Assembly: GCA_903906425.1 (NCBI GenBank)
Contig: CAIVKH010000238.1
Coordinates: 4,444-68,443, forward strand
Length of the DNA: 64,000 nt
From: an uncultured bacterium
GTDB lineage: Bacteria > Verrucomicrobiota > Kiritimatiellia > CAIVKH01
Direction of reading: 5' to 3'
Shown here in pieces: positions 1 through 64,000 of this stretch. The first letter of the stretch is position 1; every line of letters begins with the position of its first letter. The notes under the pieces were generated by a model. That model was not told the origin of the DNA. It was given only the letters and a program-made list of their open reading frames with translations, and searched no databases. The translations under genes were made by a program, and so were the position numbers.

Positions 1-296
1 TCCACAGATTGAACGAGCTTCTTGAGAAGCGTGGTGCTTTGGTGAAAGACGTAGTCGCAGATTTTCCCGATTTCCCGCAACTCGTCAAAGACAGCCGAAA
101 TTATTACACGCATTTTGACCCGAAGCTTCTCGCCAAAGGGCGGGTCGCTGAAAAAACTCAACTGGCACTTCTCATCCAAAGCATGAAGATCCTTTTGGAA
201 GTGCTATTCCTCTCCGACTTGGGAATTGGCGACGCGGCGATATCAAAAGCTAAGAGCCGGCGAGCATCGGTGATTCACTCCATTGGCGGCAGATGA
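1..296 (+). CDS. 3' fragment of a HEPN-domain (ApeA-like) protein; N-terminus lies upstream of the window
   Basis: Frame is open from the window edge to TGA 294-296. The tail reads ...QLVKDSRNYYTHFDPKLLAKG..., an R-x4-H (RNxxTH) HEPN-type motif followed by a helical Leu-rich C-terminus. Confidence 0.4.
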   Translation, partial: HRLNELLEKRGALVKDVVADFPDFPQLVKDSRNYYTHFDPKLLAKGRVAEKTQLALLIQSMKILLEVLFLSDLGIGDAAISKAKSRRASVIHSIGGR

Positions 297-320
297 TGGC
301 AAGAAGTCCCAGGCGCAAAG

Positions 321-367
321 TTCCAATGATTGGAAATTTGCCGGGCGGGGTTTTCCAATGATTGGAA
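321..367. repeat. P15 pair: 2 x TTCCAATGATTGGAA, 32-bp phase
   Basis: Perfect copies at 321-335 and 353-367. Spacer atttgccgggcggggtt. Intergenic. Confidence 0.95.
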
Positions 368-471
368 GTTGCGGTGGGCGGGGCGGGCGGCGGATCAGGG
401 GCGCGCTTTTGGGGCAGTTTTCCGACGATTCTTGCGAAAATATGGCAAAACGGGCGGAATGTGGCGGTTGT

Positions 472-723
472 TCATGCGGTGTCCGTCATATTAGTAACGC
501 ACGATTGCACAGAAGCGATGTCCGTCGTCATCTCCGCCATTATTCCGGTCATCTTCACAATGATTCCGCTCGACTTGGCAATGATCACGCTCATCGTCGC
601 AATTAGCCCTGTCATGGTCGGAGTGAATATTGTCATCTTCTGAATGATTCTGGTTATATCAGTATTCGATCCGAGCATTGCATGAACGATCCTTGTCATG
701 GTAGTAATGCTCCCTGTCATGGA
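472..723. repeat. Degenerate tandem array, about 12 x 21 bp (consensus roughly cgcAATGATtCcgGTCATctt)
   Basis: Cutting 472-723 into 21-mers aligns AATGAT and GTCAT blocks in most units. The minus ORF 472..720 reads as heptads (MTGSITT MTRIVHA MLGSNTD ITRIIQK MTIFTPT MTGLIAT MSVIIAK SSGIIVK MTGIMAE MTTDIAS ...). The region is visibly AT-richer than its flanks. Confidence 0.8.
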
Positions 724-862
724 CGCCTCGTTTCCGGGCCTCGCCGAATTTTTCCCGGGCGTCGCCGGTGCGTCCGCGGTGGCGCGCGGTTTGATGGATG
801 GGGTCGCTCTCCCGCATTTCGCGGTGAGCGCGGAGGTCCGGATGGAGGACGAAAGGAATAGT

Positions 863-1189
863 ATGAGCGATGCATTGAGTAATCAGCCGGTCGTCGCGGT
901 TCCAGGGCTGGAACAGGCGCTGGGCGCGATCGACAGTTTGACGCGGTGGCGGGTGCTTTCGACGCTGGCGCTCGGCGAGGCGCTGCTGATCGTGGAGCTG
1001 TCGGAGAAGCTGGAGGTGGATCAGTCGGCGATGTCGAGGCACATGGCGGTGCTGTTTCGCGCGGGGATGGTGACGCGGAACCGGGCGGGGCAATACCGGA
1101 TTCCGCCGCAGTTCCTGAAGGAGCCGGGAAAGCGCGTGGCGGATTTCGGCCACTTCGTGCTGCGACTGGAGCCGGCGGCGGAAGAATGA
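863..1189 (+). CDS. ArsR/SmtB-family winged-helix transcriptional regulator (no Cys metal site visible)
   Basis: ...RWRVLSTLALGEALLIVELSEKLEVDQSAMSRHMAVLFRAGMVTRNRAGQYRI... is an ArsR-type HTH plus wing. ATG at 863 is preceded by ggaggac/aaagga. The track ORF 698.. is probably an N-terminal over-extension. Confidence 0.7.
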   Translation: MSDALSNQPVVAVPGLEQALGAIDSLTRWRVLSTLALGEALLIVELSEKLEVDQSAMSRHMAVLFRAGMVTRNRAGQYRIPPQFLKEPGKRVADFGHFVLRLEPAAEE

Positions 1190-1238
1190 GCGACGAGCAG
1201 GCTTTCCGGCGCGGCGGCGGTTCTGGTATGGAAAAAGC

Positions 1239-2435
1239 GTGACGACGAAATCTCAAATGAGCGGCCGCATCGCTTTTGTCTGCCCGCGCTTTTCCGAGGG
1301 CGCGACCGTCGGCGGGGCGGAGACGCTGCTGAAGGCGCTGGCGATTCGCTGCGCGAAGGCGGGGCGGAAGGTTGATTTCCTGACGACTTGCGCGACGAAT
1401 CATTATACGTGGGAAAATTCCATTCCGGCCGGCTCGAAGGAAACCGACGGAATGACGGTCCGATTTTTTCCGGTGAACGATGATCGCGATGTTTCGAATT
1501 TTCTTCGCGTGCAGGGCGCGATTGACAAGCGCGTGAAGGTCGGAGCGGAAGACGAGCAGGTGTGGATCGGCAACAGCGTGAACTCGCGCGCGCTGATCGA
1601 GCACCTGCAGAAGCACGCGGGCGACTACGACCGGATCGTGATGGGGCCGTATCTTTTCGGCGTCGTTTATTTCGCCAGCAAGGTCGCGCCGGAAAAAACG
1701 CTGATGGTTCCGTGCCTGCACGACGAGGCGTTCGCGTATCTCGGCATCATGAACGAGATGTTCAACCGCGTTCGCGGTTTCATGTTCAACACGCACCCCG
1801 AGCAGGCGCTGGCGCAAAAACTTTACGGCGTCCCCGATTCGAAATGCAGCGTCGTCGGCCTCGGCGTCGAGTCGTTCGACGCGGACCCGAAGGCGTTCGC
1901 CGCGCGCCGCGGCATCGCGTCGCCGTACGTCGTCTATTCGGGCCGCCGCGAACCGCTGAAGGGAACGCCGCTGCTGACCGCCTACGTCCATGCGTTCCGC
2001 GAGCGCACCGGCCGCGATGTGAAAATCGTCTTCACCGGCAGCGGCCAGATTGACGCGCCGGCCGGGATGGACGAGCACATCATCGACGTTGGCTTCGTTT
2101 CCGAGCAGGAAAAACATGAGGCGATGGCCGGCGCGGTCGCGTTCATTCATCCCTCCGTCAACGAGAGTCTCGGCATCGTCCTGCTGGAATCGTGGCTGGC
2201 GCGCACGCCCGCGCTGGTCCACGCGAAGAGCGCGGTGCTTCGCGACCAGTGCCTGCGCAGCGGCGCGGGCCTGTGGTTTCGCCGCTATCCGGAATTCGAG
2301 GAGGAACTCTCGCTGCTGCTCGACAACCCCGATCAGCGCCGCGCGCTCGGCGAGGCCGGGCGAAATTTCGTTCAGCGCGAGTACGCCTGGAGCGCCGTCG
2401 AGTCGCGGTTGTTCGCCGCGCTGGACGCGCTTTGA
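1239..2435 (+). CDS. Glycosyltransferase, GT4/GT1 (GT-B) family
   Basis: C-terminal domain has REPLKG...HPSVNESLGIVLLESWLARTPALV (E-x7-E-type motif). Alternative start is ATG 1257 (MSGRIAFVCPRF). Confidence 0.8.
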   Translation: MTTKSQMSGRIAFVCPRFSEGATVGGAETLLKALAIRCAKAGRKVDFLTTCATNHYTWENSIPAGSKETDGMTVRFFPVNDDRDVSNFLRVQGAIDKRVKVGAEDEQVWIGNSVNSRALIEHLQKHAGDYDRIVMGPYLFGVVYFASKVAPEKTLMVPCLHDEAFAYLGIMNEMFNRVRGFMFNTHPEQALAQKLYGVPDSKCSVVGLGVESFDADPKAFAARRGIASPYVVYSGRREPLKGTPLLTAYVHAFRERTGRDVKIVFTGSGQIDAPAGMDEHIIDVGFVSEQEKHEAMAGAVAFIHPSVNESLGIVLLESWLARTPALVHAKSAVLRDQCLRSGAGLWFRRYPEFEEELSLLLDNPDQRRALGEAGRNFVQREYAWSAVESRLFAALDAL

Positions 2436-2449
2436 CGCGCAGCGCTGGC

Positions 2450-2496
2450 TTCCAATGATTGGAAGTTGCGGCAGGCAGATTTTCCAATGATTGGAA
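2450..2496. repeat. P15 pair, 32-bp phase
   Basis: Perfect TTCCAATGATTGGAA at 2450-2464 and 2482-2496. Spacer gttgcggcaggcagatt. Lies between the GT4 stop (2435) and the sulfatase start (2519). Confidence 0.95.
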
Positions 2497-2518
2497 AATT
2501 TTAGCGCGGAGCCGATCC

Positions 2519-3988
<1,470 letters not shown>

Positions 3989-4080
3989 ACGAGGCCGGCT
4001 CAGGCGAAGATTGAAAACGGCCGGGAAATCTGGAATCAGATTGCCTGTGCCACCAATCCGAAAACCAAACTGGAGAATCT

Positions 4081-4788
4081 GTGAACGGACCTGACATCAT
4101 CGTTGCCCTCGACGTGCCTTCCAGCGCGGAGATCAAACCCGTGCTCGCCCGCCTGCCCGCCGAGCTGAATTGGTACAAAGTCGGCCTCGAGCTTTTCTGC
4201 GCCGAAGGCCCCACCGCGCTTGCGCCGCTACGCGAAAGAAGCTGCAACATATTTCTCGACCTCAAACTCCACGACATCCCGCGCACCGTCGAACGCGCCG
4301 TGAAGTCCGCGTCGAAGCTCGGCGTGAAGTTGCTGACGCTCCACGCGTGCGGCGGACGCGCGATGCTCGAAGCCGCGGCGAAGGCCGCGAAGGAAGCCGG
4401 CCCGGATCGTCCGCGCCTGCTCGCCGTCACCGTGCTGACCAGCATGGACGCGCGCGATCTTTCCGACATCGGCGTGACGCGCGCGGTGTCCGATCAAGTG
4501 AAAGCGCTGGCTGATCTCGCGATCTCGGCCGGCATCGACGGGCTTGTCTGCTCGCCGCAGGAAGTTGGCGAACTGCGGAAACGCCTCGGCCCGGCGGCGC
4601 TGCTGGTCACGCCCGGAATCCGCCTGCCCGGCGGCGAACTCGGTGATCAGAAACGCGTGGCAACGCCCGGTTCTGCGGCGCGCGACGGCGCGACGCATCT
4701 GGTCATCGGCCGCCCGATTCTCGAAGCATCGGATCCCGCCGCCGCCGTCCGCGCGATCAAGGCCGACATTGCCGCGGCGCTGAAATAG
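4081..4788 (+). CDS. pyrF: Orotidine 5'-phosphate decarboxylase
   Basis: IIVALDV..., FLDLKLHDIPRTV, LVIGRPI motifs. GTG start preceded by ggaga. Confidence 0.9.
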   Translation: MNGPDIIVALDVPSSAEIKPVLARLPAELNWYKVGLELFCAEGPTALAPLRERSCNIFLDLKLHDIPRTVERAVKSASKLGVKLLTLHACGGRAMLEAAAKAAKEAGPDRPRLLAVTVLTSMDARDLSDIGVTRAVSDQVKALADLAISAGIDGLVCSPQEVGELRKRLGPAALLVTPGIRLPGGELGDQKRVATPGSAARDGATHLVIGRPILEASDPAAAVRAIKADIAAALK

Positions 4789-4805
4789 GATTCGCGCCAA
4801 CACTC

Positions 4806-5885
4806 ATGCCCGCCATTCACCAGCTTGTCGCCGGATTCAGCAAGGGCGACGCGATCAGCAACGAGGCGCGCGTGCTGCGCGCGATGTTCCGCTCGTGGGG
4901 GCACACGTCGGAAATTTTCTGCGAGACGAAAAGAATTCTTCCGGAGCTGCGGAAGGATTGCCGTGAGTTGCAGACGGCGGCCGGAACCATCGCGCCGGAC
5001 GATGTCGTCGTCCTGCATCTTTCCATCGGCTCGCCGATCAACGAAATTTTTCCGCGGCTGCCGGGCCGCAAGCTCATCGTCTACCACAACGTCACGCCGC
5101 CGGATTTCTTCCGCGGCCTCAGCGAGGAAATCCGCGGGCTGCTTCGTCGCGGCCTCGAGCAGGCGCGCGCGCTGGCGGGCGTCGGCGAAGTCACCGTGGC
5201 CGACAGCAAGTTCAACGCGACGGAACTTGAGGCGATGGGACACCGCAATGTGCAGGTGATGCCGCTGATGCTCGATCGCGCGCAGTGGGAGGGCGACTGC
5301 GACCGCCGGGTTCTCGGGCAAATGCGCGACGGGATGAAGAATATTTTGTTCGTGGGCCGCTGCGCGCCGAACAAGCGGATCGAAGATTTGATCTTCGCGT
5401 TTTACTTCTTCCAGAAATACGTCACGCCGGAATCGCGGCTGATCCACGTCGGTTCGTGGGCCGGCATCGAACGCTACTACGCGCTGCTGCGAACGAAGGC
5501 GGCCGACCTGCGGATGGAAAACGTGCTGTTCACCGGCTCGATTCCGCCCGCGCAATTGCGCGCCTATTTTCAGACCGCCGATGTTTTCCTTTCGATGAGC
5601 GAGCACGAGGGCTTCTGCATTCCGCTGATCGAGGCGATGGCCCACGGCGTGCCGGTGATGGCGTTCGCGGCGGGCGCGGTGCCCGACACGCTCGACGGCG
5701 CGGGCGTTTTGTTCCGCGAGAAAAAATTCGACGCCGTCGCCGAGATGCTCGGCAAACTTTGCGCGGACTCCACGCTGCGCCAGTCCGTCATTGCCGCGCA
5801 GCGCGCCCGCGTGGACCGCTACTTCGCGCAGGATATTCCGAAGCGCTGGCGCGATGCGCTCGCGCCGCTGCTGGCCGGCCGGTAG
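4806..5885 (+). CDS. Glycosyltransferase, GT4 family
   Basis: ILFVGRCAPNKR...LSMSEHEGFCIPLIEAMAHGVPVMAFAAGAVPDTL. Confidence 0.85.
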   Translation: MPAIHQLVAGFSKGDAISNEARVLRAMFRSWGHTSEIFCETKRILPELRKDCRELQTAAGTIAPDDVVVLHLSIGSPINEIFPRLPGRKLIVYHNVTPPDFFRGLSEEIRGLLRRGLEQARALAGVGEVTVADSKFNATELEAMGHRNVQVMPLMLDRAQWEGDCDRRVLGQMRDGMKNILFVGRCAPNKRIEDLIFAFYFFQKYVTPESRLIHVGSWAGIERYYALLRTKAADLRMENVLFTGSIPPAQLRAYFQTADVFLSMSEHEGFCIPLIEAMAHGVPVMAFAAGAVPDTLDGAGVLFREKKFDAVAEMLGKLCADSTLRQSVIAAQRARVDRYFAQDIPKRWRDALAPLLAGR

Positions 5886-5886
5886 T

Positions 5887-5934
5887 TTCCAATCATTGGA
5901 AAACACCGCTTGCGAAAACTTCCAATGATTGGAA
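5887..5934. repeat. P15 pair, 33-bp phase
   Basis: TTCCAATCATTGGAA at 5887-5901 and TTCCAATGATTGGAA at 5920-5934, both perfect. Starts 2 nt after the GT4 stop codon. Confidence 0.95.
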
Positions 5935-5984
5935 CTTGCGCGCGATGCAGCTTGCGGCGGGCCTTCGCGAACCGATAGTCTGCC

Positions 5985-6002
5985 GGGGGCGGGGGGGGGG
6001 GG
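5985..6002 (+). repeat. Homopolymeric tract GGGGGCGGGGGGGGGGGG (G5-C-G12)
   Basis: Read directly: G at 5985-5989, C at 5990, G12 at 5991-6002. The tract ends 15 nt upstream of ATG 6018 of the beta-helix protein gene. Confidence 0.9.
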
Positions 6003-6017
6003 ACGCGGCGACGTGAA

Positions 6018-7571
6018 ATGGCGATGAAAAAGGCGGCACTCATATTCGGTTTTGTCCTCGCTCCCGTTCTGGGCGCAGTCTCCGCGACGTGGCACGTTGC
6101 GACCAACGGCAACGACCGCGCGGATGGCGCGGGTCCGGCAACGGCCAAGGCCTCGATTCAGGCCGCGATTGATCTGGCCGCGCCGGGCGACATCGTGCTG
6201 GTCGGCGATGGCGTTTATGCCACCGGCGGCCGCGTGGCCATCGGCGCGCTCACCAACCGCATCGTGGTTCGAACCGGCGTTTGCGTACAGAGCGTCAACG
6301 GGCCTTCGCGAGCGGTCATCCGCGGCTCCGGCGCGCCCGATGTCAACGCCGTGCGCTGCGCGTATCTTGGGAAGGACGCCAGCCTGTGCGGCTTCACGCT
6401 GACCGGCGGCGGCACCACGGTGGACAACGTGAAGCCCGACTGCCACGGCGGCGGGGTTTATTGCGAGCCGTCGGCCGTGCTGAGCAACTGCGTGCTCGCT
6501 GGCAACGGGGCGTTTCACGACGGCGGCGGCGCCTATTGCGGAACGCTGAACAATTGCGTGCTGCGCGGCAACTCCGCGCTCTTCGGCGGCGGCGCGTTCG
6601 CCGCCACGCTGAACAACTGCACGCTGTACGGCAACACCGCGTCCTATGGCGGCGGCTCCGCGTGGTATGGCACGCTGAACAACTGCATCCTCTCGAACAA
6701 TTCCGCGCTCTTCGGCGGTGGCTCGGACAACGACAGCGCGCTGAACAACTGCATCCTCACCGGCAACACCGCCGAGCGCAATGGCGGCGGATCGGATGGC
6801 GGCACGCTGAACAACTGCACGCTGGCCGGCAACACCGCCAGCCGCAACGGCGGCGGCACCGATGGCGGCACGCTCAACGGCTGTGTCCTGTCCGGAAATT
6901 CCGCGGGGCGAAACGGCGGCGGATCGGAGGGCGGCTGGCTGGCCCGTTGCACGCTGGCCGGCAATGCCGCCGGCAATCTCGGCGGCGGCGCGCATCTCGG
7001 CGCGCTCAACAACTGCGTCATCGCCGGCAACTCCGCGATCGGCGGCGGCGGCGCGGCGTATGCGGCGCTGGACAACTGCGTCGTTTCCGGCAACACCGCG
7101 CGCGCCTATGGCGGCGGCACATTTCAAGGCACGCTCAACAACTGCCTGCTCACCGGCAACTCCGCCGCCTTCAGCTTCGGCGGCTCGCTCGGCGGCACGC
7201 AGAACAACTGCACGGTTGTCGGCAACACTGCCGGCAATCACGGCGGCGGCATCAGCGGCGCCGAGCTCAACAACTGCATCGTTTATTTCAACACCGCGCC
7301 CGAAGCGCCCAACGGCAGCAGCAATCTCATGAACCACTGCTGCACCGCGCCCCTGCCCGCCGAAGGAACCGCCAACATCACCAACGATCCCGGCTTCATC
7401 AACGCCGCCGCGGCCGACTACCGCCTCGATTTGCATTCCCCCTGCATTGACGCGGGCGGCAAGACCGGCCTTCCGCCCGCGGCCGATCTCGACAACAAGC
7501 CCCGCGTCGTCAACGGCGTCATCGACCTCGGCGCCTACGAATTTCAAGGTGCCAAGCCCACCGCCCCGTGA
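6018..7571 (+). CDS. Secreted right-handed beta-helix repeat protein (DUF1565-like N-terminus, about 13 Pmp-like repeats, choice-of-anchor-Q-like C-terminus)
   Basis: Signal peptide MAMKKAALIFGFVLAPVLGAVSA. N-terminus WHVATNGND...GDIVLVGDGVY. About 13 repeats of roughly 22-23 aa (LNNCxLxGNxAxxxGGG). C-terminus DPGFINAAAADYRLDLHSPCIDAG...IDLGAYEF. Confidence 0.8.
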   Translation: MAMKKAALIFGFVLAPVLGAVSATWHVATNGNDRADGAGPATAKASIQAAIDLAAPGDIVLVGDGVYATGGRVAIGALTNRIVVRTGVCVQSVNGPSRAVIRGSGAPDVNAVRCAYLGKDASLCGFTLTGGGTTVDNVKPDCHGGGVYCEPSAVLSNCVLAGNGAFHDGGGAYCGTLNNCVLRGNSALFGGGAFAATLNNCTLYGNTASYGGGSAWYGTLNNCILSNNSALFGGGSDNDSALNNCILTGNTAERNGGGSDGGTLNNCTLAGNTASRNGGGTDGGTLNGCVLSGNSAGRNGGGSEGGWLARCTLAGNAAGNLGGGAHLGALNNCVIAGNSAIGGGGAAYAALDNCVVSGNTARAYGGGTFQGTLNNCLLTGNSAAFSFGGSLGGTQNNCTVVGNTAGNHGGGISGAELNNCIVYFNTAPEAPNGSSNLMNHCCTAPLPAEGTANITNDPGFINAAAADYRLDLHSPCIDAGGKTGLPPAADLDNKPRVVNGVIDLGAYEFQGAKPTAP

Positions 7572-7596
7572 GCCCGGCGGACTCGGCGGCGATGAC

Positions 7597-7643
7597 TTCC
7601 AATGATTGGAAATGGCCGCGGCGAAAAGTTCCAATCATTGGAA
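7597..7643. repeat. P15 pair, 32-bp phase
   Basis: Perfect copies at 7597-7611 (G centre) and 7629-7643 (C centre). Spacer atggccgcggcgaaaag. Confidence 0.95.
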
Positions 7644-7752
7644 ATCTGCCGTGAGGGGCCGCGCGCGGGCCGGCTTAGGGGAAAATATGGAAGAAATTTT
7701 TTGCCACGACAGAAAGTTTCTGCCAATTTCCCCGCGGAATCGATCGCGAATT

Positions 7753-8748
7753 ATGCAAAGCACAAAGCCCGAAACCAGCATTGCGCAAGTGGATCGTGCC
7801 GTATGGCTCGATCTGATGCGCTGCATGATCCGCGCCCGCAGAATCGAGGAGCGGCTCATCCGGCTTTATCACCAGGGCAAGATCATCGGCGGCTGCTACA
7901 CAGGCATCGGCGAGGAGGCCATCGGCGCGGCCACCGCACTGGCGGCGGGGACGGAGGATCTTTTTTCGCCGCTGACGCGCGACCTGACGGTCCACCTCGG
8001 CCGCGGTACGATGACGCTGGAAGTCTTCCGCCATTGGCTTGGCCGCAGCACCGGCGTGACGCGCGGACGCGACGGTAATGTTCACCACGGCGATCCGAAA
8101 CTTGGCATCTATCCGATGATCTCCCACCTCGGCGCGATGATGTCCGTCATCGTCGGCGGCGTGATGGCGCGGCGCCGGCAGGGCAAGGATTCCATCGGCA
8201 TCAGCTACATCGGCGACGGCGCGACCAGCACCGGCGATTTCCACGAGGCCGTCAATTTTGCCGCCGTGTTCGAGGTTCCCGTTTTGTTCGTCATCGAGAA
8301 CAACAAATTCGCCTATTCGACGCCGGTGTCGGAGCAATACCGCTGCAAAAACCTGATTGACCGCGCGCCCGGCTACGGCATCGAAGGACATAGTCTGGAC
8401 GGCAATGACGCCGTTTCTCTTTATCTGTTCGCAAAAGAACTCATCGCCGACATGCGCCGCAACCCGCGGGCCGTGATGATCGAATGCGACACGCTCCGGA
8501 TGCGCGGCCACGGCGAACACGATGACGCTTCGTATGTGCCGGCGGAATTGAAGACGAAATATGCCGCCCGCGATCCGATCAAAACTGCGCGGAAGATGCT
8601 CGCCGAGGCCGGCGTTGCCTCCGATGCCGACATCGCGGTGATCGAAAAAGAAATCCTTTCCGAGATCGATGCCGCCGTGCAGCAGGCGCTGTGCGAGCCG
8701 GCCCCCGATGCGGCGACCCTGATGGAGGGCATCTATGCCGCTGGCTGA
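7753..8748 (+). CDS. 2-oxoacid (pyruvate/branched-chain/acetoin-type) dehydrogenase E1 alpha subunit, TPP-dependent
   Basis: YIGDGATSTGDFHEAVNFAAVFEVPVLFVIENNKFAYSTP (TPP motif). ATG at 7753; the track start 7606 runs through the P15 repeat. Confidence 0.85.
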   Translation: MQSTKPETSIAQVDRAVWLDLMRCMIRARRIEERLIRLYHQGKIIGGCYTGIGEEAIGAATALAAGTEDLFSPLTRDLTVHLGRGTMTLEVFRHWLGRSTGVTRGRDGNVHHGDPKLGIYPMISHLGAMMSVIVGGVMARRRQGKDSIGISYIGDGATSTGDFHEAVNFAAVFEVPVLFVIENNKFAYSTPVSEQYRCKNLIDRAPGYGIEGHSLDGNDAVSLYLFAKELIADMRRNPRAVMIECDTLRMRGHGEHDDASYVPAELKTKYAARDPIKTARKMLAEAGVASDADIAVIEKEILSEIDAAVQQALCEPAPDAATLMEGIYAAG

Positions 8749-9718
8749 AATCACCTATCTGGAAGGCATCCGCCAGGGCATGCGCCTGGCGATGCAGCGG
8801 CATCCCGAAGTCGTGCTCTTTGGCGAGGACGTCGGACAGTTTGGCGGCGCGTTCAAAGTCACGCTGGGATTTCTCGACGAGTTCGGCAAGGATCGCGTCT
8901 TCGACACGCCGATCAGCGAATCGGCCATTCTCGGCGCGGCCGTCGGTATGGCCACGCAGGGGCTCAAGCCGGTGGTCGAAATGCAGTTCGCCGACTTCGC
9001 GATGGTGGCCATCCACCAGATCCTCAACAACGCCGGCACCTGCCACTATCGCACCGGCCTGGCCGCGCCGGTCACCATCCGCCTTCCGTGCGGCGGCGGA
9101 TTTTTCGGCGGCCCGTTTCACTCCGAGGAGCTCGAAACATTTTTTTGCCACATGCCCGGCATCAAGGTCGTCTATCCCGCGTTCCCGTCGGACGCGCGCG
9201 GCCTGCTCTACGCGTCCATCCTCGATCCGAACCCGGTCGTCTTTCTCGAAAACAAATATCTCTACCGCCACATCAAGGAAATTGCGCCGGTGTCATTCGA
9301 CCCGATCCGCCTCGGCTCGGCCCGCATCTGCCGCGGCGGCCGCGACGCGGTCATTATCACCTACGGCGCGATGGTTCACGAATCCATGCGGGCCGCCGAG
9401 CGCGTGGCCCACGATTCCGGTTACGAAACGATGGTTTTGGACATGCGCACGCTCAAACCTTATGACGAAGACGCCGTGCTCGCCGCCGTCGCCTCCACCG
9501 GCCGCGTCCTGATTGCGCACGAAGGCTGGCGTACCTGCGGCTTCGGCGCGGAACTCTCCGCGCTGATTGCCGAACGTGCATTTCATCTTCTCGACGCGCC
9601 CGTGCGCCGCGTCACCGCCCCGGATTGCCCCGTGCCGTTTGCGCCCGAGTTGGAGAAGGCCTATCGTCCAAACGCAGACAAGATCGAAGCCGCGCTGGTT
9701 GACCTGCTGGAATACTAA
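8735..9718 (+). CDS. 2-oxoacid dehydrogenase E1 beta subunit
   Basis: Transketolase-like pyrimidine-binding and C-terminal domains (FGEDVGQFGGAFKVT..., DTPISESAILGAAVGMA). Overlaps the E1 alpha stop; RBS ggaggg. Confidence 0.9.
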   Translation: MPLAEITYLEGIRQGMRLAMQRHPEVVLFGEDVGQFGGAFKVTLGFLDEFGKDRVFDTPISESAILGAAVGMATQGLKPVVEMQFADFAMVAIHQILNNAGTCHYRTGLAAPVTIRLPCGGGFFGGPFHSEELETFFCHMPGIKVVYPAFPSDARGLLYASILDPNPVVFLENKYLYRHIKEIAPVSFDPIRLGSARICRGGRDAVIITYGAMVHESMRAAERVAHDSGYETMVLDMRTLKPYDEDAVLAAVASTGRVLIAHEGWRTCGFGAELSALIAERAFHLLDAPVRRVTAPDCPVPFAPELEKAYRPNADKIEAALVDLLEY

Positions 9719-11008
9719 ATGAAAACAATTCCGATTCTGATGCCGCAAATGGGCCAGAGCGCCGCCGAGGGAAATATCGTCAAGTGGCGCAAGAAAGTCG
9801 GCGATGTCATCGCGGCCGACGAAATCATCGTCGAGGTCGAGAGCGACAAAATCGGATTTGAAGTTGAATCGCCCGCCGCCGGAAAACTGGTCGCGTGCCT
9901 CAAGGCCGAAGGCGAAATTGCCGCCGTTGGAGAAACCATCGCCCGCATCGAGGTGGAAGCGAAAGCTGGCGCACATGTTCATGCGCCCGCGCCGAAACCC
10001 CACGCAGGCGGCACGCAGGAACAGGTACTCGTCTCGGCCGCGGAATCCGCCGAACTTGATCGCAGCGAACTGCCGGACATCTCCAAGGACTGGCTCTCCC
10101 CCTATGTCGGCCGCATGGCGATGCTCAACAACGTCAGCCTCCAGGAAATCCGCTCCATTCAGGGCAGCGGACGTCAAGGCCGCGTCACCAAGAACGACCT
10201 GCTCGCCTACATCGCGCGCCGGGAGACCGCTGAACCATCGCCGGTGGCCACCAACGGTGCCGCAGCCACCGCCGAACCGCTGCCGCACAATGCCGAGACC
10301 CTCGGCCAGGTTGTCCCCATGACGACCATCCGCCGCACCATCGCCGATCACATGGTTCAATCCATCCACACCAGCGCGCACGTCACGATGGTTCACGCGG
10401 TGGACATGACACACATCGTCGCGCTGCGCGAACGCATCAAGGGGACCTTCGAGAAGAAATTCGGCGCGAAGATGACCTATTCAACCGTCGTCCTCTTCGT
10501 CACCTCCCGCGTGCTGCGCGACTTCCCCAGCATCAACGCCAACGTCTATGGCTCGAATCTTCTTTTTCGCAACGAAATCAACATCGGCTGCGCCGTCGCC
10601 CTGCCCGACGAAAGCCTCGTCGTGCCCGTCGTCCACGAGGCCGACAAAAAATCATTCCCCAAAATTGCGCAGAACCTCGACGCGATCATCAAGCTGGCCC
10701 GCAGCCGCCAGCTCAAGCGCGAGGACGTTGACGGCGGCACCTTCACCATCTCCAACTTCGGCGCCTTCGGCAGCATCATCGGCACGCCGATCATCAACCA
10801 GCCGCAGGTGGCGATCCTCGGCATGGGCGCGGTCTTCAAGGCCCCCGTGGTCATTGACAACCAGATCACCATCCGCGACCAGCTCTACCTGAGCTTCACC
10901 TTCGACCACCGCGTCATTGACGGCGCGATGGGCGGCCGCTTCCTCAACGCCATCCAGAAGGCCACCGAGGCGCTCGACGAAAAAGATCTCGACGTGGCCG
11001 CGCTCTGA
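9719..11008 (+). CDS. Dihydrolipoamide acyltransferase E2
   Basis: Lipoyl domain (VESDKIGFEVESPAAG), E3-binding domain (SPYVGRMAMLNNVSL...GSGRQGRVTKNDL) and catalytic FDHRVIDGA. ATG immediately follows the E1 beta TAA. Confidence 0.9.
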   Translation: MKTIPILMPQMGQSAAEGNIVKWRKKVGDVIAADEIIVEVESDKIGFEVESPAAGKLVACLKAEGEIAAVGETIARIEVEAKAGAHVHAPAPKPHAGGTQEQVLVSAAESAELDRSELPDISKDWLSPYVGRMAMLNNVSLQEIRSIQGSGRQGRVTKNDLLAYIARRETAEPSPVATNGAAATAEPLPHNAETLGQVVPMTTIRRTIADHMVQSIHTSAHVTMVHAVDMTHIVALRERIKGTFEKKFGAKMTYSTVVLFVTSRVLRDFPSINANVYGSNLLFRNEINIGCAVALPDESLVVPVVHEADKKSFPKIAQNLDAIIKLARSRQLKREDVDGGTFTISNFGAFGSIIGTPIINQPQVAILGMGAVFKAPVVIDNQITIRDQLYLSFTFDHRVIDGAMGGRFLNAIQKATEALDEKDLDVAAL

Positions 11009-11025
11009 TTTTCCGCGCCGCATTT

Positions 11026-11072
11026 TTCCAATCATTGGAAAAAACGCCCGCGCAAACTTCCAATGATTGGAA
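11026..11072. repeat. P15 pair, 32-bp phase
   Basis: Perfect copies at 11026-11040 (C) and 11058-11072 (G). Spacer aaaacgcccgcgcaaac. Lies 18 nt after the E2 stop. Confidence 0.95.
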
Positions 11073-11227
11073 AAAATCGCGTGTGGTCCCGGCTTCAGCC
11101 GGTCTGCCTGCGACGCGAAAAGCAATCCTGCGCTTCGCGCTGCGTGCTGCCCCGGACCGCACGCCAATCCCGCCGGCTTTCCGGCCCGTCGCGAAAAGTC
11201 GCATCCGAATCGGATCAACCCCGCCTT

Positions 11228-11310
11228 TAATCAAATCAATCCCCAGCCTAATCAAACCAATCCCCGGCCTAATCAAACCAATTCCCGGCCTAATCAAACC
11301 GACTCCGACC
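11228..11310. repeat. Tandem repeat, about 4 x 21 bp (TAATCAAACCAATCCCCGGCC)
   Basis: Units at 11228-11248, 11249-11269, 11270-11290 and 11291-11310, with 1-5 mismatches. A weaker related unit lies just upstream. Intergenic. Confidence 0.9.
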
Positions 11311-11543
11311 ATCATCAAGCCGCGATTTGCCCGCATCCATGCAACTCCGCCGCCACTCCCGCGCGCCTGCCGCGCATCAAATCAACTCGGCCGCACTCCC
11401 GCAGAAGATCCATTCATTTTCCTGTCCAAACACCCCGGATTCCGAAGTTCAAAGAGTCTGAACCACATGCTTGTCATCTGTGGTTCAAAATCGGAATTCA
11501 GGATGATTGGAAAAGAGCGCGGCCGTAAATTGCGGAGGGAGGT

Positions 11544-12416
11544 TCAGCGTGTCGGCCAGGTGCCGAAGCCGGGGGAGGGGTAGACGCCGATCTGGACGGG
11601 CTTACCGCTCGGTCCGGTGATCCACCACTGGTTGAGATCCGGATTCTGCGGATCGGCGGACGGGTCGATCGGCCGGCATTCGTTGACGCTGCCGCTGATG
11701 GAAACATAGTTGCCGTGGCCGTAGTGCCAGACGCCGATCTTGTCGTTGTTGCCGTGGCCCGGCTCGACGTTGGGTGCGCGGTTGAGCCAGTTGTAGGGGT
11801 CTTCCTCAAGGACCATCAGCGTGGGCTTCGTCTCGGTCGTGGTCGCATTGCGTTTGAGCTGGGCCGTCGTCGGGATGTGGCTGAGGGCTGCGCCGCTGAA
11901 GGCCATGACCATCGCGTAATCGAAATATCCGTTGCTCAGAAAACCTTTCCCGATGTCAGCGTCGGCGCAGGCTTCCTGCCCGATGCAACGATACAGGCGC
12001 TTGGCGATTTTGTTGTCGTTGCCCAGATACGGCATGAGCGTGCCGTAATACAAATTGCCGCTGCGATCCTTCGGCCACGACCCGCCGCCGGGCATGGTTG
12101 AACCCGCATACTTGGTGTCGTCCAGAACTTCCCTTCCCATCCAGCAGCGCTGCCAGTCGAGCGTTCCCATCTCGCCGCCAATCGAGCCGCCGATGGGCAT
12201 CACGCCGTCGTGGTCCGCTGCAAAATTGAAGGTCATGATGCCGATTCCGTGGAGGTGCCCCTTGCACCGCGCATCCAGCGACATGGCGCGAGCGCGCTGG
12301 AGCGCCGGCAGCAGAAGCGAGAGCAAGAGCAGTATCACTGCGACGACCGCCAGCAGTTCGATCAGTGTGAACGCGCACCGCTGAGAACCGCGCAACCCAT
12401 GAAATTGTGTCGTCAT
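11544..12416 (-). CDS. Prepilin-type N-terminal cleavage/methylation domain protein (DUF1559-like pseudopilin)
   Basis: N-terminus ...RCAFTLIELLAVVAVILLLLSLLLPAL. Internal ATG at 12416 overlaps the stop of the upstream small gene (ATGA). C-terminus has HYGHGNYVSISGSV, resembling the H-x9-DG tail. Confidence 0.75.
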   Translation of the reverse strand: MTTQFHGLRGSQRCAFTLIELLAVVAVILLLLSLLLPALQRARAMSLDARCKGHLHGIGIMTFNFAADHDGVMPIGGSIGGEMGTLDWQRCWMGREVLDDTKYAGSTMPGGGSWPKDRSGNLYYGTLMPYLGNDNKIAKRLYRCIGQEACADADIGKGFLSNGYFDYAMVMAFSGAALSHIPTTAQLKRNATTTETKPTLMVLEEDPYNWLNRAPNVEPGHGNNDKIGVWHYGHGNYVSISGSVNECRPIDPSADPQNPDLNQWWITGPSGKPVQIGVYPSPGFGTWPTR

Positions 12417-12724
12417 TTTCGAGCCGCCGGATCCACGCGGATTGAGATTTGCTCCAGTTCGATCTGGCCGCATTTCGGACAGGCCACAAGTTTTACGGCC
12501 ATGTTGGTCGCGTCGAACCGCCACTTGCCGTCGTTGAACAGCCGGTCAATTTCCGCGACCGTCAGATTCGTTTCATAGCCATCCGCGCGACAGCGCCACG
12601 TCACCCTGTTTCGCGCGGCAATCTTCTCCGCAGTCGTGGGACCGAACATCCTGTGCAGTTGGATACCGGCGAACACCAGGCAAGCGACGCCAAGGATCAG
12701 GACTATGAGCTGCCGCGGGTTCAT
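12413..12724 (-). CDS. Hypothetical small membrane-anchored protein with one CxxC
   Basis: N-terminal TM segment (LIVLILGVACLVFAGI) and ACPKCGQ near the C-terminus. 4-nt overlap with the downstream pseudopilin gene suggests an operon. Confidence 0.5.
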   Translation of the reverse strand: MNPRQLIVLILGVACLVFAGIQLHRMFGPTTAEKIAARNRVTWRCRADGYETNLTVAEIDRLFNDGKWRFDATNMAVKLVACPKCGQIELEQISIRVDPAARK

Positions 12725-12914
12725 ATCGAATCAGATGAAAATATGCCTGCCGCCCCTCGCTGTCGAGCGCCCGATGCGATTCGACGCTCAAAGATGAAAG
12801 CGGCTGCACAAAGGAAACTCGCCCAAGTTGCAGGACGCCTCCTCAATTTCTTAACTTGAGCGACGCACCGTGTTCGGCTATCAGTCCACACCCAATCAGG
12901 AAAGCGAGGATTCT

Positions 12915-13676
12915 ATGGACGAGAAGATCAATGTTGATTTCGGCGGCTGGATTCAAAAGGGGTTCGATATTTGGAAAGGAAACGCGCTGACGCTGATTGT
13001 CTCCGGCGTGATTGTGTGGTTCGTCGGCATCATCGCACCAACTGCCGTCATACATCTTATCTTTCGGGGAATGCTGCTTCGACACCCGCACATATATGGA
13101 ATTCTCACGTCATTGATCGGAATTATCCCCAACGTGCTGCTTGCCGGACCGCTGATGTATGCCTTCACGAAAATGGTCCTCGCGCTTCACGACAAGACCG
13201 AGCCCAAGCCGCAAATCGGTGACATTTTCCAGGGTTTTGCCGAATTGAAAACGGCAGGATTGTACTTCCTCATCAGCGGCGTGGTCAGCTTTGTTCTCGT
13301 GATCATCGGGCAGGTAACCTGTGTCGGCACCTTGATTGAGTTCGTCGCCATGATCGCCTTTGTGACCCTGACCATGTTTGGTCTTTATTTTCTTGTGGAT
13401 AAGCAGCTGGCCGTGATTGACGCATATAAGGCGAGCATTGATTTGGTGAAAAGGTCGTTTTTTCCGTTTTTCGGCCTGATGATTGTCTCCGGGCTCATCT
13501 CGATCATCGGTGTCATCGGCTGCATCGTCGGTATCTTCGCCACGCTGCCAATCGGAATGTGCATCATCGCCACCGCCTACCGCGCCGCCACGCGCGGTGA
13601 AACTCCTGCTCCGCCCGCACCACAGACACCAGCAGTTCCGGAACCTCCCGTGGCGCCGCCTCCGGCCGCCGCGTGA
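12915..13676 (+). CDS. Polytopic membrane protein with Pro-rich C-terminal tail (unassigned family)
   Basis: Five or six hydrophobic segments. ATG at 12915 preceded by aggaaagcgagga. Tail ...PAPPAPQTPAVPEPPVAPPPAAA. AT-richer than the neighbouring genes. Confidence 0.6.
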   Translation: MDEKINVDFGGWIQKGFDIWKGNALTLIVSGVIVWFVGIIAPTAVIHLIFRGMLLRHPHIYGILTSLIGIIPNVLLAGPLMYAFTKMVLALHDKTEPKPQIGDIFQGFAELKTAGLYFLISGVVSFVLVIIGQVTCVGTLIEFVAMIAFVTLTMFGLYFLVDKQLAVIDAYKASIDLVKRSFFPFFGLMIVSGLISIIGVIGCIVGIFATLPIGMCIIATAYRAATRGETPAPPAPQTPAVPEPPVAPPPAAA

Positions 13677-13704
13677 TGCAAGGCGCAAGGATGACCTGCG
13701 TGAT

Positions 13705-13751
13705 TTCCAATGATTGGAAATGGCCGGTGCGTCAGTTTCCAATCATTGGAA
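13705..13751. repeat. P15 pair, 32-bp phase
   Basis: Perfect copies at 13705-13719 (G) and 13737-13751 (C). Spacer atggccggtgcgtcagt. Confidence 0.95.
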
Positions 13752-13830
13752 GCCAGAGTGTCCGGCTCTGATTTTTTGAATTGCCGTGATCCGCAATATT
13801 TCAACGGCAACACCGCAGGGGAATGCGTGG

Positions 13831-14259
13831 ATGGTCGTCAAGCGCCCGCAGAATCGCTGGGATTCGGTGGGCGTACATCTTCCGGCCGTGCTGATTTCAG
13901 GCGCGATTCTAATCGCTTCAGCCATTCTTCCGGCAACGGGATTGCCGCTCGCTCCGACCTGCCTTTTCCTACGGCTGACCGGCTATCCATGCCCGTTCTG
14001 CGGCTCAACGCGCACATTCATCGCGATGTGCCACGGTCACTGGCATGACGCGTGGCACCAATCGCCGCTCGCGGCGGTTCTTTTTGTCACAATCGCCGCC
14101 ATTTTCGCTTGGAACGTAGTCGCACTCGCTGCCGGCCTCGTTGTGAAACCGGGAGTCAGGTGGAGGCTAGACAAAAGACAACGCCTCTGGCTGGCCGGCG
14201 TATTTTCCGCCATTTTGGCCGCCAATTGGCTTTATCGGATTATTGCTGGCTTGCGCTGA
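13831..14259 (+). CDS. DUF2752-like membrane protein
   Basis: CLFLRLTGYPCPFCGSTRTF...W motif followed by TM segments. Start could be 13786 or ATG 13831. Confidence 0.6.
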   Translation: MVVKRPQNRWDSVGVHLPAVLISGAILIASAILPATGLPLAPTCLFLRLTGYPCPFCGSTRTFIAMCHGHWHDAWHQSPLAAVLFVTIAAIFAWNVVALAAGLVVKPGVRWRLDKRQRLWLAGVFSAILAANWLYRIIAGLR

Positions 14260-14646
14260 CTAGACGACTTTGACGCCCTTGGCATCAAGATCTGCGCGTA
14301 TCTTGGCTTCTGCGGCCGCCCAGTGGTCTTCGGGGTTTCCAGTGAAGCCATTCTTCTCGGCAATGTAATACGCCGCTTGCTCTACCATGCTGCGCCATTC
14401 CGATTGCGATATTGTTTTGGCGCCAGTTCGTGCCGATACTACGGCACGTGAAGGCGGCGCAACGGGCGCGACAGACCTCACAGGAGCGGGAATGACGGGT
14501 TTTGCTGGGGCGATGGCAACGGGTGCCGGCGTGGCGACTTTGATGGTTTTAATTTCGGCGGCTGGTGCGCTAGAAATCTTCTGCGTGACCGCTTTTGTTC
14601 CGGCCACCGTAGCTTTGCTTGGAGTTGTTTTCTTAGGAGGTGCCAT
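14260..14646 (-). CDS. DUF2934-like small protein
   Basis: C-terminal ...MVEQAAYYIAEKNGFTGNPEDHWAAAEAKI resembles the DUF2934 signature. Ala/Pro-rich N-terminal half. Confidence 0.55.
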   Translation of the reverse strand: MAPPKKTTPSKATVAGTKAVTQKISSAPAAEIKTIKVATPAPVAIAPAKPVIPAPVRSVAPVAPPSRAVVSARTGAKTISQSEWRSMVEQAAYYIAEKNGFTGNPEDHWAAAEAKIRADLDAKGVKVV

Positions 14647-14779
14647 GTTAAGTGTTCCTCAATTTATATGAATATTTCAGGTAAAACACGGGGGCGACGA
14701 TACACTCGCCCCATGTGAATTCAAGTGAGTTTTTTGTTAAGTTTTCGACGAGTCAACCGATTAAATCAGGCTTCTTTGC

Positions 14780-16513
14780 ATGTCATCTCAAATTCAAACC
14801 ATCGAACAATATCTTTCCAACTGGGCACGGAATCGCTTCACGGAAGTCTTCCCTGAAACCGACACTTCGGAGATCGCGCTGGATGTCGTGCCTTCGACCG
14901 ACGACTCCTTTGGCGACTATCAATGCAATGCCGCGATGGCCGCCGCCCGCCTCTTGAAACGCAACCCGCGCGATGTCGCAAAGGCGCTCCTCGCTGACAC
15001 CAGCCTCCCCGACGCTATTGACCGCGCAGAAATCGCCGGGCCGGGATTCATCAACTTCCATCTGAAGAACGACTGGCTCGCCCGGCATCTCGAATCGCTG
15101 CAAAGCGCCGAACAACTCGGCGTGCCCGGAGTCGGCGCCGGAAGAACCGTTGTCATCGACTACTCCAGCCCGAACATCGCAAAACCGATGCATATCGGCC
15201 ACATTCGCTCCACCGTCATCGGCAACGCACTGGACCGTCTTCACCGTTTCCTCGGCTATCGCGTCATCGCCGACAACCACCTCGGCGATTGGGGAACGCA
15301 ATTTGGAATCATGATTCTCGGTTATAGGAACTTCCGCGACGAAACAGCGCTCGCCGCCGATCCCATCGCCGAGCTCGAACGTGTTTATGTGAAAAGTTAC
15401 GAGCAGGCGAAGGCCGACGAAAGCTGGATGACCGCCGCCCGCGCCGAACTTGTGAAGCTCCAACAGGGCGACCCCGAAAACCGCGCGCTGTGGAAGAATT
15501 TCGTTGATCTCAGCATGGGCGAATTCGAACGAATCTACTCCCGCCTCGATGTCAGATTCGACCTTGCACGCGGCGAGAGCTTCTACAACGACAAACTCCC
15601 CGCAGTCCTTGCCGCGCTTCGCGAGAAGGGAATCCTCGAAGAAAGCGAGGGCGCGCAAATCGTCCGACTTGATGACGAAAAACTCCCGCTGTGCATCGTC
15701 CAGAAAAGCGATGGCGCGGCCAACTACGCGACCACCGATCTTGCGACCGTCAAGAGCCGCATCGACGAATTCGCGCCGGAAAAGATCGTGTACGTCACCG
15801 ACGAACGACAACAACTTCACTTCAAACAGTTCTTCATCATCGCCCGTAAACTCGGCTGGCACGCCGATCTCGTCCACGTCTGGTTTGGCCTCATGCGCCT
15901 ACCGGAAGGAACGTTTTCAACGAGGCAGGGCAACGTCATCAAACTCGAACGGCTTCTCGACGAATCCGTCAGTCGCGCGCTCGCGCTGGTAAAGGAAAGT
16001 TCGCCAGAGATGCCGCCCGACCAGCAGCAGGCCGTCGCCGAGGCCGTCGGCATTGGCGCGATCAAATACGCCGATTTGAGCAAAGACCCGCAAAGCCTCA
16101 TCACGTTCACGTGGGAAAAAGCCCTCGCGATGAACGGCAACTCGGCGCCGTATTTGCAATACGCATGCGCCCGCATTGCCAGCGTCCGCGACAAGTATCG
16201 CGAGCAATTCCCCGGCCGCGATCCCGACGAGTTTCCAATCGTTCTCGGCGAAGCGATCGAGCGCAAACTCGCAACTCGCGTTGCGCGTTTTGGCGACATC
16301 GTAATCCGCGCCGCAAAGGCGTACCGGCCGAATGTACTGGCCGATTACCTCTTCGAGCTCGCGCAGATTTACAGCACGTTTTATCAGAACGTGCCGTTCC
16401 TCAAGGCGCCCGAAGGCACGCGCGAAAGCCGCGTTCGCCTCTGCGAAATGGTCGCCGCGACGCTGCGGACCGGCCTGAGCCTCCTCGGCATCCGCACGCC
16501 GGAAAGAATCTGA
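14780..16513 (+). CDS. argS: Arginine--tRNA ligase
   Basis: SSPNIAKPMHIGHIRST (HIGH motif) and class-I architecture with a C-terminal anticodon-binding domain (DALR-like ...YLFELAQIYSTFY). Confidence 0.92.
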   Translation: MSSQIQTIEQYLSNWARNRFTEVFPETDTSEIALDVVPSTDDSFGDYQCNAAMAAARLLKRNPRDVAKALLADTSLPDAIDRAEIAGPGFINFHLKNDWLARHLESLQSAEQLGVPGVGAGRTVVIDYSSPNIAKPMHIGHIRSTVIGNALDRLHRFLGYRVIADNHLGDWGTQFGIMILGYRNFRDETALAADPIAELERVYVKSYEQAKADESWMTAARAELVKLQQGDPENRALWKNFVDLSMGEFERIYSRLDVRFDLARGESFYNDKLPAVLAALREKGILEESEGAQIVRLDDEKLPLCIVQKSDGAANYATTDLATVKSRIDEFAPEKIVYVTDERQQLHFKQFFIIARKLGWHADLVHVWFGLMRLPEGTFSTRQGNVIKLERLLDESVSRALALVKESSPEMPPDQQQAVAEAVGIGAIKYADLSKDPQSLITFTWEKALAMNGNSAPYLQYACARIASVRDKYREQFPGRDPDEFPIVLGEAIERKLATRVARFGDIVIRAAKAYRPNVLADYLFELAQIYSTFYQNVPFLKAPEGTRESRVRLCEMVAATLRTGLSLLGIRTPERI

Positions 16514-16520
16514 TCGAAAC

Positions 16521-17654
16521 TCAGACCAGTTCCGCAAAAATTCCGTCGCTCACGAAGAGCCCGCGCGGTGTGAGACGGAGGCGATCGCCGGAATCGTCAA
16601 TCAATCCTTCGCGTCGCAGCCACGTCAGTTGATCGCGGCAGAGCTCCGCGTAGTCGAAGCCGGTGGCTGCACGAAACTCCTCGCGGCCGACGCCGCGAAT
16701 TTGCCGCAGCGACATCACCAGCGTTTCGCGTGCCTTCGCCTCGGCATCGAGTTTTTCTTCGAACGCACGGGTGCTTTGGCCGGCTTCGAGATTGCGGCAA
16801 TACGCCGCCAGATCACGCACATTTCCCCACCGAACGCCGTTCCAGTGCGAATGCGCCGATGGGCCGAGGCCGATGTATTCGCCGCCGCTCCAATAAAGCA
16901 AATTGTGCCGGCACTCAAAACCGGGCTTCGCGAAGTTCGAGATTTCGTAGTGGCTGAAACCCGCCGCTCCGAGCGCGCCACGGACGATTTCGTACTGGCC
17001 GAGTTCCTCGTCGTCAGAAACTTCCTTCACGATGCCGCGCACCTTCAAATCCGCCAGCGGAGTTCCGTCTTCGAAAATCAGGCAGTAGCACGCGACGTGT
17101 TCGGGACCGAGTTCGACCAGCCGCTGCAAACTTTCTTCAAGCGCGCCGCGGCCCTGGCCCGGCACGCCGTAAATCAAATCGAGGTTGATGTTTTTCATGC
17201 CACAGTCGCGAAGCAATCGGAAGCCCTCCGCCGCATTCTCCGCACTGTGGATTCGGCCGAGAAATTCCAGCGTCTTCGGATCGAACGATTGCACGCCGAG
17301 CGAAACGCGGTTCACGCCGGCACCGAGCATGATTCCGATTTTCTCGCGCGTCAGCGTTCCCGGATTCGACTCGCACGACCATTCCGTCACGCGGCTTAAA
17401 TCAACGCGCCGTTTCAGCAAATCGAAAAGCGCCGCGAAATTGCGATCCGAAAGCTCCGTCGGCGTTCCGCCGCCAATGAAAATTGTTTCCGGCGCGAAAT
17501 CTTCCGGCAGCGATTCCATTTCGCGAGCGAGCGCCGCGATGAACGAACCGCCGTCCGCGTGCGCCGCCGCGCCGGGCCGTTTCGGCAGCGAGTAGAAATC
17601 GCAATACAGGCATTTGCGGACGCAGAACGGAATATGGATGTAAAGCCCGGCCAT
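16521..17654 (-). CDS. hemW: Radical SAM heme chaperone HemW / coproporphyrinogen-III-oxidase-like
   Basis: MAGLYIHIPFCVRKCLYCDF (CxxxCxxC) plus a HemN_C-like C-terminus. Convergent with argS, 7-nt gap. Confidence 0.88.
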   Translation of the reverse strand: MAGLYIHIPFCVRKCLYCDFYSLPKRPGAAAHADGGSFIAALAREMESLPEDFAPETIFIGGGTPTELSDRNFAALFDLLKRRVDLSRVTEWSCESNPGTLTREKIGIMLGAGVNRVSLGVQSFDPKTLEFLGRIHSAENAAEGFRLLRDCGMKNINLDLIYGVPGQGRGALEESLQRLVELGPEHVACYCLIFEDGTPLADLKVRGIVKEVSDDEELGQYEIVRGALGAAGFSHYEISNFAKPGFECRHNLLYWSGGEYIGLGPSAHSHWNGVRWGNVRDLAAYCRNLEAGQSTRAFEEKLDAEAKARETLVMSLRQIRGVGREEFRAATGFDYAELCRDQLTWLRREGLIDDSGDRLRLTPRGLFVSDGIFAELV

Positions 17655-17672
17655 GGAATTTCAGGCCGCAAT

Positions 17673-17719
17673 TTCCAATGATTGGAAGTTGCGGGCGAGC
17701 AAATTTCCAATCATTGGAA
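17673..17719. repeat. P15 pair, 32-bp phase
   Basis: Perfect copies at 17673-17687 (G) and 17705-17719 (C). Spacer gttgcgggcgagcaaat. Lies between the GT9 stop and the hemW start on the minus strand. Confidence 0.95.
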
Positions 17720-17734
17720 GTTCCGGCGCGCCGG

Positions 17735-18781
17735 TCAGGCGGTCAAGTATTTTGCGGCGGCCTCGACGACCTGCGCGACGGAAAGATCCATGATGCAGGC
17801 GAGGTCGTGTCTGCATTCGCCCCACGCGCACTCCGGCGGGCAGACGCGGCCGCGGAGGATCGTCAGATTCGTGTCGCGCACGGGTCGCCAGACGGCCTCC
17901 TTGCTCGGGCCGAAAATCGTGACGATGGGAATGTCGGTCGTCGCGGCGAGATGCGTTGGGCCGCTTTCGTTCGAGATGAGAATCTGCGCGCGGTCGAAAA
18001 GCGCGAGGATATTTTCGAGGTTCTCGATGAGCGGCCGTGCGCGTCCGGCGTGTTTCATCTTTTGAATTATGCCGCGCAAAAATTCCTCTTCGCCTGGAGC
18101 GCCGATGAAGACGGTGTCGAGGTTCCATCGCTGCGCGAGTTCATCGGCGACAGCGGCAAACCGTTCGCCGGGCCACTGGCGGAAGGCATAGCCCGCCCCG
18201 GAATGAATCACGGCGAACCGCGGTGGAATTTTCCCGAACAGCGTTTCGAGGCTGGCGGCAATCTGATCGGTCGCCGCGGCGCTGGCGCGCAGGCGCAGAC
18301 GCCCCGGGCGCTCGCGACCGATCACCCGCATGAAGGGCATGTAGCGATCGGTCTGGTGCAAGATCGGTTCCTGCGGCAGGCGGCGGGAATACATGAAACT
18401 GCGCCGCGATTTCTCCAGGCCGATCCGATGCCGGGCCATCGTCAACGTCGTCAGCGTCACCGACTGGATTCCGCCGCCGACATCAATGACCAGATCGTAG
18501 CGCGGCGGAGCGAGGCGTTTCGCGATGGCGGTAAAATGCGCGGCCTGTTTCCATTTGCTGCCACGGCGATTCTTCTGCTCGTAGGGAATCACGTCGCGCA
18601 GCGACGGCAGGAGCTTTGCCACAGATGCGAAACGCGCATCCACGACAGCATCAACCGGCGCATCGAAATATTCCGCGAGCGACTGCATTGCCGGCAGCGA
18701 CAAAACGAAATCGCCGACGTGATGGTTGGTCATCACGAGCAGGACTCGTCGGGGATTTTTCGGCAGCAGTTCGGTCGTCAT
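17735..18781 (-). CDS. Glycosyltransferase family 9 (LPS heptosyltransferase-like)
   Basis: ...LFDRAQILISNESGPTHLAATTDIPIVTIFGPS...; N-terminus ...HHVGDFVLSLPA. 4-nt overlap with the upstream GT39 gene. Confidence 0.85.
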   Translation of the reverse strand: MTTELLPKNPRRVLLVMTNHHVGDFVLSLPAMQSLAEYFDAPVDAVVDARFASVAKLLPSLRDVIPYEQKNRRGSKWKQAAHFTAIAKRLAPPRYDLVIDVGGGIQSVTLTTLTMARHRIGLEKSRRSFMYSRRLPQEPILHQTDRYMPFMRVIGRERPGRLRLRASAAATDQIAASLETLFGKIPPRFAVIHSGAGYAFRQWPGERFAAVADELAQRWNLDTVFIGAPGEEEFLRGIIQKMKHAGRARPLIENLENILALFDRAQILISNESGPTHLAATTDIPIVTIFGPSKEAVWRPVRDTNLTILRGRVCPPECAWGECRHDLACIMDLSVAQVVEAAAKYLTA

Positions 18782-20433
18782 GCGGGCGGAAAGTTGCAGA
18801 CAACGACGTATTTGTCATCGCGATAAATTTCACGGGCCTTCTTCCGGCAGCCGTCGCTCAGAAAATCCAGCGGCGATTTGTCCGTGCCGGCCTTGCCGCC
18901 GCGCTTGCGGTCGGTGGTGATGACAAAGACGCGCGGCTCGGAATCGAACCAGCGATAAACTTGGCCGACTTCTTCTTCTTTGTAGAGCCGGCCCAAAAGT
19001 CGCAGCCAATCACTTTCAATTTGCGGTTCGAATTTGTCGGAGAACGAGAGCGGATACTGGAGATAGAAATTCACGCCGCGCGGATAATTTTTGTAGAGCA
19101 CGACGCGGTCGCCGGGCCGCAGTTGCGGAATGAGCGCCTCGCACATTTTCCGCGGCGAGCTGTGCGCCTCAATTTCGTTTTCGTGGCGCGAAAGAATGCC
19201 GATGCAGGCGAGGTGGGTGACAACGATGAATGCCGCCGCGCCGATGAGCTTCTTCCCGCCCCGGGAAAGAACAGTCGCGAGCAGCGCGGCCGCAGCCGGC
19301 AAGAGCCAGATCGCGTCGCGCCAGATTAAGCCGTGATCCCATCCGAGCTGGCCCGGGCCGAGGAGGGCGAGCAGCGCGACAAGGAGCGCGGCCATGAGGA
19401 TCGAGAAGATCATCTGTTCCCGCCGACACCAGCGACTTTCGGCGGCGGTTTCGGCGGCTGCGAGGATAGCCAGCGGGGGAAAGAGCGGAAGAATGTAGGC
19501 GGGCAGTTTGGACTTCGACAGCGAGAACATGATGAGTGGCAGCACAACCCACAGGGTAAGCAGCCGAAATCGCGGGTCGGCGCGGAACCGGGAAACCACG
19601 TTTACGACTGGCATGGTCAACAGCGGAAACCACGGCAGGAAACCGCCGAGCAGTATCGGGATGAAATACCAGACAGGCTGCGAGCGGCCGGCGATGCCGC
19701 CAGACAAACGTCCGACGAGTTCCTGGCCGATGAAAAAATGCCAAAGCTCCGGGAACTTGACGCACGAGATGACGAACCACGACAGGCCGACGACGGCGCA
19801 GACGACGATTGCGGGCAAATTGAAAAGGCCCCGCCAGAGTTTGCCGTCGCGGGCAGGCAGATAGCGGTGGGCCACGAGCGTGAGGCCGACGATGCCGACG
19901 GCCGGCGGGCCTTTCGCGAGAAACGCGATGCCGAGCGCGATCCAGAAAATCCATTGCTGAAATTTCTTTCCGTCCTGAAACCACGCGACGGCTGCCCACA
20001 TCGAAAGCGTGATCCAGAAGGTCAGCATCATGTTCGGATCAATGATGTGCGCCATGACGAAGAACATCGGCGCGGTCAGCAAAATCAGCGTGGCCGCGAG
20101 CGCCTCGCGCTCGCCGTAGAGCCGCCGCGCGATGGATCGCGTGAGCAACAGCGTGCCGAGCGCGGCGAGCGCGGCGGGCAGGCGCGCCATCCATTCGTTG
20201 ACGCCGCCGATCCGATAGGAGAGCGAGCAGGCCCAATAAATCAGCGGCGGCTTGTTGAATTGTGCGAGATCGTAAAGCCGCGGCATGAGCCATGTGCCCG
20301 ACTTGAAAAATTCATAGCCGATGCCCGCGGTGCGGCCTTCGTCCGGCTCGGTGAGTCCGTAGTCTCCGAGCCGCCAGAAAAGCGCGAAGGCGCAGAACGT
20401 GAGCAGTAGAATGAATGCGGTGCGCCGGCTCAC
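18778..20433 (-). CDS. ArnT-like GT39/PMT_2 family membrane glycosyltransferase (paralogue B)
   Basis: LTEPDEGRTAGIGYEFFKSGTWLMPRLYDLAQFNKPPLIYW and more than 10 TM segments. GTG at 20433 overlaps the TGA of the upstream paralogue (GTGA). The track start 20583 would overlap that gene by 150 nt. Confidence 0.8.
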   Translation of the reverse strand: MSRRTAFILLLTFCAFALFWRLGDYGLTEPDEGRTAGIGYEFFKSGTWLMPRLYDLAQFNKPPLIYWACSLSYRIGGVNEWMARLPAALAALGTLLLTRSIARRLYGEREALAATLILLTAPMFFVMAHIIDPNMMLTFWITLSMWAAVAWFQDGKKFQQWIFWIALGIAFLAKGPPAVGIVGLTLVAHRYLPARDGKLWRGLFNLPAIVVCAVVGLSWFVISCVKFPELWHFFIGQELVGRLSGGIAGRSQPVWYFIPILLGGFLPWFPLLTMPVVNVVSRFRADPRFRLLTLWVVLPLIMFSLSKSKLPAYILPLFPPLAILAAAETAAESRWCRREQMIFSILMAALLVALLALLGPGQLGWDHGLIWRDAIWLLPAAAALLATVLSRGGKKLIGAAAFIVVTHLACIGILSRHENEIEAHSSPRKMCEALIPQLRPGDRVVLYKNYPRGVNFYLQYPLSFSDKFEPQIESDWLRLLGRLYKEEEVGQVYRWFDSEPRVFVITTDRKRGGKAGTDKSPLDFLSDGCRKKAREIYRDDKYVVVCNFPPA

Positions 20434-22133
20434 GGATTTTTCTCCGCGTCTTTTCGGAACAAAAAGGCGCTGACATCGAGCCGCGGCTGCTTCGCGAACG
20501 GCGCGGCCGGAATCGCGGACACATCCAGCGGTTGCTTCCGCGCCGAGCAGAGCAGTACATCGCCGGAATTCATGCCGGCCCAAGTCGCGGCAAGTCCGTT
20601 CGTGGACACGGCGACGTCGCGATGCGCGTACCAGGCGATGATCGAATTATGCGGGCCGGAAATGATGAACCGCGGCGCGGCCCGGATCGCCGCACGATTC
20701 GATGCGAGGAGTTCGACAATCGCGTGGTCGGCATCAACGATCTGTTCGAGCCGCAACGCATGGATTCCCGTCGCAAAGGCCAGGACAGCGGCGCAGGCAA
20801 CCATCGGCGCGATGACATCGCAGCGGAAAAAAAGCCGGAACAGCGCGACCGCGGCAAGCACCGAAACAAACGCGCCGGCCCAACCGAAAACGCGCGGCCA
20901 GGAAATCGGGCATGCGAAAAACCATGCCGCGAAAATCAGGAAGCCGGCCACCAGCGCGATCAGGCAGAGCGCGATGAGATAGACGCGCGCGAAGCCGGAG
21001 CAAAAATCGCGGCGCGGTTTCGTCTTTTCCAATGATTGGAAGTTTGCGCGGCCGTCTTTTCCAATGATTGGAAGTTTGCGCGCGGCCTCCGCGAGCAGCC
21101 AGCCGGTCAGAAGCGCGGACGGGGCGAAGAGCAGGAGCGCGTAGTGATTTTGTTTGCTGCTCAGCGCGCTGAGGATCGCGAACGAGGAGGCGAGCCAGCA
21201 AAGGAGATAGAGCGGGCCGCGATGGTGGCGGAGTTTTTTTGCGGCGCCAAAGATCGCGACGGGCAGCGCGAGCGCCCAGATGCCCAGGCGCGCGGGCAGC
21301 GTCCAGACGTAATAAAATATTGGGCCTTTGTGCGCTGATTCGGTCAGCAGGCGGTTGATTTCGTCGCCGGCCTGCGCGTTCGTGTTCGCCGTTTTGAGCG
21401 CGACGGCGATGTACCACGGCGCGGCGATGGCAGCGCAGATGACTAGCGCGACGATGATGCCGCGCAAAGTGAGAGCCGCGCGATGAGAACGCGCGACGAA
21501 AATAAATGTCGCCACGGCAGCGATGGGCATGGCGACGGAGGCGGGGCCTTTGAACATGAATCCGATGCCTGAAAAAATTCCGGCGAAAATCCAATGCTTC
21601 AGGTTTCCTGTGCGAACGGTCAGCGCGGTGAAGATCGAAAAAATCGTGAGCGAACAGAACAGTGCTTGCGGGATGTCGGTCTCGGCGAGGCGGGCGTGAC
21701 GGAGAAAGCCGACGGATGTGGCGAGGATGATGGCGCCAACAAATGCGGCGCGGCGGCCGATCAATCTTCGCCCGAGAAAAAATGTCGCAAGGACAAATGC
21801 GGTGCCGGCAGCCGCGGAAATTGCGCGCGCGGCGGCGGCGCTTTCGGTGGTGCCGGCGGCTTTGAAAGCCGAGGCGACGAGCCAGTACATGAGCGGCGGT
21901 TTGCGCAATCGTTCCGCGCCCATGAAATGCGGCACGATCCAGCTTCCGCCTTCGGCCATTTCGCGCGCGGCAAGCAAAACGCGGAGTTCCTGCTGGCGCG
22001 AAACGGAGCTTGCGCCCAGGCCTGGCAGCAGCAGCGCGGCGCACAGTAGGATGAGAAATGCGGCGGCCAGCCAGTTGTTTCTGGCAAGTTTGGAAATTGA
22101 AAACATGTTCGCGAACGCGGACGTTGCGTGCAC
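20430..22133 (-). CDS. ArnT-like GT39/PMT_2 family membrane glycosyltransferase (paralogue A) carrying an in-frame P15 pair
   Basis: SRQQELRVLLAAREMAEGGSWIVPHFMGAERLRKPPLMYW and many TM segments. The loop ...AEAARKLPIIGKDGRANFQSLEKTKPRRDF... is encoded by P15 copies at 21027-21073. Confidence 0.8.
   Translation of the reverse strand: MHATSAFANMFSISKLARNNWLAAAFLILLCAALLLPGLGASSVSRQQELRVLLAAREMAEGGSWIVPHFMGAERLRKPPLMYWLVASAFKAAGTTESAAAARAISAAAGTAFVLATFFLGRRLIGRRAAFVGAIILATSVGFLRHARLAETDIPQALFCSLTIFSIFTALTVRTGNLKHWIFAGIFSGIGFMFKGPASVAMPIAAVATFIFVARSHRAALTLRGIIVALVICAAIAAPWYIAVALKTANTNAQAGDEINRLLTESAHKGPIFYYVWTLPARLGIWALALPVAIFGAAKKLRHHRGPLYLLCWLASSFAILSALSSKQNHYALLLFAPSALLTGWLLAEAARKLPIIGKDGRANFQSLEKTKPRRDFCSGFARVYLIALCLIALVAGFLIFAAWFFACPISWPRVFGWAGAFVSVLAAVALFRLFFRCDVIAPMVACAAVLAFATGIHALRLEQIVDADHAIVELLASNRAAIRAAPRFIISGPHNSIIAWYAHRDVAVSTNGLAATWAGMNSGDVLLCSARKQPLDVSAIPAAPFAKQPRLDVSAFLFRKDAEKNP
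21027..21073. repeat. P15 pair inside a CDS, 32-bp phase
   Basis: Perfect TTCCAATGATTGGAA at 21027-21041 and 21059-21073. Spacer gtttgcgcggccgtctt. Translated on the minus strand as PIIG...FQSLE. Confidence 0.95.
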
Positions 22134-22136
22134 GGG

Positions 22137-22442
22137 CTAGCGGACGCGCGACGCCGCAGAGGCATCGCCTTCAAATTTGAAAATGGTCTCGCCGGGCTTG
22201 GCGTATCCAAAGTCCTCGCGGGCGATTTTTTCGACGAAGCGCGGATCGGTCTGGAGCCGGTCTTCCCTGATCTTCAGGTCGTCGAGCTTCGCTTGCTGTT
22301 GTTTAACGTCTTGCTCCAGCTCAGCTTTTCTCGTCAGCAGCGTGTGGCGTTCGAGGAGCGGCTTGCGATAACCGTATCCGATGGCAACGATGACAAGCGC
22401 CGCGCCAACTGCAATGGATGCTTTGAAGACGGTATTCCACAT
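22137..22442 (-). CDS. ftsB: Septum formation initiator FtsB/DivIC family
   Basis: N-terminal TM segment, coiled coil (ELEQDVKQQQAKLDDLKIREDRL), then DPRFVEKIAREDFGYAKPGE. Conserved eno-ftsB neighbourhood. Confidence 0.8.
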   Translation of the reverse strand: MWNTVFKASIAVGAALVIVAIGYGYRKPLLERHTLLTRKAELEQDVKQQQAKLDDLKIREDRLQTDPRFVEKIAREDFGYAKPGETIFKFEGDASAASRVR

Positions 22443-22494
22443 GATTTTTGCGGAGTGTAGTGAATCGTTAGTTTTTGGCTAGAACAGAAAATAG

Positions 22495-22525
22495 AAAAAA
22501 GCCCCGCCTGCGGGCGGGGCTTTTT
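22495..22525 (-). terminator. Rho-independent (bidirectional-looking) terminator after eno
   Basis: Stem gccccgcc/ggcggggc (22501-22508 / 22513-22520) with loop tgcg. Flanked by A6 on one side and T5 on the other, so a U-run follows the hairpin on either strand. Confidence 0.75.
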
Positions 22526-22552
22526 CTTCATGCGGCGCGGGCCGTCGCGTCA

Positions 22553-23836
<1,284 letters not shown>

Positions 23837-24156
23837 TTATGAAAAAAGTCGGCGCACGTTAGGCAAAACACCTGCGGGCCGCAAGCACGTATCCCGCGGA
23901 ATTTTCAAATCGGGGAAAAGCCGAAGGCCGTCTATTCCGTCAAGAATCTCTCGAAATGAAGCCGTGGCGCCGCGATCTCCATTGGTCTAAATGATGAAAT
24001 TGCCGGGAACGCTACGTCACCCGATTTCCGGCTCCAAAGCGAGAGACTATTCTTTGCAACTTTGCCTGCTGGACGATGCGGGTGCCATCAAGGCACCCGA
24101 TCTGCAAATTAAAATCACCGCACATCTCCCCTCGTTTGGTTGCTCTCAACAACCGC

Positions 24157-24594
24157 TCAGGAATGTGCCGTGTTCTTGTCGTCATCGAGTTCCTTTATGA
24201 TGCGGTCGTAACACGAAGGACAGACTCCGTGGCTGAATTCCGCCAGCGTTCGGTCGGATACATAGGCTTCCATCTGCTGCCACGCGCTGTTCTCGATTTG
24301 AACTTTCTTGCAGTACGAACAGACGATGATGAAGCCGCGCAAAATACGCTTTTTCTGAAGATATGTGTGGCCGACAGTGACGATGCAAACGGCAATGATG
24401 CCTGCGGTGATCAGGCTGGCCTTGAGCCAGTCCGCCGGTTCGTGCGGCGTGCCATACAACAGGTGCTTCAGATCGACAATTTCTGCCGCCCAAACGAAGC
24501 AGATCAAGAGAAGGAAACACATGAACTGCCAGAACGCGACGTGTTCCAGCGGCTTTTGCAAGGGCTGTTCGCGGTTCATCTGCGGGTTCTTCAT
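24157..24594 (-). CDS. Hypothetical membrane protein with C-terminal Cys4 tail (CSYCKK...SHGVCPSC)
   Basis: Two or three TM segments, then IIVCSYCKKVQIENSAWQQMEAYVSDRTLAEFSHGVCPSCYDRI. AT-richer than its surroundings. Confidence 0.55.
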   Translation of the reverse strand: MKNPQMNREQPLQKPLEHVAFWQFMCFLLLICFVWAAEIVDLKHLLYGTPHEPADWLKASLITAGIIAVCIVTVGHTYLQKKRILRGFIIVCSYCKKVQIENSAWQQMEAYVSDRTLAEFSHGVCPSCYDRIIKELDDDKNTAHS

Positions 24595-24745
24595 CTGGTC
24601 AGCTTAGCTTTCGGCCCTGTCTATTGTAAGTTTTTTCTGCCCGGTCCGGATGCGGAATGAACTCCATTCCTTTGGACGAAGCGTGCCTGTCCCGACGCAG
24701 GGCGGATTCCCTCTTGATTCGGCTTGATCTGCCGGCGTTCATTTC

Positions 24746-24763
24746 GTTCAATCTAGATTGAAC
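24746..24763. promoter_or_regulatory. 18-bp perfect palindrome GTTCAATCTAGATTGAAC (candidate operator)
   Basis: Read directly. Lies in the 430-bp divergent region between the minus-strand Cys4 membrane protein gene (24594) and the GbsR/MarR-like regulator gene (25024). Confidence 0.4.
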
Positions 24764-24881
24764 GCTTGAGTCATGCGTGTGTACACTTGGTCCTCCGACA
24801 AGCCGCAATCCGCTTCGGGACGCGACGGGGACGAAGTCTGCCAGCCTCCGCTGCCAATTTGCTCAATCGATCAACGCGAAG

Positions 24882-24928
24882 TTCCAATGATTGGAAACTG
24901 CCGTTGCCGGATTTTCCAATCATTGGAG
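24882..24928. repeat. P15 pair, 32-bp phase
   Basis: Perfect copy at 24882-24896. Copy at 24914-24928 is ttccaatcattggaG (1 mismatch). Spacer actgccgttgccggatt. Confidence 0.9.
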
Positions 24929-25023
24929 ATTCCGCGCGCGATGCCGATGCCTCCTTGCATTTGAATTGAACCCGCCACGCCAGTCCTGCCTACAGAGCGC
25001 AGGATGTGCCTTGGGAAATAAAT

Positions 25024-25524
25024 ATGACGGATAACCCTGATCTCATTCGACAACGCTTCATTGAGGCAACCGGCAACGCGACGCAGGCCATCGGCGTCGG
25101 GCGGATCATCGGGCAGGTTTTCGCACACGCCTACCTGAGCCGCGAACCGCAAACACTGGACGATCTGTGCGACAAGCTTGGCATCAGCAAAGGCAGCGCC
25201 AGCATGGTCGTCCGGCAGCTCGAAAGCTGGTCCGCGCTCAAGCGCGTCTGGGTCAAGGGCGACCGGAAAATGTATTACGAAACGACCGACGAATTCGGAA
25301 AAATCTTCCGCAAGGCGCTGTTTGATTTCGTCGGACGGACGATGGAAACAAGCAACGGCCTGCTCGCCGAGGCCGACGCCGCGCTCTCCGCGAAAAACAC
25401 GAAGGGCGCGAAAAACAGCGAGGATCTTGAATTTTTGCATGACCGCATCGCCAAGGTCCGGAATTTCCGCGACCGCGCGCAATATCTTTGGAACAGCCCC
25501 GTGATCCGGACGCTCTTCAAATAA
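25024..25524 (+). CDS. GbsR/MarR-type winged-helix transcriptional regulator
   Basis: ...GRIIGQVFAHAYLSREPQTLDDLCDKLGISKGSASMVVRQLESWSALKRVWVKGDRKMYYE... ATG at 25024. Confidence 0.7.
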   Translation: MTDNPDLIRQRFIEATGNATQAIGVGRIIGQVFAHAYLSREPQTLDDLCDKLGISKGSASMVVRQLESWSALKRVWVKGDRKMYYETTDEFGKIFRKALFDFVGRTMETSNGLLAEADAALSAKNTKGAKNSEDLEFLHDRIAKVRNFRDRAQYLWNSPVIRTLFK

Positions 25525-25551
25525 CCCGGCGTTAAATCCGCAACGTGAAAT

Positions 25552-27006
25552 TTGAAATCGCCTGACGAAATCCTTTCCGCCGCCCGCGTCGCCATCGCGC
25601 GCGATCCATCCGCAGGTTATCCGCCGCTTTCCGCCGCGCCATTTCACCCGTCGGAGCAAATACCAGAATATCGCGGACCGGTTGCGAAAGAACACAATCC
25701 AGTATTTGCGCTCGTGCGCGAGGCGCTTCGCGAACTCGGCCTCGATGCTGCCAGATTTGGAACGGCGGAATGGAATCCGATCGGCGATCTCGTGCCGGCC
25801 GGCGCGAAGATTGTCGTGAAACCGAACTGGGTTTTGCATCGGAATGAAGGCAGCGGCGGAACCGACGAGTTGATCACGCACGCATCGGTTCTGCGGGCCA
25901 TCCTCGAATATGTGTGGCTCGCGAATCCGGGCAAGGTTGTCGTCGGCGACGCGCCGCTGCAAATCTGCGATTTCGGCGCGATGATGAAACTTGGGTTCGA
26001 CCGCGTGGCCGACTATTTCAAATCTTCGGGTCGCGAAATCGTCGTGAAAGACTTCCGGCGGACGGTGATGGTTCGCGAAGATACCAGGGCGGATGTCAGT
26101 GAAAATCTGAAACCGCTTGATGATTTTGTCATCGTTGATCTCGGCCGCGATAGCTTGCTCGAACCGATATCTGGTGACGCGGGAAAATTCCGCGTGACGA
26201 TGTACGATCCGCGCAAGATGGGCGAAAACCACCGGCCCGGTGTTCACCGCTATTTGATCGCCCGCGATGTGCTCGAAGCGGACCTCGTCATCAACGTTCC
26301 GAAATTGAAGACGCACAAAAAAGCAGGCGTGACGCTCGCGCTGAAGAATCTGGTCGGCATCAACGGCAACAAGGACTTTTTGCCGCACCACCGCAAAGGC
26401 GCGGCGAATCGCGGCGGCGACAATTACGCGGAAGCATCGCTGCCGAAAACGGCGGCGGAGAATCTTCTCGATTTTATCAACCGCCATCTCGACAAGCCGC
26501 GGTTTTATCAGCGTAGCGCGGTGATGATTTACAAGCTGCTCTGGTTCGACAAAATTCGCGGCAGGCTGACGGACATCGAAGGCGGCTGGCACGGCAACGA
26601 CACGATCTGGCGGACGTGCCTGGATTTGAACAAGGCGCTGATTTACGCGGATGCAAATGGAAGATTTCACGACACGCCGCAACGGAAGACGCTGCACATT
26701 TGCGACGGGATCATCGGCGGCGAAGGCGAAGGGCCGCTGCGACCGATCGCGCGGAAAGCCGGCGTCATCACAGCTGCGATCAACGCCACGGCTCATGACT
26801 GGATCGCCACGAAAATCATGGGATTCGATCCGGCGCTGATTCCGATTTGCCGCCACGCGTTCGATGCGCAGAAATTCCCGCTCGCGGATTTTTCGCCGGA
26901 TTCGATCGAAATTCGCGGAAGTCCTTTGATGCCGGCCCAACCACCATTCAAGCCGGCCGCGGGCTGGCGTGCAAAACTTCTCGCGCAGGAAACGGCTAAT
27001 TTATGA
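25552..27006 (+). CDS. DUF362 domain protein (paralogue 1)
   Basis: IVVKPNWVLH..., INVPKLKTHKKAGVTLALKNLVGINGNKDFLPHH, WHGNDTIWRTCLDLNKA. TTG start is uncertain. Confidence 0.6.
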   Translation: MKSPDEILSAARVAIARDPSAGYPPLSAAPFHPSEQIPEYRGPVAKEHNPVFALVREALRELGLDAARFGTAEWNPIGDLVPAGAKIVVKPNWVLHRNEGSGGTDELITHASVLRAILEYVWLANPGKVVVGDAPLQICDFGAMMKLGFDRVADYFKSSGREIVVKDFRRTVMVREDTRADVSENLKPLDDFVIVDLGRDSLLEPISGDAGKFRVTMYDPRKMGENHRPGVHRYLIARDVLEADLVINVPKLKTHKKAGVTLALKNLVGINGNKDFLPHHRKGAANRGGDNYAEASLPKTAAENLLDFINRHLDKPRFYQRSAVMIYKLLWFDKIRGRLTDIEGGWHGNDTIWRTCLDLNKALIYADANGRFHDTPQRKTLHICDGIIGGEGEGPLRPIARKAGVITAAINATAHDWIATKIMGFDPALIPICRHAFDAQKFPLADFSPDSIEIRGSPLMPAQPPFKPAAGWRAKLLAQETANL

Positions 27007-28175
27007 AACCGATTCGCCCCAATGAAAATTTTCTCATCTTCGGCTCGCCCGCGATCGAGCAGCCGGAAATTGACGAGGTGATGGATTGTTTCAAGCGCAG
27101 CTGGCTCGGCACCGGGCCGAAGGTCGCGAAGTTCGAGGAGGATTTTTGTGGTTATATCGGCGCGCCGAATGCGACGGCGGTGAATTCCTGTACCGCTGCA
27201 CTTCATCTGAGTTTGATCGCCAGCGGCGTCGGGCCCGGCGACGAGGTCATCACGACGCCGATGACGTTTTGCGCGACGGCGAACGCGATCATTCACGCGG
27301 GCGCAATGCCGGTGCTCGCGGACGTCGATCCGCAAACGATGAATCTCGATCCGCGCGAGGTGGCGAAAAAAATCACGCCGAAGACTCGCGCGATCTTGCC
27401 AGTGCATTTTGCGGGACGCCCGTGCGACATGCCGGCGCTCGTCGCGCTGGCGGAAAAACACGGGCTGAAGATCATCGAGGATTGCGCACACGCGATCGAA
27501 ACGCAGATTGGCGAAAAACACGCGGGAACGTTCGGCGATTTCGGCTGTTTCAGTTTTTATGTGACGAAAAACATCATCACCGGCGAGGGCGGGATGGTCG
27601 TGACGAAACGCGAGGAGGACGCCGCACGGATCAAGATGCTCGCGCTGCACGGCATGAGCAAGGACGCGTGGAAGCGGTTCAGCGACGAGGGCTACAAGCA
27701 TTATCAAGTGGTCGAATGCGGCTTCAAATACAACATGATGGACGTGCAGGCAGCGATCGGAATCCACCAGCTGCGGCGCATTGAAACCTACTGGCGACGC
27801 CGGACGGAGCTCTGGGCGCGCTACAACGAAGCATTTGCGAAGCTTCCGATCACGCTGCCCGCGCCCGCCGCGCCCGGCACGCGCCACGCATTTCATCTTT
27901 ATTCGATTTTCGTGGACGAGTCGCGCTGCGGAATTTCGCGCGACGCCTTTCTCGACGGCATGACGCGGCACAACATCGGCGTCGGCGTTCACTATCTGAG
28001 CCTGCCGGAACATCCGTATTATCAGCGCACATTCGGCTGGCGCGCCGGGGATTTTCCGAACGCGATGAAGATCGGCCAGCAGACCGCGAGCCTGCCGCTT
28101 TCGGCAAAACTCACAGATGACGATGTCGCGGATGTGATCGCGGCGGTGCGGCAGCTCTGCGGGAATTTCCAATGA
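27003..28175 (+). CDS. DegT/DnrJ/EryC1/StrS-family PLP-dependent sugar aminotransferase
   Basis: ...CTAALHLSL..., FCATANAIIHAGAMPVLADVD, FSFYVTKNIITGEGGMVVT (PLP Lys). ATGA overlap with DUF362. The stop TGA is the centre of P15 copy 28167-28181. Confidence 0.9.
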   Translation: MKPIRPNENFLIFGSPAIEQPEIDEVMDCFKRSWLGTGPKVAKFEEDFCGYIGAPNATAVNSCTAALHLSLIASGVGPGDEVITTPMTFCATANAIIHAGAMPVLADVDPQTMNLDPREVAKKITPKTRAILPVHFAGRPCDMPALVALAEKHGLKIIEDCAHAIETQIGEKHAGTFGDFGCFSFYVTKNIITGEGGMVVTKREEDAARIKMLALHGMSKDAWKRFSDEGYKHYQVVECGFKYNMMDVQAAIGIHQLRRIETYWRRRTELWARYNEAFAKLPITLPAPAAPGTRHAFHLYSIFVDESRCGISRDAFLDGMTRHNIGVGVHYLSLPEHPYYQRTFGWRAGDFPNAMKIGQQTASLPLSAKLTDDDVADVIAAVRQLCGNFQ

Positions 28176-28213
28176 TTGGAAGTTGCGAGGGCTGTTTTTT
28201 CCAACCATTGGAA
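28167..28213. repeat. P15 pair, 32-bp phase
   Basis: Perfect copy at 28167-28181. Copy at 28199-28213 is ttccaaCcattggaa. Spacer gttgcgagggctgtttt. Confidence 0.9.
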
Positions 28214-28236
28214 ATTTTCGGGACGGATTAAGTTCG

Positions 28237-30192
28237 ATGTGTGGAATTGCAGGATGTCTGGCGGCGCGGCGTGATGGCGGGCGAATCGCTCGCGATGTGG
28301 CGGCGATGACGCGCGCACTGGCGCATCGCGGGCCGGATGACGAGGGGCTTTTGTTCTGGCGGCGCGGTTCGGTTGTTTGCGCGGCAACGGATCAAACGGT
28401 CGCCCCGATTCGCGGATCCCTGGCAAATTCAGCGGCGCATCTTGACGATGCCTGGGAGATCGCGCTGGGTCATCGGCGGTTCTCGATCCTGGATGTGACG
28501 CCGGCGGGGCATCAGCCATTCGTGGATCCGGAGGGGCGGGCCGCGCTGGTTTTCAACGGCGAGATTTACAACTTCGTGGAGCTGCGCCTAGAGCTGGAAA
28601 AACTCGGGGCGGTGTTTCACACGCGCTCCGACACAGAGGTGTTGTTGCAGGCCTATCTGCACTGGGGTGAGGCGATGCTGCCGCGCCTCAATGGAATGTG
28701 GGCGTTCGCACTGCTGGATTTTCGCACCGGGCGGGTTCTGCTTTCGCGCGACCGCGTCGGCGAGAAGTCGCTTTTCTACGCGCGATGCGCGGGCCGGTTT
28801 TATTTTGCATCGGAGATCAAGGCGCTTTTCACCGTGCCGGAAATATGGTCGCAACGGAAAGTCCGCGACGATCTGGTGCGCGACTATCTTTTTCTCGGCT
28901 TGCGTGATCATACATACGAATCGATGTTCGAGGGCATCGTCAATCTGCCGCCAGCGACGTCCGCGTGGGTGGATTCGGGGGGCGATGTTCGTCCGAAGAG
29001 TTACTGGCAGCTGCCTGCAGCGCGAAAGGCAGAAGATGAAATCGGCCGCGATGAAGCACAGCGGCGGTTAGTCGAAATCTATTCTGACAGCGTCGGCATC
29101 CGTCTGCGCGCCGACGTGCCGCTGGCCGCCGAACTCAGCGGGGGCATGGATTCGACAACACTGGTGGCTCTTGCGGCGAAGCGGCTGCGAGGGGAAAATG
29201 CGGCGCACGGGTTGCGGACATTCACCGTCCGCTACGATGATCCGAAGTTCGATGAATCGTCTTATGCGGAGAAGACCGCTGCGATGGCCGGAGCGGAATT
29301 CAACCCGATCCTTCTGAAGTCGGAGGATTATTGGGCCCGGGCGGAAACGATGTTGCGGACGCTCGAACAGCCGTACGAGTCGCCGAATCTTCTCGGTTGT
29401 CTTTCGATGTGGACGATGATGAAAAGTCTGGGAATCCGCGTCTCGCTTAATGGTGGCGCAGGCGACGAACTGCTGGCGGGGTACATTGGTCATCATCTGC
29501 TTCCCTTCTTGCGCGAGATGCTGGAGAATGGGCAATGGAGCGCGGCCATGAACGAAGTGCGTTTATGGCGAGGAACACCCTATCTCAACGGCGTGCTCGC
29601 GCGGCGCTTTGCTTTGCATCAGATGCCCGGCCCGCTTCGTCGCATGTACGCACGGCGCATACTGGCCCTGCCGGAATTCTCAGCCTTTCCGTTGCCGCCC
29701 GATGGCGGCGACCGCATCGTTGGCGCCGCAGAGAAGCTTGGATTGGGGAACTTGAGCACCACGCTGGCGCGCAATATCGGATTCACGCCGATCCCGATGT
29801 ATGTCGTCCAGAGCGACAAGCTCGCGATGTCCATTCCTATGGAACTGCGATATCCGTTCCTGGATCACCGGATGATGGACTTTGCGTTCCAACTTCCAGT
29901 TTCGTATTTGATCCGCGCGGGCCGCAGCAAGGCGGTGCTGCGCGATGCGGCGCGAGGGCTTGTACCCGATGAAGTCATCAACCGCCGCGAAAAGATGGGC
30001 TTCCCTGTTCCGCTGCGGCAATGGATGCATGAGGGCATGGAGTATCTGCGAACACAGCTTGGACCAGAGGCGCGATCCGGGCGTTTTGTCAACGCCGCCA
30101 CCGTTCTTGCCGATTCTGGCAGGTTTTCCGAAGCGGTGCTGTGGCGGATTCATCAGGTGGAACTCTGGATGCGCGTCTTCGATTTGCATTGA
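28237..30192 (+). CDS. Asparagine synthase (glutamine-hydrolysing)-family amidotransferase
   Basis: MCGIAG N-terminal nucleophile and SGGMDSTTLVAL PP-loop. ATG at 28237; the track start 28183 runs through P15. Confidence 0.88.
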   Translation: MCGIAGCLAARRDGGRIARDVAAMTRALAHRGPDDEGLLFWRRGSVVCAATDQTVAPIRGSLANSAAHLDDAWEIALGHRRFSILDVTPAGHQPFVDPEGRAALVFNGEIYNFVELRLELEKLGAVFHTRSDTEVLLQAYLHWGEAMLPRLNGMWAFALLDFRTGRVLLSRDRVGEKSLFYARCAGRFYFASEIKALFTVPEIWSQRKVRDDLVRDYLFLGLRDHTYESMFEGIVNLPPATSAWVDSGGDVRPKSYWQLPAARKAEDEIGRDEAQRRLVEIYSDSVGIRLRADVPLAAELSGGMDSTTLVALAAKRLRGENAAHGLRTFTVRYDDPKFDESSYAEKTAAMAGAEFNPILLKSEDYWARAETMLRTLEQPYESPNLLGCLSMWTMMKSLGIRVSLNGGAGDELLAGYIGHHLLPFLREMLENGQWSAAMNEVRLWRGTPYLNGVLARRFALHQMPGPLRRMYARRILALPEFSAFPLPPDGGDRIVGAAEKLGLGNLSTTLARNIGFTPIPMYVVQSDKLAMSIPMELRYPFLDHRMMDFAFQLPVSYLIRAGRSKAVLRDAARGLVPDEVINRREKMGFPVPLRQWMHEGMEYLRTQLGPEARSGRFVNAATVLADSGRFSEAVLWRIHQVELWMRVFDLH

Positions 30193-30236
30193 GACCAGCG
30201 CGGTCGAGCGCTGATTTCAAAAGAAAGAACCTGATC

Positions 30237-30854
30237 ATGAATGCGAGGATGTTATATCGCCGTTTGCTTCCGCAGGGTGTCAGAACGCGAGTGCGGAAGC
30301 TTCTGGACGAGCTGATCACCGAATCCAAGGCGCCCAGAATGGTAATGGGCTATCGCGATGCCTCCGGCGAATTGCGTCCGCGGACAAGATTGAGTGACAC
30401 GGTCTTTCTGTATCACCGTGAGCGGATCAACATCGCCGACAATGCCTTCGTCTGGCACTACACAATTTTGGATGGGACCGGCGGACTGACAATCGGCGAG
30501 GGCGCGCAAATCGGCGCGTGGGTGGGGATATTCACACACAGTTCGCACATCTCGATCAGGCTGTATGGCCGGCACTATCAAGACGTGCATGAAGACGAAA
30601 AGAAGGGCTACGTGAAATCGCCGGTTTCAATCGGGCCATACACATTCGTCGGAGCAGGCTCGTTGATTCTTCCCGGTGTTACCATCGGCAAGGGCGCGCT
30701 GGTTTCTGCGGGCAGCATCGTGACGCGCGCCGTGAAGGACTTTGAGGTTGTGTCTGGAAATCCCGCCGAGGTGGTTGGCGACACACGCGTGCTGGACAAA
30801 CGGTGCCTTCGCGATCCGCAACTTCAGGGCTGGTACGATGAATGGCAGCATTGA
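30237..30854 (+). CDS. Hexapeptide-repeat (LbH) acyl/acetyltransferase
   Basis: ...IGEGAQIGAWVGIF..., VSIGPYTFVGAGSLILPGVTIGKGALVSAGSIVTRAV...SGNPAEVV. Confidence 0.8.
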   Translation: MNARMLYRRLLPQGVRTRVRKLLDELITESKAPRMVMGYRDASGELRPRTRLSDTVFLYHRERINIADNAFVWHYTILDGTGGLTIGEGAQIGAWVGIFTHSSHISIRLYGRHYQDVHEDEKKGYVKSPVSIGPYTFVGAGSLILPGVTIGKGALVSAGSIVTRAVKDFEVVSGNPAEVVGDTRVLDKRCLRDPQLQGWYDEWQH

Positions 30855-30863
30855 GCCTGCCGG

Positions 30864-31556
30864 GTGGACCGGGCGAATTATTCCGTGGCTTACGAACTGA
30901 AAAACATGCTGGTGAACCGCATCGCGGATCGACATTTCCGCGAGATGTCCTCCAGATATCTGCATGGCCGGTTGATCGACATCGGTTGCGGGATCAAACC
31001 CTACCGCGAGGTGCTCGCACCGCTCGTTGCAGCGCACATCGGCGTGGATCATGAAGGATCTCTGCACGATCGCAGCAACATGGATTTGACGGGCACGGCC
31101 TATTCGATTCCCGCGCCAGACGGCTCGTTTGATTCCGCGCTTTGCACGGCGGTGCTCGAACATCTGGAGGAGCCGGAACGGGCCATCCGCGAGTGCCATC
31201 GCGTGCTGAAACAAGGCGGCATGGCGATCTATTCCGTGCCATTCATCTGGCATTTGCACGAGGAGCCGCGCGATTTCTATCGTTATTCGAAATACGGGCT
31301 GAAGTATCTGTTCGAGAAATGTGGGTTTGAAATCGTCGAGCTTCGCGCGCTATCGGGTTTCTGGGTCACGTTCGGCCAGATGCTCGTCTATTACCTTTAC
31401 ACTTTCAACCGGGGCCCGCTGCGCTGGATTCCCATTATCCCTGCGCTGGGCCTGCTGATTCAGGGCGTCAGCTTTGTCCTCGACTGGCTGCATTGCCGTG
31501 AAGAGTGGACATGGATGTACATGCTGGCGGCGCGAAAAAGGGAATCATCAGGATGA
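30864..31556 (+). CDS. Class I SAM-dependent methyltransferase
   Basis: LIDIGCGIKPY..., FDSALCTAVLEHLEEPERAIRECHRVLKQGGMAIYSVPF. Confidence 0.75.
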   Translation: MDRANYSVAYELKNMLVNRIADRHFREMSSRYLHGRLIDIGCGIKPYREVLAPLVAAHIGVDHEGSLHDRSNMDLTGTAYSIPAPDGSFDSALCTAVLEHLEEPERAIRECHRVLKQGGMAIYSVPFIWHLHEEPRDFYRYSKYGLKYLFEKCGFEIVELRALSGFWVTFGQMLVYYLYTFNRGPLRWIPIIPALGLLIQGVSFVLDWLHCREEWTWMYMLAARKRESSG

Positions 31557-32635
31557 AAATCGGCATCATCGGATTTGGCGGAGCAGGTCAGGCGCATTAC
31601 CGCCGCTTTGTCACGTTGCCCGGCGTGTCGGTTGCGAGGGTATTCGAGCCGAAGCCGGACAACCGCGCAAAGTGGCAGAAACAATTTCCGCAAATTACGT
31701 TCGCGACAAGCCGCGAGGAGTTGCTCAATGCCGTTGACCTTGTGAGCATCTGCACGCCGGATCACCTGCACGCCGGCGATGCGCTTGCGGCAATCGGCGC
31801 CGGCAAACATACGCTGGTTGAAAAACCGATGGTCACGACCCGCGGGGATGCGGAACAAATCGCCGTGGCGCTTCAGATCAATCCGCGTGTTGTTTTCGGC
31901 GTTCACCACCAGATGCGTTTCATTCCGGCCTTTGTTGCGGCCCGCGATCTTTTGCAGCGCGGCGAACTCGGCACCCTGCTGGCGCTGGAGGCGGACTATC
32001 TTCACGACATGCGTGAGCGCGCGACGTTGTTCGACGACTGGCGGGTCCGCCCGGAAGGTTTTCAGCAGATCGGCCTCGGCGGCTTGTCACACACGCTGGA
32101 TCTGCTGCGCTGGGTGGCGGCGGATGAGATTGCAGAAGTCCACGCCTACGGCGGCCACAATGGCTGGCCCGAATATCCGGACATCGACACGATGACCGCG
32201 ACGCTGCGTTTCCGCTGCGGAGCAATCGGGCGGACGTTCATGACGATCGCCAGCCCCGGCCCTCAACGCAACACGCTGGCGGTCTACGGCTCGAACGGCC
32301 AGGTCCGGGACAACGTTCTCTGGCCGGCCCGGCGCACGCGGCCCCGCCTCACCGTCGTCCCGCGCAGTCTGGCGGCACGGAAACGCGACCGCGCAGGGCT
32401 GGCAATCGCCGGTTTGCTGACAAGATTTTCCATGTTCCGCAACTATCCGCTCAGCGCCTACGAGCACGACGAAGCGAGCCTGCGGCTGGTGCGGGAGTTC
32501 ATTTTATGCGCACGCGATGGCCGCCCGTTTTCCATCGGCGTCGAAGATGGCCGGCGCGCGGTCGACCTGTGCCTCGCCTGCATCGAATCGCAGCGCGGCG
32601 GCCGGCCCGTCGCTCTTCCAATGATTGGAAAATGA
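31553..32635 (+). CDS. Gfo/Idh/MocA-family NAD(P)-dependent sugar oxidoreductase
   Basis: MKIGIIGFGGAGQAHY Rossmann start, ...ICTPDHLHAGDALAAIGAGKHTLVEKP. ATGA overlap with the upstream methyltransferase. The C-terminal ...LPMIGK is encoded by P15 copy 32616-32630. Confidence 0.85.
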   Translation: MKIGIIGFGGAGQAHYRRFVTLPGVSVARVFEPKPDNRAKWQKQFPQITFATSREELLNAVDLVSICTPDHLHAGDALAAIGAGKHTLVEKPMVTTRGDAEQIAVALQINPRVVFGVHHQMRFIPAFVAARDLLQRGELGTLLALEADYLHDMRERATLFDDWRVRPEGFQQIGLGGLSHTLDLLRWVAADEIAEVHAYGGHNGWPEYPDIDTMTATLRFRCGAIGRTFMTIASPGPQRNTLAVYGSNGQVRDNVLWPARRTRPRLTVVPRSLAARKRDRAGLAIAGLLTRFSMFRNYPLSAYEHDEASLRLVREFILCARDGRPFSIGVEDGRRAVDLCLACIESQRGGRPVALPMIGK

Positions 32636-32662
32636 CGCGACGCACACTTCCAATCATTGGAA
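32616..32662. repeat. P15 pair, 32-bp phase
   Basis: Perfect copies at 32616-32630 (G) and 32648-32662 (C). Spacer aatgacgcgacgcacac. Confidence 0.95.
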
Positions 32663-32683
32663 GTGTCCGGACATCGGATTTGC

Positions 32684-34132
32684 ATGGAGAGCCTGAAGCA
32701 ATCGGCGGCGGCGGGAGCGCGATGGACCGGACTTTCGGCTTTGATTTCGGCGGGCTTGCAGGCCGTTCAGCTTCTCGTGCTGGCCCGGTTGCTTGGGCCG
32801 GAAGAATTCGGACTGATGGCCATGGCGATGGTGGTCGTGGCGTTCATGCAAACCATCGTGGATCTCGGCATCAGTTCGGCGCTGGTCTGGCGGCAGGATG
32901 CCTCGGACGAACAGTTGTGCTCGCTGTATGTTTTCGGCATTGGCCTGGGTGCGGCCGGATTCATCATCGCGCTGCTGGCCACGCCGCTCGGCGTCTGGTT
33001 CTTTCACGAACAGGCGCTCGCAAAGATTCTTCCCTGGTGCGCGACAACCTTCCTGATCGGCCCGGCCGGGCAGCAATTCGCAGCACTGCTGCAAAAGAAT
33101 CTTCGCTTTCGGGAAATCGCGATCATGGAGATCGCATCGCAGGCGGTGGGCCTTGTGGTGGCCGTGCTGCTGGCCTGGCGCGGCGCGGGCGTGATGGCGC
33201 TGGTGTGGTCGCTATTGGCCTCGGCGGCGGCGCGAACGGTGCTGCTGGTGAAAATGGGACTGCCACTGTGGCGGCCGCGATGGCATTTCCGTCCGGCGGA
33301 TTTGCGCGGCTTCATCCGCTTCGGCGCCTATCAGACCGGCAGCGGCATCCTGAATTTTGCGTTGATGCGGATGGACCAGATTCTCCTCGGCCGCTTGCTG
33401 GGGAAGGTTGCGCTGGGCCAGTACAACTTTGCCTACAACCTGATCATGCAACCGCTCACCCGCATCAACCCGATTCTCACGCGCGTGGCGTTTCCGGTTT
33501 TTGCGCGGCTGCAGGATGACGAGGAAAAACTTCGCAAGGGATTCCTGTTCATGTGCCGGTTGCTGCTGACGATCAACGTTCCGCTGGCCCTCGGAATCGC
33601 CGTGATCATGCCCGACACCATCGGCGTGATCTTCCAATCGCGATGGGCCGCAAGCGTGCCGATCGTGCAAGCGCTGGCCATCGTGGCCATCCTCCGCTCC
33701 GCAGGCAATCCGGTGGGATCGCTCCTGCTGGCGAAAGGCCGGGCCGACACGGAATTTCGGTGGAATATCTTCGTGATCGTCTGCCAGCTTGCCGCCTTGT
33801 GGACCGGCGCGAGCCTTGGTGGCGCGGTCGGCGCGGCGCTCGGACTGGTGGCATGTCAGATCATCTTCCAACCCGTCATGTATGGATGGCTGATCCGCCC
33901 GCTCATCCGTCCCGGAGCCTGGCACTACTTCAAAACCCTCGCGCTGCCGGTCGCCCCCGCGCTGGCCATGGTCGCGATTCTCATCTGCCTGCCACATCGC
34001 ATCGCGGGCTTGAATGGCGCGGGAAAACTGACGCTCGAAATTGCGGCCGGTGTTCTGATCTACGCAGGCCTGCTGCTGACGTTCCAGCGCAGGTTCGTGG
34101 CCGAGGCCGTTGAGATCATCCGCCGCCACTGA
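32684..34132 (+). CDS. Wzx-like MOP/PST-family polysaccharide flippase
   Basis: About 12-14 TM segments. N-terminus ...LQAVQLLVLARLLGPEEFGLMAMAMVVVAF, typical of polysaccharide biosynthesis (PST) transporters. Confidence 0.8.
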   Translation: MESLKQSAAAGARWTGLSALISAGLQAVQLLVLARLLGPEEFGLMAMAMVVVAFMQTIVDLGISSALVWRQDASDEQLCSLYVFGIGLGAAGFIIALLATPLGVWFFHEQALAKILPWCATTFLIGPAGQQFAALLQKNLRFREIAIMEIASQAVGLVVAVLLAWRGAGVMALVWSLLASAAARTVLLVKMGLPLWRPRWHFRPADLRGFIRFGAYQTGSGILNFALMRMDQILLGRLLGKVALGQYNFAYNLIMQPLTRINPILTRVAFPVFARLQDDEEKLRKGFLFMCRLLLTINVPLALGIAVIMPDTIGVIFQSRWAASVPIVQALAIVAILRSAGNPVGSLLLAKGRADTEFRWNIFVIVCQLAALWTGASLGGAVGAALGLVACQIIFQPVMYGWLIRPLIRPGAWHYFKTLALPVAPALAMVAILICLPHRIAGLNGAGKLTLEIAAGVLIYAGLLLTFQRRFVAEAVEIIRRH

Positions 34133-34139
34133 GGAAAGA

Positions 34140-35384
34140 ATGCCGCTGCGCGTCCTTCATGTTTTCGGCCAGTACCTCCACGATACGGAGAACTGGGCGT
34201 TTCGTCTGATCCGCGACATTCCGGACTGCAAAGTACTCGTCGGCGCAGAGCAGTTTCTGAAATGCGGCTTCTACGATCCCCGCTTCGAATTCATCGAGTT
34301 TCCATTCCGGCAGTGGGACCGTCCGCGGCGGAACATTCTCGAACGCGCCGCGAACGGCTTCATCAGCCACGCGCTGCTGCCGTTCTATCCACGCTGGCTC
34401 GCAAGCCAGTCCGGGCCGGTTGACATCGTCCACGCACACTTTGGCTACATCGGCTGGCAGTATCTTCCGACGGCGCGGAAACTGCGCGCGCCGCTCGTCG
34501 TTTCCTTTTACGGCTCCGACTACAGCCGCCTGCCGACCGAGCAGCCCGTCTGGCGGGAGCGCTACCGCGACCTCTTCGGCGAGGCGGCTCTCATCCTGTG
34601 CGAAGGTTCGCACGGCATCGAGCAGCTTGTTGCGCTCGGCTGCCCGCGCGAAAAAATCGCCGTTCAACACCTCGGCATCGATCTGAAAACCTCCGTCGCC
34701 GGGCGCGAAACGGAAATTTCCAATGATTGGAAAAATGCCGCCGGAAGACTTCCAATCATTGGAAATTTTTTTGCGCCGCGGACGAAGAGGCCGGGCGAGT
34801 TGCGCCTCGTGCAGGTGGCGACGATGCGCGAGAAGAAGGGGCACATCTATACCGCACAGGCGTTCAGGGAGGCGTTCGCGGATTGCCCGAACCTGACGCT
34901 GACTTTCGTCGGCGGCGACAAGGAAGACCTGAAGGGCGGCGTGGAAAAAGCGCTCGGCCCGGCGCTTTCGCGCGTGGAGTTTCTCAGCGGAATCGATTTT
35001 GCGCGGCTGCACGAATTCCTGCGCGGATTTCATGTCTTCATTCATCCGAGCGTCCACGCTGCAAACGGTGACTGCGAGGGCGGCGCGCCGGTCGTGCTGC
35101 TCGACGCGCAGGCAACGGGAATGCCGGTGATCGCCACGCGGCATTGCGACATTCCCGAGGAAGTCCGCAACGGCGAAACCGGATTGCTCGCGGATGAAAA
35201 GGATGTGGCCGGCCTTGCCGCGGCGATCCGCCGGTTTTATGCGATGGATCAGGCGGAATATGACGGGTTCGCGACGCGCGCAGCGCGGCATGTGGCGGCG
35301 GAATATGAGACGGGAAGGAATGCCGCGGCGCTGCGGGCGCGCTATGATGAAATCGCGGCTGGTCATCGGCGCGCGGGACCGTAG
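34140..35384 (+). CDS. Glycosyltransferase GT4 family carrying an in-frame P15 pair in the interdomain linker
   Basis: MPLRVLHVFGQY..., ...VATMREKKGH..., IHPSVHAANGDCEGGAPVVLLDAQATGMPVIATRHCDIPE. The linker ...GRETEISNDWKNAAGRLPIIGNFFAPR... is encoded by 34718-34764. Confidence 0.8.
   Translation: MPLRVLHVFGQYLHDTENWAFRLIRDIPDCKVLVGAEQFLKCGFYDPRFEFIEFPFRQWDRPRRNILERAANGFISHALLPFYPRWLASQSGPVDIVHAHFGYIGWQYLPTARKLRAPLVVSFYGSDYSRLPTEQPVWRERYRDLFGEAALILCEGSHGIEQLVALGCPREKIAVQHLGIDLKTSVAGRETEISNDWKNAAGRLPIIGNFFAPRTKRPGELRLVQVATMREKKGHIYTAQAFREAFADCPNLTLTFVGGDKEDLKGGVEKALGPALSRVEFLSGIDFARLHEFLRGFHVFIHPSVHAANGDCEGGAPVVLLDAQATGMPVIATRHCDIPEEVRNGETGLLADEKDVAGLAAAIRRFYAMDQAEYDGFATRAARHVAAEYETGRNAAALRARYDEIAAGHRRAGP
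34718..34764. repeat. P15 pair inside a CDS, 32-bp phase
   Basis: Perfect copies at 34718-34732 (G) and 34750-34764 (C). Spacer aaatgccgccggaagac. Confidence 0.95.
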
Positions 35385-35405
35385 AATGCCGCACTTTTTT
35401 CGAAC

Positions 35406-36944
35406 ATGAGCAGACCATTGGAAAATCTTCCGCGCGCGCTGGGGACGCTGGGGGTTGTCGTCACGACAATCCTCATCGCGACGTATGCGTTCATGCACGA
35501 GAATTATTTCCTGATGGCCGCCGTGGTCATCGCGGCGCCCTTGGTGGCCATGATCAACAATCCGCCGGCGTGGATCATCCTCATCCTTGCGTTGTCGCAG
35601 AGCAGCCTGATCGTGCCGGGACTGCCTCGCGGATTGCAGCTGGTGCACTTTCTCATGGCCGGCTTTGGTGCGCTGGTCATTGCGCGCAACATCATCGTCA
35701 AACCGGCGCGCCTCACGGCTCCATCGTCGTTCTACTGCCTGTGGGCCTTCGCACTTCTATGCGTTTTCATCATCTCGCAGCGCGGATTTGGCCTTCAGAT
35801 GTTTGGCGGGGCCGCAATCGGCGGGGCCGTTTACGTCAAATTCTTTATCAGTACGGGTTTTCTGCTTTGTTCCCGCTATATTGCGCTGACCCCGCGTCAA
35901 TGGCGTCTGGCCATCATTCTGATGCTTTTGGGCACATTGCTCCCTGTGGCAGCCGAAGGGCTATATGCGCTGAGCGGCGGCAAGGTCGTTTTTCAGTACA
36001 ACTTCATCGCGGCCTACGTCTCCGGCTTGCAAGACATGTTGGCATCCATGGACAGCGGTCAGGGCGTGGTTCGTTTCACCGCGCTCACATCGCTTTCCAC
36101 AATTCTTCTGATGGTGACGCTGCTGTTCACGGTACGCCGGTCGGAATTCACCCTGTTGACCGTGCTGATGACCGGTGTCTGCATCGTGATGGTCGGCCTG
36201 TCCGGGTTTCGTTCGGCCATGGTGGGAACCCTAGCCACGATACTGCTCTACTACATATTGCTCGCGCCGAAAAACCTTCGCCGGCAGCGAGCAGTTCTGA
36301 TGACGGGCATGTTTGCAGTGGCCCTGCTGGCCGTCCTGCCTTTCATGGCCCATCTGCCGCTGTCCATTCAACGGGCCTTTGCGTGGCTGCCTTTTGCGAA
36401 TATTGACCCCGTTGCACAGACGGATGCCACTGGCACGGCCACCTGGCGTCTTGAACTTTGGAAATACTGCCTCCAACAGGCTCCTGAATACCTCTGGGTC
36501 GGCCGAGGTTTCACCGTGGACACCGATATACTTTTTTCGCCCAGCGTATACAAGGATCAGATTCTGGGGCCTTGGTTCAGTCATGGCTATCACAACGGCC
36601 CCATCGGCCTGCTCATTGACACGGGCATTCCCGGCCTTCTGTGCGCCACGCTCTTTCTGCTCTTCGCAACCTTGGAGGTGTTGAAAAACGATCTGCAACC
36701 GAAGGATCGTTTCATTCACCGGTTCTTCGTGTTTATGAAGGCCCAGATACTCTGGAACATTATTGCTTTCTTTTTCATCGGAGGCAGCATCGAGACGCTG
36801 ATGACCATCTTCTTCTATCTGGCTATCTTCTACGGTCTTCAGATCACGGACATCGCGCAGGTGCAGAAGCGCGTCAAGCGTGATTTTGCCCTTGTAGATC
36901 CATCCTTCGGCAGTTCTTCGCCCGTGCGCCCTGCCAATCGCTAA
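35406..36944 (+). CDS. O-antigen polymerase/ligase (Wzy-like) family membrane protein
   Basis: At least 10 TM segments with a large loop containing ...WRLELWKYCLQQAPEYLWVGRGF..., typical of the Wzy_C/O-antigen ligase family. Confidence 0.65.
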   Translation: MSRPLENLPRALGTLGVVVTTILIATYAFMHENYFLMAAVVIAAPLVAMINNPPAWIILILALSQSSLIVPGLPRGLQLVHFLMAGFGALVIARNIIVKPARLTAPSSFYCLWAFALLCVFIISQRGFGLQMFGGAAIGGAVYVKFFISTGFLLCSRYIALTPRQWRLAIILMLLGTLLPVAAEGLYALSGGKVVFQYNFIAAYVSGLQDMLASMDSGQGVVRFTALTSLSTILLMVTLLFTVRRSEFTLLTVLMTGVCIVMVGLSGFRSAMVGTLATILLYYILLAPKNLRRQRAVLMTGMFAVALLAVLPFMAHLPLSIQRAFAWLPFANIDPVAQTDATGTATWRLELWKYCLQQAPEYLWVGRGFTVDTDILFSPSVYKDQILGPWFSHGYHNGPIGLLIDTGIPGLLCATLFLLFATLEVLKNDLQPKDRFIHRFFVFMKAQILWNIIAFFFIGGSIETLMTIFFYLAIFYGLQITDIAQVQKRVKRDFALVDPSFGSSSPVRPANR

Positions 36945-36948
36945 TTAC

Positions 36949-37701
36949 ATGCTCGGAATAAAGAGATTTCTTGAAACCACGCCTGTGGTGCGCGCGCTCT
37001 ACTGGCATTTCTTCGCACGTTGGCGCGTCGCGCGCGAGCGAGAGCGTTGGGCAACCCTTCCGGCCGACCGGGTCTTTCGTGAGATCTACGATGCGAACCG
37101 CTGGGGGGACGCAGAGTCGCGCTCCGGCACCGGCTCCAACCTGCGTGAAACAGAAACGGTCCGCAGGGAACTGGCAGCCTTGCTTCCGCGCCGCGCCATT
37201 CGCTCCATCTCCGACGTTCCCTGCGGTGATTTCTGTTGGATGTCGCGGATGGACCTTGGAAGCATTGCATATTTCGGTGGCGACATTGTGCCCGATCTCA
37301 TTGCAACGAATCGTTCCAAATACAAACAACCCGGCATTCGCTTCGAAATATTCAATCTCCTTGCCGATCCACTCCCGGCTGCGGACCTCCTGATCTGCCG
37401 CGATTGCCTCGTTCACCTCTCCCTGCGCGACATTTTCCGCGCATTGCAAAACATTCTGGCATCTGACACTCGTTTCCTCCTGACCACCACCTTCACCTCG
37501 GTCACGGAAAATCGAGATATCGTCACTGGCGAATGGCGCATGATCAATCTGGAACGCCCGCCATTCTGTCTTCCGCCTCCCTTGGAGCTGATCAAGGAAA
37601 ACTGTCGTGAACACGAAACCTCTGCCAGCAAGAGCCTGGCCTTGTGGGAAATCGCGACGCTGCGCCGCCACGCTTCCGCCTCCGGCTGGATTCAGACATG
37701 A
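36949..37701 (+). CDS. SAM-dependent methyltransferase (class I-like)
   Basis: ...ISDVPCGDFCWM..., FGGDIVPDLI..., DLLICRDCLVHLSLRDIFRALQNI. Confidence 0.55.
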   Translation: MLGIKRFLETTPVVRALYWHFFARWRVARERERWATLPADRVFREIYDANRWGDAESRSGTGSNLRETETVRRELAALLPRRAIRSISDVPCGDFCWMSRMDLGSIAYFGGDIVPDLIATNRSKYKQPGIRFEIFNLLADPLPAADLLICRDCLVHLSLRDIFRALQNILASDTRFLLTTTFTSVTENRDIVTGEWRMINLERPPFCLPPPLELIKENCREHETSASKSLALWEIATLRRHASASGWIQT

Positions 37702-37714
37702 CGAATCCCCGCTC

Positions 37715-37761
37715 ATCCAATCATTGAAAAAATGCCCTCCCCTGATTTCCAATCATTGGAA
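37715..37761. repeat. P15 pair (first copy degenerate), 32-bp phase
   Basis: aTCCAATCATTGaAA at 37715-37729 (2 mismatches). Perfect TTCCAATCATTGGAA at 37747-37761. Confidence 0.85.
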
Positions 37762-38940
37762 AACTCCGCGCCGCGCGTGATCTTCTATGTTGGCGCATTC
37801 TTCCCGACGCCCACCGGCGCGACCTATTCGGCCGTCCGCCTCGCCCGCGTCTTGCGCGCATGTGGCGTGGCCGTCTCCTTCATCGTTGAAGATCGCGGTC
37901 CCGACTGGCGGGACGGCGGAGAATATGACGGCTTCCCCGTCCGCTCATTTCCGCTGCATATGTCCGGCAAGGTGCGCAAACTTCGCGGCCTGCTGCGCTT
38001 CACACGACATGTTCGCGCCCGGAAAATCGACTTCGATATTTTCCACATTCACGGCGGCGGCTACGTCAACCTCTTCCTCTCTTGGTGGGTCGCCCTCTGC
38101 ACAGGACGGCCCGTCGTGCTGAAGATCACCTCCGACGGATGGGATACGCCGGAAGGCATGAAAGCCGAAAAATGGGGCGTCGTTTCGCTCTTCGCCTATC
38201 GTCGCCTTGCCGGTGTCGTCGCCATGACCAGCGGCCAGGCCGAAAAATGCCGCGCGTGGAAACTGCCCGCTCAAATCGCCGTCATTCCCAACGGCGTGGA
38301 CTGCGAACGCTACCGTCCGGCAACACCGGATCAGAAATTACGGCTGCGAAACGAGCTGGAAATTCCGCGCGACGCCTTCGTCCTCTGCTACCTCGGCTGG
38401 CTCGGCCACGGCAAGGGCACCGACATCCTGATCGAAACCTGGCGGCGGATGCGGCAGCGCCGCGACAACATCTTCCTGATGCTCGTCGGCGATTACCTCG
38501 CCGCGCATGGCCAGAATGCGAAGGGTGCCGTTGCCGTTCCACAATCGCCGTGGCTTCGTACCGTCGGTCGCGTGGATGATGCCGAACGCTATTTACAGGC
38601 GTCCGATGTCTTCGTCTTCCCCTCGCGCCGCGAAGGATTCGGCACCGTGCAGATCGAGGCGATGGCTTGCGGCCTGCCCTGCGTCGTCAACGATCTGCCC
38701 GGCGTCTCCTGCGATATCTACCCCGATGAATCCTGCGGCTTCCGCATCGCCGGGAATCGCGCCGAAGCCTTTGTCGAAAAGATCGGCCGTCTCTATGCCG
38801 AGCCCTCGTTGCGCGACTCGATGGGCCGTGCCGCTTGTGTCCGTGCGCAACAGTTCTTCTCGCAAGACAGCGTCGCCGGCCGCTATCTCGACTTGTACGG
38901 AAAAGTTCTCGCCACCGAGGATCGGGAAATCGAAAGGTGA
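37732..38940 (+). CDS. Glycosyltransferase GT4 family
   Basis: ...YLGWLGHGKG..., VFPSRREGFGTVQIEAMACGLPCVVNDLPG. ATG 37732 lies between the two P15 copies. The in-frame GTG 37777 (VIFYVGAFFPTPTGA) is an equally plausible start. Confidence 0.8.
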   Translation: MPSPDFQSLENSAPRVIFYVGAFFPTPTGATYSAVRLARVLRACGVAVSFIVEDRGPDWRDGGEYDGFPVRSFPLHMSGKVRKLRGLLRFTRHVRARKIDFDIFHIHGGGYVNLFLSWWVALCTGRPVVLKITSDGWDTPEGMKAEKWGVVSLFAYRRLAGVVAMTSGQAEKCRAWKLPAQIAVIPNGVDCERYRPATPDQKLRLRNELEIPRDAFVLCYLGWLGHGKGTDILIETWRRMRQRRDNIFLMLVGDYLAAHGQNAKGAVAVPQSPWLRTVGRVDDAERYLQASDVFVFPSRREGFGTVQIEAMACGLPCVVNDLPGVSCDIYPDESCGFRIAGNRAEAFVEKIGRLYAEPSLRDSMGRAACVRAQQFFSQDSVAGRYLDLYGKVLATEDREIER

Positions 38941-39699
38941 ATGAACATGGCAGCCAATATTGAGTCCGTTTCTAAAGACCGCTGGAAGGAAGCCCAGAAA
39001 TGGGAATGCAGTTACTGGGCCAGCGTCCAGACCGCGCGTGCGCGATTTGGCAAAAACTGGATGTGGCGGCTTCTGCACCTCGTCGGCGCCGTTCCCAAAT
39101 ATCGCGGCGAGGACTGGAACCAATGGTGGAGGCAGCGCTTCGACAATTACAGCTTCGTTCCCGAACGCATCCACAACGCGATCGAAGTCGGATGCGGCCC
39201 CTATACCAATGTCCGCCTCATGCTCGACCGCACCCGATTCGACCACCTTGTCCTCTCCGACCCACTCATCCGCACCTACGCCGGCTTCAAGCTCACCTTC
39301 GTTTCCGACATGTATCGAAGCATGAACTGCACCATCGACGATCATCCGCTTGAGGAACTCCCCTTTGCCTCCGACTATTTCGAGCTCGCCGTGAAGATCA
39401 ACGTGCTCGATCACGTCCGCGACGCCCGCGCTTGCATGGACACACTCGCACGTATCGTCAAACCCGGAGGCATCCTGATCATCGGTCAGGATCTCACCGA
39501 TGATGCCGATCTCGATTATCTCAAGGACGATGCCGGAGCCACAGGCCATCCAATCAAACTCCGTCACGAATGGTTCACCGAATGGCTTGGTCCACAGCGC
39601 TTCGATCCCATCATCTTCAAAGTCCTGCCCCGTGCTGAAGGCCGCGCGCCTGATGCGCACTATGCCACATTGATCTTCGCCGGCCGTAAACGCGGTTGA
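38941..39699 (+). CDS. Class I SAM-dependent methyltransferase
   Basis: IEVGCGPYTN..., INVLDHVRDARACMDTLARIVKPGGILIIGQD. Confidence 0.6.
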   Translation: MNMAANIESVSKDRWKEAQKWECSYWASVQTARARFGKNWMWRLLHLVGAVPKYRGEDWNQWWRQRFDNYSFVPERIHNAIEVGCGPYTNVRLMLDRTRFDHLVLSDPLIRTYAGFKLTFVSDMYRSMNCTIDDHPLEELPFASDYFELAVKINVLDHVRDARACMDTLARIVKPGGILIIGQDLTDDADLDYLKDDAGATGHPIKLRHEWFTEWLGPQRFDPIIFKVLPRAEGRAPDAHYATLIFAGRKRG

Positions 39700-39732
39700 C
39701 CCCCGCGAGTTCTTTCGACAACAGATGCACTA

Positions 39733-40914
39733 ATGCCCACGCCGGTTGCCATCATCGGTCCGCTCAATCCTGCGGCGCTTGGCCCGTGGTTCTCTCCGGC
39801 GGACGTAAGAGACAAGCCGCTGCCCTACCAGCAGGGCGGTGCGTTTCTCACAACCCTGCTCGCAGCCCGACTTCGGCGCGGAATGCCGACCATTGCCATC
39901 ACGTCGAACGCGGCCGCAACCGAACCGGTCATGCGTTGGTGCGGACCGCTGCTGCGCCTCTGGGTCGTACGCCGAAGAATCCGCGGATCCTTGCGCGATG
40001 GCTATCGCGAAGAAGTTCGCCTCCTTCGCGAGGCTCTTCGCGAAGCCGGCGCACCCGTGACTCACGCACACTGGACCTACGAATATTCGCTCGCCGCCCT
40101 CACGCCGGGATTCCCGCCGGCTGTCGTCACGGTCCATGACCACGCAGGAAACATGTTGAAGCATCTCGGCCCGCTTTATCTTCCGCTTTATCTCATGTCG
40201 CGGTGGACATTTCGCCATGCCGTCAAGCTCACCGCTCCCTCGCCATACATCGCCGGCTACGTCCGCGAAAAAACCGGTCGCGATGTCACGGTAATACCCA
40301 ATCTGCTTGAGGAAGATGCCCCTGTCGTTACGGCAAACCGCATCGCACGAACCAGCCACACGCCCATCGTGGTCGTTCTCGCCAACGATGCCGCTTTCAA
40401 GAACGTGCGAGGCGCTCTTTTGGCCTTTGCCCGCTGGCGTTCGCGCGGCGTCGCCGCGGAACTGCGCGTCATCGGGCCCGGTCTCCAGCCGGACAGCAGA
40501 ATCGCAGCATGGGCACGATCTCGAAATCTGGCCGATGGCGTCCGGTTCGAAGGCCCGGTCGCGCACGACGAAGCACTCGCCTCAATCGCGCAGTGCGACA
40601 TTCTCCTTCACCCGTCACTCGATGAATCGTTCGGGGGGCCGGTTATGGAGGCGATGGAAATCGGCATTCCCGTCATCGCCGCACGCGAAGCGGGTGGATG
40701 CCGGTTTCTGCTCGATGAGGGCAAATGCGGGCTGCTTTCTTCCGGTCGGTCGCCGGTTGAAATGACCGGGGCCCTCGATCGAACATGGACGAACAAAGAA
40801 GAGACCTCGGCGCGGGTGGAGGCGGCAAAGAAACGTGTACTTGTCATCTGCGATCCCGATGCCGCCTTGAGTGCCTATGAAACGTGCTATGAGGAGGCCC
40901 TGAAACGTGCATGA
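39733..40914 (+). CDS. Glycosyltransferase GT4 family
   Basis: ...THAHWTYEYSLAAL..., LLHPSLDESFGGPVMEAMEIGIPVIAAREAGG. Confidence 0.75.
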   Translation: MPTPVAIIGPLNPAALGPWFSPADVRDKPLPYQQGGAFLTTLLAARLRRGMPTIAITSNAAATEPVMRWCGPLLRLWVVRRRIRGSLRDGYREEVRLLREALREAGAPVTHAHWTYEYSLAALTPGFPPAVVTVHDHAGNMLKHLGPLYLPLYLMSRWTFRHAVKLTAPSPYIAGYVREKTGRDVTVIPNLLEEDAPVVTANRIARTSHTPIVVVLANDAAFKNVRGALLAFARWRSRGVAAELRVIGPGLQPDSRIAAWARSRNLADGVRFEGPVAHDEALASIAQCDILLHPSLDESFGGPVMEAMEIGIPVIAAREAGGCRFLLDEGKCGLLSSGRSPVEMTGALDRTWTNKEETSARVEAAKKRVLVICDPDAALSAYETCYEEALKRA

Positions 40915-41046
40915 TTCAAACGGGTTGATTGTCCCGGTTCCCGGGCGTCTCGTATTCTCGGCGCATTCATCCAGACCGGCAGAAATGACCGGCGTCATGC
41001 GAAAAATTGTTGTCAGAAGCTTCAAGACCGAGAAGTCGATTTCCTC

Positions 41047-42078
41047 ATGACCGTTCTGTTTTACGTCAGTTATCCGCTTGGCTGGGCGCGCGGCGGCCAC
41101 GCCATCCAGATTTTCGAAACGCAGCGCGCTTTGCAAAAATACGGCATCGATGTTCACTGGCTGCATCACGAAGATGAAGAGCCGGTTGATGCGCAGATAA
41201 TCCATTATTGGGGCCGTCCGCCCAACGATTTTCACTGGCAGCTCGCCCGCCAGCGCGGCCTCGGCCTGGTGATTTCGGAATTACATCAGACAAATGTCCT
41301 CCGTCCGCGCTGGACCTGGCCTCTTCGGGGAGCTTTCGCAACTCCGCTCAGGCTGATCATGGGGCGGGGTCTGTATGCCTCGCTCGGCGCGGAAATCTAT
41401 CCCAATTGCGATTCCGCTGTTGCCATCTCACAGATTGAAGCCGACTACATGCGGACCGTTTTCAAATCGCCGGAGAACCGCACGCACGTCATTCCCAACG
41501 GCGTTGATCCCGTCTTCATGGACTCGACGGTTCCGCCAGACGTTTTTGATGGCCTTGTCTGCGTTGCCTTCGTTTGTGAACGGAAGAACAACCTCGAACT
41601 CGCGCACGCCGCGAAAGTCGCGAAGGTTCCTGTGCGTTTTGTCGGCCCACCCCTCCTTCCCGGAAGCAACTATGCCCGCACTTTCGCCGGGGAAGTTGAC
41701 GGTCGCTTTGTGACATGGACCGGCGAATCCGCAACGCCGCGTCAGATCGCCTCGATATTGCGCGGCGCGCGAGGCCTTGTGCTGGCCAGCGAGAACGAAG
41801 GCCTTCCGCTCGTCGTGCTTGAAGCCATCGCCGCCGGAACGCCGGTTTTGCTTTCGGACCTGAAAAACATGCGCTCCATATTCGGCGCCAGCGTCACCTA
41901 TTGTCCGCCGGCCGATGTAAGCAATTTCAGCGGGCACCTGAAACAGTTCTGGCAGAAGGTTCGCACGCACAAGGTGGCCCCGTTGTTTGAAGTTCTCGAC
42001 TGGCAGGAGGTCGGACGCCGCTACGCCGGTCTTTACCGGCAAATCCTATCGGAAAAGGCAACCACGTCTGTCCGCTAA
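41047..42078 (+). CDS. Glycosyltransferase GT4 family
   Basis: ...VIPNGVDPVF..., VLASENEGLPLVVLEAIAAGTPVLLSDL. Confidence 0.75.
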   Translation: MTVLFYVSYPLGWARGGHAIQIFETQRALQKYGIDVHWLHHEDEEPVDAQIIHYWGRPPNDFHWQLARQRGLGLVISELHQTNVLRPRWTWPLRGAFATPLRLIMGRGLYASLGAEIYPNCDSAVAISQIEADYMRTVFKSPENRTHVIPNGVDPVFMDSTVPPDVFDGLVCVAFVCERKNNLELAHAAKVAKVPVRFVGPPLLPGSNYARTFAGEVDGRFVTWTGESATPRQIASILRGARGLVLASENEGLPLVVLEAIAAGTPVLLSDLKNMRSIFGASVTYCPPADVSNFSGHLKQFWQKVRTHKVAPLFEVLDWQEVGRRYAGLYRQILSEKATTSVR

Positions 42079-42150
42079 TGCAGCGATGCGCGACATTCGT
42101 ATTGATCAACCGGCCGGCTCCCGGCGGACGGCCATGACGGAGATTTCATC

Positions 42151-43305
42151 ATGAGCACACAACCCCGCAAAAGAGTTTTCGTCAGCGGGTGCTTCGATCT
42201 GCTGCACAGCGGCCACATCGAATTCTTCCAGCGCGCCGCCGAACACGGCGAACTGCATGTTGCCGTCGGCTCTGACAAAACGGTTTTCGAATTGAAAGGC
42301 CGCCCCCCGGTGAACAATGAAACGGAGCGGCAGTTCATGATCGGGAGCGTCGCCTGCGTTCATCGCGCATTCATTTCTCGCGGCTCGGGACTGATGGATT
42401 TCGAGCAGGAGCTTCGCGAGATGAAGCCCGATATTTTCATCGTCAACGAGGATGGCAACACGCCCGCGAAACGAAAACTCTGCGAAGAGCTCGGCATCGA
42501 CTATGTCGTCTTGAAACGACTTCCGCACGAAGGTCTCGGCGCTCGCTCGACTACCGCATTGCGCGCCGCGCCAACCATGCCGTATCGCATTGATCTTGCC
42601 GGCGGCTGGCTCGACCAGCCGTGCGTTTCGAAACATCATCCCGGCTCCGTCATCACCATTTCGCTCGAACCGCTCATTGAATTTAACGAGCGCAGCGGCA
42701 TGGCCACCAGCACGCGCCGAACTGCGATGAACCTCTGGGGTCCACGGCTGCCTGCGGGTCCGTTTGAAAAACTCGCGTGGACGCTGTTCTGCTGTGACAA
42801 CCCACCGGGCAAGCCGCACATCTCCGGATCGCAGGACTCCATCGGCATCGTATTCCCCGGCCTCGCGAAAGCGGATTATGCGGGCGGTTATTGGCCCGCA
42901 AAAATCGAGCACGTGCTCGACGAAGAACTCCTCCGCTTCGTCGAACAGCATCTTTTCCTGCTTCCGCTTGGCCCGCGAAGCGAAGCTTTCGATGTGCTGG
43001 CGAACACGCGGATCGATGAGGCCGGCGGCCGCTCGCTTTCCCGCGCCGCGGAAGCCTGCTGGCACGCAATTTTGAACCGCGATGTCCGCGCTTTTGGCGC
43101 TGCGATGACGGCATCCTTCGAAGCGCAGATCGCGATGTTCCCCAACATGGTTACGTCCTCACTACGCGAACTCATCGAACAAAACCGCGCGCGTGCGACA
43201 GGCTGGAAAGTTTCCGGTGCCGGCGGAGGCGGCTACTTGATTCTCGCCGCCGAAACCCCCGTTCCTGACTCGATCCGCATTCTCATCCGCCGCCCGCCCG
43301 AATGA
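42151..43305 (+). CDS. Bifunctional cytidylyl/adenylyltransferase-like domain fused to a GHMP-family sugar kinase
   Basis: N-terminus RVFVSGCFDLLHSGHIEFFQRAAEHG (HxGH nucleotidyltransferase fold). C-terminus ...ERSGMATSTRR... and GWKVSGAGGGGYLIL (GHMP motifs). Confidence 0.65.
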   Translation: MSTQPRKRVFVSGCFDLLHSGHIEFFQRAAEHGELHVAVGSDKTVFELKGRPPVNNETERQFMIGSVACVHRAFISRGSGLMDFEQELREMKPDIFIVNEDGNTPAKRKLCEELGIDYVVLKRLPHEGLGARSTTALRAAPTMPYRIDLAGGWLDQPCVSKHHPGSVITISLEPLIEFNERSGMATSTRRTAMNLWGPRLPAGPFEKLAWTLFCCDNPPGKPHISGSQDSIGIVFPGLAKADYAGGYWPAKIEHVLDEELLRFVEQHLFLLPLGPRSEAFDVLANTRIDEAGGRSLSRAAEACWHAILNRDVRAFGAAMTASFEAQIAMFPNMVTSSLRELIEQNRARATGWKVSGAGGGGYLILAAETPVPDSIRILIRRPPE

Positions 43306-44168
43306 ACCCGCAGTTCTCCATCGTAACGCCCTGCTTCAACGGCCGCGCTCTTCTGCCGCGGTGCGTCGGCTCGATCCGCGGGCAGAAGGATGTAACGTTC
43401 GAGCATCTCATCCATGACGGCGGCTCGAGCGATGGCACGGTGGAGTGGCTCAGAACTCAGGAAAACCTTGCCTGGCGGAGCAAAAAAGACGCTGGTATGT
43501 ATGATGCGATTAACAACGGCTGGTCGCGCGCGCGCGGTGAATTCCTGTCATGGCTCAACGCCGATGAGCAGTATCTGCCCGGTACGCTCGCCCGCGTCGC
43601 GCGCGCGTTCCGCGAAAACCCGCAAGCCGACGTCGTGTGGGGCGACACGATCATCGTCGATCCCGACGGCAACCCCATCGCCGCCCGCCGCGAAATCCCG
43701 CTGCGTGCGACATACGTGAAGAATGGATTCCTCTACGCGCTTTCGTGCAGCTATTTCTTTCACCGACGCCTGTGGGACGAAAAGATTCTTCCGTTTGATC
43801 TCTCCTTCCGCGTCGCCGGCGACGCGGACCTGATGATGCGGCTTCTCACCGTGCGTCGCCGGTTCGTCAAACTCGACGCATATCTCGGACTTTTTGGCGT
43901 GGATGGATCGAATCTCAGCGTAAAACAAAAGCAACGGATGGACGACGAGGGCGCAATCATCCGCCAGCGCTACCACGCGTTCGGCTCCGTCGCGCTTCGC
44001 AAACTTGTGCGCGCGGTCCGCTGCGTCGAGCGCCTGCTAGCCGGTTGTTACCGCAACGACAATCCTGCCTTCGACTTCGCGACCGATGAGAAACCATCCT
44101 ACCGCCGGGTGACTTGTTTGCGGGTCACGGCGCGGTTCTCTTACGATTCCGCGCTGGCGTCCCGATGA
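43302..44168 (+). CDS. Glycosyltransferase family 2
   Basis: FSIVTPCFNGRALLPRCVGSIRGQ...HLIHDGGSSDGT..., WLNADEQY (DxD-like). ATGA overlap with the upstream gene. Confidence 0.85.
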   Translation: MNPQFSIVTPCFNGRALLPRCVGSIRGQKDVTFEHLIHDGGSSDGTVEWLRTQENLAWRSKKDAGMYDAINNGWSRARGEFLSWLNADEQYLPGTLARVARAFRENPQADVVWGDTIIVDPDGNPIAARREIPLRATYVKNGFLYALSCSYFFHRRLWDEKILPFDLSFRVAGDADLMMRLLTVRRRFVKLDAYLGLFGVDGSNLSVKQKQRMDDEGAIIRQRYHAFGSVALRKLVRAVRCVERLLAGCYRNDNPAFDFATDEKPSYRRVTCLRVTARFSYDSALASR

Positions 44169-44172
44169 GAAA

Positions 44173-44220
44173 TTCCAATCGTTGGAAAGCTTCGATGCCG
44201 GACACTTCCAGTCAGTGGAA
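44173..44220. repeat. P15 pair, both copies degenerate, 33-bp phase
   Basis: ttccaatcGttggaa at 44173-44187 and ttccaGtcaGtggaa at 44206-44220. Confidence 0.75.
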
Positions 44221-44229
44221 AACAAAACC

Positions 44230-44949
44230 ATGAAACTCCTTCGCGAAAAACTGGCGCGCATGAAACAAATCGAACCCGCGGCGCTCGCGTCAATGAGCAC
44301 CTGCGATCTGCTCGGCGTTTGCGCGACTGTCGCGACGCGAATGATCCGCGGAGCATGGATGAAGTTACGACTACCGAACGTCAACGGTTGGATGCTTGCG
44401 GACAAGAACGCGCGGGTGCTTCACGGGCGACACCTGCGCACCGGCAGGCAATTCAGCATGGAGGAAGGCTCGATGATCATCGCACTTTCTAAACGCGGAA
44501 TTGTTTTCGGAGAGCGATGCACTGTCGGACGTTTCGCCTACATCGCGCCGACGAATCCGTTGCTCGGTGAACCCGGCGAGGGTTTGAAAGTTGGCGATCA
44601 TTCGAACATCGGCCCGTATTCATACATTGGCTGTTCCGGCTTCATCGAAATCGGCAGCAATGTGATGATGGGCCCACGCGTAAATTTGATGAGCGAAAAT
44701 CACGAGTTCGCACGCACCGACATCCCGATGAAATCGCAGGGCGTGAAACGCGAGTTCATCAAGATCGAAGACGATGTCTGGATCGGTGTGAACTCGACGA
44801 TTCTTGCGAGTGTCACCGTGGGTCGCGGTGCGATTATCGCTGCAGGCTCCGTCGTGACGAAAGATGTCCCGCCGATGACCATCGTTGCAGGTGTGCCATC
44901 GCGGGTGATTCGCGAGCGCAGTTCCTCGGAAAAACCTTCCGATGCTTGA
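44230..44949 (+). CDS. Hexapeptide-repeat (LbH) sugar O-acetyltransferase
   Basis: ...VGDHSNIGPYSYIGCSGFIEIGSNVMMGPRVNLMSENHEF..., IEDDVWIGVNSTILASVTVGRGAIIAAGSVVTKDVPPMTIVAGVPSRVI. Confidence 0.85.
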   Translation: MKLLREKLARMKQIEPAALASMSTCDLLGVCATVATRMIRGAWMKLRLPNVNGWMLADKNARVLHGRHLRTGRQFSMEEGSMIIALSKRGIVFGERCTVGRFAYIAPTNPLLGEPGEGLKVGDHSNIGPYSYIGCSGFIEIGSNVMMGPRVNLMSENHEFARTDIPMKSQGVKREFIKIEDDVWIGVNSTILASVTVGRGAIIAAGSVVTKDVPPMTIVAGVPSRVIRERSSSEKPSDA

Positions 44950-46234
44950 AGTTCTCACGCGAAGCGAACGACCCGATCCCGCGTGGATCGCGGCGCAGTT
45001 GCCGTCCGGCGATTATCGGAAGATCGTCCTCAAACCGAACTGGGTTCAGCACGAAGTCTCGCCGGACTTTCCGATCCGCGCGCTCGTCACATCGGCCGCG
45101 ATCATTGATGCGACGATTCGGGCCTGCCTCGAAAAATATCCGCATGCGGAACAGATCCTCGTCGGCGATGTCCCGCTGCAAGGCTGCGATTTCGATTTGA
45201 TGCTTATGCAGTCTGGCGCGGATCTGGTCGCGAAGAACTTTGCGGATTACAAATCGCCGAAAATTGTCTTTCGCGATTTGCGTCGCGAGCGGTTCGAACT
45301 GCGAAACGGATTCCTGACGGAAATCCGCACTGGCGGTTTCGGTGATCCGGCTGGCTATCGAGAAATCGTGCTCGATGAAAAAAGTCTTCTCGAACCGGTC
45401 AGCGCCAGCCGGGAGCGATTTCGCGTTTCCGACTACGATATCAAACGCATCCAGAGCAGCCACCGCCACGGCCATCACCGCTACCTGTTCTCCGGATCCG
45501 TGCTTGCCGCCGATCTTTTCGTGAATCTGCCGAAGATGAAGACGCACCAGAAATCCGGCATCACCGGCGCGCTCAAAAACGTCGTCGGCTGCAACGGCGA
45601 AAAGGCGTTTCTGGTCCACTATCTCAAAGGCCGCCCGCAAAACGGCGGCGACGAATTTCCACCCGACATCGCGTGGCCGATTGAACTCCAGGTTCGCGTC
45701 CGCGAAGCGTTGCAAAAGAAATCCCGCGCGGCGTTCGCGGCGCTACAGCCCGCCTGGCGCGCGATGAAAAAACTCTACGGCATCCGCACCGAGGGCACGC
45801 GCGAAAATCTCGGCGGAAAATTCTATCTCGCCGCCGGCGCGTGGCACGGCAACGACACAATCTGGCGGATGGTTTATGACCTCAATCGAATCATCCGCTT
45901 TGCTCCGGCCGACGGCGGTACGCTGCGCGATACGCCGCAGCGCGCCTACATCGCGATTCTCGACGGCATCATCGCCGGTGAAGGCAACGGCCCGCTGCAG
46001 CCGCTGCCCGTCCAATCCGGCATTCTTGCCGCCAGCGACAATCCCTTCACTCTCGATCTCGCAATGGCGCGACTGATGGGTTTCGACCGCGAGAAAATCC
46101 CGCTTCTTTCGCATCGTACCGAATTCGGCAACTGGTCCGCTATCGACGATGCGACCCTGGCGAAAATCGATTTTCTTGCGCCTGTGAAGACATTCGTCGC
46201 GGCACCGGGCTGGCGCGGCCATATCGAGTTGTGA
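44942..46234 (+). CDS. DUF362 domain protein (paralogue 2)
   Basis: IVLKPNWVQHE..., VNLPKMKTHQKSGITGALKNVVGCNGEKAFLVHY, WHGNDTIWRMVYDLNRI. Collinear with 25552..27006. Confidence 0.6.
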   Translation: MLEVLTRSERPDPAWIAAQLPSGDYRKIVLKPNWVQHEVSPDFPIRALVTSAAIIDATIRACLEKYPHAEQILVGDVPLQGCDFDLMLMQSGADLVAKNFADYKSPKIVFRDLRRERFELRNGFLTEIRTGGFGDPAGYREIVLDEKSLLEPVSASRERFRVSDYDIKRIQSSHRHGHHRYLFSGSVLAADLFVNLPKMKTHQKSGITGALKNVVGCNGEKAFLVHYLKGRPQNGGDEFPPDIAWPIELQVRVREALQKKSRAAFAALQPAWRAMKKLYGIRTEGTRENLGGKFYLAAGAWHGNDTIWRMVYDLNRIIRFAPADGGTLRDTPQRAYIAILDGIIAGEGNGPLQPLPVQSGILAASDNPFTLDLAMARLMGFDREKIPLLSHRTEFGNWSAIDDATLAKIDFLAPVKTFVAAPGWRGHIEL

Positions 46235-47607
46235 ACACACACCTTCTTACCTACCTAAATCTGCAGCGCCTCATCGGCTCGCGCTGCGATCTGCACTATC
46301 GCGAGTTCCAATCATTGGAAAAGGCGGACGCGGAAACTTCCAATGATTGGAACTCGGCGAAACTCGAATCGCTCTTGCGGGACGCGGCGGAAAAAATTCC
46401 GTTTTATCGCGGGGTCGTCGCAAGAAAATCTCCGGCACTTTCCGACTTTCCGGTTCTGACGAAGGAAACAATTCGTGCGCGGTATTTCGATTTGATGTCG
46501 CCGCTGTTGCGGGCGGAATACGAGGCGAACGGCGGAAAATGTCCGCAACGCTACGGCTGGCTCGAAGTGAAGACAGGCGGTTCGACGGGTGTTCCGCTTG
46601 CTGTGATTCATGAGAAAGATTTTCGCGATCTCGACCGAGCATCGCGGATTTATCAGCAGGATTTGTGCGGCTTTCCGTTCGGCACGCCATATTTTCGTTT
46701 GTGGGGTTCGATGGCGGACATCAATGCGATGAAAGATTCGCGGCTTCATCGCACAATGACGGCATTGGCGCGCGAGGAATTGCTCAACGCGTTTCGGATG
46801 GAAGAGGCGCAGATGGATTTGTATCTCGACCGGATTGACCGCAGCGATGTCCGCCACATGATGGCCTACACAGACGCGGCATTCGCGCTCGCACGGCACG
46901 CGCGCAGGCGTGGGAGAGAAATTCGTCCGCTCAAAAGCATCATGGCGTGTGCGGGAACCGTGACGGACGATATCCGCGCGGAGCTTCGCGAAGTTTTCGG
47001 CGCGCGCATTCACAACAAATACGGGAGCCGCGACGCGGGCGAGATGGCTATCGAATGCGAGCGCGGCGGGCTTCACGAACTTTCGACTGCGATACATCTC
47101 GAAATCGTGGACGCAAACGACAGGCCATGTGCGCCGGGCGTTTCGGGCCGACTGCTGGTGACGTGCCTGTGCAATTTCAACTTCCCGATCATTCGCTACG
47201 AAATCGGCGATGTCGCCGCGTGGTCGGGCCGCGCGTGCGAATGCGGAAGACCGCAGCCGGTTTTGGAAAGGCTTGAAGGCCGTTGCGTCGAATTTGTCAC
47301 TCGCGAAAACGGCGATTACGTTTCGCCGATTTTCGTGATTCATATTGTTGGCGTGGTTCACAATCCCGGTTTCATTGAACGATTCCAGCTTGAGCAGACC
47401 GGCGCGTCGGAATTCGTGTTGCGCGTCGAAACAAAAACGCCGCTGACAGATTCTGCGCGCAATTCCTGGTGGCCCGCTCTGGAACGCGATTTGAAAACAG
47501 TTTTCGGCGCGGGCGCCCGGCTCGATTTGTATCTGACCGATAGAATTCCCGAAAGCGGCAGCGGAAAGTTTCTTTATGTTATCAATCGTCTTGGTGCGTT
47601 CAGATGA
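46231..47607 (+). CDS. Phenylacetate-CoA-ligase/CapK-family adenylate-forming enzyme
   Basis: ...LLRDAAEKIPFYRG..., KTGGSTGVPLAVIH (AMP-binding P-loop-like). The GTG start overlaps the upstream TGA (GTGA). The N-terminal ...REFQSLEKADAETSNDWNS... is encoded by the P15 pair. An alternative in-frame TTG at 46375 cannot be excluded. Confidence 0.7.
   Translation: MNTHLLTYLNLQRLIGSRCDLHYREFQSLEKADAETSNDWNSAKLESLLRDAAEKIPFYRGVVARKSPALSDFPVLTKETIRARYFDLMSPLLRAEYEANGGKCPQRYGWLEVKTGGSTGVPLAVIHEKDFRDLDRASRIYQQDLCGFPFGTPYFRLWGSMADINAMKDSRLHRTMTALAREELLNAFRMEEAQMDLYLDRIDRSDVRHMMAYTDAAFALARHARRRGREIRPLKSIMACAGTVTDDIRAELREVFGARIHNKYGSRDAGEMAIECERGGLHELSTAIHLEIVDANDRPCAPGVSGRLLVTCLCNFNFPIIRYEIGDVAAWSGRACECGRPQPVLERLEGRCVEFVTRENGDYVSPIFVIHIVGVVHNPGFIERFQLEQTGASEFVLRVETKTPLTDSARNSWWPALERDLKTVFGAGARLDLYLTDRIPESGSGKFLYVINRLGAFR
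46306..46352. repeat. P15 pair within the 5' part of an ORF, 32-bp phase
   Basis: Perfect copies at 46306-46320 (C) and 46338-46352 (G). Spacer aaggcggacgcggaaac. Confidence 0.95.
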
Positions 47608-48791
47608 AGATTCTCTTCACGGGACACAATGCGGATTTGTACGGCGCGAGCCGCTCTCTGTTGCGGCTCGCCTCCCGGCTCGTACGCGATGGAAATGAAA
47701 TTGTCGTCGCACTTCCCGACGATGGGCCGCTCATCAGCGCATTGAAAACTACGGGCGTTGACGTGCGGATTCTCCCCGACATGGCGATTGCGGAGCGCAA
47801 ATCATTTGCGAGCTGGGCCGGCCGACTTTCGCTTCCGGCGGCAACGCTGGCCTCGAAAAAATCCTTTGTGAAATTGATTCGCGAGGTGAAGCCGGACATC
47901 GTTCACACAAATTCGTCGGTGATCCTCTCGTCAGGCTGGGCGGCGAGTTCGGAGAAAGTCCCGCACATCCAGCACGTCCGCGAATTCTATTCCGACTTCG
48001 GAAAGCTCTGGCCGTTGTATCGCTGGTGGCTTCACCGCTACGCATCGTATGTCGTGTGCGTTTCGGAGGCCGTCGCGGCGCAGTTTGAGAATCGCAACAG
48101 CGTCATCGTTTTTCACAACGGATTTCCACGCGATGAATTTCCACCGGTGAAGATCGAATGCGGCCTGAGGTTCCGCGCGCGATTCGGAATTCCGGTCGAT
48201 GCACCGCTGGCCGGAGTTGTCGGCAGAATCAAATTGAAACGTAAAGGCCAGGAGACGTTCATCGCGGCGGCGGCGCTGATTCACGACAGATTTCCTGATG
48301 CGCGTTTCGCGATCATCGGGAGTCCGTTTGCAGGAAACGAGGATCACGAAAAAGAATTGAGGCGGTTCGCAGGCGAGCACGGAATTTCTGACCGCGTAAT
48401 TTTCTGCGGCGAATGCGATGACATGGGCGCGGCATATTCCGCGCTCGATATTGTGGTGCTCGCGTCGGGGACGCCGGAGCCGTTCGGTGGAGTCGTGATC
48501 GAAGCGATGGCGAATGGTCGGGCGGTGATCGGGACGGATATCGGCGGCACGCGCGAGCAGATCGCAAATGGCACGACGGGTTTGCTAATTCCGCCGGACG
48601 ATCCGTTCGCGATGTCGAAGGCGATGGCGCGTCTTTTCTCCGATCCGAAATATCGCGAGGAAATGGGCGATGCGGGACAGCAACGATTTTTGCAGCAGTT
48701 CGAATTCGAGCCATTCTACGAAAAGATGACCGGCCTTTATCGCGAGACGCTGGACTGGTATTCGCGGCCGAAGAAACGCGATCTGAAATGA
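47604..48791 (+). CDS. Glycosyltransferase GT4 family
   Basis: MKILFTGHNADLYGASRSLLRL..., VLASGTPEPFGGVVIEAMANGRAVIGTDIGGTREQI. ATGA overlap. Confidence 0.85.
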   Translation: MKILFTGHNADLYGASRSLLRLASRLVRDGNEIVVALPDDGPLISALKTTGVDVRILPDMAIAERKSFASWAGRLSLPAATLASKKSFVKLIREVKPDIVHTNSSVILSSGWAASSEKVPHIQHVREFYSDFGKLWPLYRWWLHRYASYVVCVSEAVAAQFENRNSVIVFHNGFPRDEFPPVKIECGLRFRARFGIPVDAPLAGVVGRIKLKRKGQETFIAAAALIHDRFPDARFAIIGSPFAGNEDHEKELRRFAGEHGISDRVIFCGECDDMGAAYSALDIVVLASGTPEPFGGVVIEAMANGRAVIGTDIGGTREQIANGTTGLLIPPDDPFAMSKAMARLFSDPKYREEMGDAGQQRFLQQFEFEPFYEKMTGLYRETLDWYSRPKKRDLK

Positions 48792-49945
48792 AAATTGCAC
48801 TCCTTGGTTCGCGCGGAATTCCGGCGCGGTACAGCGGGTTCGAGACGTTCTACGAACAGCTCGGCACGCGGCTGGCCGCGCGCGGGCACGCGGTCACCGT
48901 TTACAATCGTTCGCATTTCATCAAGGACGTCCGCGGTGAATTTCGTGGCGTGCGGCTCGTCTCGCTGCCGTCGATCCCGACAAAGCACCTCGACACGCTG
49001 ACGCACACGGCGTTCTCGGCGCTGCACGCGCTGACGCAGGGCTTCGACATCGTCTATTTCGTGATCGTCGGCAACAGCCCGCTGGTCTGGATTCCGCGAA
49101 TGGCCGGCGCGCGCGTGCTGCTGAACGTGGACGGCGAGGACTGGGCGCGCGAAAAATGGGGCGCGTTCGCGCGGTGGTATCAACTGCAGTGCGAGAAAAT
49201 CGCGACGAGGACGGCGCAGGTGATCATTTCCGACGCGCACGGAATCGAGGAGCGCTACCGCGAAAAATATCACGCGGCGTCGGTGTTCGTGCCGTACGGC
49301 GCGAACGTGGCGCGCGACGAGCGGACCGACGCGCTGGCAAAGTGGGGCCTCGCGCCACGCGATTACATTTTTTACGTCGGACGTTTCGTGCCGGAGAACG
49401 CGATTGATGTTTTGATCGAGGCGTTCCGCGGACTCGATACGAAGACGAAGCTTGTCCTCGTCGGCGATGCTCCGTTTGCCGACGACTACAAGGCGAAGTT
49501 GCGCGCGATGGGCGCGGGTGATCCGCGAATCGTCTTCACCGGCTACGCTTTTGGCGATGATTACAAGCAGCTCAGCAGCCACGCGCTGCTCTACGTCCAG
49601 CCGTCGGGCATTGATGGAACGCGGCCCGCGCTGCTGGATCAGATGGGCTTCGGCAATTGTGTCGTGGTACGAAATTCAAAAGTGAACCTCGAAGTGATCG
49701 CCGGTGCCGGCGCCAGCTTCGACCGGAACGATCCCGTGAACTCGTTGCGACGAACGTTGTCGGACCTGCTGGCGAATCCGTCGCGAATCGAAGAGTTGCG
49801 TCTACTGGCGCGGAATCGAATCGAATTCTATTACAACTGGGAGTGGATCACGGAATTTTACGAGGATCTGTTCCGGCGGTTGATCGAGAAACGCGCGGCG
49901 ATTTCGTACGACGAGTTCTTGCAGGCAAGAACAAAGGGCAAATGA
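48788..49945 (+). CDS. Glycosyltransferase (DUF1972 N-terminal domain plus GT1 C-terminal domain)
   Basis: MKIALLGSRGIPARYSGFETFYEQLGTRLAARGHAVTVYNR..., FYVGRFVPENAIDVLI... ATGA overlap. Confidence 0.7.
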   Translation: MKIALLGSRGIPARYSGFETFYEQLGTRLAARGHAVTVYNRSHFIKDVRGEFRGVRLVSLPSIPTKHLDTLTHTAFSALHALTQGFDIVYFVIVGNSPLVWIPRMAGARVLLNVDGEDWAREKWGAFARWYQLQCEKIATRTAQVIISDAHGIEERYREKYHAASVFVPYGANVARDERTDALAKWGLAPRDYIFYVGRFVPENAIDVLIEAFRGLDTKTKLVLVGDAPFADDYKAKLRAMGAGDPRIVFTGYAFGDDYKQLSSHALLYVQPSGIDGTRPALLDQMGFGNCVVVRNSKVNLEVIAGAGASFDRNDPVNSLRRTLSDLLANPSRIEELRLLARNRIEFYYNWEWITEFYEDLFRRLIEKRAAISYDEFLQARTKGK

Positions 49946-50841
49946 CCATGGGCACGGCACAGCGACTTCTGCCCGCCTGCGTGATCGCCACGCTGGTGTT
50001 TGTGTTGTTCCACTTCTTCGGCGTCACGGATCTCGGCTACGATCCGGCAACGGTGACGCGCTCGTTGTTTGTGTGGATCGCGCGGCGGTGGGTGGTTTAT
50101 TCGGCCAGCCAGGATGATTTTCCTTACGGATGGGCCGCGCCGTTGGTTTGTTTGTGGATGGTTTGGCGGCTGCGTCGCGAGTTTGCCTCCGTGGCAAAGC
50201 GGCCAAATGTCACCGGCTTTGCAGTAATCGTATTTGCGTTGTTGCTGCACTGGCTGGGCGCAAAGACGCAGCAGACACGTATCTCGATTGCCGCATTCAT
50301 GCTGCTGGTTTGGGGAATCCCGTTTTATTTTTTCGGGTGGCCGGTTGCGCGCCGGTTGATCGCGCCAGTGGGATTCCTGGTTTTCACGGCACAATTCGAT
50401 TTCCTGTTCGGTGCCGCCTCGATGTTGCGGTGCACTGTCGCGGAACTGGGCATGATTCTTCTCAACGGGCTGGGCGTCCACGCCAGGTTACCCGACGCGA
50501 CAACGCTTCAGGCCGGCGACACGGTCATCTCGATTGCCAAACAACCCGGCGGGTTGCGGTCAGTGATGTTGGTGATGGCTTCGACGTATCTACTGGCCTG
50601 GATGAGGCAGCGAGGCTTGCTCCGCCAAATCCTGCTGATCGCGTCCGCGCCTCTGGTCGTGCTGATGGCCAGCGTCGTGCGGACAATTCTGCATGCGATC
50701 GCCGGGGACTACGCGGGAAGTTTTCCCGTTTTTTATCTTTTCGCGGTGTTGCTTCTCCTGGCCGCGCACAAATTGATTGGACGCGACTGGCAGAAGAAGA
50801 TCGGGCGAATCAGGCGGCATTTACCGGAAGCGCTGGAATGA
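49942..50841 (+). CDS. Exosortase/EpsH-like polytopic membrane protein lacking the canonical catalytic Cys
   Basis: ATG 49942 overlaps the upstream TGA. PYGWAAPLVCLWMVWRLRREF resembles the exosortase N-terminal motif. ISIAKQPGGLRSVMLV sits where exosortases have xAEACSGLRSL. Confidence 0.55.
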   Translation: MTMGTAQRLLPACVIATLVFVLFHFFGVTDLGYDPATVTRSLFVWIARRWVVYSASQDDFPYGWAAPLVCLWMVWRLRREFASVAKRPNVTGFAVIVFALLLHWLGAKTQQTRISIAAFMLLVWGIPFYFFGWPVARRLIAPVGFLVFTAQFDFLFGAASMLRCTVAELGMILLNGLGVHARLPDATTLQAGDTVISIAKQPGGLRSVMLVMASTYLLAWMRQRGLLRQILLIASAPLVVLMASVVRTILHAIAGDYAGSFPVFYLFAVLLLLAAHKLIGRDWQKKIGRIRRHLPEALE

Positions 50842-50845
50842 TGAC

Positions 50846-51577
50846 ATGAGCATTTTCCGTCCATATTTTATGACGGTTGTCGCGCTGGCGGCGGGAATCA
50901 TCGCGGCGTGGCGCGCGCGCGATGTCACGTACGATCCCGAGCCCGCCATCAGGCTTGAGCTTCCCGATCGTGCCGGGCCTTGGCGCGGCGAAAAGGAACT
51001 TTGCTGCCAGAATCCGAAATGCGAAAAGCTATTCCTGCTCTCAGAATTAAACGGCGCGAAAAAATGTCCGTCGTGCGGTGGTGCGTTGGGCGACATGATG
51101 CCTGCGGAAAAAGAATTGTTACCGCCCGACACGTATTTCCGCCGTTCAATTTATTCGACAGGAGACAACCGGCATCTCGCCGCCGCGATCGTGCTGAGCG
51201 GCAAGGACCGCGCGAGCATTCACCGCCCGGAAGTCTGTTTCACCAGCGCCGGCAACGACATTGTCTCCAGCGAAGATGTGCGGGTCAATTTCGACGGCCG
51301 TAGGCCGCTGTCTGTGCATGTGATCATTTTGCGCGCGGGCGCCGGCGACTCCGCTTCATATTCCTTTTTTTCATATTGGTTCGTTGCCAGGGGCCACGAG
51401 ACACCGTCGCATGTTGCGCGCATGTTCTGGATGGCCGCCGACCGGATTTTTCACAACGTTTCCCGCCGCTGGGCCTATGTCTCCGTCTCCGGAGCCATGA
51501 CGCCCGGCTCCGACTCCCACCTCGGCGATCTCCGCGCCTTCCTGCGCGACTTCGTCCCGCAGCTCGCCCCGCGCTGA
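50846..51577 (+). CDS. EpsI-family (exosortase-associated) protein with a Cys-rich insert
   Basis: N-terminal TM segment, ...IHRPEVCFTSAGNDIV... and ...FSYWFVARGHET... resemble EpsI. The extra segment CCQNPKCEKLFLLSELNGAKKCPSCGG is at about nt 51002-51076. Confidence 0.6.
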   Translation: MSIFRPYFMTVVALAAGIIAAWRARDVTYDPEPAIRLELPDRAGPWRGEKELCCQNPKCEKLFLLSELNGAKKCPSCGGALGDMMPAEKELLPPDTYFRRSIYSTGDNRHLAAAIVLSGKDRASIHRPEVCFTSAGNDIVSSEDVRVNFDGRRPLSVHVIILRAGAGDSASYSFFSYWFVARGHETPSHVARMFWMAADRIFHNVSRRWAYVSVSGAMTPGSDSHLGDLRAFLRDFVPQLAPR

Positions 51578-51599
51578 CCCGCGCGCCGCCCGCGGCCTT

Positions 51600-51646
51600 T
51601 TCCAATCATTGGAAAAAACGCCCGCGCAAAATTCCAATCATTGGAA
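51600..51646. repeat. P15 pair, 32-bp phase
   Basis: Perfect TTCCAATCATTGGAA at 51600-51614 and 51632-51646. Spacer aaaacgcccgcgcaaaa. Confidence 0.95.
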
Positions 51647-51675
51647 ATTTCCCGAACCGTGCTATCGTGCCGCCC

Positions 51676-52056
51676 ATGTTGTGCCCTTCGTGCAGCCAGC
51701 CGTTGATCGTGCTCGAACTCGACAATGTCGAGATTGATCACTGCCTCGGCTGCGGCGGCGTCTGGCTCGATGCGGGCGAGCTGGGGCTGATCCTGCACGG
51801 GCGGCCCGATGCCGCGGAGGCCGAATGGCTGAGTTCGAGCAGGCCTGGCGTGCGGCGATGCCCGATGTGCCGCGCGAAAATGAATCTCGCGACGCTGCCG
51901 AAATCCGGCGTCGAAATTGACCTGTGCGTGCGGCGGCACGGGATGTGGCTCGACAAGGGCGAACTGCAGCAGATCATCGGCGCGGAGGCCGGCGACGGGC
52001 GCGTCGGGAAGCTGCGCGAGGTCTGTGCGAAAATTTTTGGAGCGGAGAAGTCTTAA
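51676..52056 (+). CDS. Tandem zf-TFIIB-type zinc-ribbon protein
   Basis: Two copies of CPxC...(V/I)EID.C..(C)GG(V/M)WLD.GEL: CPSCSQ...IDHCLGCGGVWLDAGEL and CPMCRA...IDLCVRRHGMWLDKGEL. ATG at 51676. Confidence 0.7.
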   Translation: MLCPSCSQPLIVLELDNVEIDHCLGCGGVWLDAGELGLILHGRPDAAEAEWLSSSRPGVRRCPMCRAKMNLATLPKSGVEIDLCVRRHGMWLDKGELQQIIGAEAGDGRVGKLREVCAKIFGAEKS

Positions 52057-52074
52057 GTTGAAAGGAAGCAGAAC

Positions 52075-52635
52075 ATGATCCCAACGTTGGTTATTCTCGG
52101 TGTCGTCGTCGTCCTCATCCTGATTTTTATCGGCATGTACAACGGACTTGTCCGCGGACGGAACGAGGTGAAGAACGCGTGGGCGCAGATTGACGTCCAG
52201 CTCAAGCGGCGGCACGACCTGATCCCGAATTTGATCGAGACGACGAAGGGCTACATGGTCCACGAACGCGAAACGTTCGACAGCATCGCGAAGGCGCGTT
52301 CCGCCGCGCAGTCGGCCGTCGGCACCGGCGTCGCCGCGCAGGCCGCCGCGGAAGGACAACTCAGCGGATTCCTGACGCGCTTCATGGCCGTCGCGGAAAA
52401 TTATCCGGAGTTGAAGGCGAACCAGAATTTCCTCGCGCTGCAGGAAGAACTCGCCTCGACCGAAAACAAGATCAGCTTCGCGCGGCAGTACTACAACGAC
52501 GCCGTTTTGAAGTTCAACACCGCTTGCCAGACCATCCCCACGAACATCGTCGCCGGCATGGGCGGATTCGCCGCGGCCGAATTCTTCGAAGTGAAGGACG
52601 AGGCCGAGCGCGCCGCGCCGCAGGTCAAATTCTGA
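52075..52635 (+). CDS. LemA family protein
   Basis: N-terminal TM segment. ...YNGLVRGRNEVKNAWAQIDVQLKRRHDLIPNL..., NQNFLALQEELASTENKISFARQYYND. Confidence 0.88.
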   Translation: MIPTLVILGVVVVLILIFIGMYNGLVRGRNEVKNAWAQIDVQLKRRHDLIPNLIETTKGYMVHERETFDSIAKARSAAQSAVGTGVAAQAAAEGQLSGFLTRFMAVAENYPELKANQNFLALQEELASTENKISFARQYYNDAVLKFNTACQTIPTNIVAGMGGFAAAEFFEVKDEAERAAPQVKF

Positions 52636-52654
52636 TTTTCGATTTTAGATTTCC

Positions 52655-53944
52655 ATGTGGTCCCTCATCCGATCGAACCAGCGCAAATCGGTACTCCTGA
52701 TTTTTCTGCTGCTCGCGCTGTTCCTCGCGTTCGGCTGGGCCATTGGGAATATTTTCGCGCCGGGACCGGCCGCGCATACGCCGCAGCCGATCTACACGAA
52801 TGTTGAAAGCGTCGGCGCGCCTCCCGCGGCCCCGCACAGCTTCATGCCGCCCGCGTCCATGATCGGCATCGTCATCGCGCTGGCCGTCTGGGTGGTTCTC
52901 CTGCTCGTCGCATTTTCCGGCGGCGAGGATATTTTGCTGGCGCAGGCCGGCGCGACCGAGGTTGATAAAAGACAGGCCGCGCGGCTCCTCAACATCGTCG
53001 AGGAAATGCAGATCGCGGCAGGTCTCAAAACCATGCCGCGCGTTTTCATCGTCAATTCGCCGGTGCCAAATGCCTTCGCCGTCGGCCGCACGCCCGAGCG
53101 CGCCGCGATCACCGTCACCACCGGCCTGCTCGCACGGCTCAACCGCGACGAATTGCAGGGCGTCATCGCACACGAGATGTCGCACATCGTCAATCGCGAC
53201 ACGATGTTCATGACGCTGGCCGGCATCACCGTCGGCGCGCTCGTCCTGATCGCCGACTCGATGCGCTACGTCCGCTTCAGTAGCTACGGAGGCAAGAGCG
53301 ATTCGAAGGACAGCGGCCAGTTGGGCGCGATCCTGATGGTCATCTCGATCCTGCTGATCATCCTCGCGCCGATCCTCGCGCAGCTTCTCTATTTCGCCTG
53401 CTCGCGCCGCCGCGAATATCTGGCCGACGCCTGCGGCGCGCAGTTCACGCGCTATCCGGAGGGCCTCGCCTCCGCGCTCGAAAAAATTTCCGGCGCGCAG
53501 GTCGCCGAGGAACAGCACAGCCGCGTGCTCGCGCCGATGTACATCGTCAACCCGCTGGCCGCGTCCGGCGAATCGGGCAGCGTGCTCAGCACGCACCCGC
53601 CGACTTCCGAGCGGATCAAGATTCTGCGCGGCATGGGCCGCAGCGCGTCGTTCGCAGCGTACGAGGAGGCGTACAAGCAGCAGCACGGCGGCTCCGGCGT
53701 CTTCAAGCCTCGCGAAGCCGCCGCCTTCGCGCAAAGTGACGCGGGCATCCCTGCCCGCGAGGCATCGGCAGACTCCTCGGAATTTCACCCCGCATCGGCA
53801 CAGCGCGAGGCGAAGCAGGTCATGCAGGAATCCGTCGGCTTCGACATCATCAATTGCACGTGCGGACTTCGCATGAAATTGCCGCCCGGCTTCGACGCCC
53901 CCGCAGTCCGCTGCCCGCGATGTGGAGCGATCCACGCGCGCTGA
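52655..53944 (+). CDS. M48-family (HtpX-like) zinc metalloprotease with a C-terminal zinc-ribbon extension
   Basis: HEMSHIVNRD (HExxH), TM segments, and C-terminal ...CTCGLRMKLPPGFDAPAVRCPRCGAIH. Confidence 0.8.
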   Translation: MWSLIRSNQRKSVLLIFLLLALFLAFGWAIGNIFAPGPAAHTPQPIYTNVESVGAPPAAPHSFMPPASMIGIVIALAVWVVLLLVAFSGGEDILLAQAGATEVDKRQAARLLNIVEEMQIAAGLKTMPRVFIVNSPVPNAFAVGRTPERAAITVTTGLLARLNRDELQGVIAHEMSHIVNRDTMFMTLAGITVGALVLIADSMRYVRFSSYGGKSDSKDSGQLGAILMVISILLIILAPILAQLLYFACSRRREYLADACGAQFTRYPEGLASALEKISGAQVAEEQHSRVLAPMYIVNPLAASGESGSVLSTHPPTSERIKILRGMGRSASFAAYEEAYKQQHGGSGVFKPREAAAFAQSDAGIPAREASADSSEFHPASAQREAKQVMQESVGFDIINCTCGLRMKLPPGFDAPAVRCPRCGAIHAR

Positions 53945-53965
53945 AGAACAAAGGACAAGGGACAA

Positions 53966-55243
53966 ATGACAAAGGACAAGATTCTGATTCGCGGCGGACG
54001 CGTGGTTGATCCGGCACGAAAAATTAATGCAGTCGCGGATGTGTTCATCGAGGACGGAAAAGTCGCAGCGATGCCGGCGCAGTTGCCGCCAGAAACGAAG
54101 ATCATCGAGGCTGCCGGCTGCATTGTCGCGCCTGGATTTATTGATCTGCACGTTCATCTCCGCGAACCGGGCGGCGAGGAAAATGAGACGATTGAAACCG
54201 GTTCGCAGGCGGCCGCAGCGGGCGGTTTCACGGCGATTGTCGCGATGCCGAATACGAAGCCGCCGCACGACAATCCGGAAACTGTCGCCTTCGTTGCGCG
54301 GCGCGGGAAAGAAATAGGGCTGACGCGCGTGCTGCCGAGCGGCGCGATTACGAAGGAACGGAAGGGAAAAGAGCTGACGGATTATGCGGCGCTTCGCGAG
54401 GCGGGTGCCTGCGCACTCACCGACGATGGCTCGACGGTCCAGGATGACGCGGTGATGGAAGCGGCAATGCGGGCCGCGGCGAAATTGAACCTGACGATCA
54501 TGGACCACGCGCAGGACAGCTCCGTGGAACGAAAAGGCGGCGTGATGCACGAGGGCGAATTCTCGCGCGAATTCGGCCTGCCGGGCATTCCGTCGTTCGC
54601 GGAGGAGCTGACGATCCGGCGCGATATCGAACTGGCGGAGAAGACCGGCTGCGCGCTGCACATCCAGCACGTGACCAGCCGCGAGGGCGCGCTGGCGATT
54701 GCGGAGGGCCGCGGCCGCGGCGTGCGCGTGACCGGCGAACTGACGCCGCACCACATCGCGCTTTGCGACGCGGACATCCATCCGGACGACGCGAACTACA
54801 AAATGAATCCGCCGCTGCGCTCCGCCGCCGACCGCAAGGTTCTCATCGCGCTGGCGGTGAACGGAACGCTGTCGTGTTTCGCAACTGATCACGCGCCGCA
54901 CAGCGCGGACAAAAAGGCGCTCGGGTTTCTGAAGGCGCCGTTCGGGATCGTCGGCCTCGAAACGGCCATCGGCGTGACCTACACGCGGCTCGTGAAGCCG
55001 GGGCTGATGGACGAAATGAACTGGATCCGGCGATGGACCGTCGAGCCGGCGAGAATTATCGGCCTGCCGGTGCCGTCGCTCGCGCCGGGCTCGGTCGCGG
55101 ACATCGTGGTGATTGACGTGGCGAATCCGTGGCGCGTCGTCGCGGCGGAATTGAAAAGCAAATCGAAGAACACGCCGTTCGACGGCTGGAATCTGACCGG
55201 CCGCGCGAAATATACGATCTGTTCGGGCAGAATAGTTTCATGA
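53966..55243 (+). CDS. pyrC: Dihydroorotase
   Basis: GFIDLHVHLREPG..., ...FATDHAPH... and overall amidohydrolase layout. Confidence 0.9.
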   Translation: MTKDKILIRGGRVVDPARKINAVADVFIEDGKVAAMPAQLPPETKIIEAAGCIVAPGFIDLHVHLREPGGEENETIETGSQAAAAGGFTAIVAMPNTKPPHDNPETVAFVARRGKEIGLTRVLPSGAITKERKGKELTDYAALREAGACALTDDGSTVQDDAVMEAAMRAAAKLNLTIMDHAQDSSVERKGGVMHEGEFSREFGLPGIPSFAEELTIRRDIELAEKTGCALHIQHVTSREGALAIAEGRGRGVRVTGELTPHHIALCDADIHPDDANYKMNPPLRSAADRKVLIALAVNGTLSCFATDHAPHSADKKALGFLKAPFGIVGLETAIGVTYTRLVKPGLMDEMNWIRRWTVEPARIIGLPVPSLAPGSVADIVVIDVANPWRVVAAELKSKSKNTPFDGWNLTGRAKYTICSGRIVS

Positions 55244-56229
55244 ATTCCGATGATGCTTCACATTTCGTCATTATTTCGCCGGAATTTGCGGGTGACATAG
55301 CTTGGATTAATGATGTCTATTTTAGCCCTGACGAAAAACATGTTGCGATAGCGACGACGGAATCAATTCAACTGTTCCATATTGAGGAACTCATGTCGGG
55401 AGCGTTGGCTCAACGAACGCATGCTAATCCGTATTTCGAAATCAAGCCCACGAACGATCTCGATTTCAACTACGTAGCCGATGTCACATTTTCTTGTGAC
55501 AGTAATTTTGTCGCCGTCGCATGCGGGGGAATTGAGTGCGACGATTCACATGTTGCTCTATATCACATTGGCGAGAGACGGCTCATGTGGAGTTCATACA
55601 CGCATGATGAATTCATGCGCAATTCTGTGTTTATGAACCAAGAATTGGTGTTTATCGACACGGATGGAAGTCGGTTGCTATCTCTTGATTTGAATACCTT
55701 TCAGGTCAGTTCCTTCGCCGGTCATCCAATACGAGCGCGTAAACTGGCGAATGGGTTTTTCACCAATGAACAAGGCCTCTTCTCGTTCGACGTCATGAAA
55801 CGCCAAGACATTGTCGTGTTATGGACTGATTTTGACGGGGCTGGTGAAAGGCGTATTTTCGGAGAAAACAATCTTCTTAATGATGGACTTGTTGTTCGCT
55901 TTGGACCGCGCGGTGATTGTCGCCAGACTCCAGCGGATCTCTATTCCTTGGAGACTTTTCATCGTTGCAACTATCGCGAGCGGGCCATTGTTTCCCTTTC
56001 TGCAAAAGCAGAAATCGTATTACCCAATTATCATAGTTCAAATATTGATCCGATTATTCCAGACGGTGACACGCTGACGGCATATCGACCAAATGGATCA
56101 GTCGAAGAAGTGGTTCATCTCTCAGGTCTATTTAAGTCGTTTGGACATTTCTCGTACAGCGCCTCGGAAAGGTTCATTGCTTTCATCAGAGGCTCTGATC
56201 ACATGATTTTGCTCCGCCGTGGCACGTGA
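55240..56229 (+). CDS. Hypothetical protein, compositionally atypical (possibly beta-propeller-like)
   Basis: ATG 55240 overlaps the pyrC TGA (ATGA). Hand count is about 43% G+C over the first 120 nt, against about 63% over the last 120 nt before it. Repeated strand-like motifs (VAIATTESIQLFH, VAVACGG...VALYHI). I recognise no family. Confidence 0.5.
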   Translation: MNSDDASHFVIISPEFAGDIAWINDVYFSPDEKHVAIATTESIQLFHIEELMSGALAQRTHANPYFEIKPTNDLDFNYVADVTFSCDSNFVAVACGGIECDDSHVALYHIGERRLMWSSYTHDEFMRNSVFMNQELVFIDTDGSRLLSLDLNTFQVSSFAGHPIRARKLANGFFTNEQGLFSFDVMKRQDIVVLWTDFDGAGERRIFGENNLLNDGLVVRFGPRGDCRQTPADLYSLETFHRCNYRERAIVSLSAKAEIVLPNYHSSNIDPIIPDGDTLTAYRPNGSVEEVVHLSGLFKSFGHFSYSASERFIAFIRGSDHMILLRRGT

Positions 56230-56366
56230 TTTTGGTTTGCATCATTACAGATCAGTTGGTGCAGGTGACGACGACGAATAGTTTCCTCTGGCCGCTGATG
56301 ACGGGGCAGGATGTTTCGAAATAGCCAATGGCCGATGGCACGGCGATGCGGCGCGATGCCGCGGGT

Positions 56367-56445
56367 TTCCAAGGATTGGAACTTTGCGCTGCGAAGTCCT
56401 CCAATGATTGGAAGTTTGCGCGGGCGGAATTTCCAATGATTGGAA
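56367..56445. repeat. P15 triplet, 32-bp phase
   Basis: ttccaaGgattggaa at 56367-56381, Ctccaatgattggaa at 56399-56413, perfect copy at 56431-56445. Spacers ctttgcgctgcgaagtc and gtttgcgcgggcggaat. Confidence 0.9.
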
Positions 56446-56575
56446 AGGGGCGGAAACCGCGGCCCCGAAGGGCGACATCGGGGCAAACCTGAAGTGCGGG
56501 AGGGCCGCTTGACTTGAATCGGGCGTTGGCTAGTATCCGCGCCTCATTTTGAACGCCAACAACAGGAGAAATAAA

Positions 56576-59344
56576 ATGGCAAAATCAGCGCAAAGCGCGA
56601 AGAAACAGTACGTGTATTTTTATGGTTTCGGCAAGAAGCACACCGAGGGTGATGCTTCGATGAAGCCGATCCTCGGCGGCAAGGGCGCAAATCTCGCAGA
56701 GATGGCGCTGGCCGGCCTCCCGGTGCCCCCGGGCTTCACGATCTCGACGGAGGCGTGCGCCTACTATTCGAAGAACGGCAGCAAGTATCCGCCGGGTATG
56801 GTCGAGCAGGTCAAGTCGCAGCTCAAGAAGCTCGAGACGATGATGGGCAAGAAGCTCGGCGACGCGACCGATCCGCTGCTGGTTTCCGTCCGTTCGGGCG
56901 CGGCGATTTCGATGCCGGGCATGATGGACACGGTCCTCAACCTCGGCCTCACCGACAAGTCGGTGCAGGGTTTCATCAATAAGACCGGCAACGCGCGCAC
57001 GGGCTGGGATTGCTACCGCCGCTTCGTTGACATGTTCGGCGACGTGGTCATGGGCCCGACGACCGGCTTGAATCATCACGATTACGAAGTCGAGCTGACG
57101 CGCATCAAGCAGAAGTACGGCGCGAAGGAAGACACGGATCTGACGGCGGACCAGCTCAAGGAACTCGTCGAAATTTACAAGCGCGTTTATCAGCAGAAGG
57201 TCAAGAAGCCGTTCCCGCAGGATCCGTGGGAACAGCTTGATCTCTCCATCCAGGCCGTGTTCGGCTCCTGGAATTCCGAGCGCGCTGAAAAATATCGCAT
57301 CATCAACAAGGTGTCGGGTCTGCTCGGCACGGCCGTGAACATCTGCTCGATGGTGTTCGGCAACATGGGCGACACGTCCGGCACGGGCGTCGCGTTCACG
57401 CGCAACGGCGCGACCGGCGAAGTCACGCCGATGGGCGAATATCTGATCAACGCGCAGGGCGAAGACGTCGTCGCGGGCATCCGCACGCCGAAGAATCTCG
57501 AAGAGATGGTCAACGAGGAAAATCCGATCTGGAAGAATGCTTCGAAGCAGTTGCATGAAATCATGCACAAGCTCGAGCGCCACTACAAATATCCGCAGGA
57601 TGTCGAGTTCACCGTCGAACAAGGCAAGCTGTGGATGCTGCAAACCCGCAACGCCAAGCGCACCGGCCTCGCCGGCGTCCGCTGGGCCTGCGAAATGGCG
57701 ACGGGCAAGGATTTCTTCACGGGCAAAAAGCAGGACAAGATCCTGACCGCGCAGGAAGCCATCAATTCCGTCAGCGGCGCGGACCTCGAACAGTTGCTCT
57801 TCCCGATTTTCAATCTGGAAGAAGAAGCGAAAGCGACGAAGCTCGCGTCCGGACTTCCCGCCGGCCCCGGCGCTGCCGTCGGCAAAATCTGCTTCTACGC
57901 GCACGACGCGGAAGCGCTCGTCAAGGCCAACGCCAACGAGAAATTGATTCTCGTCCGTCACGAAACCTCGCCCGAAGATGTCGGCGGAATGTGGGCTGCC
58001 CAGGGCATCCTCACCTCCACCGGCGGCATGACCTCGCACGCGGCCGTCGTGGCCCGCGGCTGGGGCAAATGCTGCATCGCCGGCGCGAGCACGGTCCGCA
58101 TTGATTACGATGCCAAGACGATCACCGTCGGCGACAAGGTCCTCAAAGTCGGCGACTGGATCAGCCTCAACGGTTCGACCGGCATCGTCTATCTCGGCCA
58201 GATTCCGACCGACGCCAGCCCGGTGGTTTCCGCCGTGGTCGATGGCAACGCGGGCGCGAAGAAGCACGCGATCTACAAGATGTACCAGCAGATCAGCGCC
58301 TGGTCCGACCAGTTCCGCAAGATGAACGTCCGCACCAACGCCGACACGCCGAAAGACGCCGTCAACGCGCGTAACTTCGGCGCGGAAGGCATCGGACTGT
58401 GCCGCACAGAGCACATGTTCTTCGAAGGCGACCGCATCTGGGCCAAGCGCGAATTCATTCTCGCCGAGACCAAGGAAGCCCGCGAAAAGGCGCTCACCAA
58501 GTTGCTGCCCTATCAGCGCGCCGACTTCGAAGGCATCTTCCAGGCGATGGACGGCCTGCCCGTCACCATCCGCCTGCTCGACCCGCCGCTGCACGAATTC
58601 CTCCCGCACGACGACGAAGGCCAGGCCGAAATGGCCCGCCGCCTCGGCGTCAGCGTCGAGAAGGTCAGGCAGCGCGTCAAGCAGCTGCACGAAGCCAACC
58701 CGATGCTCGGCCATCGCGGCTGCCGCCTCTCGATCACCTATCCCGAGCTGATCGTCATGCAGACCACCGCGATCATCGAAGCGGCCTGCAACGTCGAGAA
58801 GAAGAAGATCAAGGTGCTGCCGGAAATCATGGTGCCGCTCGTGGGCAACAAGACCGAGCTGGACTTCTGCGAAAAGATCATCCGCGAAACCGCGAACAAG
58901 ATCATCGCGGCCCGCAAGTCGAAGGTGAAGTACATGGTCGGCACGATGATCGAAGTTCCTCGCGCCGCCGTCACCGCCGACCAGATCGCGGAGACCGCCG
59001 AGTTCTTCAGCTTCGGCACGAACGACCTCACGCAGATGACCCTCGGCTTCAGCCGCGACGACATCGGCACGTTCCTGCCGGATTATCTGACGCAAAAGAT
59101 TCTGCCGTTCGATCCGTTCGGCAGCCTCGACATCGCCGGCGTCGGCCAGCTCATTGAAATGGCCGTCAAGAAAGGCCGCGAGACGCGTCCTGGTATCAAG
59201 TGCGGCATCTGCGGCGAACACGGCGGCGACCCGAACTCCGTCAAGTTCTGCTACAAAGCCGGCCTGAACTACGTCAGCTGCTCCCCGTTCCGCGTGCCGA
59301 TCGCGCGACTGGCCGCGGCGCAAGCCGCGCTCGCGAAGAAATAA
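56576..59344 (+). CDS. ppdK: Pyruvate, phosphate dikinase
   Basis: GGKGANLAEM, GGMTSHAAVVARG (phospho-His), CRTEHMF, GICGEHGGDP. ATG at 56576 with SD aggag. Confidence 0.95.
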   Translation: MAKSAQSAKKQYVYFYGFGKKHTEGDASMKPILGGKGANLAEMALAGLPVPPGFTISTEACAYYSKNGSKYPPGMVEQVKSQLKKLETMMGKKLGDATDPLLVSVRSGAAISMPGMMDTVLNLGLTDKSVQGFINKTGNARTGWDCYRRFVDMFGDVVMGPTTGLNHHDYEVELTRIKQKYGAKEDTDLTADQLKELVEIYKRVYQQKVKKPFPQDPWEQLDLSIQAVFGSWNSERAEKYRIINKVSGLLGTAVNICSMVFGNMGDTSGTGVAFTRNGATGEVTPMGEYLINAQGEDVVAGIRTPKNLEEMVNEENPIWKNASKQLHEIMHKLERHYKYPQDVEFTVEQGKLWMLQTRNAKRTGLAGVRWACEMATGKDFFTGKKQDKILTAQEAINSVSGADLEQLLFPIFNLEEEAKATKLASGLPAGPGAAVGKICFYAHDAEALVKANANEKLILVRHETSPEDVGGMWAAQGILTSTGGMTSHAAVVARGWGKCCIAGASTVRIDYDAKTITVGDKVLKVGDWISLNGSTGIVYLGQIPTDASPVVSAVVDGNAGAKKHAIYKMYQQISAWSDQFRKMNVRTNADTPKDAVNARNFGAEGIGLCRTEHMFFEGDRIWAKREFILAETKEAREKALTKLLPYQRADFEGIFQAMDGLPVTIRLLDPPLHEFLPHDDEGQAEMARRLGVSVEKVRQRVKQLHEANPMLGHRGCRLSITYPELIVMQTTAIIEAACNVEKKKIKVLPEIMVPLVGNKTELDFCEKIIRETANKIIAARKSKVKYMVGTMIEVPRAAVTADQIAETAEFFSFGTNDLTQMTLGFSRDDIGTFLPDYLTQKILPFDPFGSLDIAGVGQLIEMAVKKGRETRPGIKCGICGEHGGDPNSVKFCYKAGLNYVSCSPFRVPIARLAAAQAALAKK

Positions 59345-59373
59345 TCCCGAAGCAAATCGCAAACTGAAAACGG

Positions 59374-59400
59374 CCCCGGATTCCCGGGGACGTTTTTTTT
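59374..59400 (+). terminator. Rho-independent terminator after ppdK
   Basis: Stem ccccgg/ccgggg with loop attc (59374-59389), followed by acg and T8 (59393-59400). Confidence 0.75.
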
Positions 59401-59409
59401 CATCGCGAC

Positions 59410-59521
59410 TTCCAACCATTGGAAAATCCCGGCGCGCAAACCTCCAATCATTGGAGAAATCCGGCGCACAGATTTCCAACCATTGGAAACTTTCGGGTGC
59501 GATGGTTTCCAATCATTGGAA
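59410..59521. repeat. P15 quadruplet, 32/32/33-bp phase
   Basis: ttccaaCcattggaa at 59410-59424, Ctccaatcattggag at 59442-59456, ttccaaCcattggaa at 59474-59488, perfect copy at 59507-59521. Confidence 0.9.
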
Positions 59522-59647
59522 GTGCCCTGAAATTTCCGCCGGCCCGGTGAGCGCGCCGCCGGATACGGAAGCGCGCCCCGCATCGCCGGCGGATTGACGC
59601 GGCCCGGCCGATGCGGCACGCTGAGACTTCAAACGAGGAAAAAAATC

Positions 59648-60457
59648 ATGTCATTGCTGAATAATAAAATTGCCGTCATCACCGGCGGCGCACAGGGGCT
59701 CGGCCAGGCGCTGACGGAGCGGCTCGCGGCGGAAGGCTGCAGCGTCGTCGCGGCCGACATGAAGGAACAACAACTCAGGGCCACCGCGGAGGACGTCGCG
59801 AAAAAGACGGGCCGCAAAATAATTCCCGTCGTCTGCAACGTCACCCTCGAGGCCGACGTCGAAAAACTTTTCGCCGCCGCAACGCAGAACTTCGGCCGCG
59901 TGGATGTCGTCGTCGCAAACGCCGCGATCCTGATCGCCGAGCCGATCGCCGAGGCCGACGCGGAAAAATGGCGCGCGGTGATGAATGTAAACCTGTTCGG
60001 AAATTTCCTGACGTTCAAACACGCCTGCAAAATCATGAAGGCGCAGAAATCCGGCTCGATCATCCAGATCAACTCCAAGAGCGGCAAAAAGGGCAGCGCG
60101 GCGAACTCCGCCTACGCGGCCAGCAAATTCGGCGGCATCGGCCTGGTTCAGTCCGTCGCGCTTGAAATGGCGAAGTTTGGCGTGCGCTGTAATGCGGTTT
60201 GCCCCGGCAATCTTCTCGAATCGCCGCTGTGGACCGACGAGAAGAACGGATTGTTCGTCCAGTACCTCCGCGCCGGAAAAGTTCCCGGCGCGCAGACGAT
60301 CGCCGACGTGAAGAAAGCCTACGAAGGCCAGGTCCCGCTCGGCCGCGGCTGCCGCTACGACGACATCGGCAACCTCGTCGTCTTTCTTGCGGGCGAGCTT
60401 TCGAACTACATGACCGGCCAGGCCATCAACGTCACCGGCGGCCAGGAAATGCGCTGA
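59648..60457 (+). CDS. Short-chain dehydrogenase/reductase, sorbitol-6-phosphate-dehydrogenase-like
   Basis: TGGAQGLGQAL (TGxxxGxG), NSKSGKKGSAANSAYAASKFGG (YxxxK), ...GQAINVTGGQEM. The layout recalls SrlD. Confidence 0.85.
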   Translation: MSLLNNKIAVITGGAQGLGQALTERLAAEGCSVVAADMKEQQLRATAEDVAKKTGRKIIPVVCNVTLEADVEKLFAAATQNFGRVDVVVANAAILIAEPIAEADAEKWRAVMNVNLFGNFLTFKHACKIMKAQKSGSIIQINSKSGKKGSAANSAYAASKFGGIGLVQSVALEMAKFGVRCNAVCPGNLLESPLWTDEKNGLFVQYLRAGKVPGAQTIADVKKAYEGQVPLGRGCRYDDIGNLVVFLAGELSNYMTGQAINVTGGQEMR

Positions 60458-60482
60458 TTCGCGGCCGCCCCCCGCGCAAAAA

Positions 60483-60529
60483 AATCCAATCATTGGAAAA
60501 TTTCGCGATCGAAACTTCCAATGATTGGA
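60483..60529. repeat. P15 pair (each copy 1 mismatch), 32-bp phase
   Basis: Atccaatcattggaa at 60483-60497 and ttccaatgattggaT at 60515-60529. Convergent gene ends on both sides. Confidence 0.85.
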
Positions 60530-60556
60530 TTTTTTCTTCGCCGGCTCGCGACAGTT

Positions 60557-62134
60557 TCAAGCTATTTGGGGAACGACGAACGGCGCGCGATAATTTCGCG
60601 TGAGCAGCTTGTCGGCGTCGGCGTTGCCGATGAATTTCTCGGTCTTCGGGTCGAGCTGCAGCGGGACGCCAAGCGCGACTTTGTCGCTGTTGATGTCCAC
60701 GCCGTTGGCTTCGAGGTGCGCGGCCATGCGGTCGAACGCCTCGCCGATTCCGCGCTGGCCCTTGAGCTGTTCGCGAATTTCGCCGGGCGCTTTTTTCGCG
60801 CCGAGTTTGTAGGAAATATTCGCGGTGTGGCACAACGCGCTTGAAATGTGCCCGCCGAGGATCGGCGCGGTCAGCAGCTTTTCGTTGCGCGCGCGGACCG
60901 CGGCGATCCAGTTTGCGTGATGGCCGCTTTCCGAGCCGCCGGAGAGATCGGGCTGGCCGGCCTCGCTGGCGCCCTTGTCGGAGAATTTCTTCATTTCCTT
61001 GCCATCCTTGTCGTACACGATGGCCTGCGAATAGCTGGGCACGACGACGTAGCCGCCTTCGCATTCGATGACGCAGCCGACCCTCGCGCTCTTGTACTTG
61101 TCCATGTTGTTTTCCCAGGTTTTGTCCTGGTATTGCTTCGCCTTGGGCAGTCCGCGGACTTCGAAGATCAGCGGGGCCTTCGCATAGTTCTGAAGGGTGA
61201 CGAAGGTGTTCGGCGTTTCCGCGTCGTCGCTGTAGCCGAAGCGCCCGCCGGCGCTGACAATGGCCGGCGCGAGTTCCGGTTCGCCGAGGAACCAGCGGCA
61301 GATGTCCATCTGATGAATGCCCTGGTTGCCGAGATCGCCGCCGCCGAAATTCCAGAACCAGTGCCAGTCGTAGTGAACCGGCCCGTTCGGTCCGTTGCGG
61401 TGCGGCGGATCGGTCGGCGCGGGACCGCACCAGATGTCGTAGTCAATGGTCTCGGGCACCTTCTGCGGGCCGCCGCACTGGCCGATGCTCTTGCGGGGCT
61501 TGTAGCAGAAGCCGCGCGAAACAAGGATTTTTCCGAGCGCGCCGGACTGGACATATTTCACGCCTTCCGCGATGCCGACGGAGGAGCGGCACTGCGTTCC
61601 GGTTTGGACAATCTTGCCGAACTTCTTCGCCGCCCCGGCGAGCTGCCGGCCTTCCCACACATTGTGCGAGACGGGTTTTTCCGTGTACACGTCCATGCCC
61701 GCCTGCATCGCCCATATCCCCGCTAGCGAGTGCCAGTGGTTCGGCGTCGCGATCGAAACCGCGTCGAGATCTTTTTTCTCAAGCAGTTTGCGGATGTCGG
61801 TGAACGCCTCGACGGTGACTCCCTTTTTCGAAAGCTCGGCAACCTTCTTGTCGAGCACGCTGTGGTCCACGTCGCACAGCGCGACGATGCGCACACCCTT
61901 GATCCTGCTGAGCGCGCCGATATGAGCCGCGCCCCGGCTGCGAAAACCGATCACCGCAACGCGAATATCCCCGTTCGCGCCGACGATCCGTTGCGCGGAG
62001 GTGGCCACCGAAGTTGGCGCGGTTGTCGTCACGCAGCCCGGCAGGCCCATTGCCGCCCCGGCGAGCGCGGCGGTTTTCAGGAAGTTGCGGCGCGTGGTTT
62101 TCTGTTCAGCAGACGGATTCAAATTTACGTTCAT
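60557..62134 (-). CDS. Gfo/Idh/MocA-family oxidoreductase with a twin-arginine signal
   Basis: N-terminus ...TRRNFLKTAALAGAAMGLPG, IRVAVIGFRSRGAAH Rossmann motif, long C-terminal domain. Confidence 0.85.
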   Translation of the reverse strand: MNVNLNPSAEQKTTRRNFLKTAALAGAAMGLPGCVTTTAPTSVATSAQRIVGANGDIRVAVIGFRSRGAAHIGALSRIKGVRIVALCDVDHSVLDKKVAELSKKGVTVEAFTDIRKLLEKKDLDAVSIATPNHWHSLAGIWAMQAGMDVYTEKPVSHNVWEGRQLAGAAKKFGKIVQTGTQCRSSVGIAEGVKYVQSGALGKILVSRGFCYKPRKSIGQCGGPQKVPETIDYDIWCGPAPTDPPHRNGPNGPVHYDWHWFWNFGGGDLGNQGIHQMDICRWFLGEPELAPAIVSAGGRFGYSDDAETPNTFVTLQNYAKAPLIFEVRGLPKAKQYQDKTWENNMDKYKSARVGCVIECEGGYVVVPSYSQAIVYDKDGKEMKKFSDKGASEAGQPDLSGGSESGHHANWIAAVRARNEKLLTAPILGGHISSALCHTANISYKLGAKKAPGEIREQLKGQRGIGEAFDRMAAHLEANGVDINSDKVALGVPLQLDPKTEKFIGNADADKLLTRNYRAPFVVPQIA

Positions 62135-62193
62135 GGTTTCCCTTTCATTCGCAGGTCAAATTCGCCGGACAACAAATACTTTCGCGCCGCAAT

Positions 62194-62240
62194 TTCCAAT
62201 CATTGGAAAACTGGATTGCTCAAACTTCCAATGATTGGAT
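62194..62240. repeat. P15 pair, 32-bp phase
   Basis: Perfect copy at 62194-62208. ttccaatgattggaT at 62226-62240. Spacer aactggattgctcaaac. Confidence 0.9.
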
Positions 62241-62267
62241 CTGCGCTGGCGGGCCGCCAGCGATTCA

Positions 62268-63347
62268 TCACCGCTGGACGCGCGCGTTGCCCTTCCAGAT
62301 GCTCCAGATCTGGTCTTCATCGGCGGGCTGCGCGTAATCGGTGAGGAACGTCGTCGCGAGCGCGCCGCTGGCCCAGCCGAACTGAATCCATTTTTCCGGC
62401 GCCCAGCCCTTGAGGATTGCGCAGAGCATCCCGCCGACGAATCCGTCGCCACCGCCGATGCGGTCGAGCACCGTGATGTCGCGCGGTTCGACGACGAACC
62501 ACTCGTCGCCCGCGGCCATGATCGCGCCCCAGAGGTGATGGTTCGTGTCCACGACTTCGCGCAGCGTCGTCGCGTAGGTCGAGGCATTCGGATACGCCTT
62601 TTTCACGCGGTTGATCATTTCCTTGAAACTCTCGATCTCCGCCTTGAGTCCTTTGCCGCCGGCTTCGGGGCCTTTGACGCCGAGACAGAGCTGAAAGTCT
62701 TCTTCGTTGCCGACGAGCACGTCGGAGACGCCCGCGATTTCGGCGAAGATGGCGGACAACTCCTTCTCGCGTCCCTTCCAGAACGTCGCGCGGTAATTCA
62801 GGTCGAACGAAATCTTCGTGCCGTATTTTTTCGCCGCGCGGGCGAGTTCGAGACAGAACTTGCTGGTCTCCGGCGACAACGCGCCGATCAGGCCCGACAG
62901 ATGGAGGATCTGAACGCCTTCCTTGCCGAAGATGCGGTCGAGATCGAAATCCTTCACGTTGAGCGTGCGGCCGACTTCGCCGGCGCGGTCGTTCCACACG
63001 CGCGGGCCGCGCGAACCGTAGCCGCTGTCGGCGATGTTGAATTGATGGCGAAACCCCCACGGTCCGCCTTGCGCGACTTCCGGCCCCTCGAAATCCATTC
63101 CGCGGCTGCGCAGGTTGTCCTTGATGATCTGCGCAATCGGGCTGCCCTTCACGAACGTCGTCAAAATTTTCACCGGCAATCCGAGATACGACGAAATGCT
63201 CGCCACGTTCGACTCCGCGCTGGTCGCCTGCATGATAAATGTTCCGCCCACATTCACCGGCTGACCGCCCGGCGGCGTAATGCGGATGCCCATGCTCGTC
63301 GGCACGACGAGCGCATATTTGCAATTCTTCTTCAGTTCGATTTTCAT
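62268..63347 (-). CDS. PfkB-family sugar kinase (2-dehydro-3-deoxygluconokinase-like)
   Basis: ...DRIGGGDGFVGGMLCAIL (PfkB signature 2). ATG at 63347 with SD aggaaaaa; the track start 63407 is probably an extension. Confidence 0.8.
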   Translation of the reverse strand: MKIELKKNCKYALVVPTSMGIRITPPGGQPVNVGGTFIMQATSAESNVASISSYLGLPVKILTTFVKGSPIAQIIKDNLRSRGMDFEGPEVAQGGPWGFRHQFNIADSGYGSRGPRVWNDRAGEVGRTLNVKDFDLDRIFGKEGVQILHLSGLIGALSPETSKFCLELARAAKKYGTKISFDLNYRATFWKGREKELSAIFAEIAGVSDVLVGNEEDFQLCLGVKGPEAGGKGLKAEIESFKEMINRVKKAYPNASTYATTLREVVDTNHHLWGAIMAAGDEWFVVEPRDITVLDRIGGGDGFVGGMLCAILKGWAPEKWIQFGWASGALATTFLTDYAQPADEDQIWSIWKGNARVQR

Positions 63348-63467
63348 GATTTTTCCTGGTTGGTTAAAGTTGACCTCAAACGTGTGAGGTCGTTGTTTTC
63401 GACGCAAGAAGATTTTTCAGCATCCACCCGGGAACCCGGTGCGGATCGGGCGCACCCGCAATCCACT

Positions 63468-63514
63468 TTCCAATGATTGGAACTTTGCGCCCCCGCAATT
63501 TCCAATCATTGGAA
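63468..63514. repeat. P15 pair, 32-bp phase
   Basis: Perfect copies at 63468-63482 (G) and 63500-63514 (C). Spacer ctttgcgcccccgcaat. Confidence 0.95.
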
Positions 63515-63524
63515 AACACGATGG

Positions 63525-64000
63525 TCACTTTTCGTCGCCGCGAAGTTCGGAGAGCGGGACGCGCAGGACTTCGACGGCTTCCTTCTGGCGCGAGACGATG
63601 ACGCAGAGGTGGCCGTCGTGAATCAGCGAATGCGGATAGCCGTATTCGCCGCCCTTGGCGCCGCCGGGCCGGCGCTGCGCGTAGCGCTCGCTGCCGAGGA
63701 TGAAGTGCCGGTCGAATTTGACGCCGTCGCGCGAGAGCGAGAGCACCAGCGGAGTGCGGCCGCCGCCGATGGGATTGCCGACGTAATAGAAACGTCCGTC
63801 AGGCAGCCGGCCGAAATGAAACTTCGCGTTGGTGTCGCTGAATTCCGTCTCGACGGGTTCCGACCACTTCGCGCCGTTGTCGCGGCTCTCGGTGAGCCAT
63901 AGCCGGCGCGTGTTCTTGCCGGCGGCGTTTCGCAGCAGCATATGCAAGGCGCCGTCGTCGGTCTGGAAAAACGAACCTTCGCACAGGCCCGCATCCCAGC
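63525..64000 (-). CDS. BNR/Asp-box (sialidase-like) glycoside hydrolase family protein, 3' part; 5' end beyond the window
   Basis: Asp-box-like SRDNGAKWS; ...GRLPDGRFYYVGNP..., LSLSRDGVKF. The frame stays open to nt 64000. Confidence 0.6.
   Translation of the reverse strand, partial: WDAGLCEGSFFQTDDGALHMLLRNAAGKNTRRLWLTESRDNGAKWSEPVETEFSDTNAKFHFGRLPDGRFYYVGNPIGGGRTPLVLSLSRDGVKFDRHFILGSERYAQRRPGGAKGGEYGYPHSLIHDGHLCVIVSRQKEAVEVLRVPLSELRGDEK

Follow-up and report, generated by a model that had tools for sequence, protein, structure and literature searches.

Gene organization of the locus

In the 64 kb stretch of DNA analyzed here (the window), a gene encoding an exosortase-like (EpsH/Xrt) protein closes a co-directional polysaccharide operon of about 26 kb and is followed, 4 nucleotides later, by a gene of the EpsI/DUF3485 family, an arrangement that the original prediction had described correctly. 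The genes are placed as follows:

25552-48791, plus strand: remaining part of the co-directional polysaccharide operon
48788-49945, plus strand: DUF1972-type GT4 glycosyltransferase, whose stop codon overlaps the start of the exosortase-like gene (ATGA at 49942-49945)
49942-50841, plus strand: Cys-less exosortase (EpsH/Xrt) homologue of 299 aa with 8 predicted transmembrane (TM) helices
50846-51577, plus strand: EpsI/DUF3485 protein of 243 aa, anchored by an N-terminal TM segment and otherwise forming a periplasmic domain

The operon upstream of the glycosyltransferase contains two DUF362 genes, a DegT aminotransferase, an AsnB-like gene, acetyltransferases and methyltransferases, together with a Wzx flippase (32657), a Wzy-like gene (35406), several GT4/GT2 glycosyltransferases and a CapK-like ligase (46231). 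Starts and stops overlap in the window, and the order glycosyltransferase, exosortase-like gene, EpsI recurs in loci L008, L009 and L011. In L008, L009/10, L011, L012, L013 and L014 a glycosyltransferase operon ends at its 3' side with an Xrt-like gene that overlaps or abuts an EpsI gene; in all, seven related loci share this exopolysaccharide location with an adjacent or fused EpsI. Every examined member of the subclade to which the window protein belongs (see below) overlaps or abuts an EpsI gene where such an operon ends.

Family membership and predicted structure

The ORF, its translation and the motifs quoted from it are present as first noted, including PYGWAAPLVCLWMVWRLRR (residues 61-79) and ISIAKQPGGLRSVM; an alternative start at 49948 would give 297 aa. 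Judged by its sequence, the protein is truly related to the exosortases, a group of proteases that sort proteins. It matched Pfam PF09721 (Exosortase_EpsH) over residues 40-259 with 81.2 bits against a GA threshold of 25.7, and this was its only Pfam family match, which speaks against a different membrane protein family and bears out the proposed homology. The protein scored under the cut-off of all the curated NCBIfam exosortase models: TIGR02602 (8TM_EpsH; 62.1 against 105.55), XrtW (72.4 against 425), XrtA (67.6 against 208) and the active-site signature TIGR04178, which covers the Cys/Arg/His region (16.2 bits against 23, residues 197-262).

The AF2 model of the protein (pLDDT 85, pTM 0.79) shows 8 TM helices in its secondary structure; successive helices carry the motif residues at their predicted outer ends, the topology being our assignment by the positive-inside rule. 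In the model a TM helix begins at the column of residue 202, discussed below, immediately behind a beta-sheet loop, the same position in which Haft et al. 2006 place the exosortase Cys (PMC1569441). Searching the PDB sequences with the profile of the family gave a best E value of 2.7 and a Foldseek search of the model against the PDB gave no match at E <= 0.001; no solved exosortase for a comparison of geometry was found in these PDB searches.

Loss of the catalytic residues

Exosortases are described as cysteine proteases in which a Cys, an Arg and a His are almost perfectly conserved (PMC1569441; Haft 2023 preprint), and Haft et al. 2006 regard the Cys, the N-x-x-R Asn and the H-x-x-x-G His as invariant, putative catalytic triad partners (PMC1569441). 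We assigned these columns with MAFFT and with an hmmalign profile alignment of 160 sequences that took in 150 family representatives, 108 of them canonical. In the window protein the motifs read as follows:

50545-50547, plus strand: Pro202 (codon ccc) in the catalytic Cys column of the C-x-G motif, by hmmalign and MAFFT
50548-50562, plus strand: G203-G204-L205-R206-S207, which still matches CSG[IL]RS in its Gly, its Arg and its final Ser and has Gly for Ser at position 203
50671-50682, plus strand: S244-V-V-R247 in place of N-x-x-R, with the Asn lost and the Arg retained
50704-50718, plus strand: G255-D-Y-A-G259 in place of H-x-x-x-G (HDYSG), with the His lost

The codons caa ccc ggc ggg at 50542-50553 thus correspond to Q201, P202, G203 and G204. 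All canonical representatives (108/108) have Cys in the catalytic column, where the window protein has Pro; both alignment methods upheld the by-eye assignment of Pro to the Cys position, with no existing Cys in that column. The degeneration goes further than the first reading had observed, the Asn (Ser244) and the His (Gly255) being gone too. Both the N and the R of N-x-x-R are present in all 108 canonical members, whereas the subclade has Ser in 33% and Arg in 60% of its members at these positions. An HDYSG-type motif, whose usual place is where the last TM helix begins, occurs in 92/108 canonical members, in about 0/42 Cys-less proteins and in 0/14 of the other subclade members; the placement of GDYAG under HDYSG is our own reading of the insert region. 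His251, in RTILHAIAG, also fits the H-x-x-x-G pattern but was rejected because it lies inside a helix, 4 residues past R247; it is unconserved, being common only to the window protein and P0002.

The residues following the Cys column are better preserved. In the subclade G204 and R206 are conserved in 100% and S207 in 93% of members, against 100% (G), 82% (R) and 93% (S) in canonical exosortases. S207 and H24 are conserved in the subclade and also in its nearest canonical relatives.

The only cysteines of the protein are C13, C70 and C164, which, as first noted, lie outside the catalytic column. C164 (in MLRCTVAEL) directly follows the family-conserved R163, and other clade members have A, Q, T, S, F or V in its place; C13 and C70 are likewise unconserved. 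Neither another conserved Cys nor a replacement nucleophile emerged from the alignments, whose columns contained no new nucleophilic residue specific to the subclade, and both ideas were rejected. The idea of a catalytically inactive or mechanistically different relative thus finds support in the loss of Cys, Asn and His and in a catalytic column occupied by residues other than Cys. Loss of these residues (now Pro202, Ser244 and Gly255) would leave no acyl-enzyme intermediate of the type proposed for exosortases and archaeosortases.

A conserved Cys-less subclade

Ten independent metagenome homologues (Logan, ENA, JGI), 46-58% identical, carry P, A, V or I in the Cys column followed by G-G-[LIV]-R-S, which shows that the change is no artefact and agrees with the earlier statement that no simple frameshift explains it. 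With the catalytic columns removed, the window subclade (x-G-G-[LIV]-R-S; 15 representatives) was well supported, being recovered in 34/40 neighbor-joining bootstraps. It is enclosed by a looser set of 41 Cys-less representatives, mostly from PVC-type metagenomes, whose monophyly is weak (15/40 bootstraps, NJ only).

The wider set (for example DPASGLG, DSTSGIF and DPISGIF types; P0012, P0019, P0021, P0023, L005, L007, L016, L017) resembles the window protein in the loss of the Cys and of the His motif, in having an EpsI partner where a glycosyltransferase operon ends and in its PVC-type MAG sources (Verrucomicrobiota, Kiritimatiellia). However, most of its members retain N-x-x-R but not the Arg that follows the Cys column, and several pass TIGR04178. 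The window subclade is the reverse, with G-G-L-R-S kept and the Asn lost. A scan of GTDB genome representatives found only seven loci, at 30-37% identity (four canonical, two of the wider Cys-less set, L005 and L007, and one truncated); the window subclade was absent from these species representatives. Searching again for homologues, now with the mixed profile A1, brought in 107 further proteins; every one of them was Cys-bearing, and the clade grew no larger.

Three lost motif residues and scores under every curated family cut-off could be taken as marks of a decaying gene, either a recent pseudogene or a functionless exosortase remnant. This reading is very improbable and already largely refuted: no fewer than 11 clusters, 46-58% identical and with 41 columns that never vary, have the ORF at full length, the gene order and translational coupling are maintained, and the AF2 fold is confident. 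Six independent contigs carry intact ORFs, for which pairwise dN/dS values lie below 1 (0.22-0.68), these being rough values because dS is near saturation. Constraint in the subclade has moved off the catalytic motifs onto the N-terminal two thirds of the protein, with a column entropy of 1.09 bits in canonical proteins vs 1.58 bits in the subclade around the Cys motif, and of 1.89 vs 1.24 bits in the N-terminal part.

It is also quite unlikely that the protein is still an active peptidase or transpeptidase with another nucleophile. Candidates would be Ser207, perhaps together with His24 (on TM1, at its periplasmic end), and Cys164, which is specific to the window protein and lies beside R163. 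S207, R206 and H24 are indeed retained in 93%, 100% and 87% of the subclade, yet Cys-bearing relatives conserve S207 and H24 to the same degree, so that neither is a compensatory gain. Similarly, C164 adjoins the family-conserved R163, but C164, C70 and C13 are unconserved even among the closest homologues. In some members of the wider set the Cys column is filled by Thr or Ser (DSTSGI[FY]A; L016, L017, P0021), and the L016 gene lies near a genuine PEP-CTERM gene; however, the Pro, Ala, Val and Ile found in that column cannot be nucleophiles, Asn and His are lost, R247 is kept in only 60% of the subclade and constraint on the motif region is relaxed.

The EpsI partner

The following features were located by alignment in the EpsI gene:

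51005-51076, plus strand: four-Cys insert (C54, C59, C74, C77)
51215-51238, plus strand: invariant SIHRPEVC motif

The EpsI protein scored 66.3 bits against PF11984 (threshold 26.1) and fell marginally short of TIGR02914 (40, cut-off 42.8). It resembles the EpsI family (TIGR02914/PF11984, DUF3485) in the invariant SIHRPExC, YWF and RWAY motifs and in the N-terminal TM anchor, and differs in an insert of about 37 residues with four cysteines (C-x4-C ... C-x2-C). The insert is missing from more distant EpsI proteins (P0320-P0323) and is common in the lineage whatever the Cys status of the exosortase. An exclusive link between Cys-less exosortases and four-Cys EpsI proteins, raised earlier as a possibility, did not survive: the insert is real but also accompanies canonical exosortases. 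As a marker of Cys loss it was ruled out by L015, where a four-Cys EpsI is paired with a DPCSGIRS exosortase, and by most of the fused canonical proteins.

Residues H126, R127, P128 and C131 never vary among 47 EpsI homologues, which include every partner of a Cys-less exosortase, and the S-I-H-R-P-E-x-C motif is present in 51/56 fused exosortase-EpsI proteins. This invariance of a His, an Arg and a lone Cys, in a protein whose AF2 model is confident (pLDDT 94), would be compatible with a functional, possibly catalytic, centre in EpsI, the exosortase-like protein being a membrane dock only. We consider this unlikely, the motif being equally invariant in the EpsI partners of canonical exosortases, so that it is no replacement arising with the loss of the Cys.

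PEP-CTERM substrates

A regular-expression search for PEP-CTERM tails found none in the 64 kb window, in accordance with the original prediction, and only one, in L016, when 18 loci were added. PEP-CTERM genes are usually dispersed in genomes, and the scarcity of such tails near these loci therefore says little. No second exosortase gene was found in the 64 kb window.

A probable pseudo-exosortase

The window protein shares with exosortases (EpsH/XrtA-type; PF09721, TIGR02602, TIGR04178) and with the archaeosortase ArtA homology over residues 40-259, the predicted 8-TM architecture and residues S41, W45, W50, P67, R78, R113, G132, P142, R163, G178, G204, R206, S207 and R247; like exosortase genes, it lies in an exopolysaccharide locus beside EpsI. 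It differs from them in having lost the C-x-G Cys, the N-x-x-R Asn and the H-x-x-x-G His, and in the absence of a PEP-CTERM gene from the window. With the three residues lost both in this protein and throughout its small clade, it is most likely a pseudo-enzyme that does not cut. On balance we favor, with some reservation, a non-catalytic exosortase paralogue ("pseudo-exosortase") that has a part, alongside EpsI, in assembling the polysaccharide. Homology, the loss of the three motif residues, conservation across the clade and the gene neighborhood are observed; from them the absence of activity, a complex with EpsI and the part in assembly are inferred.

In this proposed pseudo-exosortase, the 8-TM exosortase fold and the partnership with the membrane-anchored, periplasmic EpsI would be retained. 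Of the residues that the family conserves in the N-terminal two thirds and on the predicted periplasmic face, the protein keeps most, namely those listed above other than G204 and R247. Its gene is translated together with the final glycosyltransferase gene of a Wzx/Wzy-type operon and with EpsI, and the exosortase-like protein and EpsI may form a stoichiometric, non-proteolytic part of the machinery for polysaccharide assembly or export. Its likeliest role would be that of a membrane platform that binds the ligand of the exosortase groove, be it a hydrophobic anchor at a C-terminus or an acceptor linked to a lipid, and hands it to EpsI uncleaved. The scaffold or receptor function put forward originally is likewise putative.

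The nucleophile was dropped while the fold, the EpsI partner and the place in the polysaccharide operon were kept, which suggests that the scaffold is selected for something besides proteolysis. A rather unlikely extension is that the exosortase fold has a second, protease-independent polysaccharide job with EpsI, and that this clade is a natural separation-of-function variant keeping only that job; the chemistry or carrying might then be done by the His-Arg-Pro-x-x-Cys motif of EpsI or by its Eag/DcrB-like hydrophobic-ligand-binding fold.

iRhoms and derlins have the polytopic fold of intramembrane proteases, have lost the catalytic residues, are conserved and act by binding and not by cleavage. 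The likeness to these inactive rhomboid-family proteins is one of analogy and not of homology, since fold and kingdom are unrelated and the partner and client of the exosortase-like protein are putative. No description of Cys-less exosortases was found in the literature searched on exosortases and catalytic cysteines, pseudoenzymes or EpsI, or in that on exosortases from 2021 onward. The clade offers a natural handle to separate binding and assembly functions from cleavage. Concerning annotation, Pfam-based pipelines will label such genes "exosortase" and may infer PEP-CTERM sorting where none may operate.

Gene and family assignment

The gene under study and its partner lie at the following positions:

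49942-50841 (+), Xrt-like ORF, 299 aa
50846-51577 (+), EpsI/DUF3485 gene

The ATG of the Xrt-like gene overlaps the stop codon of the upstream glycosyltransferase gene (ATGA, 49942-49945) and 4 nt separate its own stop codon from the ATG of the next gene. The ORF, the length of its product and the Pro codon quoted in the original prediction were reproduced: caa ccc ggc ggg (50542-50553) encodes Q201-P202-G203-G204, followed by L205-R206-S207. Based on Pfam searches, PF09721 (Exosortase_EpsH) was the sole match (81.2 bits, threshold 25.7, residues 40-259), and the NCBIfam matches were exosortase models only, all well under their curated cut-offs.

NCBIfam scores of the window protein
XrtW, 72 bits, cut-off 425
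XrtA, 68 bits, cut-off 208
TIGR02602, 62 bits, cut-off 105.55
TIGR04178 (active-site signature), 16.2 bits, cut-off 23

The Pfam match together with the low NCBIfam exosortase scores argues for a true exosortase homologue with a degenerate signature region. Membership in another membrane-protein family was ruled out, as only exosortase models matched in Pfam and NCBIfam.

Catalytic columns

Haft et al. 2006 (PMC1569441) assign the invariant EpsH-family residues to three motifs, C-x-G, N-x-x-R and H-x-x-x-G, and propose a catalytic triad of Cys, Arg and His, each at the outer end of one of three successive transmembrane helices. A word-indexed search over 5.8 billion clusters found no more than 14 proteins, and a profile search run exhaustively over 1.84 billion representatives gave 5603 matches, 97 of them at E <= 1e-30; the collected homologues were aligned to the family HMM. 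Among 108 canonical, Cys-bearing representatives, CSG[IL]RS was conserved at C (100%), S (98%), G (100%), R (82%) and S (93%), N-x-x-R at both N and R (100% each), and an HDYSG-type motif occurred in 92. The window protein reads P202-G203-G204-L-R206-S207 and then S244-V-V-R247 at these columns, so the alignment bears out the claim that the catalytic Cys position is Pro. G255-D-Y-A-G259 stands where the histidine motif is expected; its placement under HDYSG is our reading of an insert region, and the lack of a conserved His at this site is a direct result of the alignment. H251 fits the H-x-x-x-G pattern, but it was rejected as the motif His because it lies four residues past R247, inside a helix, and is found elsewhere only in the homologue P0002. 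In all, Cys, Asn and His are lost, and two Gly, two Arg and the Ser are kept.

The protein has only three cysteines, C13, C70 and C164, and these do sit in other contexts, as had been noted from the sequence. C164 directly follows the family-conserved R163; the nearest homologues have A, Q, T, S, F or V at this position and mostly Ser in place of C70, and C13 is variable. The protein fails all three residue-level features that define catalytic competence and scores below every curated family cut-off. It is best listed as exosortase-like and not as an exosortase; by homology it belongs to the exosortase superfamily. That the proposed Cys-dependent mechanism has been lost is well supported.

A clade of Cys-less homologues

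In each of the ten nearest homologues, which come from Logan, ENA and JGI assemblies and show 46-58% identity, the Cys column holds P, A, V or I and G-G-[LIV]-R-S comes next; four further 50%-identity representatives (P0015-P0018) join this set. A neighbor-joining tree of 150 sequences contained a group of 42, made up of 41 Cys-less representatives and P0045, which has the Cys and is without Arg and His. With the catalytic motif columns removed, the window subclade (n=15) was recovered in 34/40 bootstraps and the whole Cys-less set in 15/40; the Cys-less forms as a whole are thus not shown to share one origin. Ten Cys-less representatives were scored against the typed NCBIfam exosortase models, and all fell short of the cut-offs. 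In the wider Cys-less set, retention of N-x-x-R still lifts several members above the TIGR04178 cut-off. The loss of the Cys is a property of the clade and not an accident.

The subclade proteins look functional. They share 41 invariant columns, their ORFs are intact on six independent contigs, and pairwise Nei-Gojobori dN/dS was 0.22-0.68, a rough estimate because dS is close to saturation. Decay of an exosortase gene, which this conservation contradicts, is thus very improbable. The constraint pattern is inverted with respect to canonical exosortases: in these, mean column entropy is 1.09 bits around the Cys, their most conserved part, versus 1.89 for residues 40-180, whereas the subclade shows 1.58 around the Cys, 1.87 around N-x-x-R and 1.24 in the N-terminal part. 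Conservation in the subclade falls mostly on residues that canonical proteins conserve too (S41, W45, W50, P67, R78, R113, G132, P142, R163, G178, R206, S207); F60, P61, M73, G203, W220, R222, P237 and Y265 are specific to it, and no new nucleophile was found among them. Replacement of the Cys by another nucleophile, either S207 with H24 or C164, seems quite unlikely, because each candidate is either just as conserved in relatives that have the Cys or lacks conservation altogether.

Predicted structure

AlphaFold2, run on a 14-sequence alignment, gave a confident model of the window protein (pLDDT 85, pTM 0.79) with helices at 5-25, 65-83, 90-109, 112-131, 133-176 (kinked), 205-222, 226-254 and 256-280, and a three-stranded sheet (181-197) directly before P202. 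No solved structure resembled it, by sequence or by fold. The positive-inside rule would put three sites on the periplasmic side: the Cys column where TM6 begins, R247 close to the outer end of TM7, and the former His motif in the turn leading into TM8. This matches the Haft topology.

Polysaccharide operon and related loci

A co-directional polysaccharide operon extends from about 25.5 kb to 51.6 kb of the window and encodes:

two DUF362 proteins
DegT aminotransferase
AsnB-type amidotransferase
hexapeptide acyltransferases and methyltransferases
GFO/IDH oxidoreductase
Wzx flippase and Wzy-like polymerase
at least seven glycosyltransferases
cytidylyltransferase
CapK-like ligase

Its 3' end consists of a DUF1972-GT4 gene, the Xrt-like gene and EpsI. 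The Xrt-like gene thus closes the locus as predicted, with only EpsI after it, and the identity of that last gene was confirmed (Pfam 66 bits; TIGR02914 40, cut-off 42.8). Of the window ORFs scanned, none was recognised as a priming transferase, Wza or Wzc. The order glycosyltransferase or priming-transferase gene, Xrt-like gene, EpsI recurs with overlapping or abutting genes in the related loci L008, L009/L010, L011, L012, L013 and L014, and a DUF362-CapK-GT4 block is common to L011 and L017. The source organisms look like members of the PVC superphylum: among genome representatives, MAGs of Verrucomicrobiota and Kiritimatiellia come nearest, and L008 carries PSCyt/PSD1/DUF1501 genes.

The conserved pair of DUF362 and CapK-like (PaaK-type ligase) genes (window 25552-27006 and 44942-47607; L011 2325-4990; L017 2366-5085) lies just upstream of glycosyltransferases and the Xrt-like/EpsI pair, with two DUF362 genes in the window, and suggests acyl or amino-acid modification of the polymer.

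The EpsI partner

In all seven EpsI partners of Cys-less exosortases, the TM anchor is separated from the core domain by an insert of some 37 residues that carries four invariant cysteines (C54, C59, C74, C77; C-x4-C ... C-x2-C). This part (residues 53-77, window 51002-51076) is periplasmic and zinc-ribbon-like; it could equally form two disulfides. The insert had been proposed as a possible marker of Cys-less partners, and the survey spoke against this: it is present in 50/54 of the nearest EpsI homologues (missing from the four most distant), in L015 beside a fully canonical exosortase (DPCSGIRS, GN..R, YHDYSG) and, as a matching Cys pattern, in most fused canonical exosortase-EpsI proteins of this neighbourhood. 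On the 1.12 Mb metagenomic contig of L015 (11400-20153), this locus is directly followed by a transposase/integrase/recombinase cluster (DDE_Tnp_1_4, rve, resolvase, Mu-transposase C, IstB).

An invariant S-I-H-R-P-E-x-C motif (EpsI residues 124-131, window 51215-51238), which includes a His, an Arg and a single Cys in the periplasm, was found in 47/47 stand-alone EpsI homologues and 51/56 fused proteins (P0020-P0159), and also in A3/A4. The idea that this motif supplies the functional centre of the pair is attractive, but its presence is independent of exosortase Cys status and it is no compensatory novelty; we regard the idea as unlikely.

AlphaFold2 modelled EpsI with very high confidence (m1d88cc8f8bf9; pLDDT 94). 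Fold comparison of this model with the PDB gave best matches that are weak (Foldseek E about 2.5e-3, probability up to 1.0, TM about 0.44 on target) and comprise the DUF1795/Eag chaperones SciW and EagT6, DcrB, PsbP and LpqN. The T6SS Eag/DUF1795 chaperones clasp transmembrane helices, and SciW and EagT6 were solved bound to effector transmembrane domains. The weak likeness of the core fold hints that EpsI might bind a hydrophobic helix or lipid, as a lead only.

Interpretation and minor observations

On balance we favour a non-catalytic exosortase paralogue that would keep the fold and a presumed ligand-binding face, stay paired with EpsI and serve the polysaccharide machinery without cleaving anything; this positive function we infer from synteny and translational coupling. 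Pseudoenzymes occur in most enzyme families, so this kind of finding has precedent; for the exosortase family a Cys-less pseudoenzyme is new. No description of Cys-less exosortases was found in the literature searched, an earlier mention elsewhere is possible, and no NCBIfam model captures them. The finding bears on the roles of exosortases and EpsI in polysaccharide loci.

Neither a further exosortase gene nor a PEP-CTERM-like tail occurs in the 64-kb window, in line with the original prediction, which had seen no PEP-CTERM substrate gene there. Among 18 related loci, only L016 (Kiritimatiellae MAG GCA_025054615.1) has a PEP-CTERM gene:

6010-6858 (-) and 9015-10798 (+) of L016, PEP-CTERM protein and exosortase homologue with Thr in the Cys column (DSTSGIYAL)

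The PEP-CTERM protein is genuine (tail ...VPEPSTVALAALGVLGVVVRTIRRK*) and lies three genes from the exosortase homologue; an L016-type sub-group may use a Thr or Ser nucleophile.

In the window, a 517-aa protein (6018-7571, +) carries a 'choice-of-anchor Q' domain near its C-terminus (NF041518, 33 bits, cut-off 25) and a weak NosD-like beta-helix match, with no recognisable C-terminal sorting signal past the domain. Upstream of the operon and on the other strand, enolase and several ORFs with no family match (17678-21035) flank a PMT_2/ArnT-like polytopic glycosyltransferase gene (20433-22133, -). Downstream of the operon are unrelated genes for a zinc-ribbon protein, LemA, an M48 peptidase and a dihydroorotase-like protein. 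The double TFIIB-type zinc-ribbon protein, LemA and the M48 peptidase (51676-53944, +) come right after the operon; an envelope-stress-like trio of this kind, with an M48/TPM-type gene after LemA, is common and here apparently unrelated to the operon.

Follow-up and report, generated by a model that had tools for sequence, protein, structure and literature searches.

Here, we describe a REPIN-like family of short repeats in the genome of an uncultured member of the Verrucomicrobiota; the family is previously undescribed and is a variant of the REP/REPIN-type repeats. The reading that we favour, with a probability of a little over one half, is that its members are non-autonomous miniature repeats whose palindromes are recognised by a protein and whose units are gained and lost locally. 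In the window, which is the whole 64-kb stretch of DNA that was analysed, 45 copies of TTCCAATSATTGGAA were found when up to three mismatches were allowed, while 1.8 ± 1.4 matches are expected by chance (dinucleotide shuffles, both strands counted). The copies fall into 21 loci, comprising 19 doublets, one 3-copy array and one 4-copy array, and no singlet occurs within the 64 kb. Successive palindromes start 32 nt apart at 21 junctions and 33 nt apart at the other three. All coordinates and sequences quoted in the preliminary description of this DNA were verified, but its 47-nt repeat unit has to be corrected: the periodic unit is 32 nt, in which a 15-nt perfect palindrome, TTCCAAT-S-ATTGGAA, is joined to a polar, GC-rich spacer of 17 nt, and insertion involves a block of about 72 nt. 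In functional terms 6-3-6, TTCCAA NNN TTGGAA, is the better description of the palindrome. No Rfam covariance model matched anywhere in the window at gathering thresholds. A CRISPR array was rejected as an identity, given a repeat of 15 nt, at most four copies per array, 21 dispersed loci and mutually related spacers; no cas domains were found among the window proteins scanned.

The element is concentrated between genes. Although 92.4% of the window is coding, 18 of the 21 loci are intergenic (p = 7e-18), and they occupy 18 of the 39 intergenic gaps and contribute 22% of the intergenic DNA through their cores. The doublet at 321-367 (+; 32-nt spacing) lies between divergent genes, upstream of an ArsR-like one, that at 2450-2496 (+) in a glycosyltransferase/sulfatase gap, with 14 nt to the preceding stop codon and 22 nt to the following ATG, and that at 5887-5934 (-; 33-nt spacing) starts 1 nt past the stop codon of the upstream glycosyltransferase. 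Two doublets are found upstream of the pyruvate/2-oxoacid dehydrogenase E1 operon (7597-7643, -) and after the E2 gene (11026-11072, -), followed by one at 13705-13751 (-), whose spacer orientation is weakly determined and from which the contig of the sister strain L096 ends 7 nt away, and one between two minus-strand genes, heptosyltransferase and hemN-like (17673-17719, -). The doublet at 24882-24928 (+) is situated in a divergent gap, 77 nt upstream of a MarR/CudC-like gene heading a polysaccharide cluster. At 37715-37761 (-) the first copy is degenerate and the doublet lies just upstream of, or overlaps, the start of a GT4 gene, and at 44173-44220 (-; 33-nt spacing) the second copy is degenerate and the doublet fills a GT2/acetyltransferase gap, 4 nt past the stop codon and 9 nt before the ATG. 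The remaining doublets between genes, apart from two that are taken up below, follow an EpsI-like gene (51600-51646, -) or separate convergent SDR and GFO/TAT oxidoreductase genes (60484-60530, spacer orientation ambiguous), minus-strand GFO/TAT oxidoreductase and PfkB kinase genes (62194-62240, -) and likewise minus-strand PfkB kinase and BNR-repeat genes (63468-63514, +). No decayed extra copies were found in the doublet flanks in the window, so that the only arrays of more than two copies are the two around the gene ppdK, as had been proposed, and all other 19 loci are doublets.

The spacers are related to each other and are polar. When pairs of spacers are compared in their best orientation, the mean identity is 8.77 of 17 positions, compared to 5.45 after full shuffling and 8.12 ± 0.08 after a column-preserving symmetrised shuffle, and a value as high as that observed was not attained in any of 1000 shuffles; the spacers are accordingly more alike than shuffled sequence, a comparison on which the preliminary description had made its case depend. 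Polarity, claimed there as well, is reflected in spacer ends that are less complementary to each other than in a permuted null (z = -2.8). The near-identical spacer subfamily GTTTGCGCGGGCG is present at 11041 (reverse complement) and 56414, with 12 of 13 positions matching at 51615 (reverse complement). Spacers identical or nearly identical to the family consensus GTTTGCGCGGGCGTTTT are present at unlinked loci, matching 17/17 in the doublet at 11026-11072 and 16/17 in that at 51600-51646. The consensus proposed earlier is loose, in that roughly one spacer in two agrees with it at no more than 10 of the 17 positions, and it partly represents the A/T-rich symmetric flank of each palindrome. Likewise, the variant TTCCAACCATTGGAA does occur at 28199, 59410 and 59474, but the change affects the centre triplet, where constraint is weak, and so lends little support to the sub-families that it had been taken to suggest. 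Since each palindrome is its own reverse complement, inverted and direct arrangements are in themselves indistinguishable. The centre bases of 13 of the 19 doublets are complementary, but the polarity of flanks and spacers suggests direct (tandem) units, as does the locus at 21021-21082, where the 32-nt tandem repeat is perfect.

Common descent of the loci from an element that spreads, which had been suggested in preference to independently evolved operators, is supported by a block insertion into coding sequence. The GT4 glycosyltransferase gene at 34140-35384 contains an in-frame block of 72 nt (34698-34769, -), consisting of a 20-nt flank, the 47-nt doublet at 34718-34764 and 5 nt, which adds 24 amino acids absent from 10 of 10 homologues. 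The limits of the block are known to within a few nt, and within this uncertainty no target-site duplication is discernible. Occupancy of syntenic junctions is also variable. The doublet at 28167-28213 (+) separates the genes for a DegT aminotransferase and an asparagine synthase; the C-terminal codons of DegT belong to the element, and its stop codon is the central TGA of the first palindrome. At 32616-32662 (-), where the neighbours are a GFO oxidoreductase and a Wzx flippase, the element provides the stop codon of the oxidoreductase and the six codons before it; in relatives the genes at both junctions overlap or are 3-45 nt apart. The syntenic clusters of relatives are without the copies of the window and carry doublets at different junctions (L089, L091, L097 and L001-L007). 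The near-identical spacers at unlinked loci and changes in the number of units, both between near-identical strains and between species at ppdK, further support a spreading element.

One of these changes, between near-identical strains, is seen in L096, which shows 100% identity to the window along 16.9 kb, the sole difference being an exact 32-nt unit. In the window, the PMT_2/ArnT-like gene (20430-22133, minus strand) contains an in-frame doublet (21021-21082, +; LPIIGK..FQSLE) that constitutes a perfect 1.9-copy 32-nt tandem repeat, while in L096 only a single unit is present and the gene is frameshifted. The third doublet within a gene, in a CapK-like ORF (46306-46352, -; amino acids 26-41), involves no length change relative to nine homologues, and its first palindrome coincides with a conserved F-x-x-L-E motif; simple insertion is therefore no explanation for this copy.

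The two arrays bracket ppdK, which encodes pyruvate phosphate dikinase (Pfam; 56576-59344, +). The upstream array (56367-56445, +) has three copies, as described before, with all three centres G on the plus strand, and it ends 130 nt before the ATG and ~63 nt 5' of a candidate promoter, TTGACT-16-TAGTAT (56509-56536, +), which lies outside the repeat and is kept in the closest relative, L092. The downstream array (59410-59521, -) has four copies, is inverted relative to the upstream array and starts 9 nt past the T-run of the intrinsic terminator (59374-59400, +), in agreement with the earlier view that the array and the terminator are distinct. Array size is not invariant among relatives, as three upstream copies in the window correspond to two at the same place in L092, where an orthologous downstream array of at least two copies is also found. 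Arrays upstream of ppdK are present in L008, L010, L012, L014, L092 and the window, hence even in L010 and L014, lineages with few other copies, and in a 92%-identical relative the palindromes of the ppdK arrays are kept while the spacers have diverged. Judged by these comparisons the ppdK arrays are old and common to relatives, and they may have a cis-acting role at ppdK. Binding by a host protein would account for the ppdK-specific arrays of L010 and L014 no less well than recognition by a transposase.

Retention at orthologous sites is accompanied by preferential conservation of the palindromes. In a rough hand tally of the window copies ~17 of 630 non-centre palindrome positions (~3%) were off consensus, compared to a divergence of roughly 40% of the spacers from theirs. 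Orthologous PMT_2 doublets are present in L097 and L098, and 28 of 30 palindrome positions are conserved there against a gene-wide nucleotide identity of 65-68%; in three species the palindromes of orthologous doublets are kept and the spacers have diverged. The palindromes thus appear maintained across species, and that they are far better conserved than the spacers, orthologous sites included, argues for a function or for active homogenisation besides spread. In other lineages the 6-3-6 shape and the 32-nt period recur with the half-sites TTCCAC, TTCCGA and CCCTCC, the half-site changes between lineages being symmetric, and no such 6-3-6 palindrome pairs at a 32-nt period were found in a shuffled control. 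Spacings across sites are 30-33 nt, with two cases of 22 nt, all near whole helical turns, and none of ~26-27 or 37 nt was found among good sites. Both the spacings and the conservation of palindromes at orthologous sites fit host DNA-binding at least as well as transposase recognition.

These properties bear on the possibility, which we consider real but clearly the less probable, that the doublets are phased operators for a dimeric DNA-binding protein of the host, acting as global regulator or as nucleoid-associated protein. One dimer would sit on each palindrome, two dimers three helical turns apart would cooperate, and selection for binding would keep the sites, with ppdK as the ancestral target; a copied origin of the sites is compatible with this. 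Operators of the Lrp/AsnC and NtrC type are dimer-bound palindromes of ~15 bp, 31-33 bp apart, in arrays of two to six upstream of promoters, and the present repeats resemble them in palindrome size and in a spacing of about three helical turns. Perfect palindromes with half-sites that co-vary symmetrically, the helical phasing, the conservation of orthologous palindromes to the level of the promoter while spacers and the remaining intergenic sequence diverge, the ppdK-upstream arrays in lineages with few other copies and the origin of the CapK-like copy without length change all favour operators. However, a copying process is needed to explain the GT4 block and the consensus-identical spacers at unlinked loci, and operator sites of these types are degenerate, number tens to hundreds, are not block-copied, lack related polar spacers and do not reach such density in operon gaps and coding sequence. 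Occupation of about half of the intergenic gaps, including operon gaps ~14-30 nt from start or stop codons, and of coding sequence is atypical of operators, and the distances to promoters and start codons vary. Nor was a candidate protein found, the two winged-helix genes adjoining elements being unrelated to each other. One may speculate, more boldly and quite tentatively, that the doublets are the genome-wide sites of a dimer-of-dimers Verrucomicrobiota protein whose specificity co-evolves with the half-site (TTCCAA, TTCCAC, TTCCGA, CCCTCC), sites that would be multiplied by copying and selected by the host. Strongly expressed genes might then be insulated or regulated by them, among these genes ppdK, with its inverted arrays on both sides conserved across species, and gain or loss of 32-nt units might provide frame-shifting switches in surface glycosyltransferase genes.

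The doublets are predicted to fold as long hairpins (-33 to -36 kcal/mol, z -3.3 to -6.4), which raises the question of a role at the RNA level, where transcribed doublets would stabilise or process polycistronic mRNAs, as has been suggested for REPs, or link the stop codon of one gene to the start codon of the next in a MIRU-like manner. Besides the hairpins, the position of most copies in gaps between genes of one direction, 9-34 nt ahead of the start codon that follows, the use by gene callers of a TGA stop or ATG start in the palindrome centre (28167; L004, L091) and a mild excess of doublets with complementary centre bases (13/19, p = 0.03) would agree with such a role. It is nevertheless improbable, as the sequence itself is conserved beyond pairing, sense transcription is not expected for ppdK arrays located upstream of the promoter and past the terminator, nor for the copies between convergent or divergent genes, and the orientation relative to transcription, 12 to 5 by our own count, is not significantly biased (p ~0.14). 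That the palindrome is instead an uptake signal resembling DUS and USS, spread and kept by biased DNA uptake and recombination (molecular drive), is highly improbable: density, in-frame copies within genes, dialect-like variants across related lineages, conservation at orthologous sites and the origin in place, with length unchanged, of the CapK-like copy would suit it, but the copies are strongly excluded from coding DNA, in contrast to USS, the GT4 copy is a block insertion, and strict doublets with a polar spacer and a 32-nt period are to our knowledge no property of either signal.

Among known repeats the closest likeness is to REP (BIME) and REPIN sequences, which are abundant, short, palindromic and extragenic (Bertels & Rainey 2011, PMC3116915; Di Nocera 2013, PMC3733652), and 45 copies against ~2 expected, with 18 of 21 loci intergenic, correspond to this. 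In REPINs the doublet is what replicates, its conserved ends lie a fixed distance apart, the spacer is less conserved and a hairpin can form (PMC3116915), and here 19 doublets and two arrays with 32-33 nt spacing, diverged spacers and predicted single-strand long hairpins were found. Clusters of variable copy number, persistence and conservation at orthologous sites and lineage-specific sequence variants are further common traits. The Verrucomicrobiota repeat differs in its core of 47 nt with a 32-nt period against at least 71 nt, in the lack of singlets in 64 kb, and in ends that are perfect 15-nt palindromes, for which inverted and direct arrangements look alike. The polarity of spacers and flanks suggests a direct, tandem 32-nt unit, and a REPIN is defined by an inverted REP pair. 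The GTAG/CGTC tag is not enriched (it lies within 12 nt of nine of the 45 copies, and of 11.8 ± 3.0 when positions are drawn at random), in contrast to the REPs of Opitutus terrae, reported as GTAG-type. REPs and REPINs are mobilised by RAYT transposases of the Y1 HUH kind, whose single-copy gene usually has the repeats on its flanks; no transposase domain was found among the window proteins in a scan of the whole ORF map except the fragment at 3-203. A MITE has terminal inverted repeats and a target-site duplication; the identical palindromes would formally serve as inverted ends, and no duplication is visible at the GT4 insertion within the uncertainty of its boundaries. With MIRU, the intergenic VNTRs of mycobacteria reportedly described by Supply et al. 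in 1997, the family shares the placing of tandem units in gaps within operons, the provision of, or overlap with, neighbouring stop and start codons, and strain-variable unit numbers (the 32-nt difference in L096; three against two at ppdK), but MIRU units are 40-100 bp, non-palindromic and without fixed doublets, at ~40 loci per genome as opposed to one locus every 3 kb. Rickettsia palindromic elements are similar in being palindromic repeats in frame within protein-coding genes, where the added peptide is tolerated, but they are longer (100-150 bp), mostly intragenic and without 32-nt periodic doublets.

According to the REPIN-like reading, new sites would receive copies as blocks, which would survive mainly in intergenic gaps and occasionally in frame within genes. 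A trans-acting, sequence-specific protein would recognise the palindromes, either as a hairpin-recognising HUH/RAYT-type enzyme on single-stranded DNA, provided that the hairpins form in vivo, or as a dimeric protein on duplex DNA with two sites three helical turns apart. Such recognition would keep palindromes and the 32-nt period intact while spacers drift, and half-sites would change symmetrically. Local gain and loss of units, by slippage or unequal recombination between identical palindromes, would yield the 3- and 4-copy arrays at ppdK and the singlet in the sister strain.

REP/REPIN-type repeats are best understood in Proteobacteria, and a structurally distinct family in the Verrucomicrobiota, with perfect 15-nt palindromes, a strict 32-nt period and no GTAG tag, and among the smallest known, would widen the known range of intragenomic replicators. 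As the same sites can be traced across species, inside and outside genes, the family offers a clean system for studying what maintains such elements, and the half-site dialects are a handle for finding the recognising protein through co-variation. The repeats form about a fifth of the intergenic DNA in the window, break metagenome assemblies, rewrite gene ends through the stop and start codons that they supply, add peptide segments to enzymes and, at one locus, toggle the reading frame of a glycosyltransferase between strains.

The window contains 45 copies of the 15-nt palindrome TTCCAATSATTGGAA at up to three mismatches, against 1.8 ± 1.4 matches in dinucleotide shuffles counted on both strands. 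These copies form 21 loci, consisting of 19 doublets, a three-copy array (56367-56445) and a four-copy array (59410-59521), and there is no singlet among them. Palindromes follow each other at a start-to-start distance of 32 nt, or 33 nt at three junctions. No decayed additional copies were seen beside the doublets at these loci, so the two arrays bracketing ppdK are the only ones longer than a doublet. In a position-weight matrix, conservation runs a few bases past the 15-mer, symmetrically and A/T-rich, into the GC-rich core. Differences among copies cluster in the centre triplet, and the motif is therefore better written in 6-3-6 form, TTCCAA NNN TTGGAA. Only G and C occur as centre base, with 32 G and 13 C copies when read on the GTTTGCGC strand (p = 0.007), and confidently oriented loci with a uniform centre base carry G on that strand in 6 of 6 cases. 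A Fur-family 7-1-7 box (AATNATT core), raised by the shape, was rejected since the centre triplet varies freely in relatives, and a CRISPR-like array is ruled out by repeat length, dispersal, related spacers and the lack of cas genes. No known RNA family in Rfam matched the window.

The sequences and coordinates quoted in the preliminary description were all correct on re-checking, and its proposal that the spacers are related and polar is borne out. The mean best-orientation pairwise identity of the 24 window spacers is 8.77 of 17 positions, compared with 5.45 after full shuffling and 8.12 ± 0.08 after a column-preserving symmetrised shuffle, and the observed value was reached by none of 1000 shuffles. 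The consensus GTTTGCGCGGGCGTTTT is nearly matched by the spacers at 56414 and, as reverse complements, at 11041 and 51615, and those at 21042 and 59425 (reverse complement) are close to it. Polarity is supported by the spacer ends, which are both T-rich on one strand and less mutually complementary than a permuted null (z = -2.8). This anti-symmetry alone among the symmetries tried beats the permuted null; extension of a locus's own palindrome, outer inverted flanks and direct flanks did not exceed it. For orientation bias relative to transcription, a check that had been proposed, our count of 12 antisense and 5 sense elements is not significant. Orientation by strand was likewise not significant (14 versus 7, p = 0.19), and GC skew was uninformative.

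That these loci descend from a common, spreading element, as first suggested, is upheld by a block insertion, by variable occupancy and by changes of single 32-nt units. The GT4 glycosyltransferase gene (34140-35384) encodes 24 extra residues, GRETE-ISNDWKNAAGRLPIIGN-FF, which are missing in 10 of 10 homologues (49-68% identity in the alignment). At codon level, against three syntenic orthologues, the insert measures 72 nt, made up of 20 nt of flank, the doublet of 47 nt and a further 5 nt; its boundaries, accurate only to a few nucleotides, show no target duplication. In relatives with syntenic polysaccharide clusters (L088-L091) the GFO and Wzx genes either overlap or are separated by 3-45 nt, and 22 nt separate DegT from AsnB, while the window has the element at both junctions. 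The same relatives carry 32-nt-spaced doublets of their own at junctions other than those of the window.

The contig of a sister strain from a different sample (L096) is 100% identical to window positions 13698-30623 except for the loss of exactly one 32-nt unit at 21027, a difference based on two metagenome assemblies. The loss leaves a singlet (L096 9551) and a frameshift in the PMT_2/ArnT-like gene (20430-22133, minus strand), inside which window positions 21021-21082 form a perfect 1.9-copy tandem repeat of 32 nt. As this unit is not a multiple of three, the reading frame of the ArnT-like glycosyltransferase is intact with two units, and the one-unit allele of the sister strain encodes a protein cut short at 446 aa. 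The difference could reflect switching of a surface-modifying enzyme in the manner of phase variation, or it could come from the assembly. The contig of the sister strain has one end 7 nt away from a doublet (window 13698-13705), and short-read metagenome assemblies are probably interrupted by such repeats.

Coding sequence, with housekeeping genes and a large polysaccharide gene cluster, takes up 92.4% of the window. Intergenic placement is seen at 18 of the 21 loci (p = 7e-18), the element occupies 18 of the 39 gaps between genes, and its cores account for 22% of the intergenic DNA. Many copies are found where genes running in the same direction are separated by a very short gap. The loci at 28167 and 32616 overlap the 3' end of the upstream gene, whose last codons and stop thus come from the element. 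The palindrome centre CCAATGATTGG holds overlapping ATG and TGA codons (window 28167-28181; L004 1191-1205; L091 4936-4950); the TGA is the called stop of the window DegT gene and of an L004 ORF, and in L091 a formyltransferase is called from the ATG. In L089 a 722-aa ORF (18917-21085) with ADH_zinc_N and GFO/IDH/MocA domains has a doublet (20041/20073) between its halves and may be two genes fused through the element. Other repeats in the window are a 21-nt tandem repeat, TAATCAAACCAATCCCCGCC (3.5 copies, 90% matches), in the unannotated gap at 11228-11300 downstream of the element at 11026, and coding repeats of 63, 66 and 132 nt (6520-7277) in a NosD-like beta-helix protein (6018-7571).

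Outside the window, the exact doublet pattern was found in several uncultured Verrucomicrobiota MAGs of 56-66% GC, in which palindrome and spacing are identical but the spacers are unrelated. Viral contigs (IMG/VR) yielded only two doublet matches, which argues that the element is not phage-borne in general; one of these (L100 7669-7715) lies within a 2549-aa ORF of a putatively viral contig. The L093 gidA doublet is a chance match in conserved coding sequence without an insertion, and the 64-nt repeats of L032 (two 3.7-copy arrays at 18327-18564 and 19374-19611, flanking a 196-nt repeat) are a different tandem repeat, unrelated to the palindrome family.

Taken together, these features agree with REPINs as they have been described, which are high-copy extragenic palindromes forming a fixed-distance doublet unit with conserved ends and a less conserved spacer, and which have hairpin potential, variable-size clusters, lineage-specific variants and long persistence (PMC3116915). 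Window doublets are predicted to form single-strand hairpins of -33 to -36 kcal/mol (z -3.3 to -6.4). The palindromes also appear to be maintained: by a rough hand tally, about 17 of 630 non-centre palindrome positions in the window are mismatched (~3% off consensus), and spacers are ~40% off theirs. The palindromes kept at PMT_2 and ppdK in relatives and the geometry shared between lineages, given below, point the same way. We therefore favour, with a probability of roughly 0.55, a REPIN-like non-autonomous repeat whose palindromes would be recognised by a trans-acting sequence-specific protein; a copying mechanism would have dispersed the element, and its 32-nt units would be gained and lost by slippage or recombination. 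Architecture and behaviour resemble REP, BIME and REPIN sequences, but there is no GTAG/CGTC tag, the polarity points to units arranged in tandem and not inverted, and no RAYT or other transposase was found or linked among the window proteins scanned. The change of unit number in operon gaps and the overlap with stop and start codons recall MIRU-type VNTRs, and the in-frame insertions recall Rickettsia palindromic elements. In the literature library searched, neither the motif strings turned up nor any account of such repeats in Opitutaceae or Verrucomicrobiota, except for the GTAG-type REPs of Opitutus terrae.

The main alternative is that the palindromes are purely operators, sites spaced in helical phase to which a host regulator or a nucleoid protein would bind. 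We consider this rather unlikely as a full account, yet it accounts no less well for several observations. The first is conservation at orthologous sites. The doublet inside PMT_2 lies at the same position in orthologues 57-59% identical (L097, L098 and the protein P0245) and is absent from more distant ones; by hand counts its palindromes are conserved at 28 of 30 positions, against 65-68% nucleotide identity gene-wide, and in the printed alignments no more than 8-10 of its 17 spacer positions agree.

The second is helical phasing. Spacings at all loci with at most one mismatch are 30-33 nt plus one of 22 nt; at most two mismatches give two 22-nt spacings, from the arrays that L012 and L014 carry upstream of ppdK, and both 22 and 30-33 nt come close to a whole number of helical turns. 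When palindrome pairs of any 6-3-6 sequence were scanned for without bias, with no perfect pairs in the shuffled control, doublets of TTCCGA..TCGGAA (L017 5765-5811) and CCCTCC..GGAGGG (L018 19942-19988) were found, both at exactly 32 nt, and L012 784-890 carries half-sites TTCCAC..GTGGAA at 22/31-nt spacing. The geometry is thus kept while the half-site changes symmetrically, as lineage dialects. As for a binding protein, the winged-helix genes beside the loci at 321 and 24882 gained no support as candidates, being unrelated to each other (one ArsR-like, one CudC/MarR-like).

The third concerns ppdK (56576-59344, by Pfam). As initially described, multi-unit arrays occur only here: the three-copy array ends 130 nt before the ppdK ATG and ~63 nt before a candidate TTGACT-16-TAGTAT promoter, and the four-copy array starts 9 nt past the intrinsic terminator. 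A comparison of array sizes, proposed earlier, revealed two upstream copies in the closest relative (L092, 92% PpdK identity) versus three in the window, a difference that itself counts towards a copied element, with orthologous downstream arrays; palindromes and promoter are conserved between the two, and the remaining intergenic sequence is not. Arrays at ppdK are also present in L010 and L014, lineages with few other copies. A relative lacking them (L095) has a long imperfect inverted repeat rich in CCAAC/GTTGG upstream of ppdK (~9780-9990).

The fourth is the doublet at 46306-46352 inside a CapK-like ORF, where comparison with nine homologues reveals no difference in length. The first palindrome of this doublet falls on a conserved F-x-x-L-E motif, encodable as TTC CAA nnn TTG GAA. 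The copy seems to have replaced a segment of equal length or to have arisen in situ; simple insertion does not explain it. The CapK-like gene of L091 was rejected as an orthologue for an empty-site comparison, being a paralogue of only 24% identity.

An RNA-level role of the doublets and uptake-signal drive are both less likely. The REPIN-like and binding-site readings do not conflict, as a protein-binding doublet under selection can be part of a copied element.
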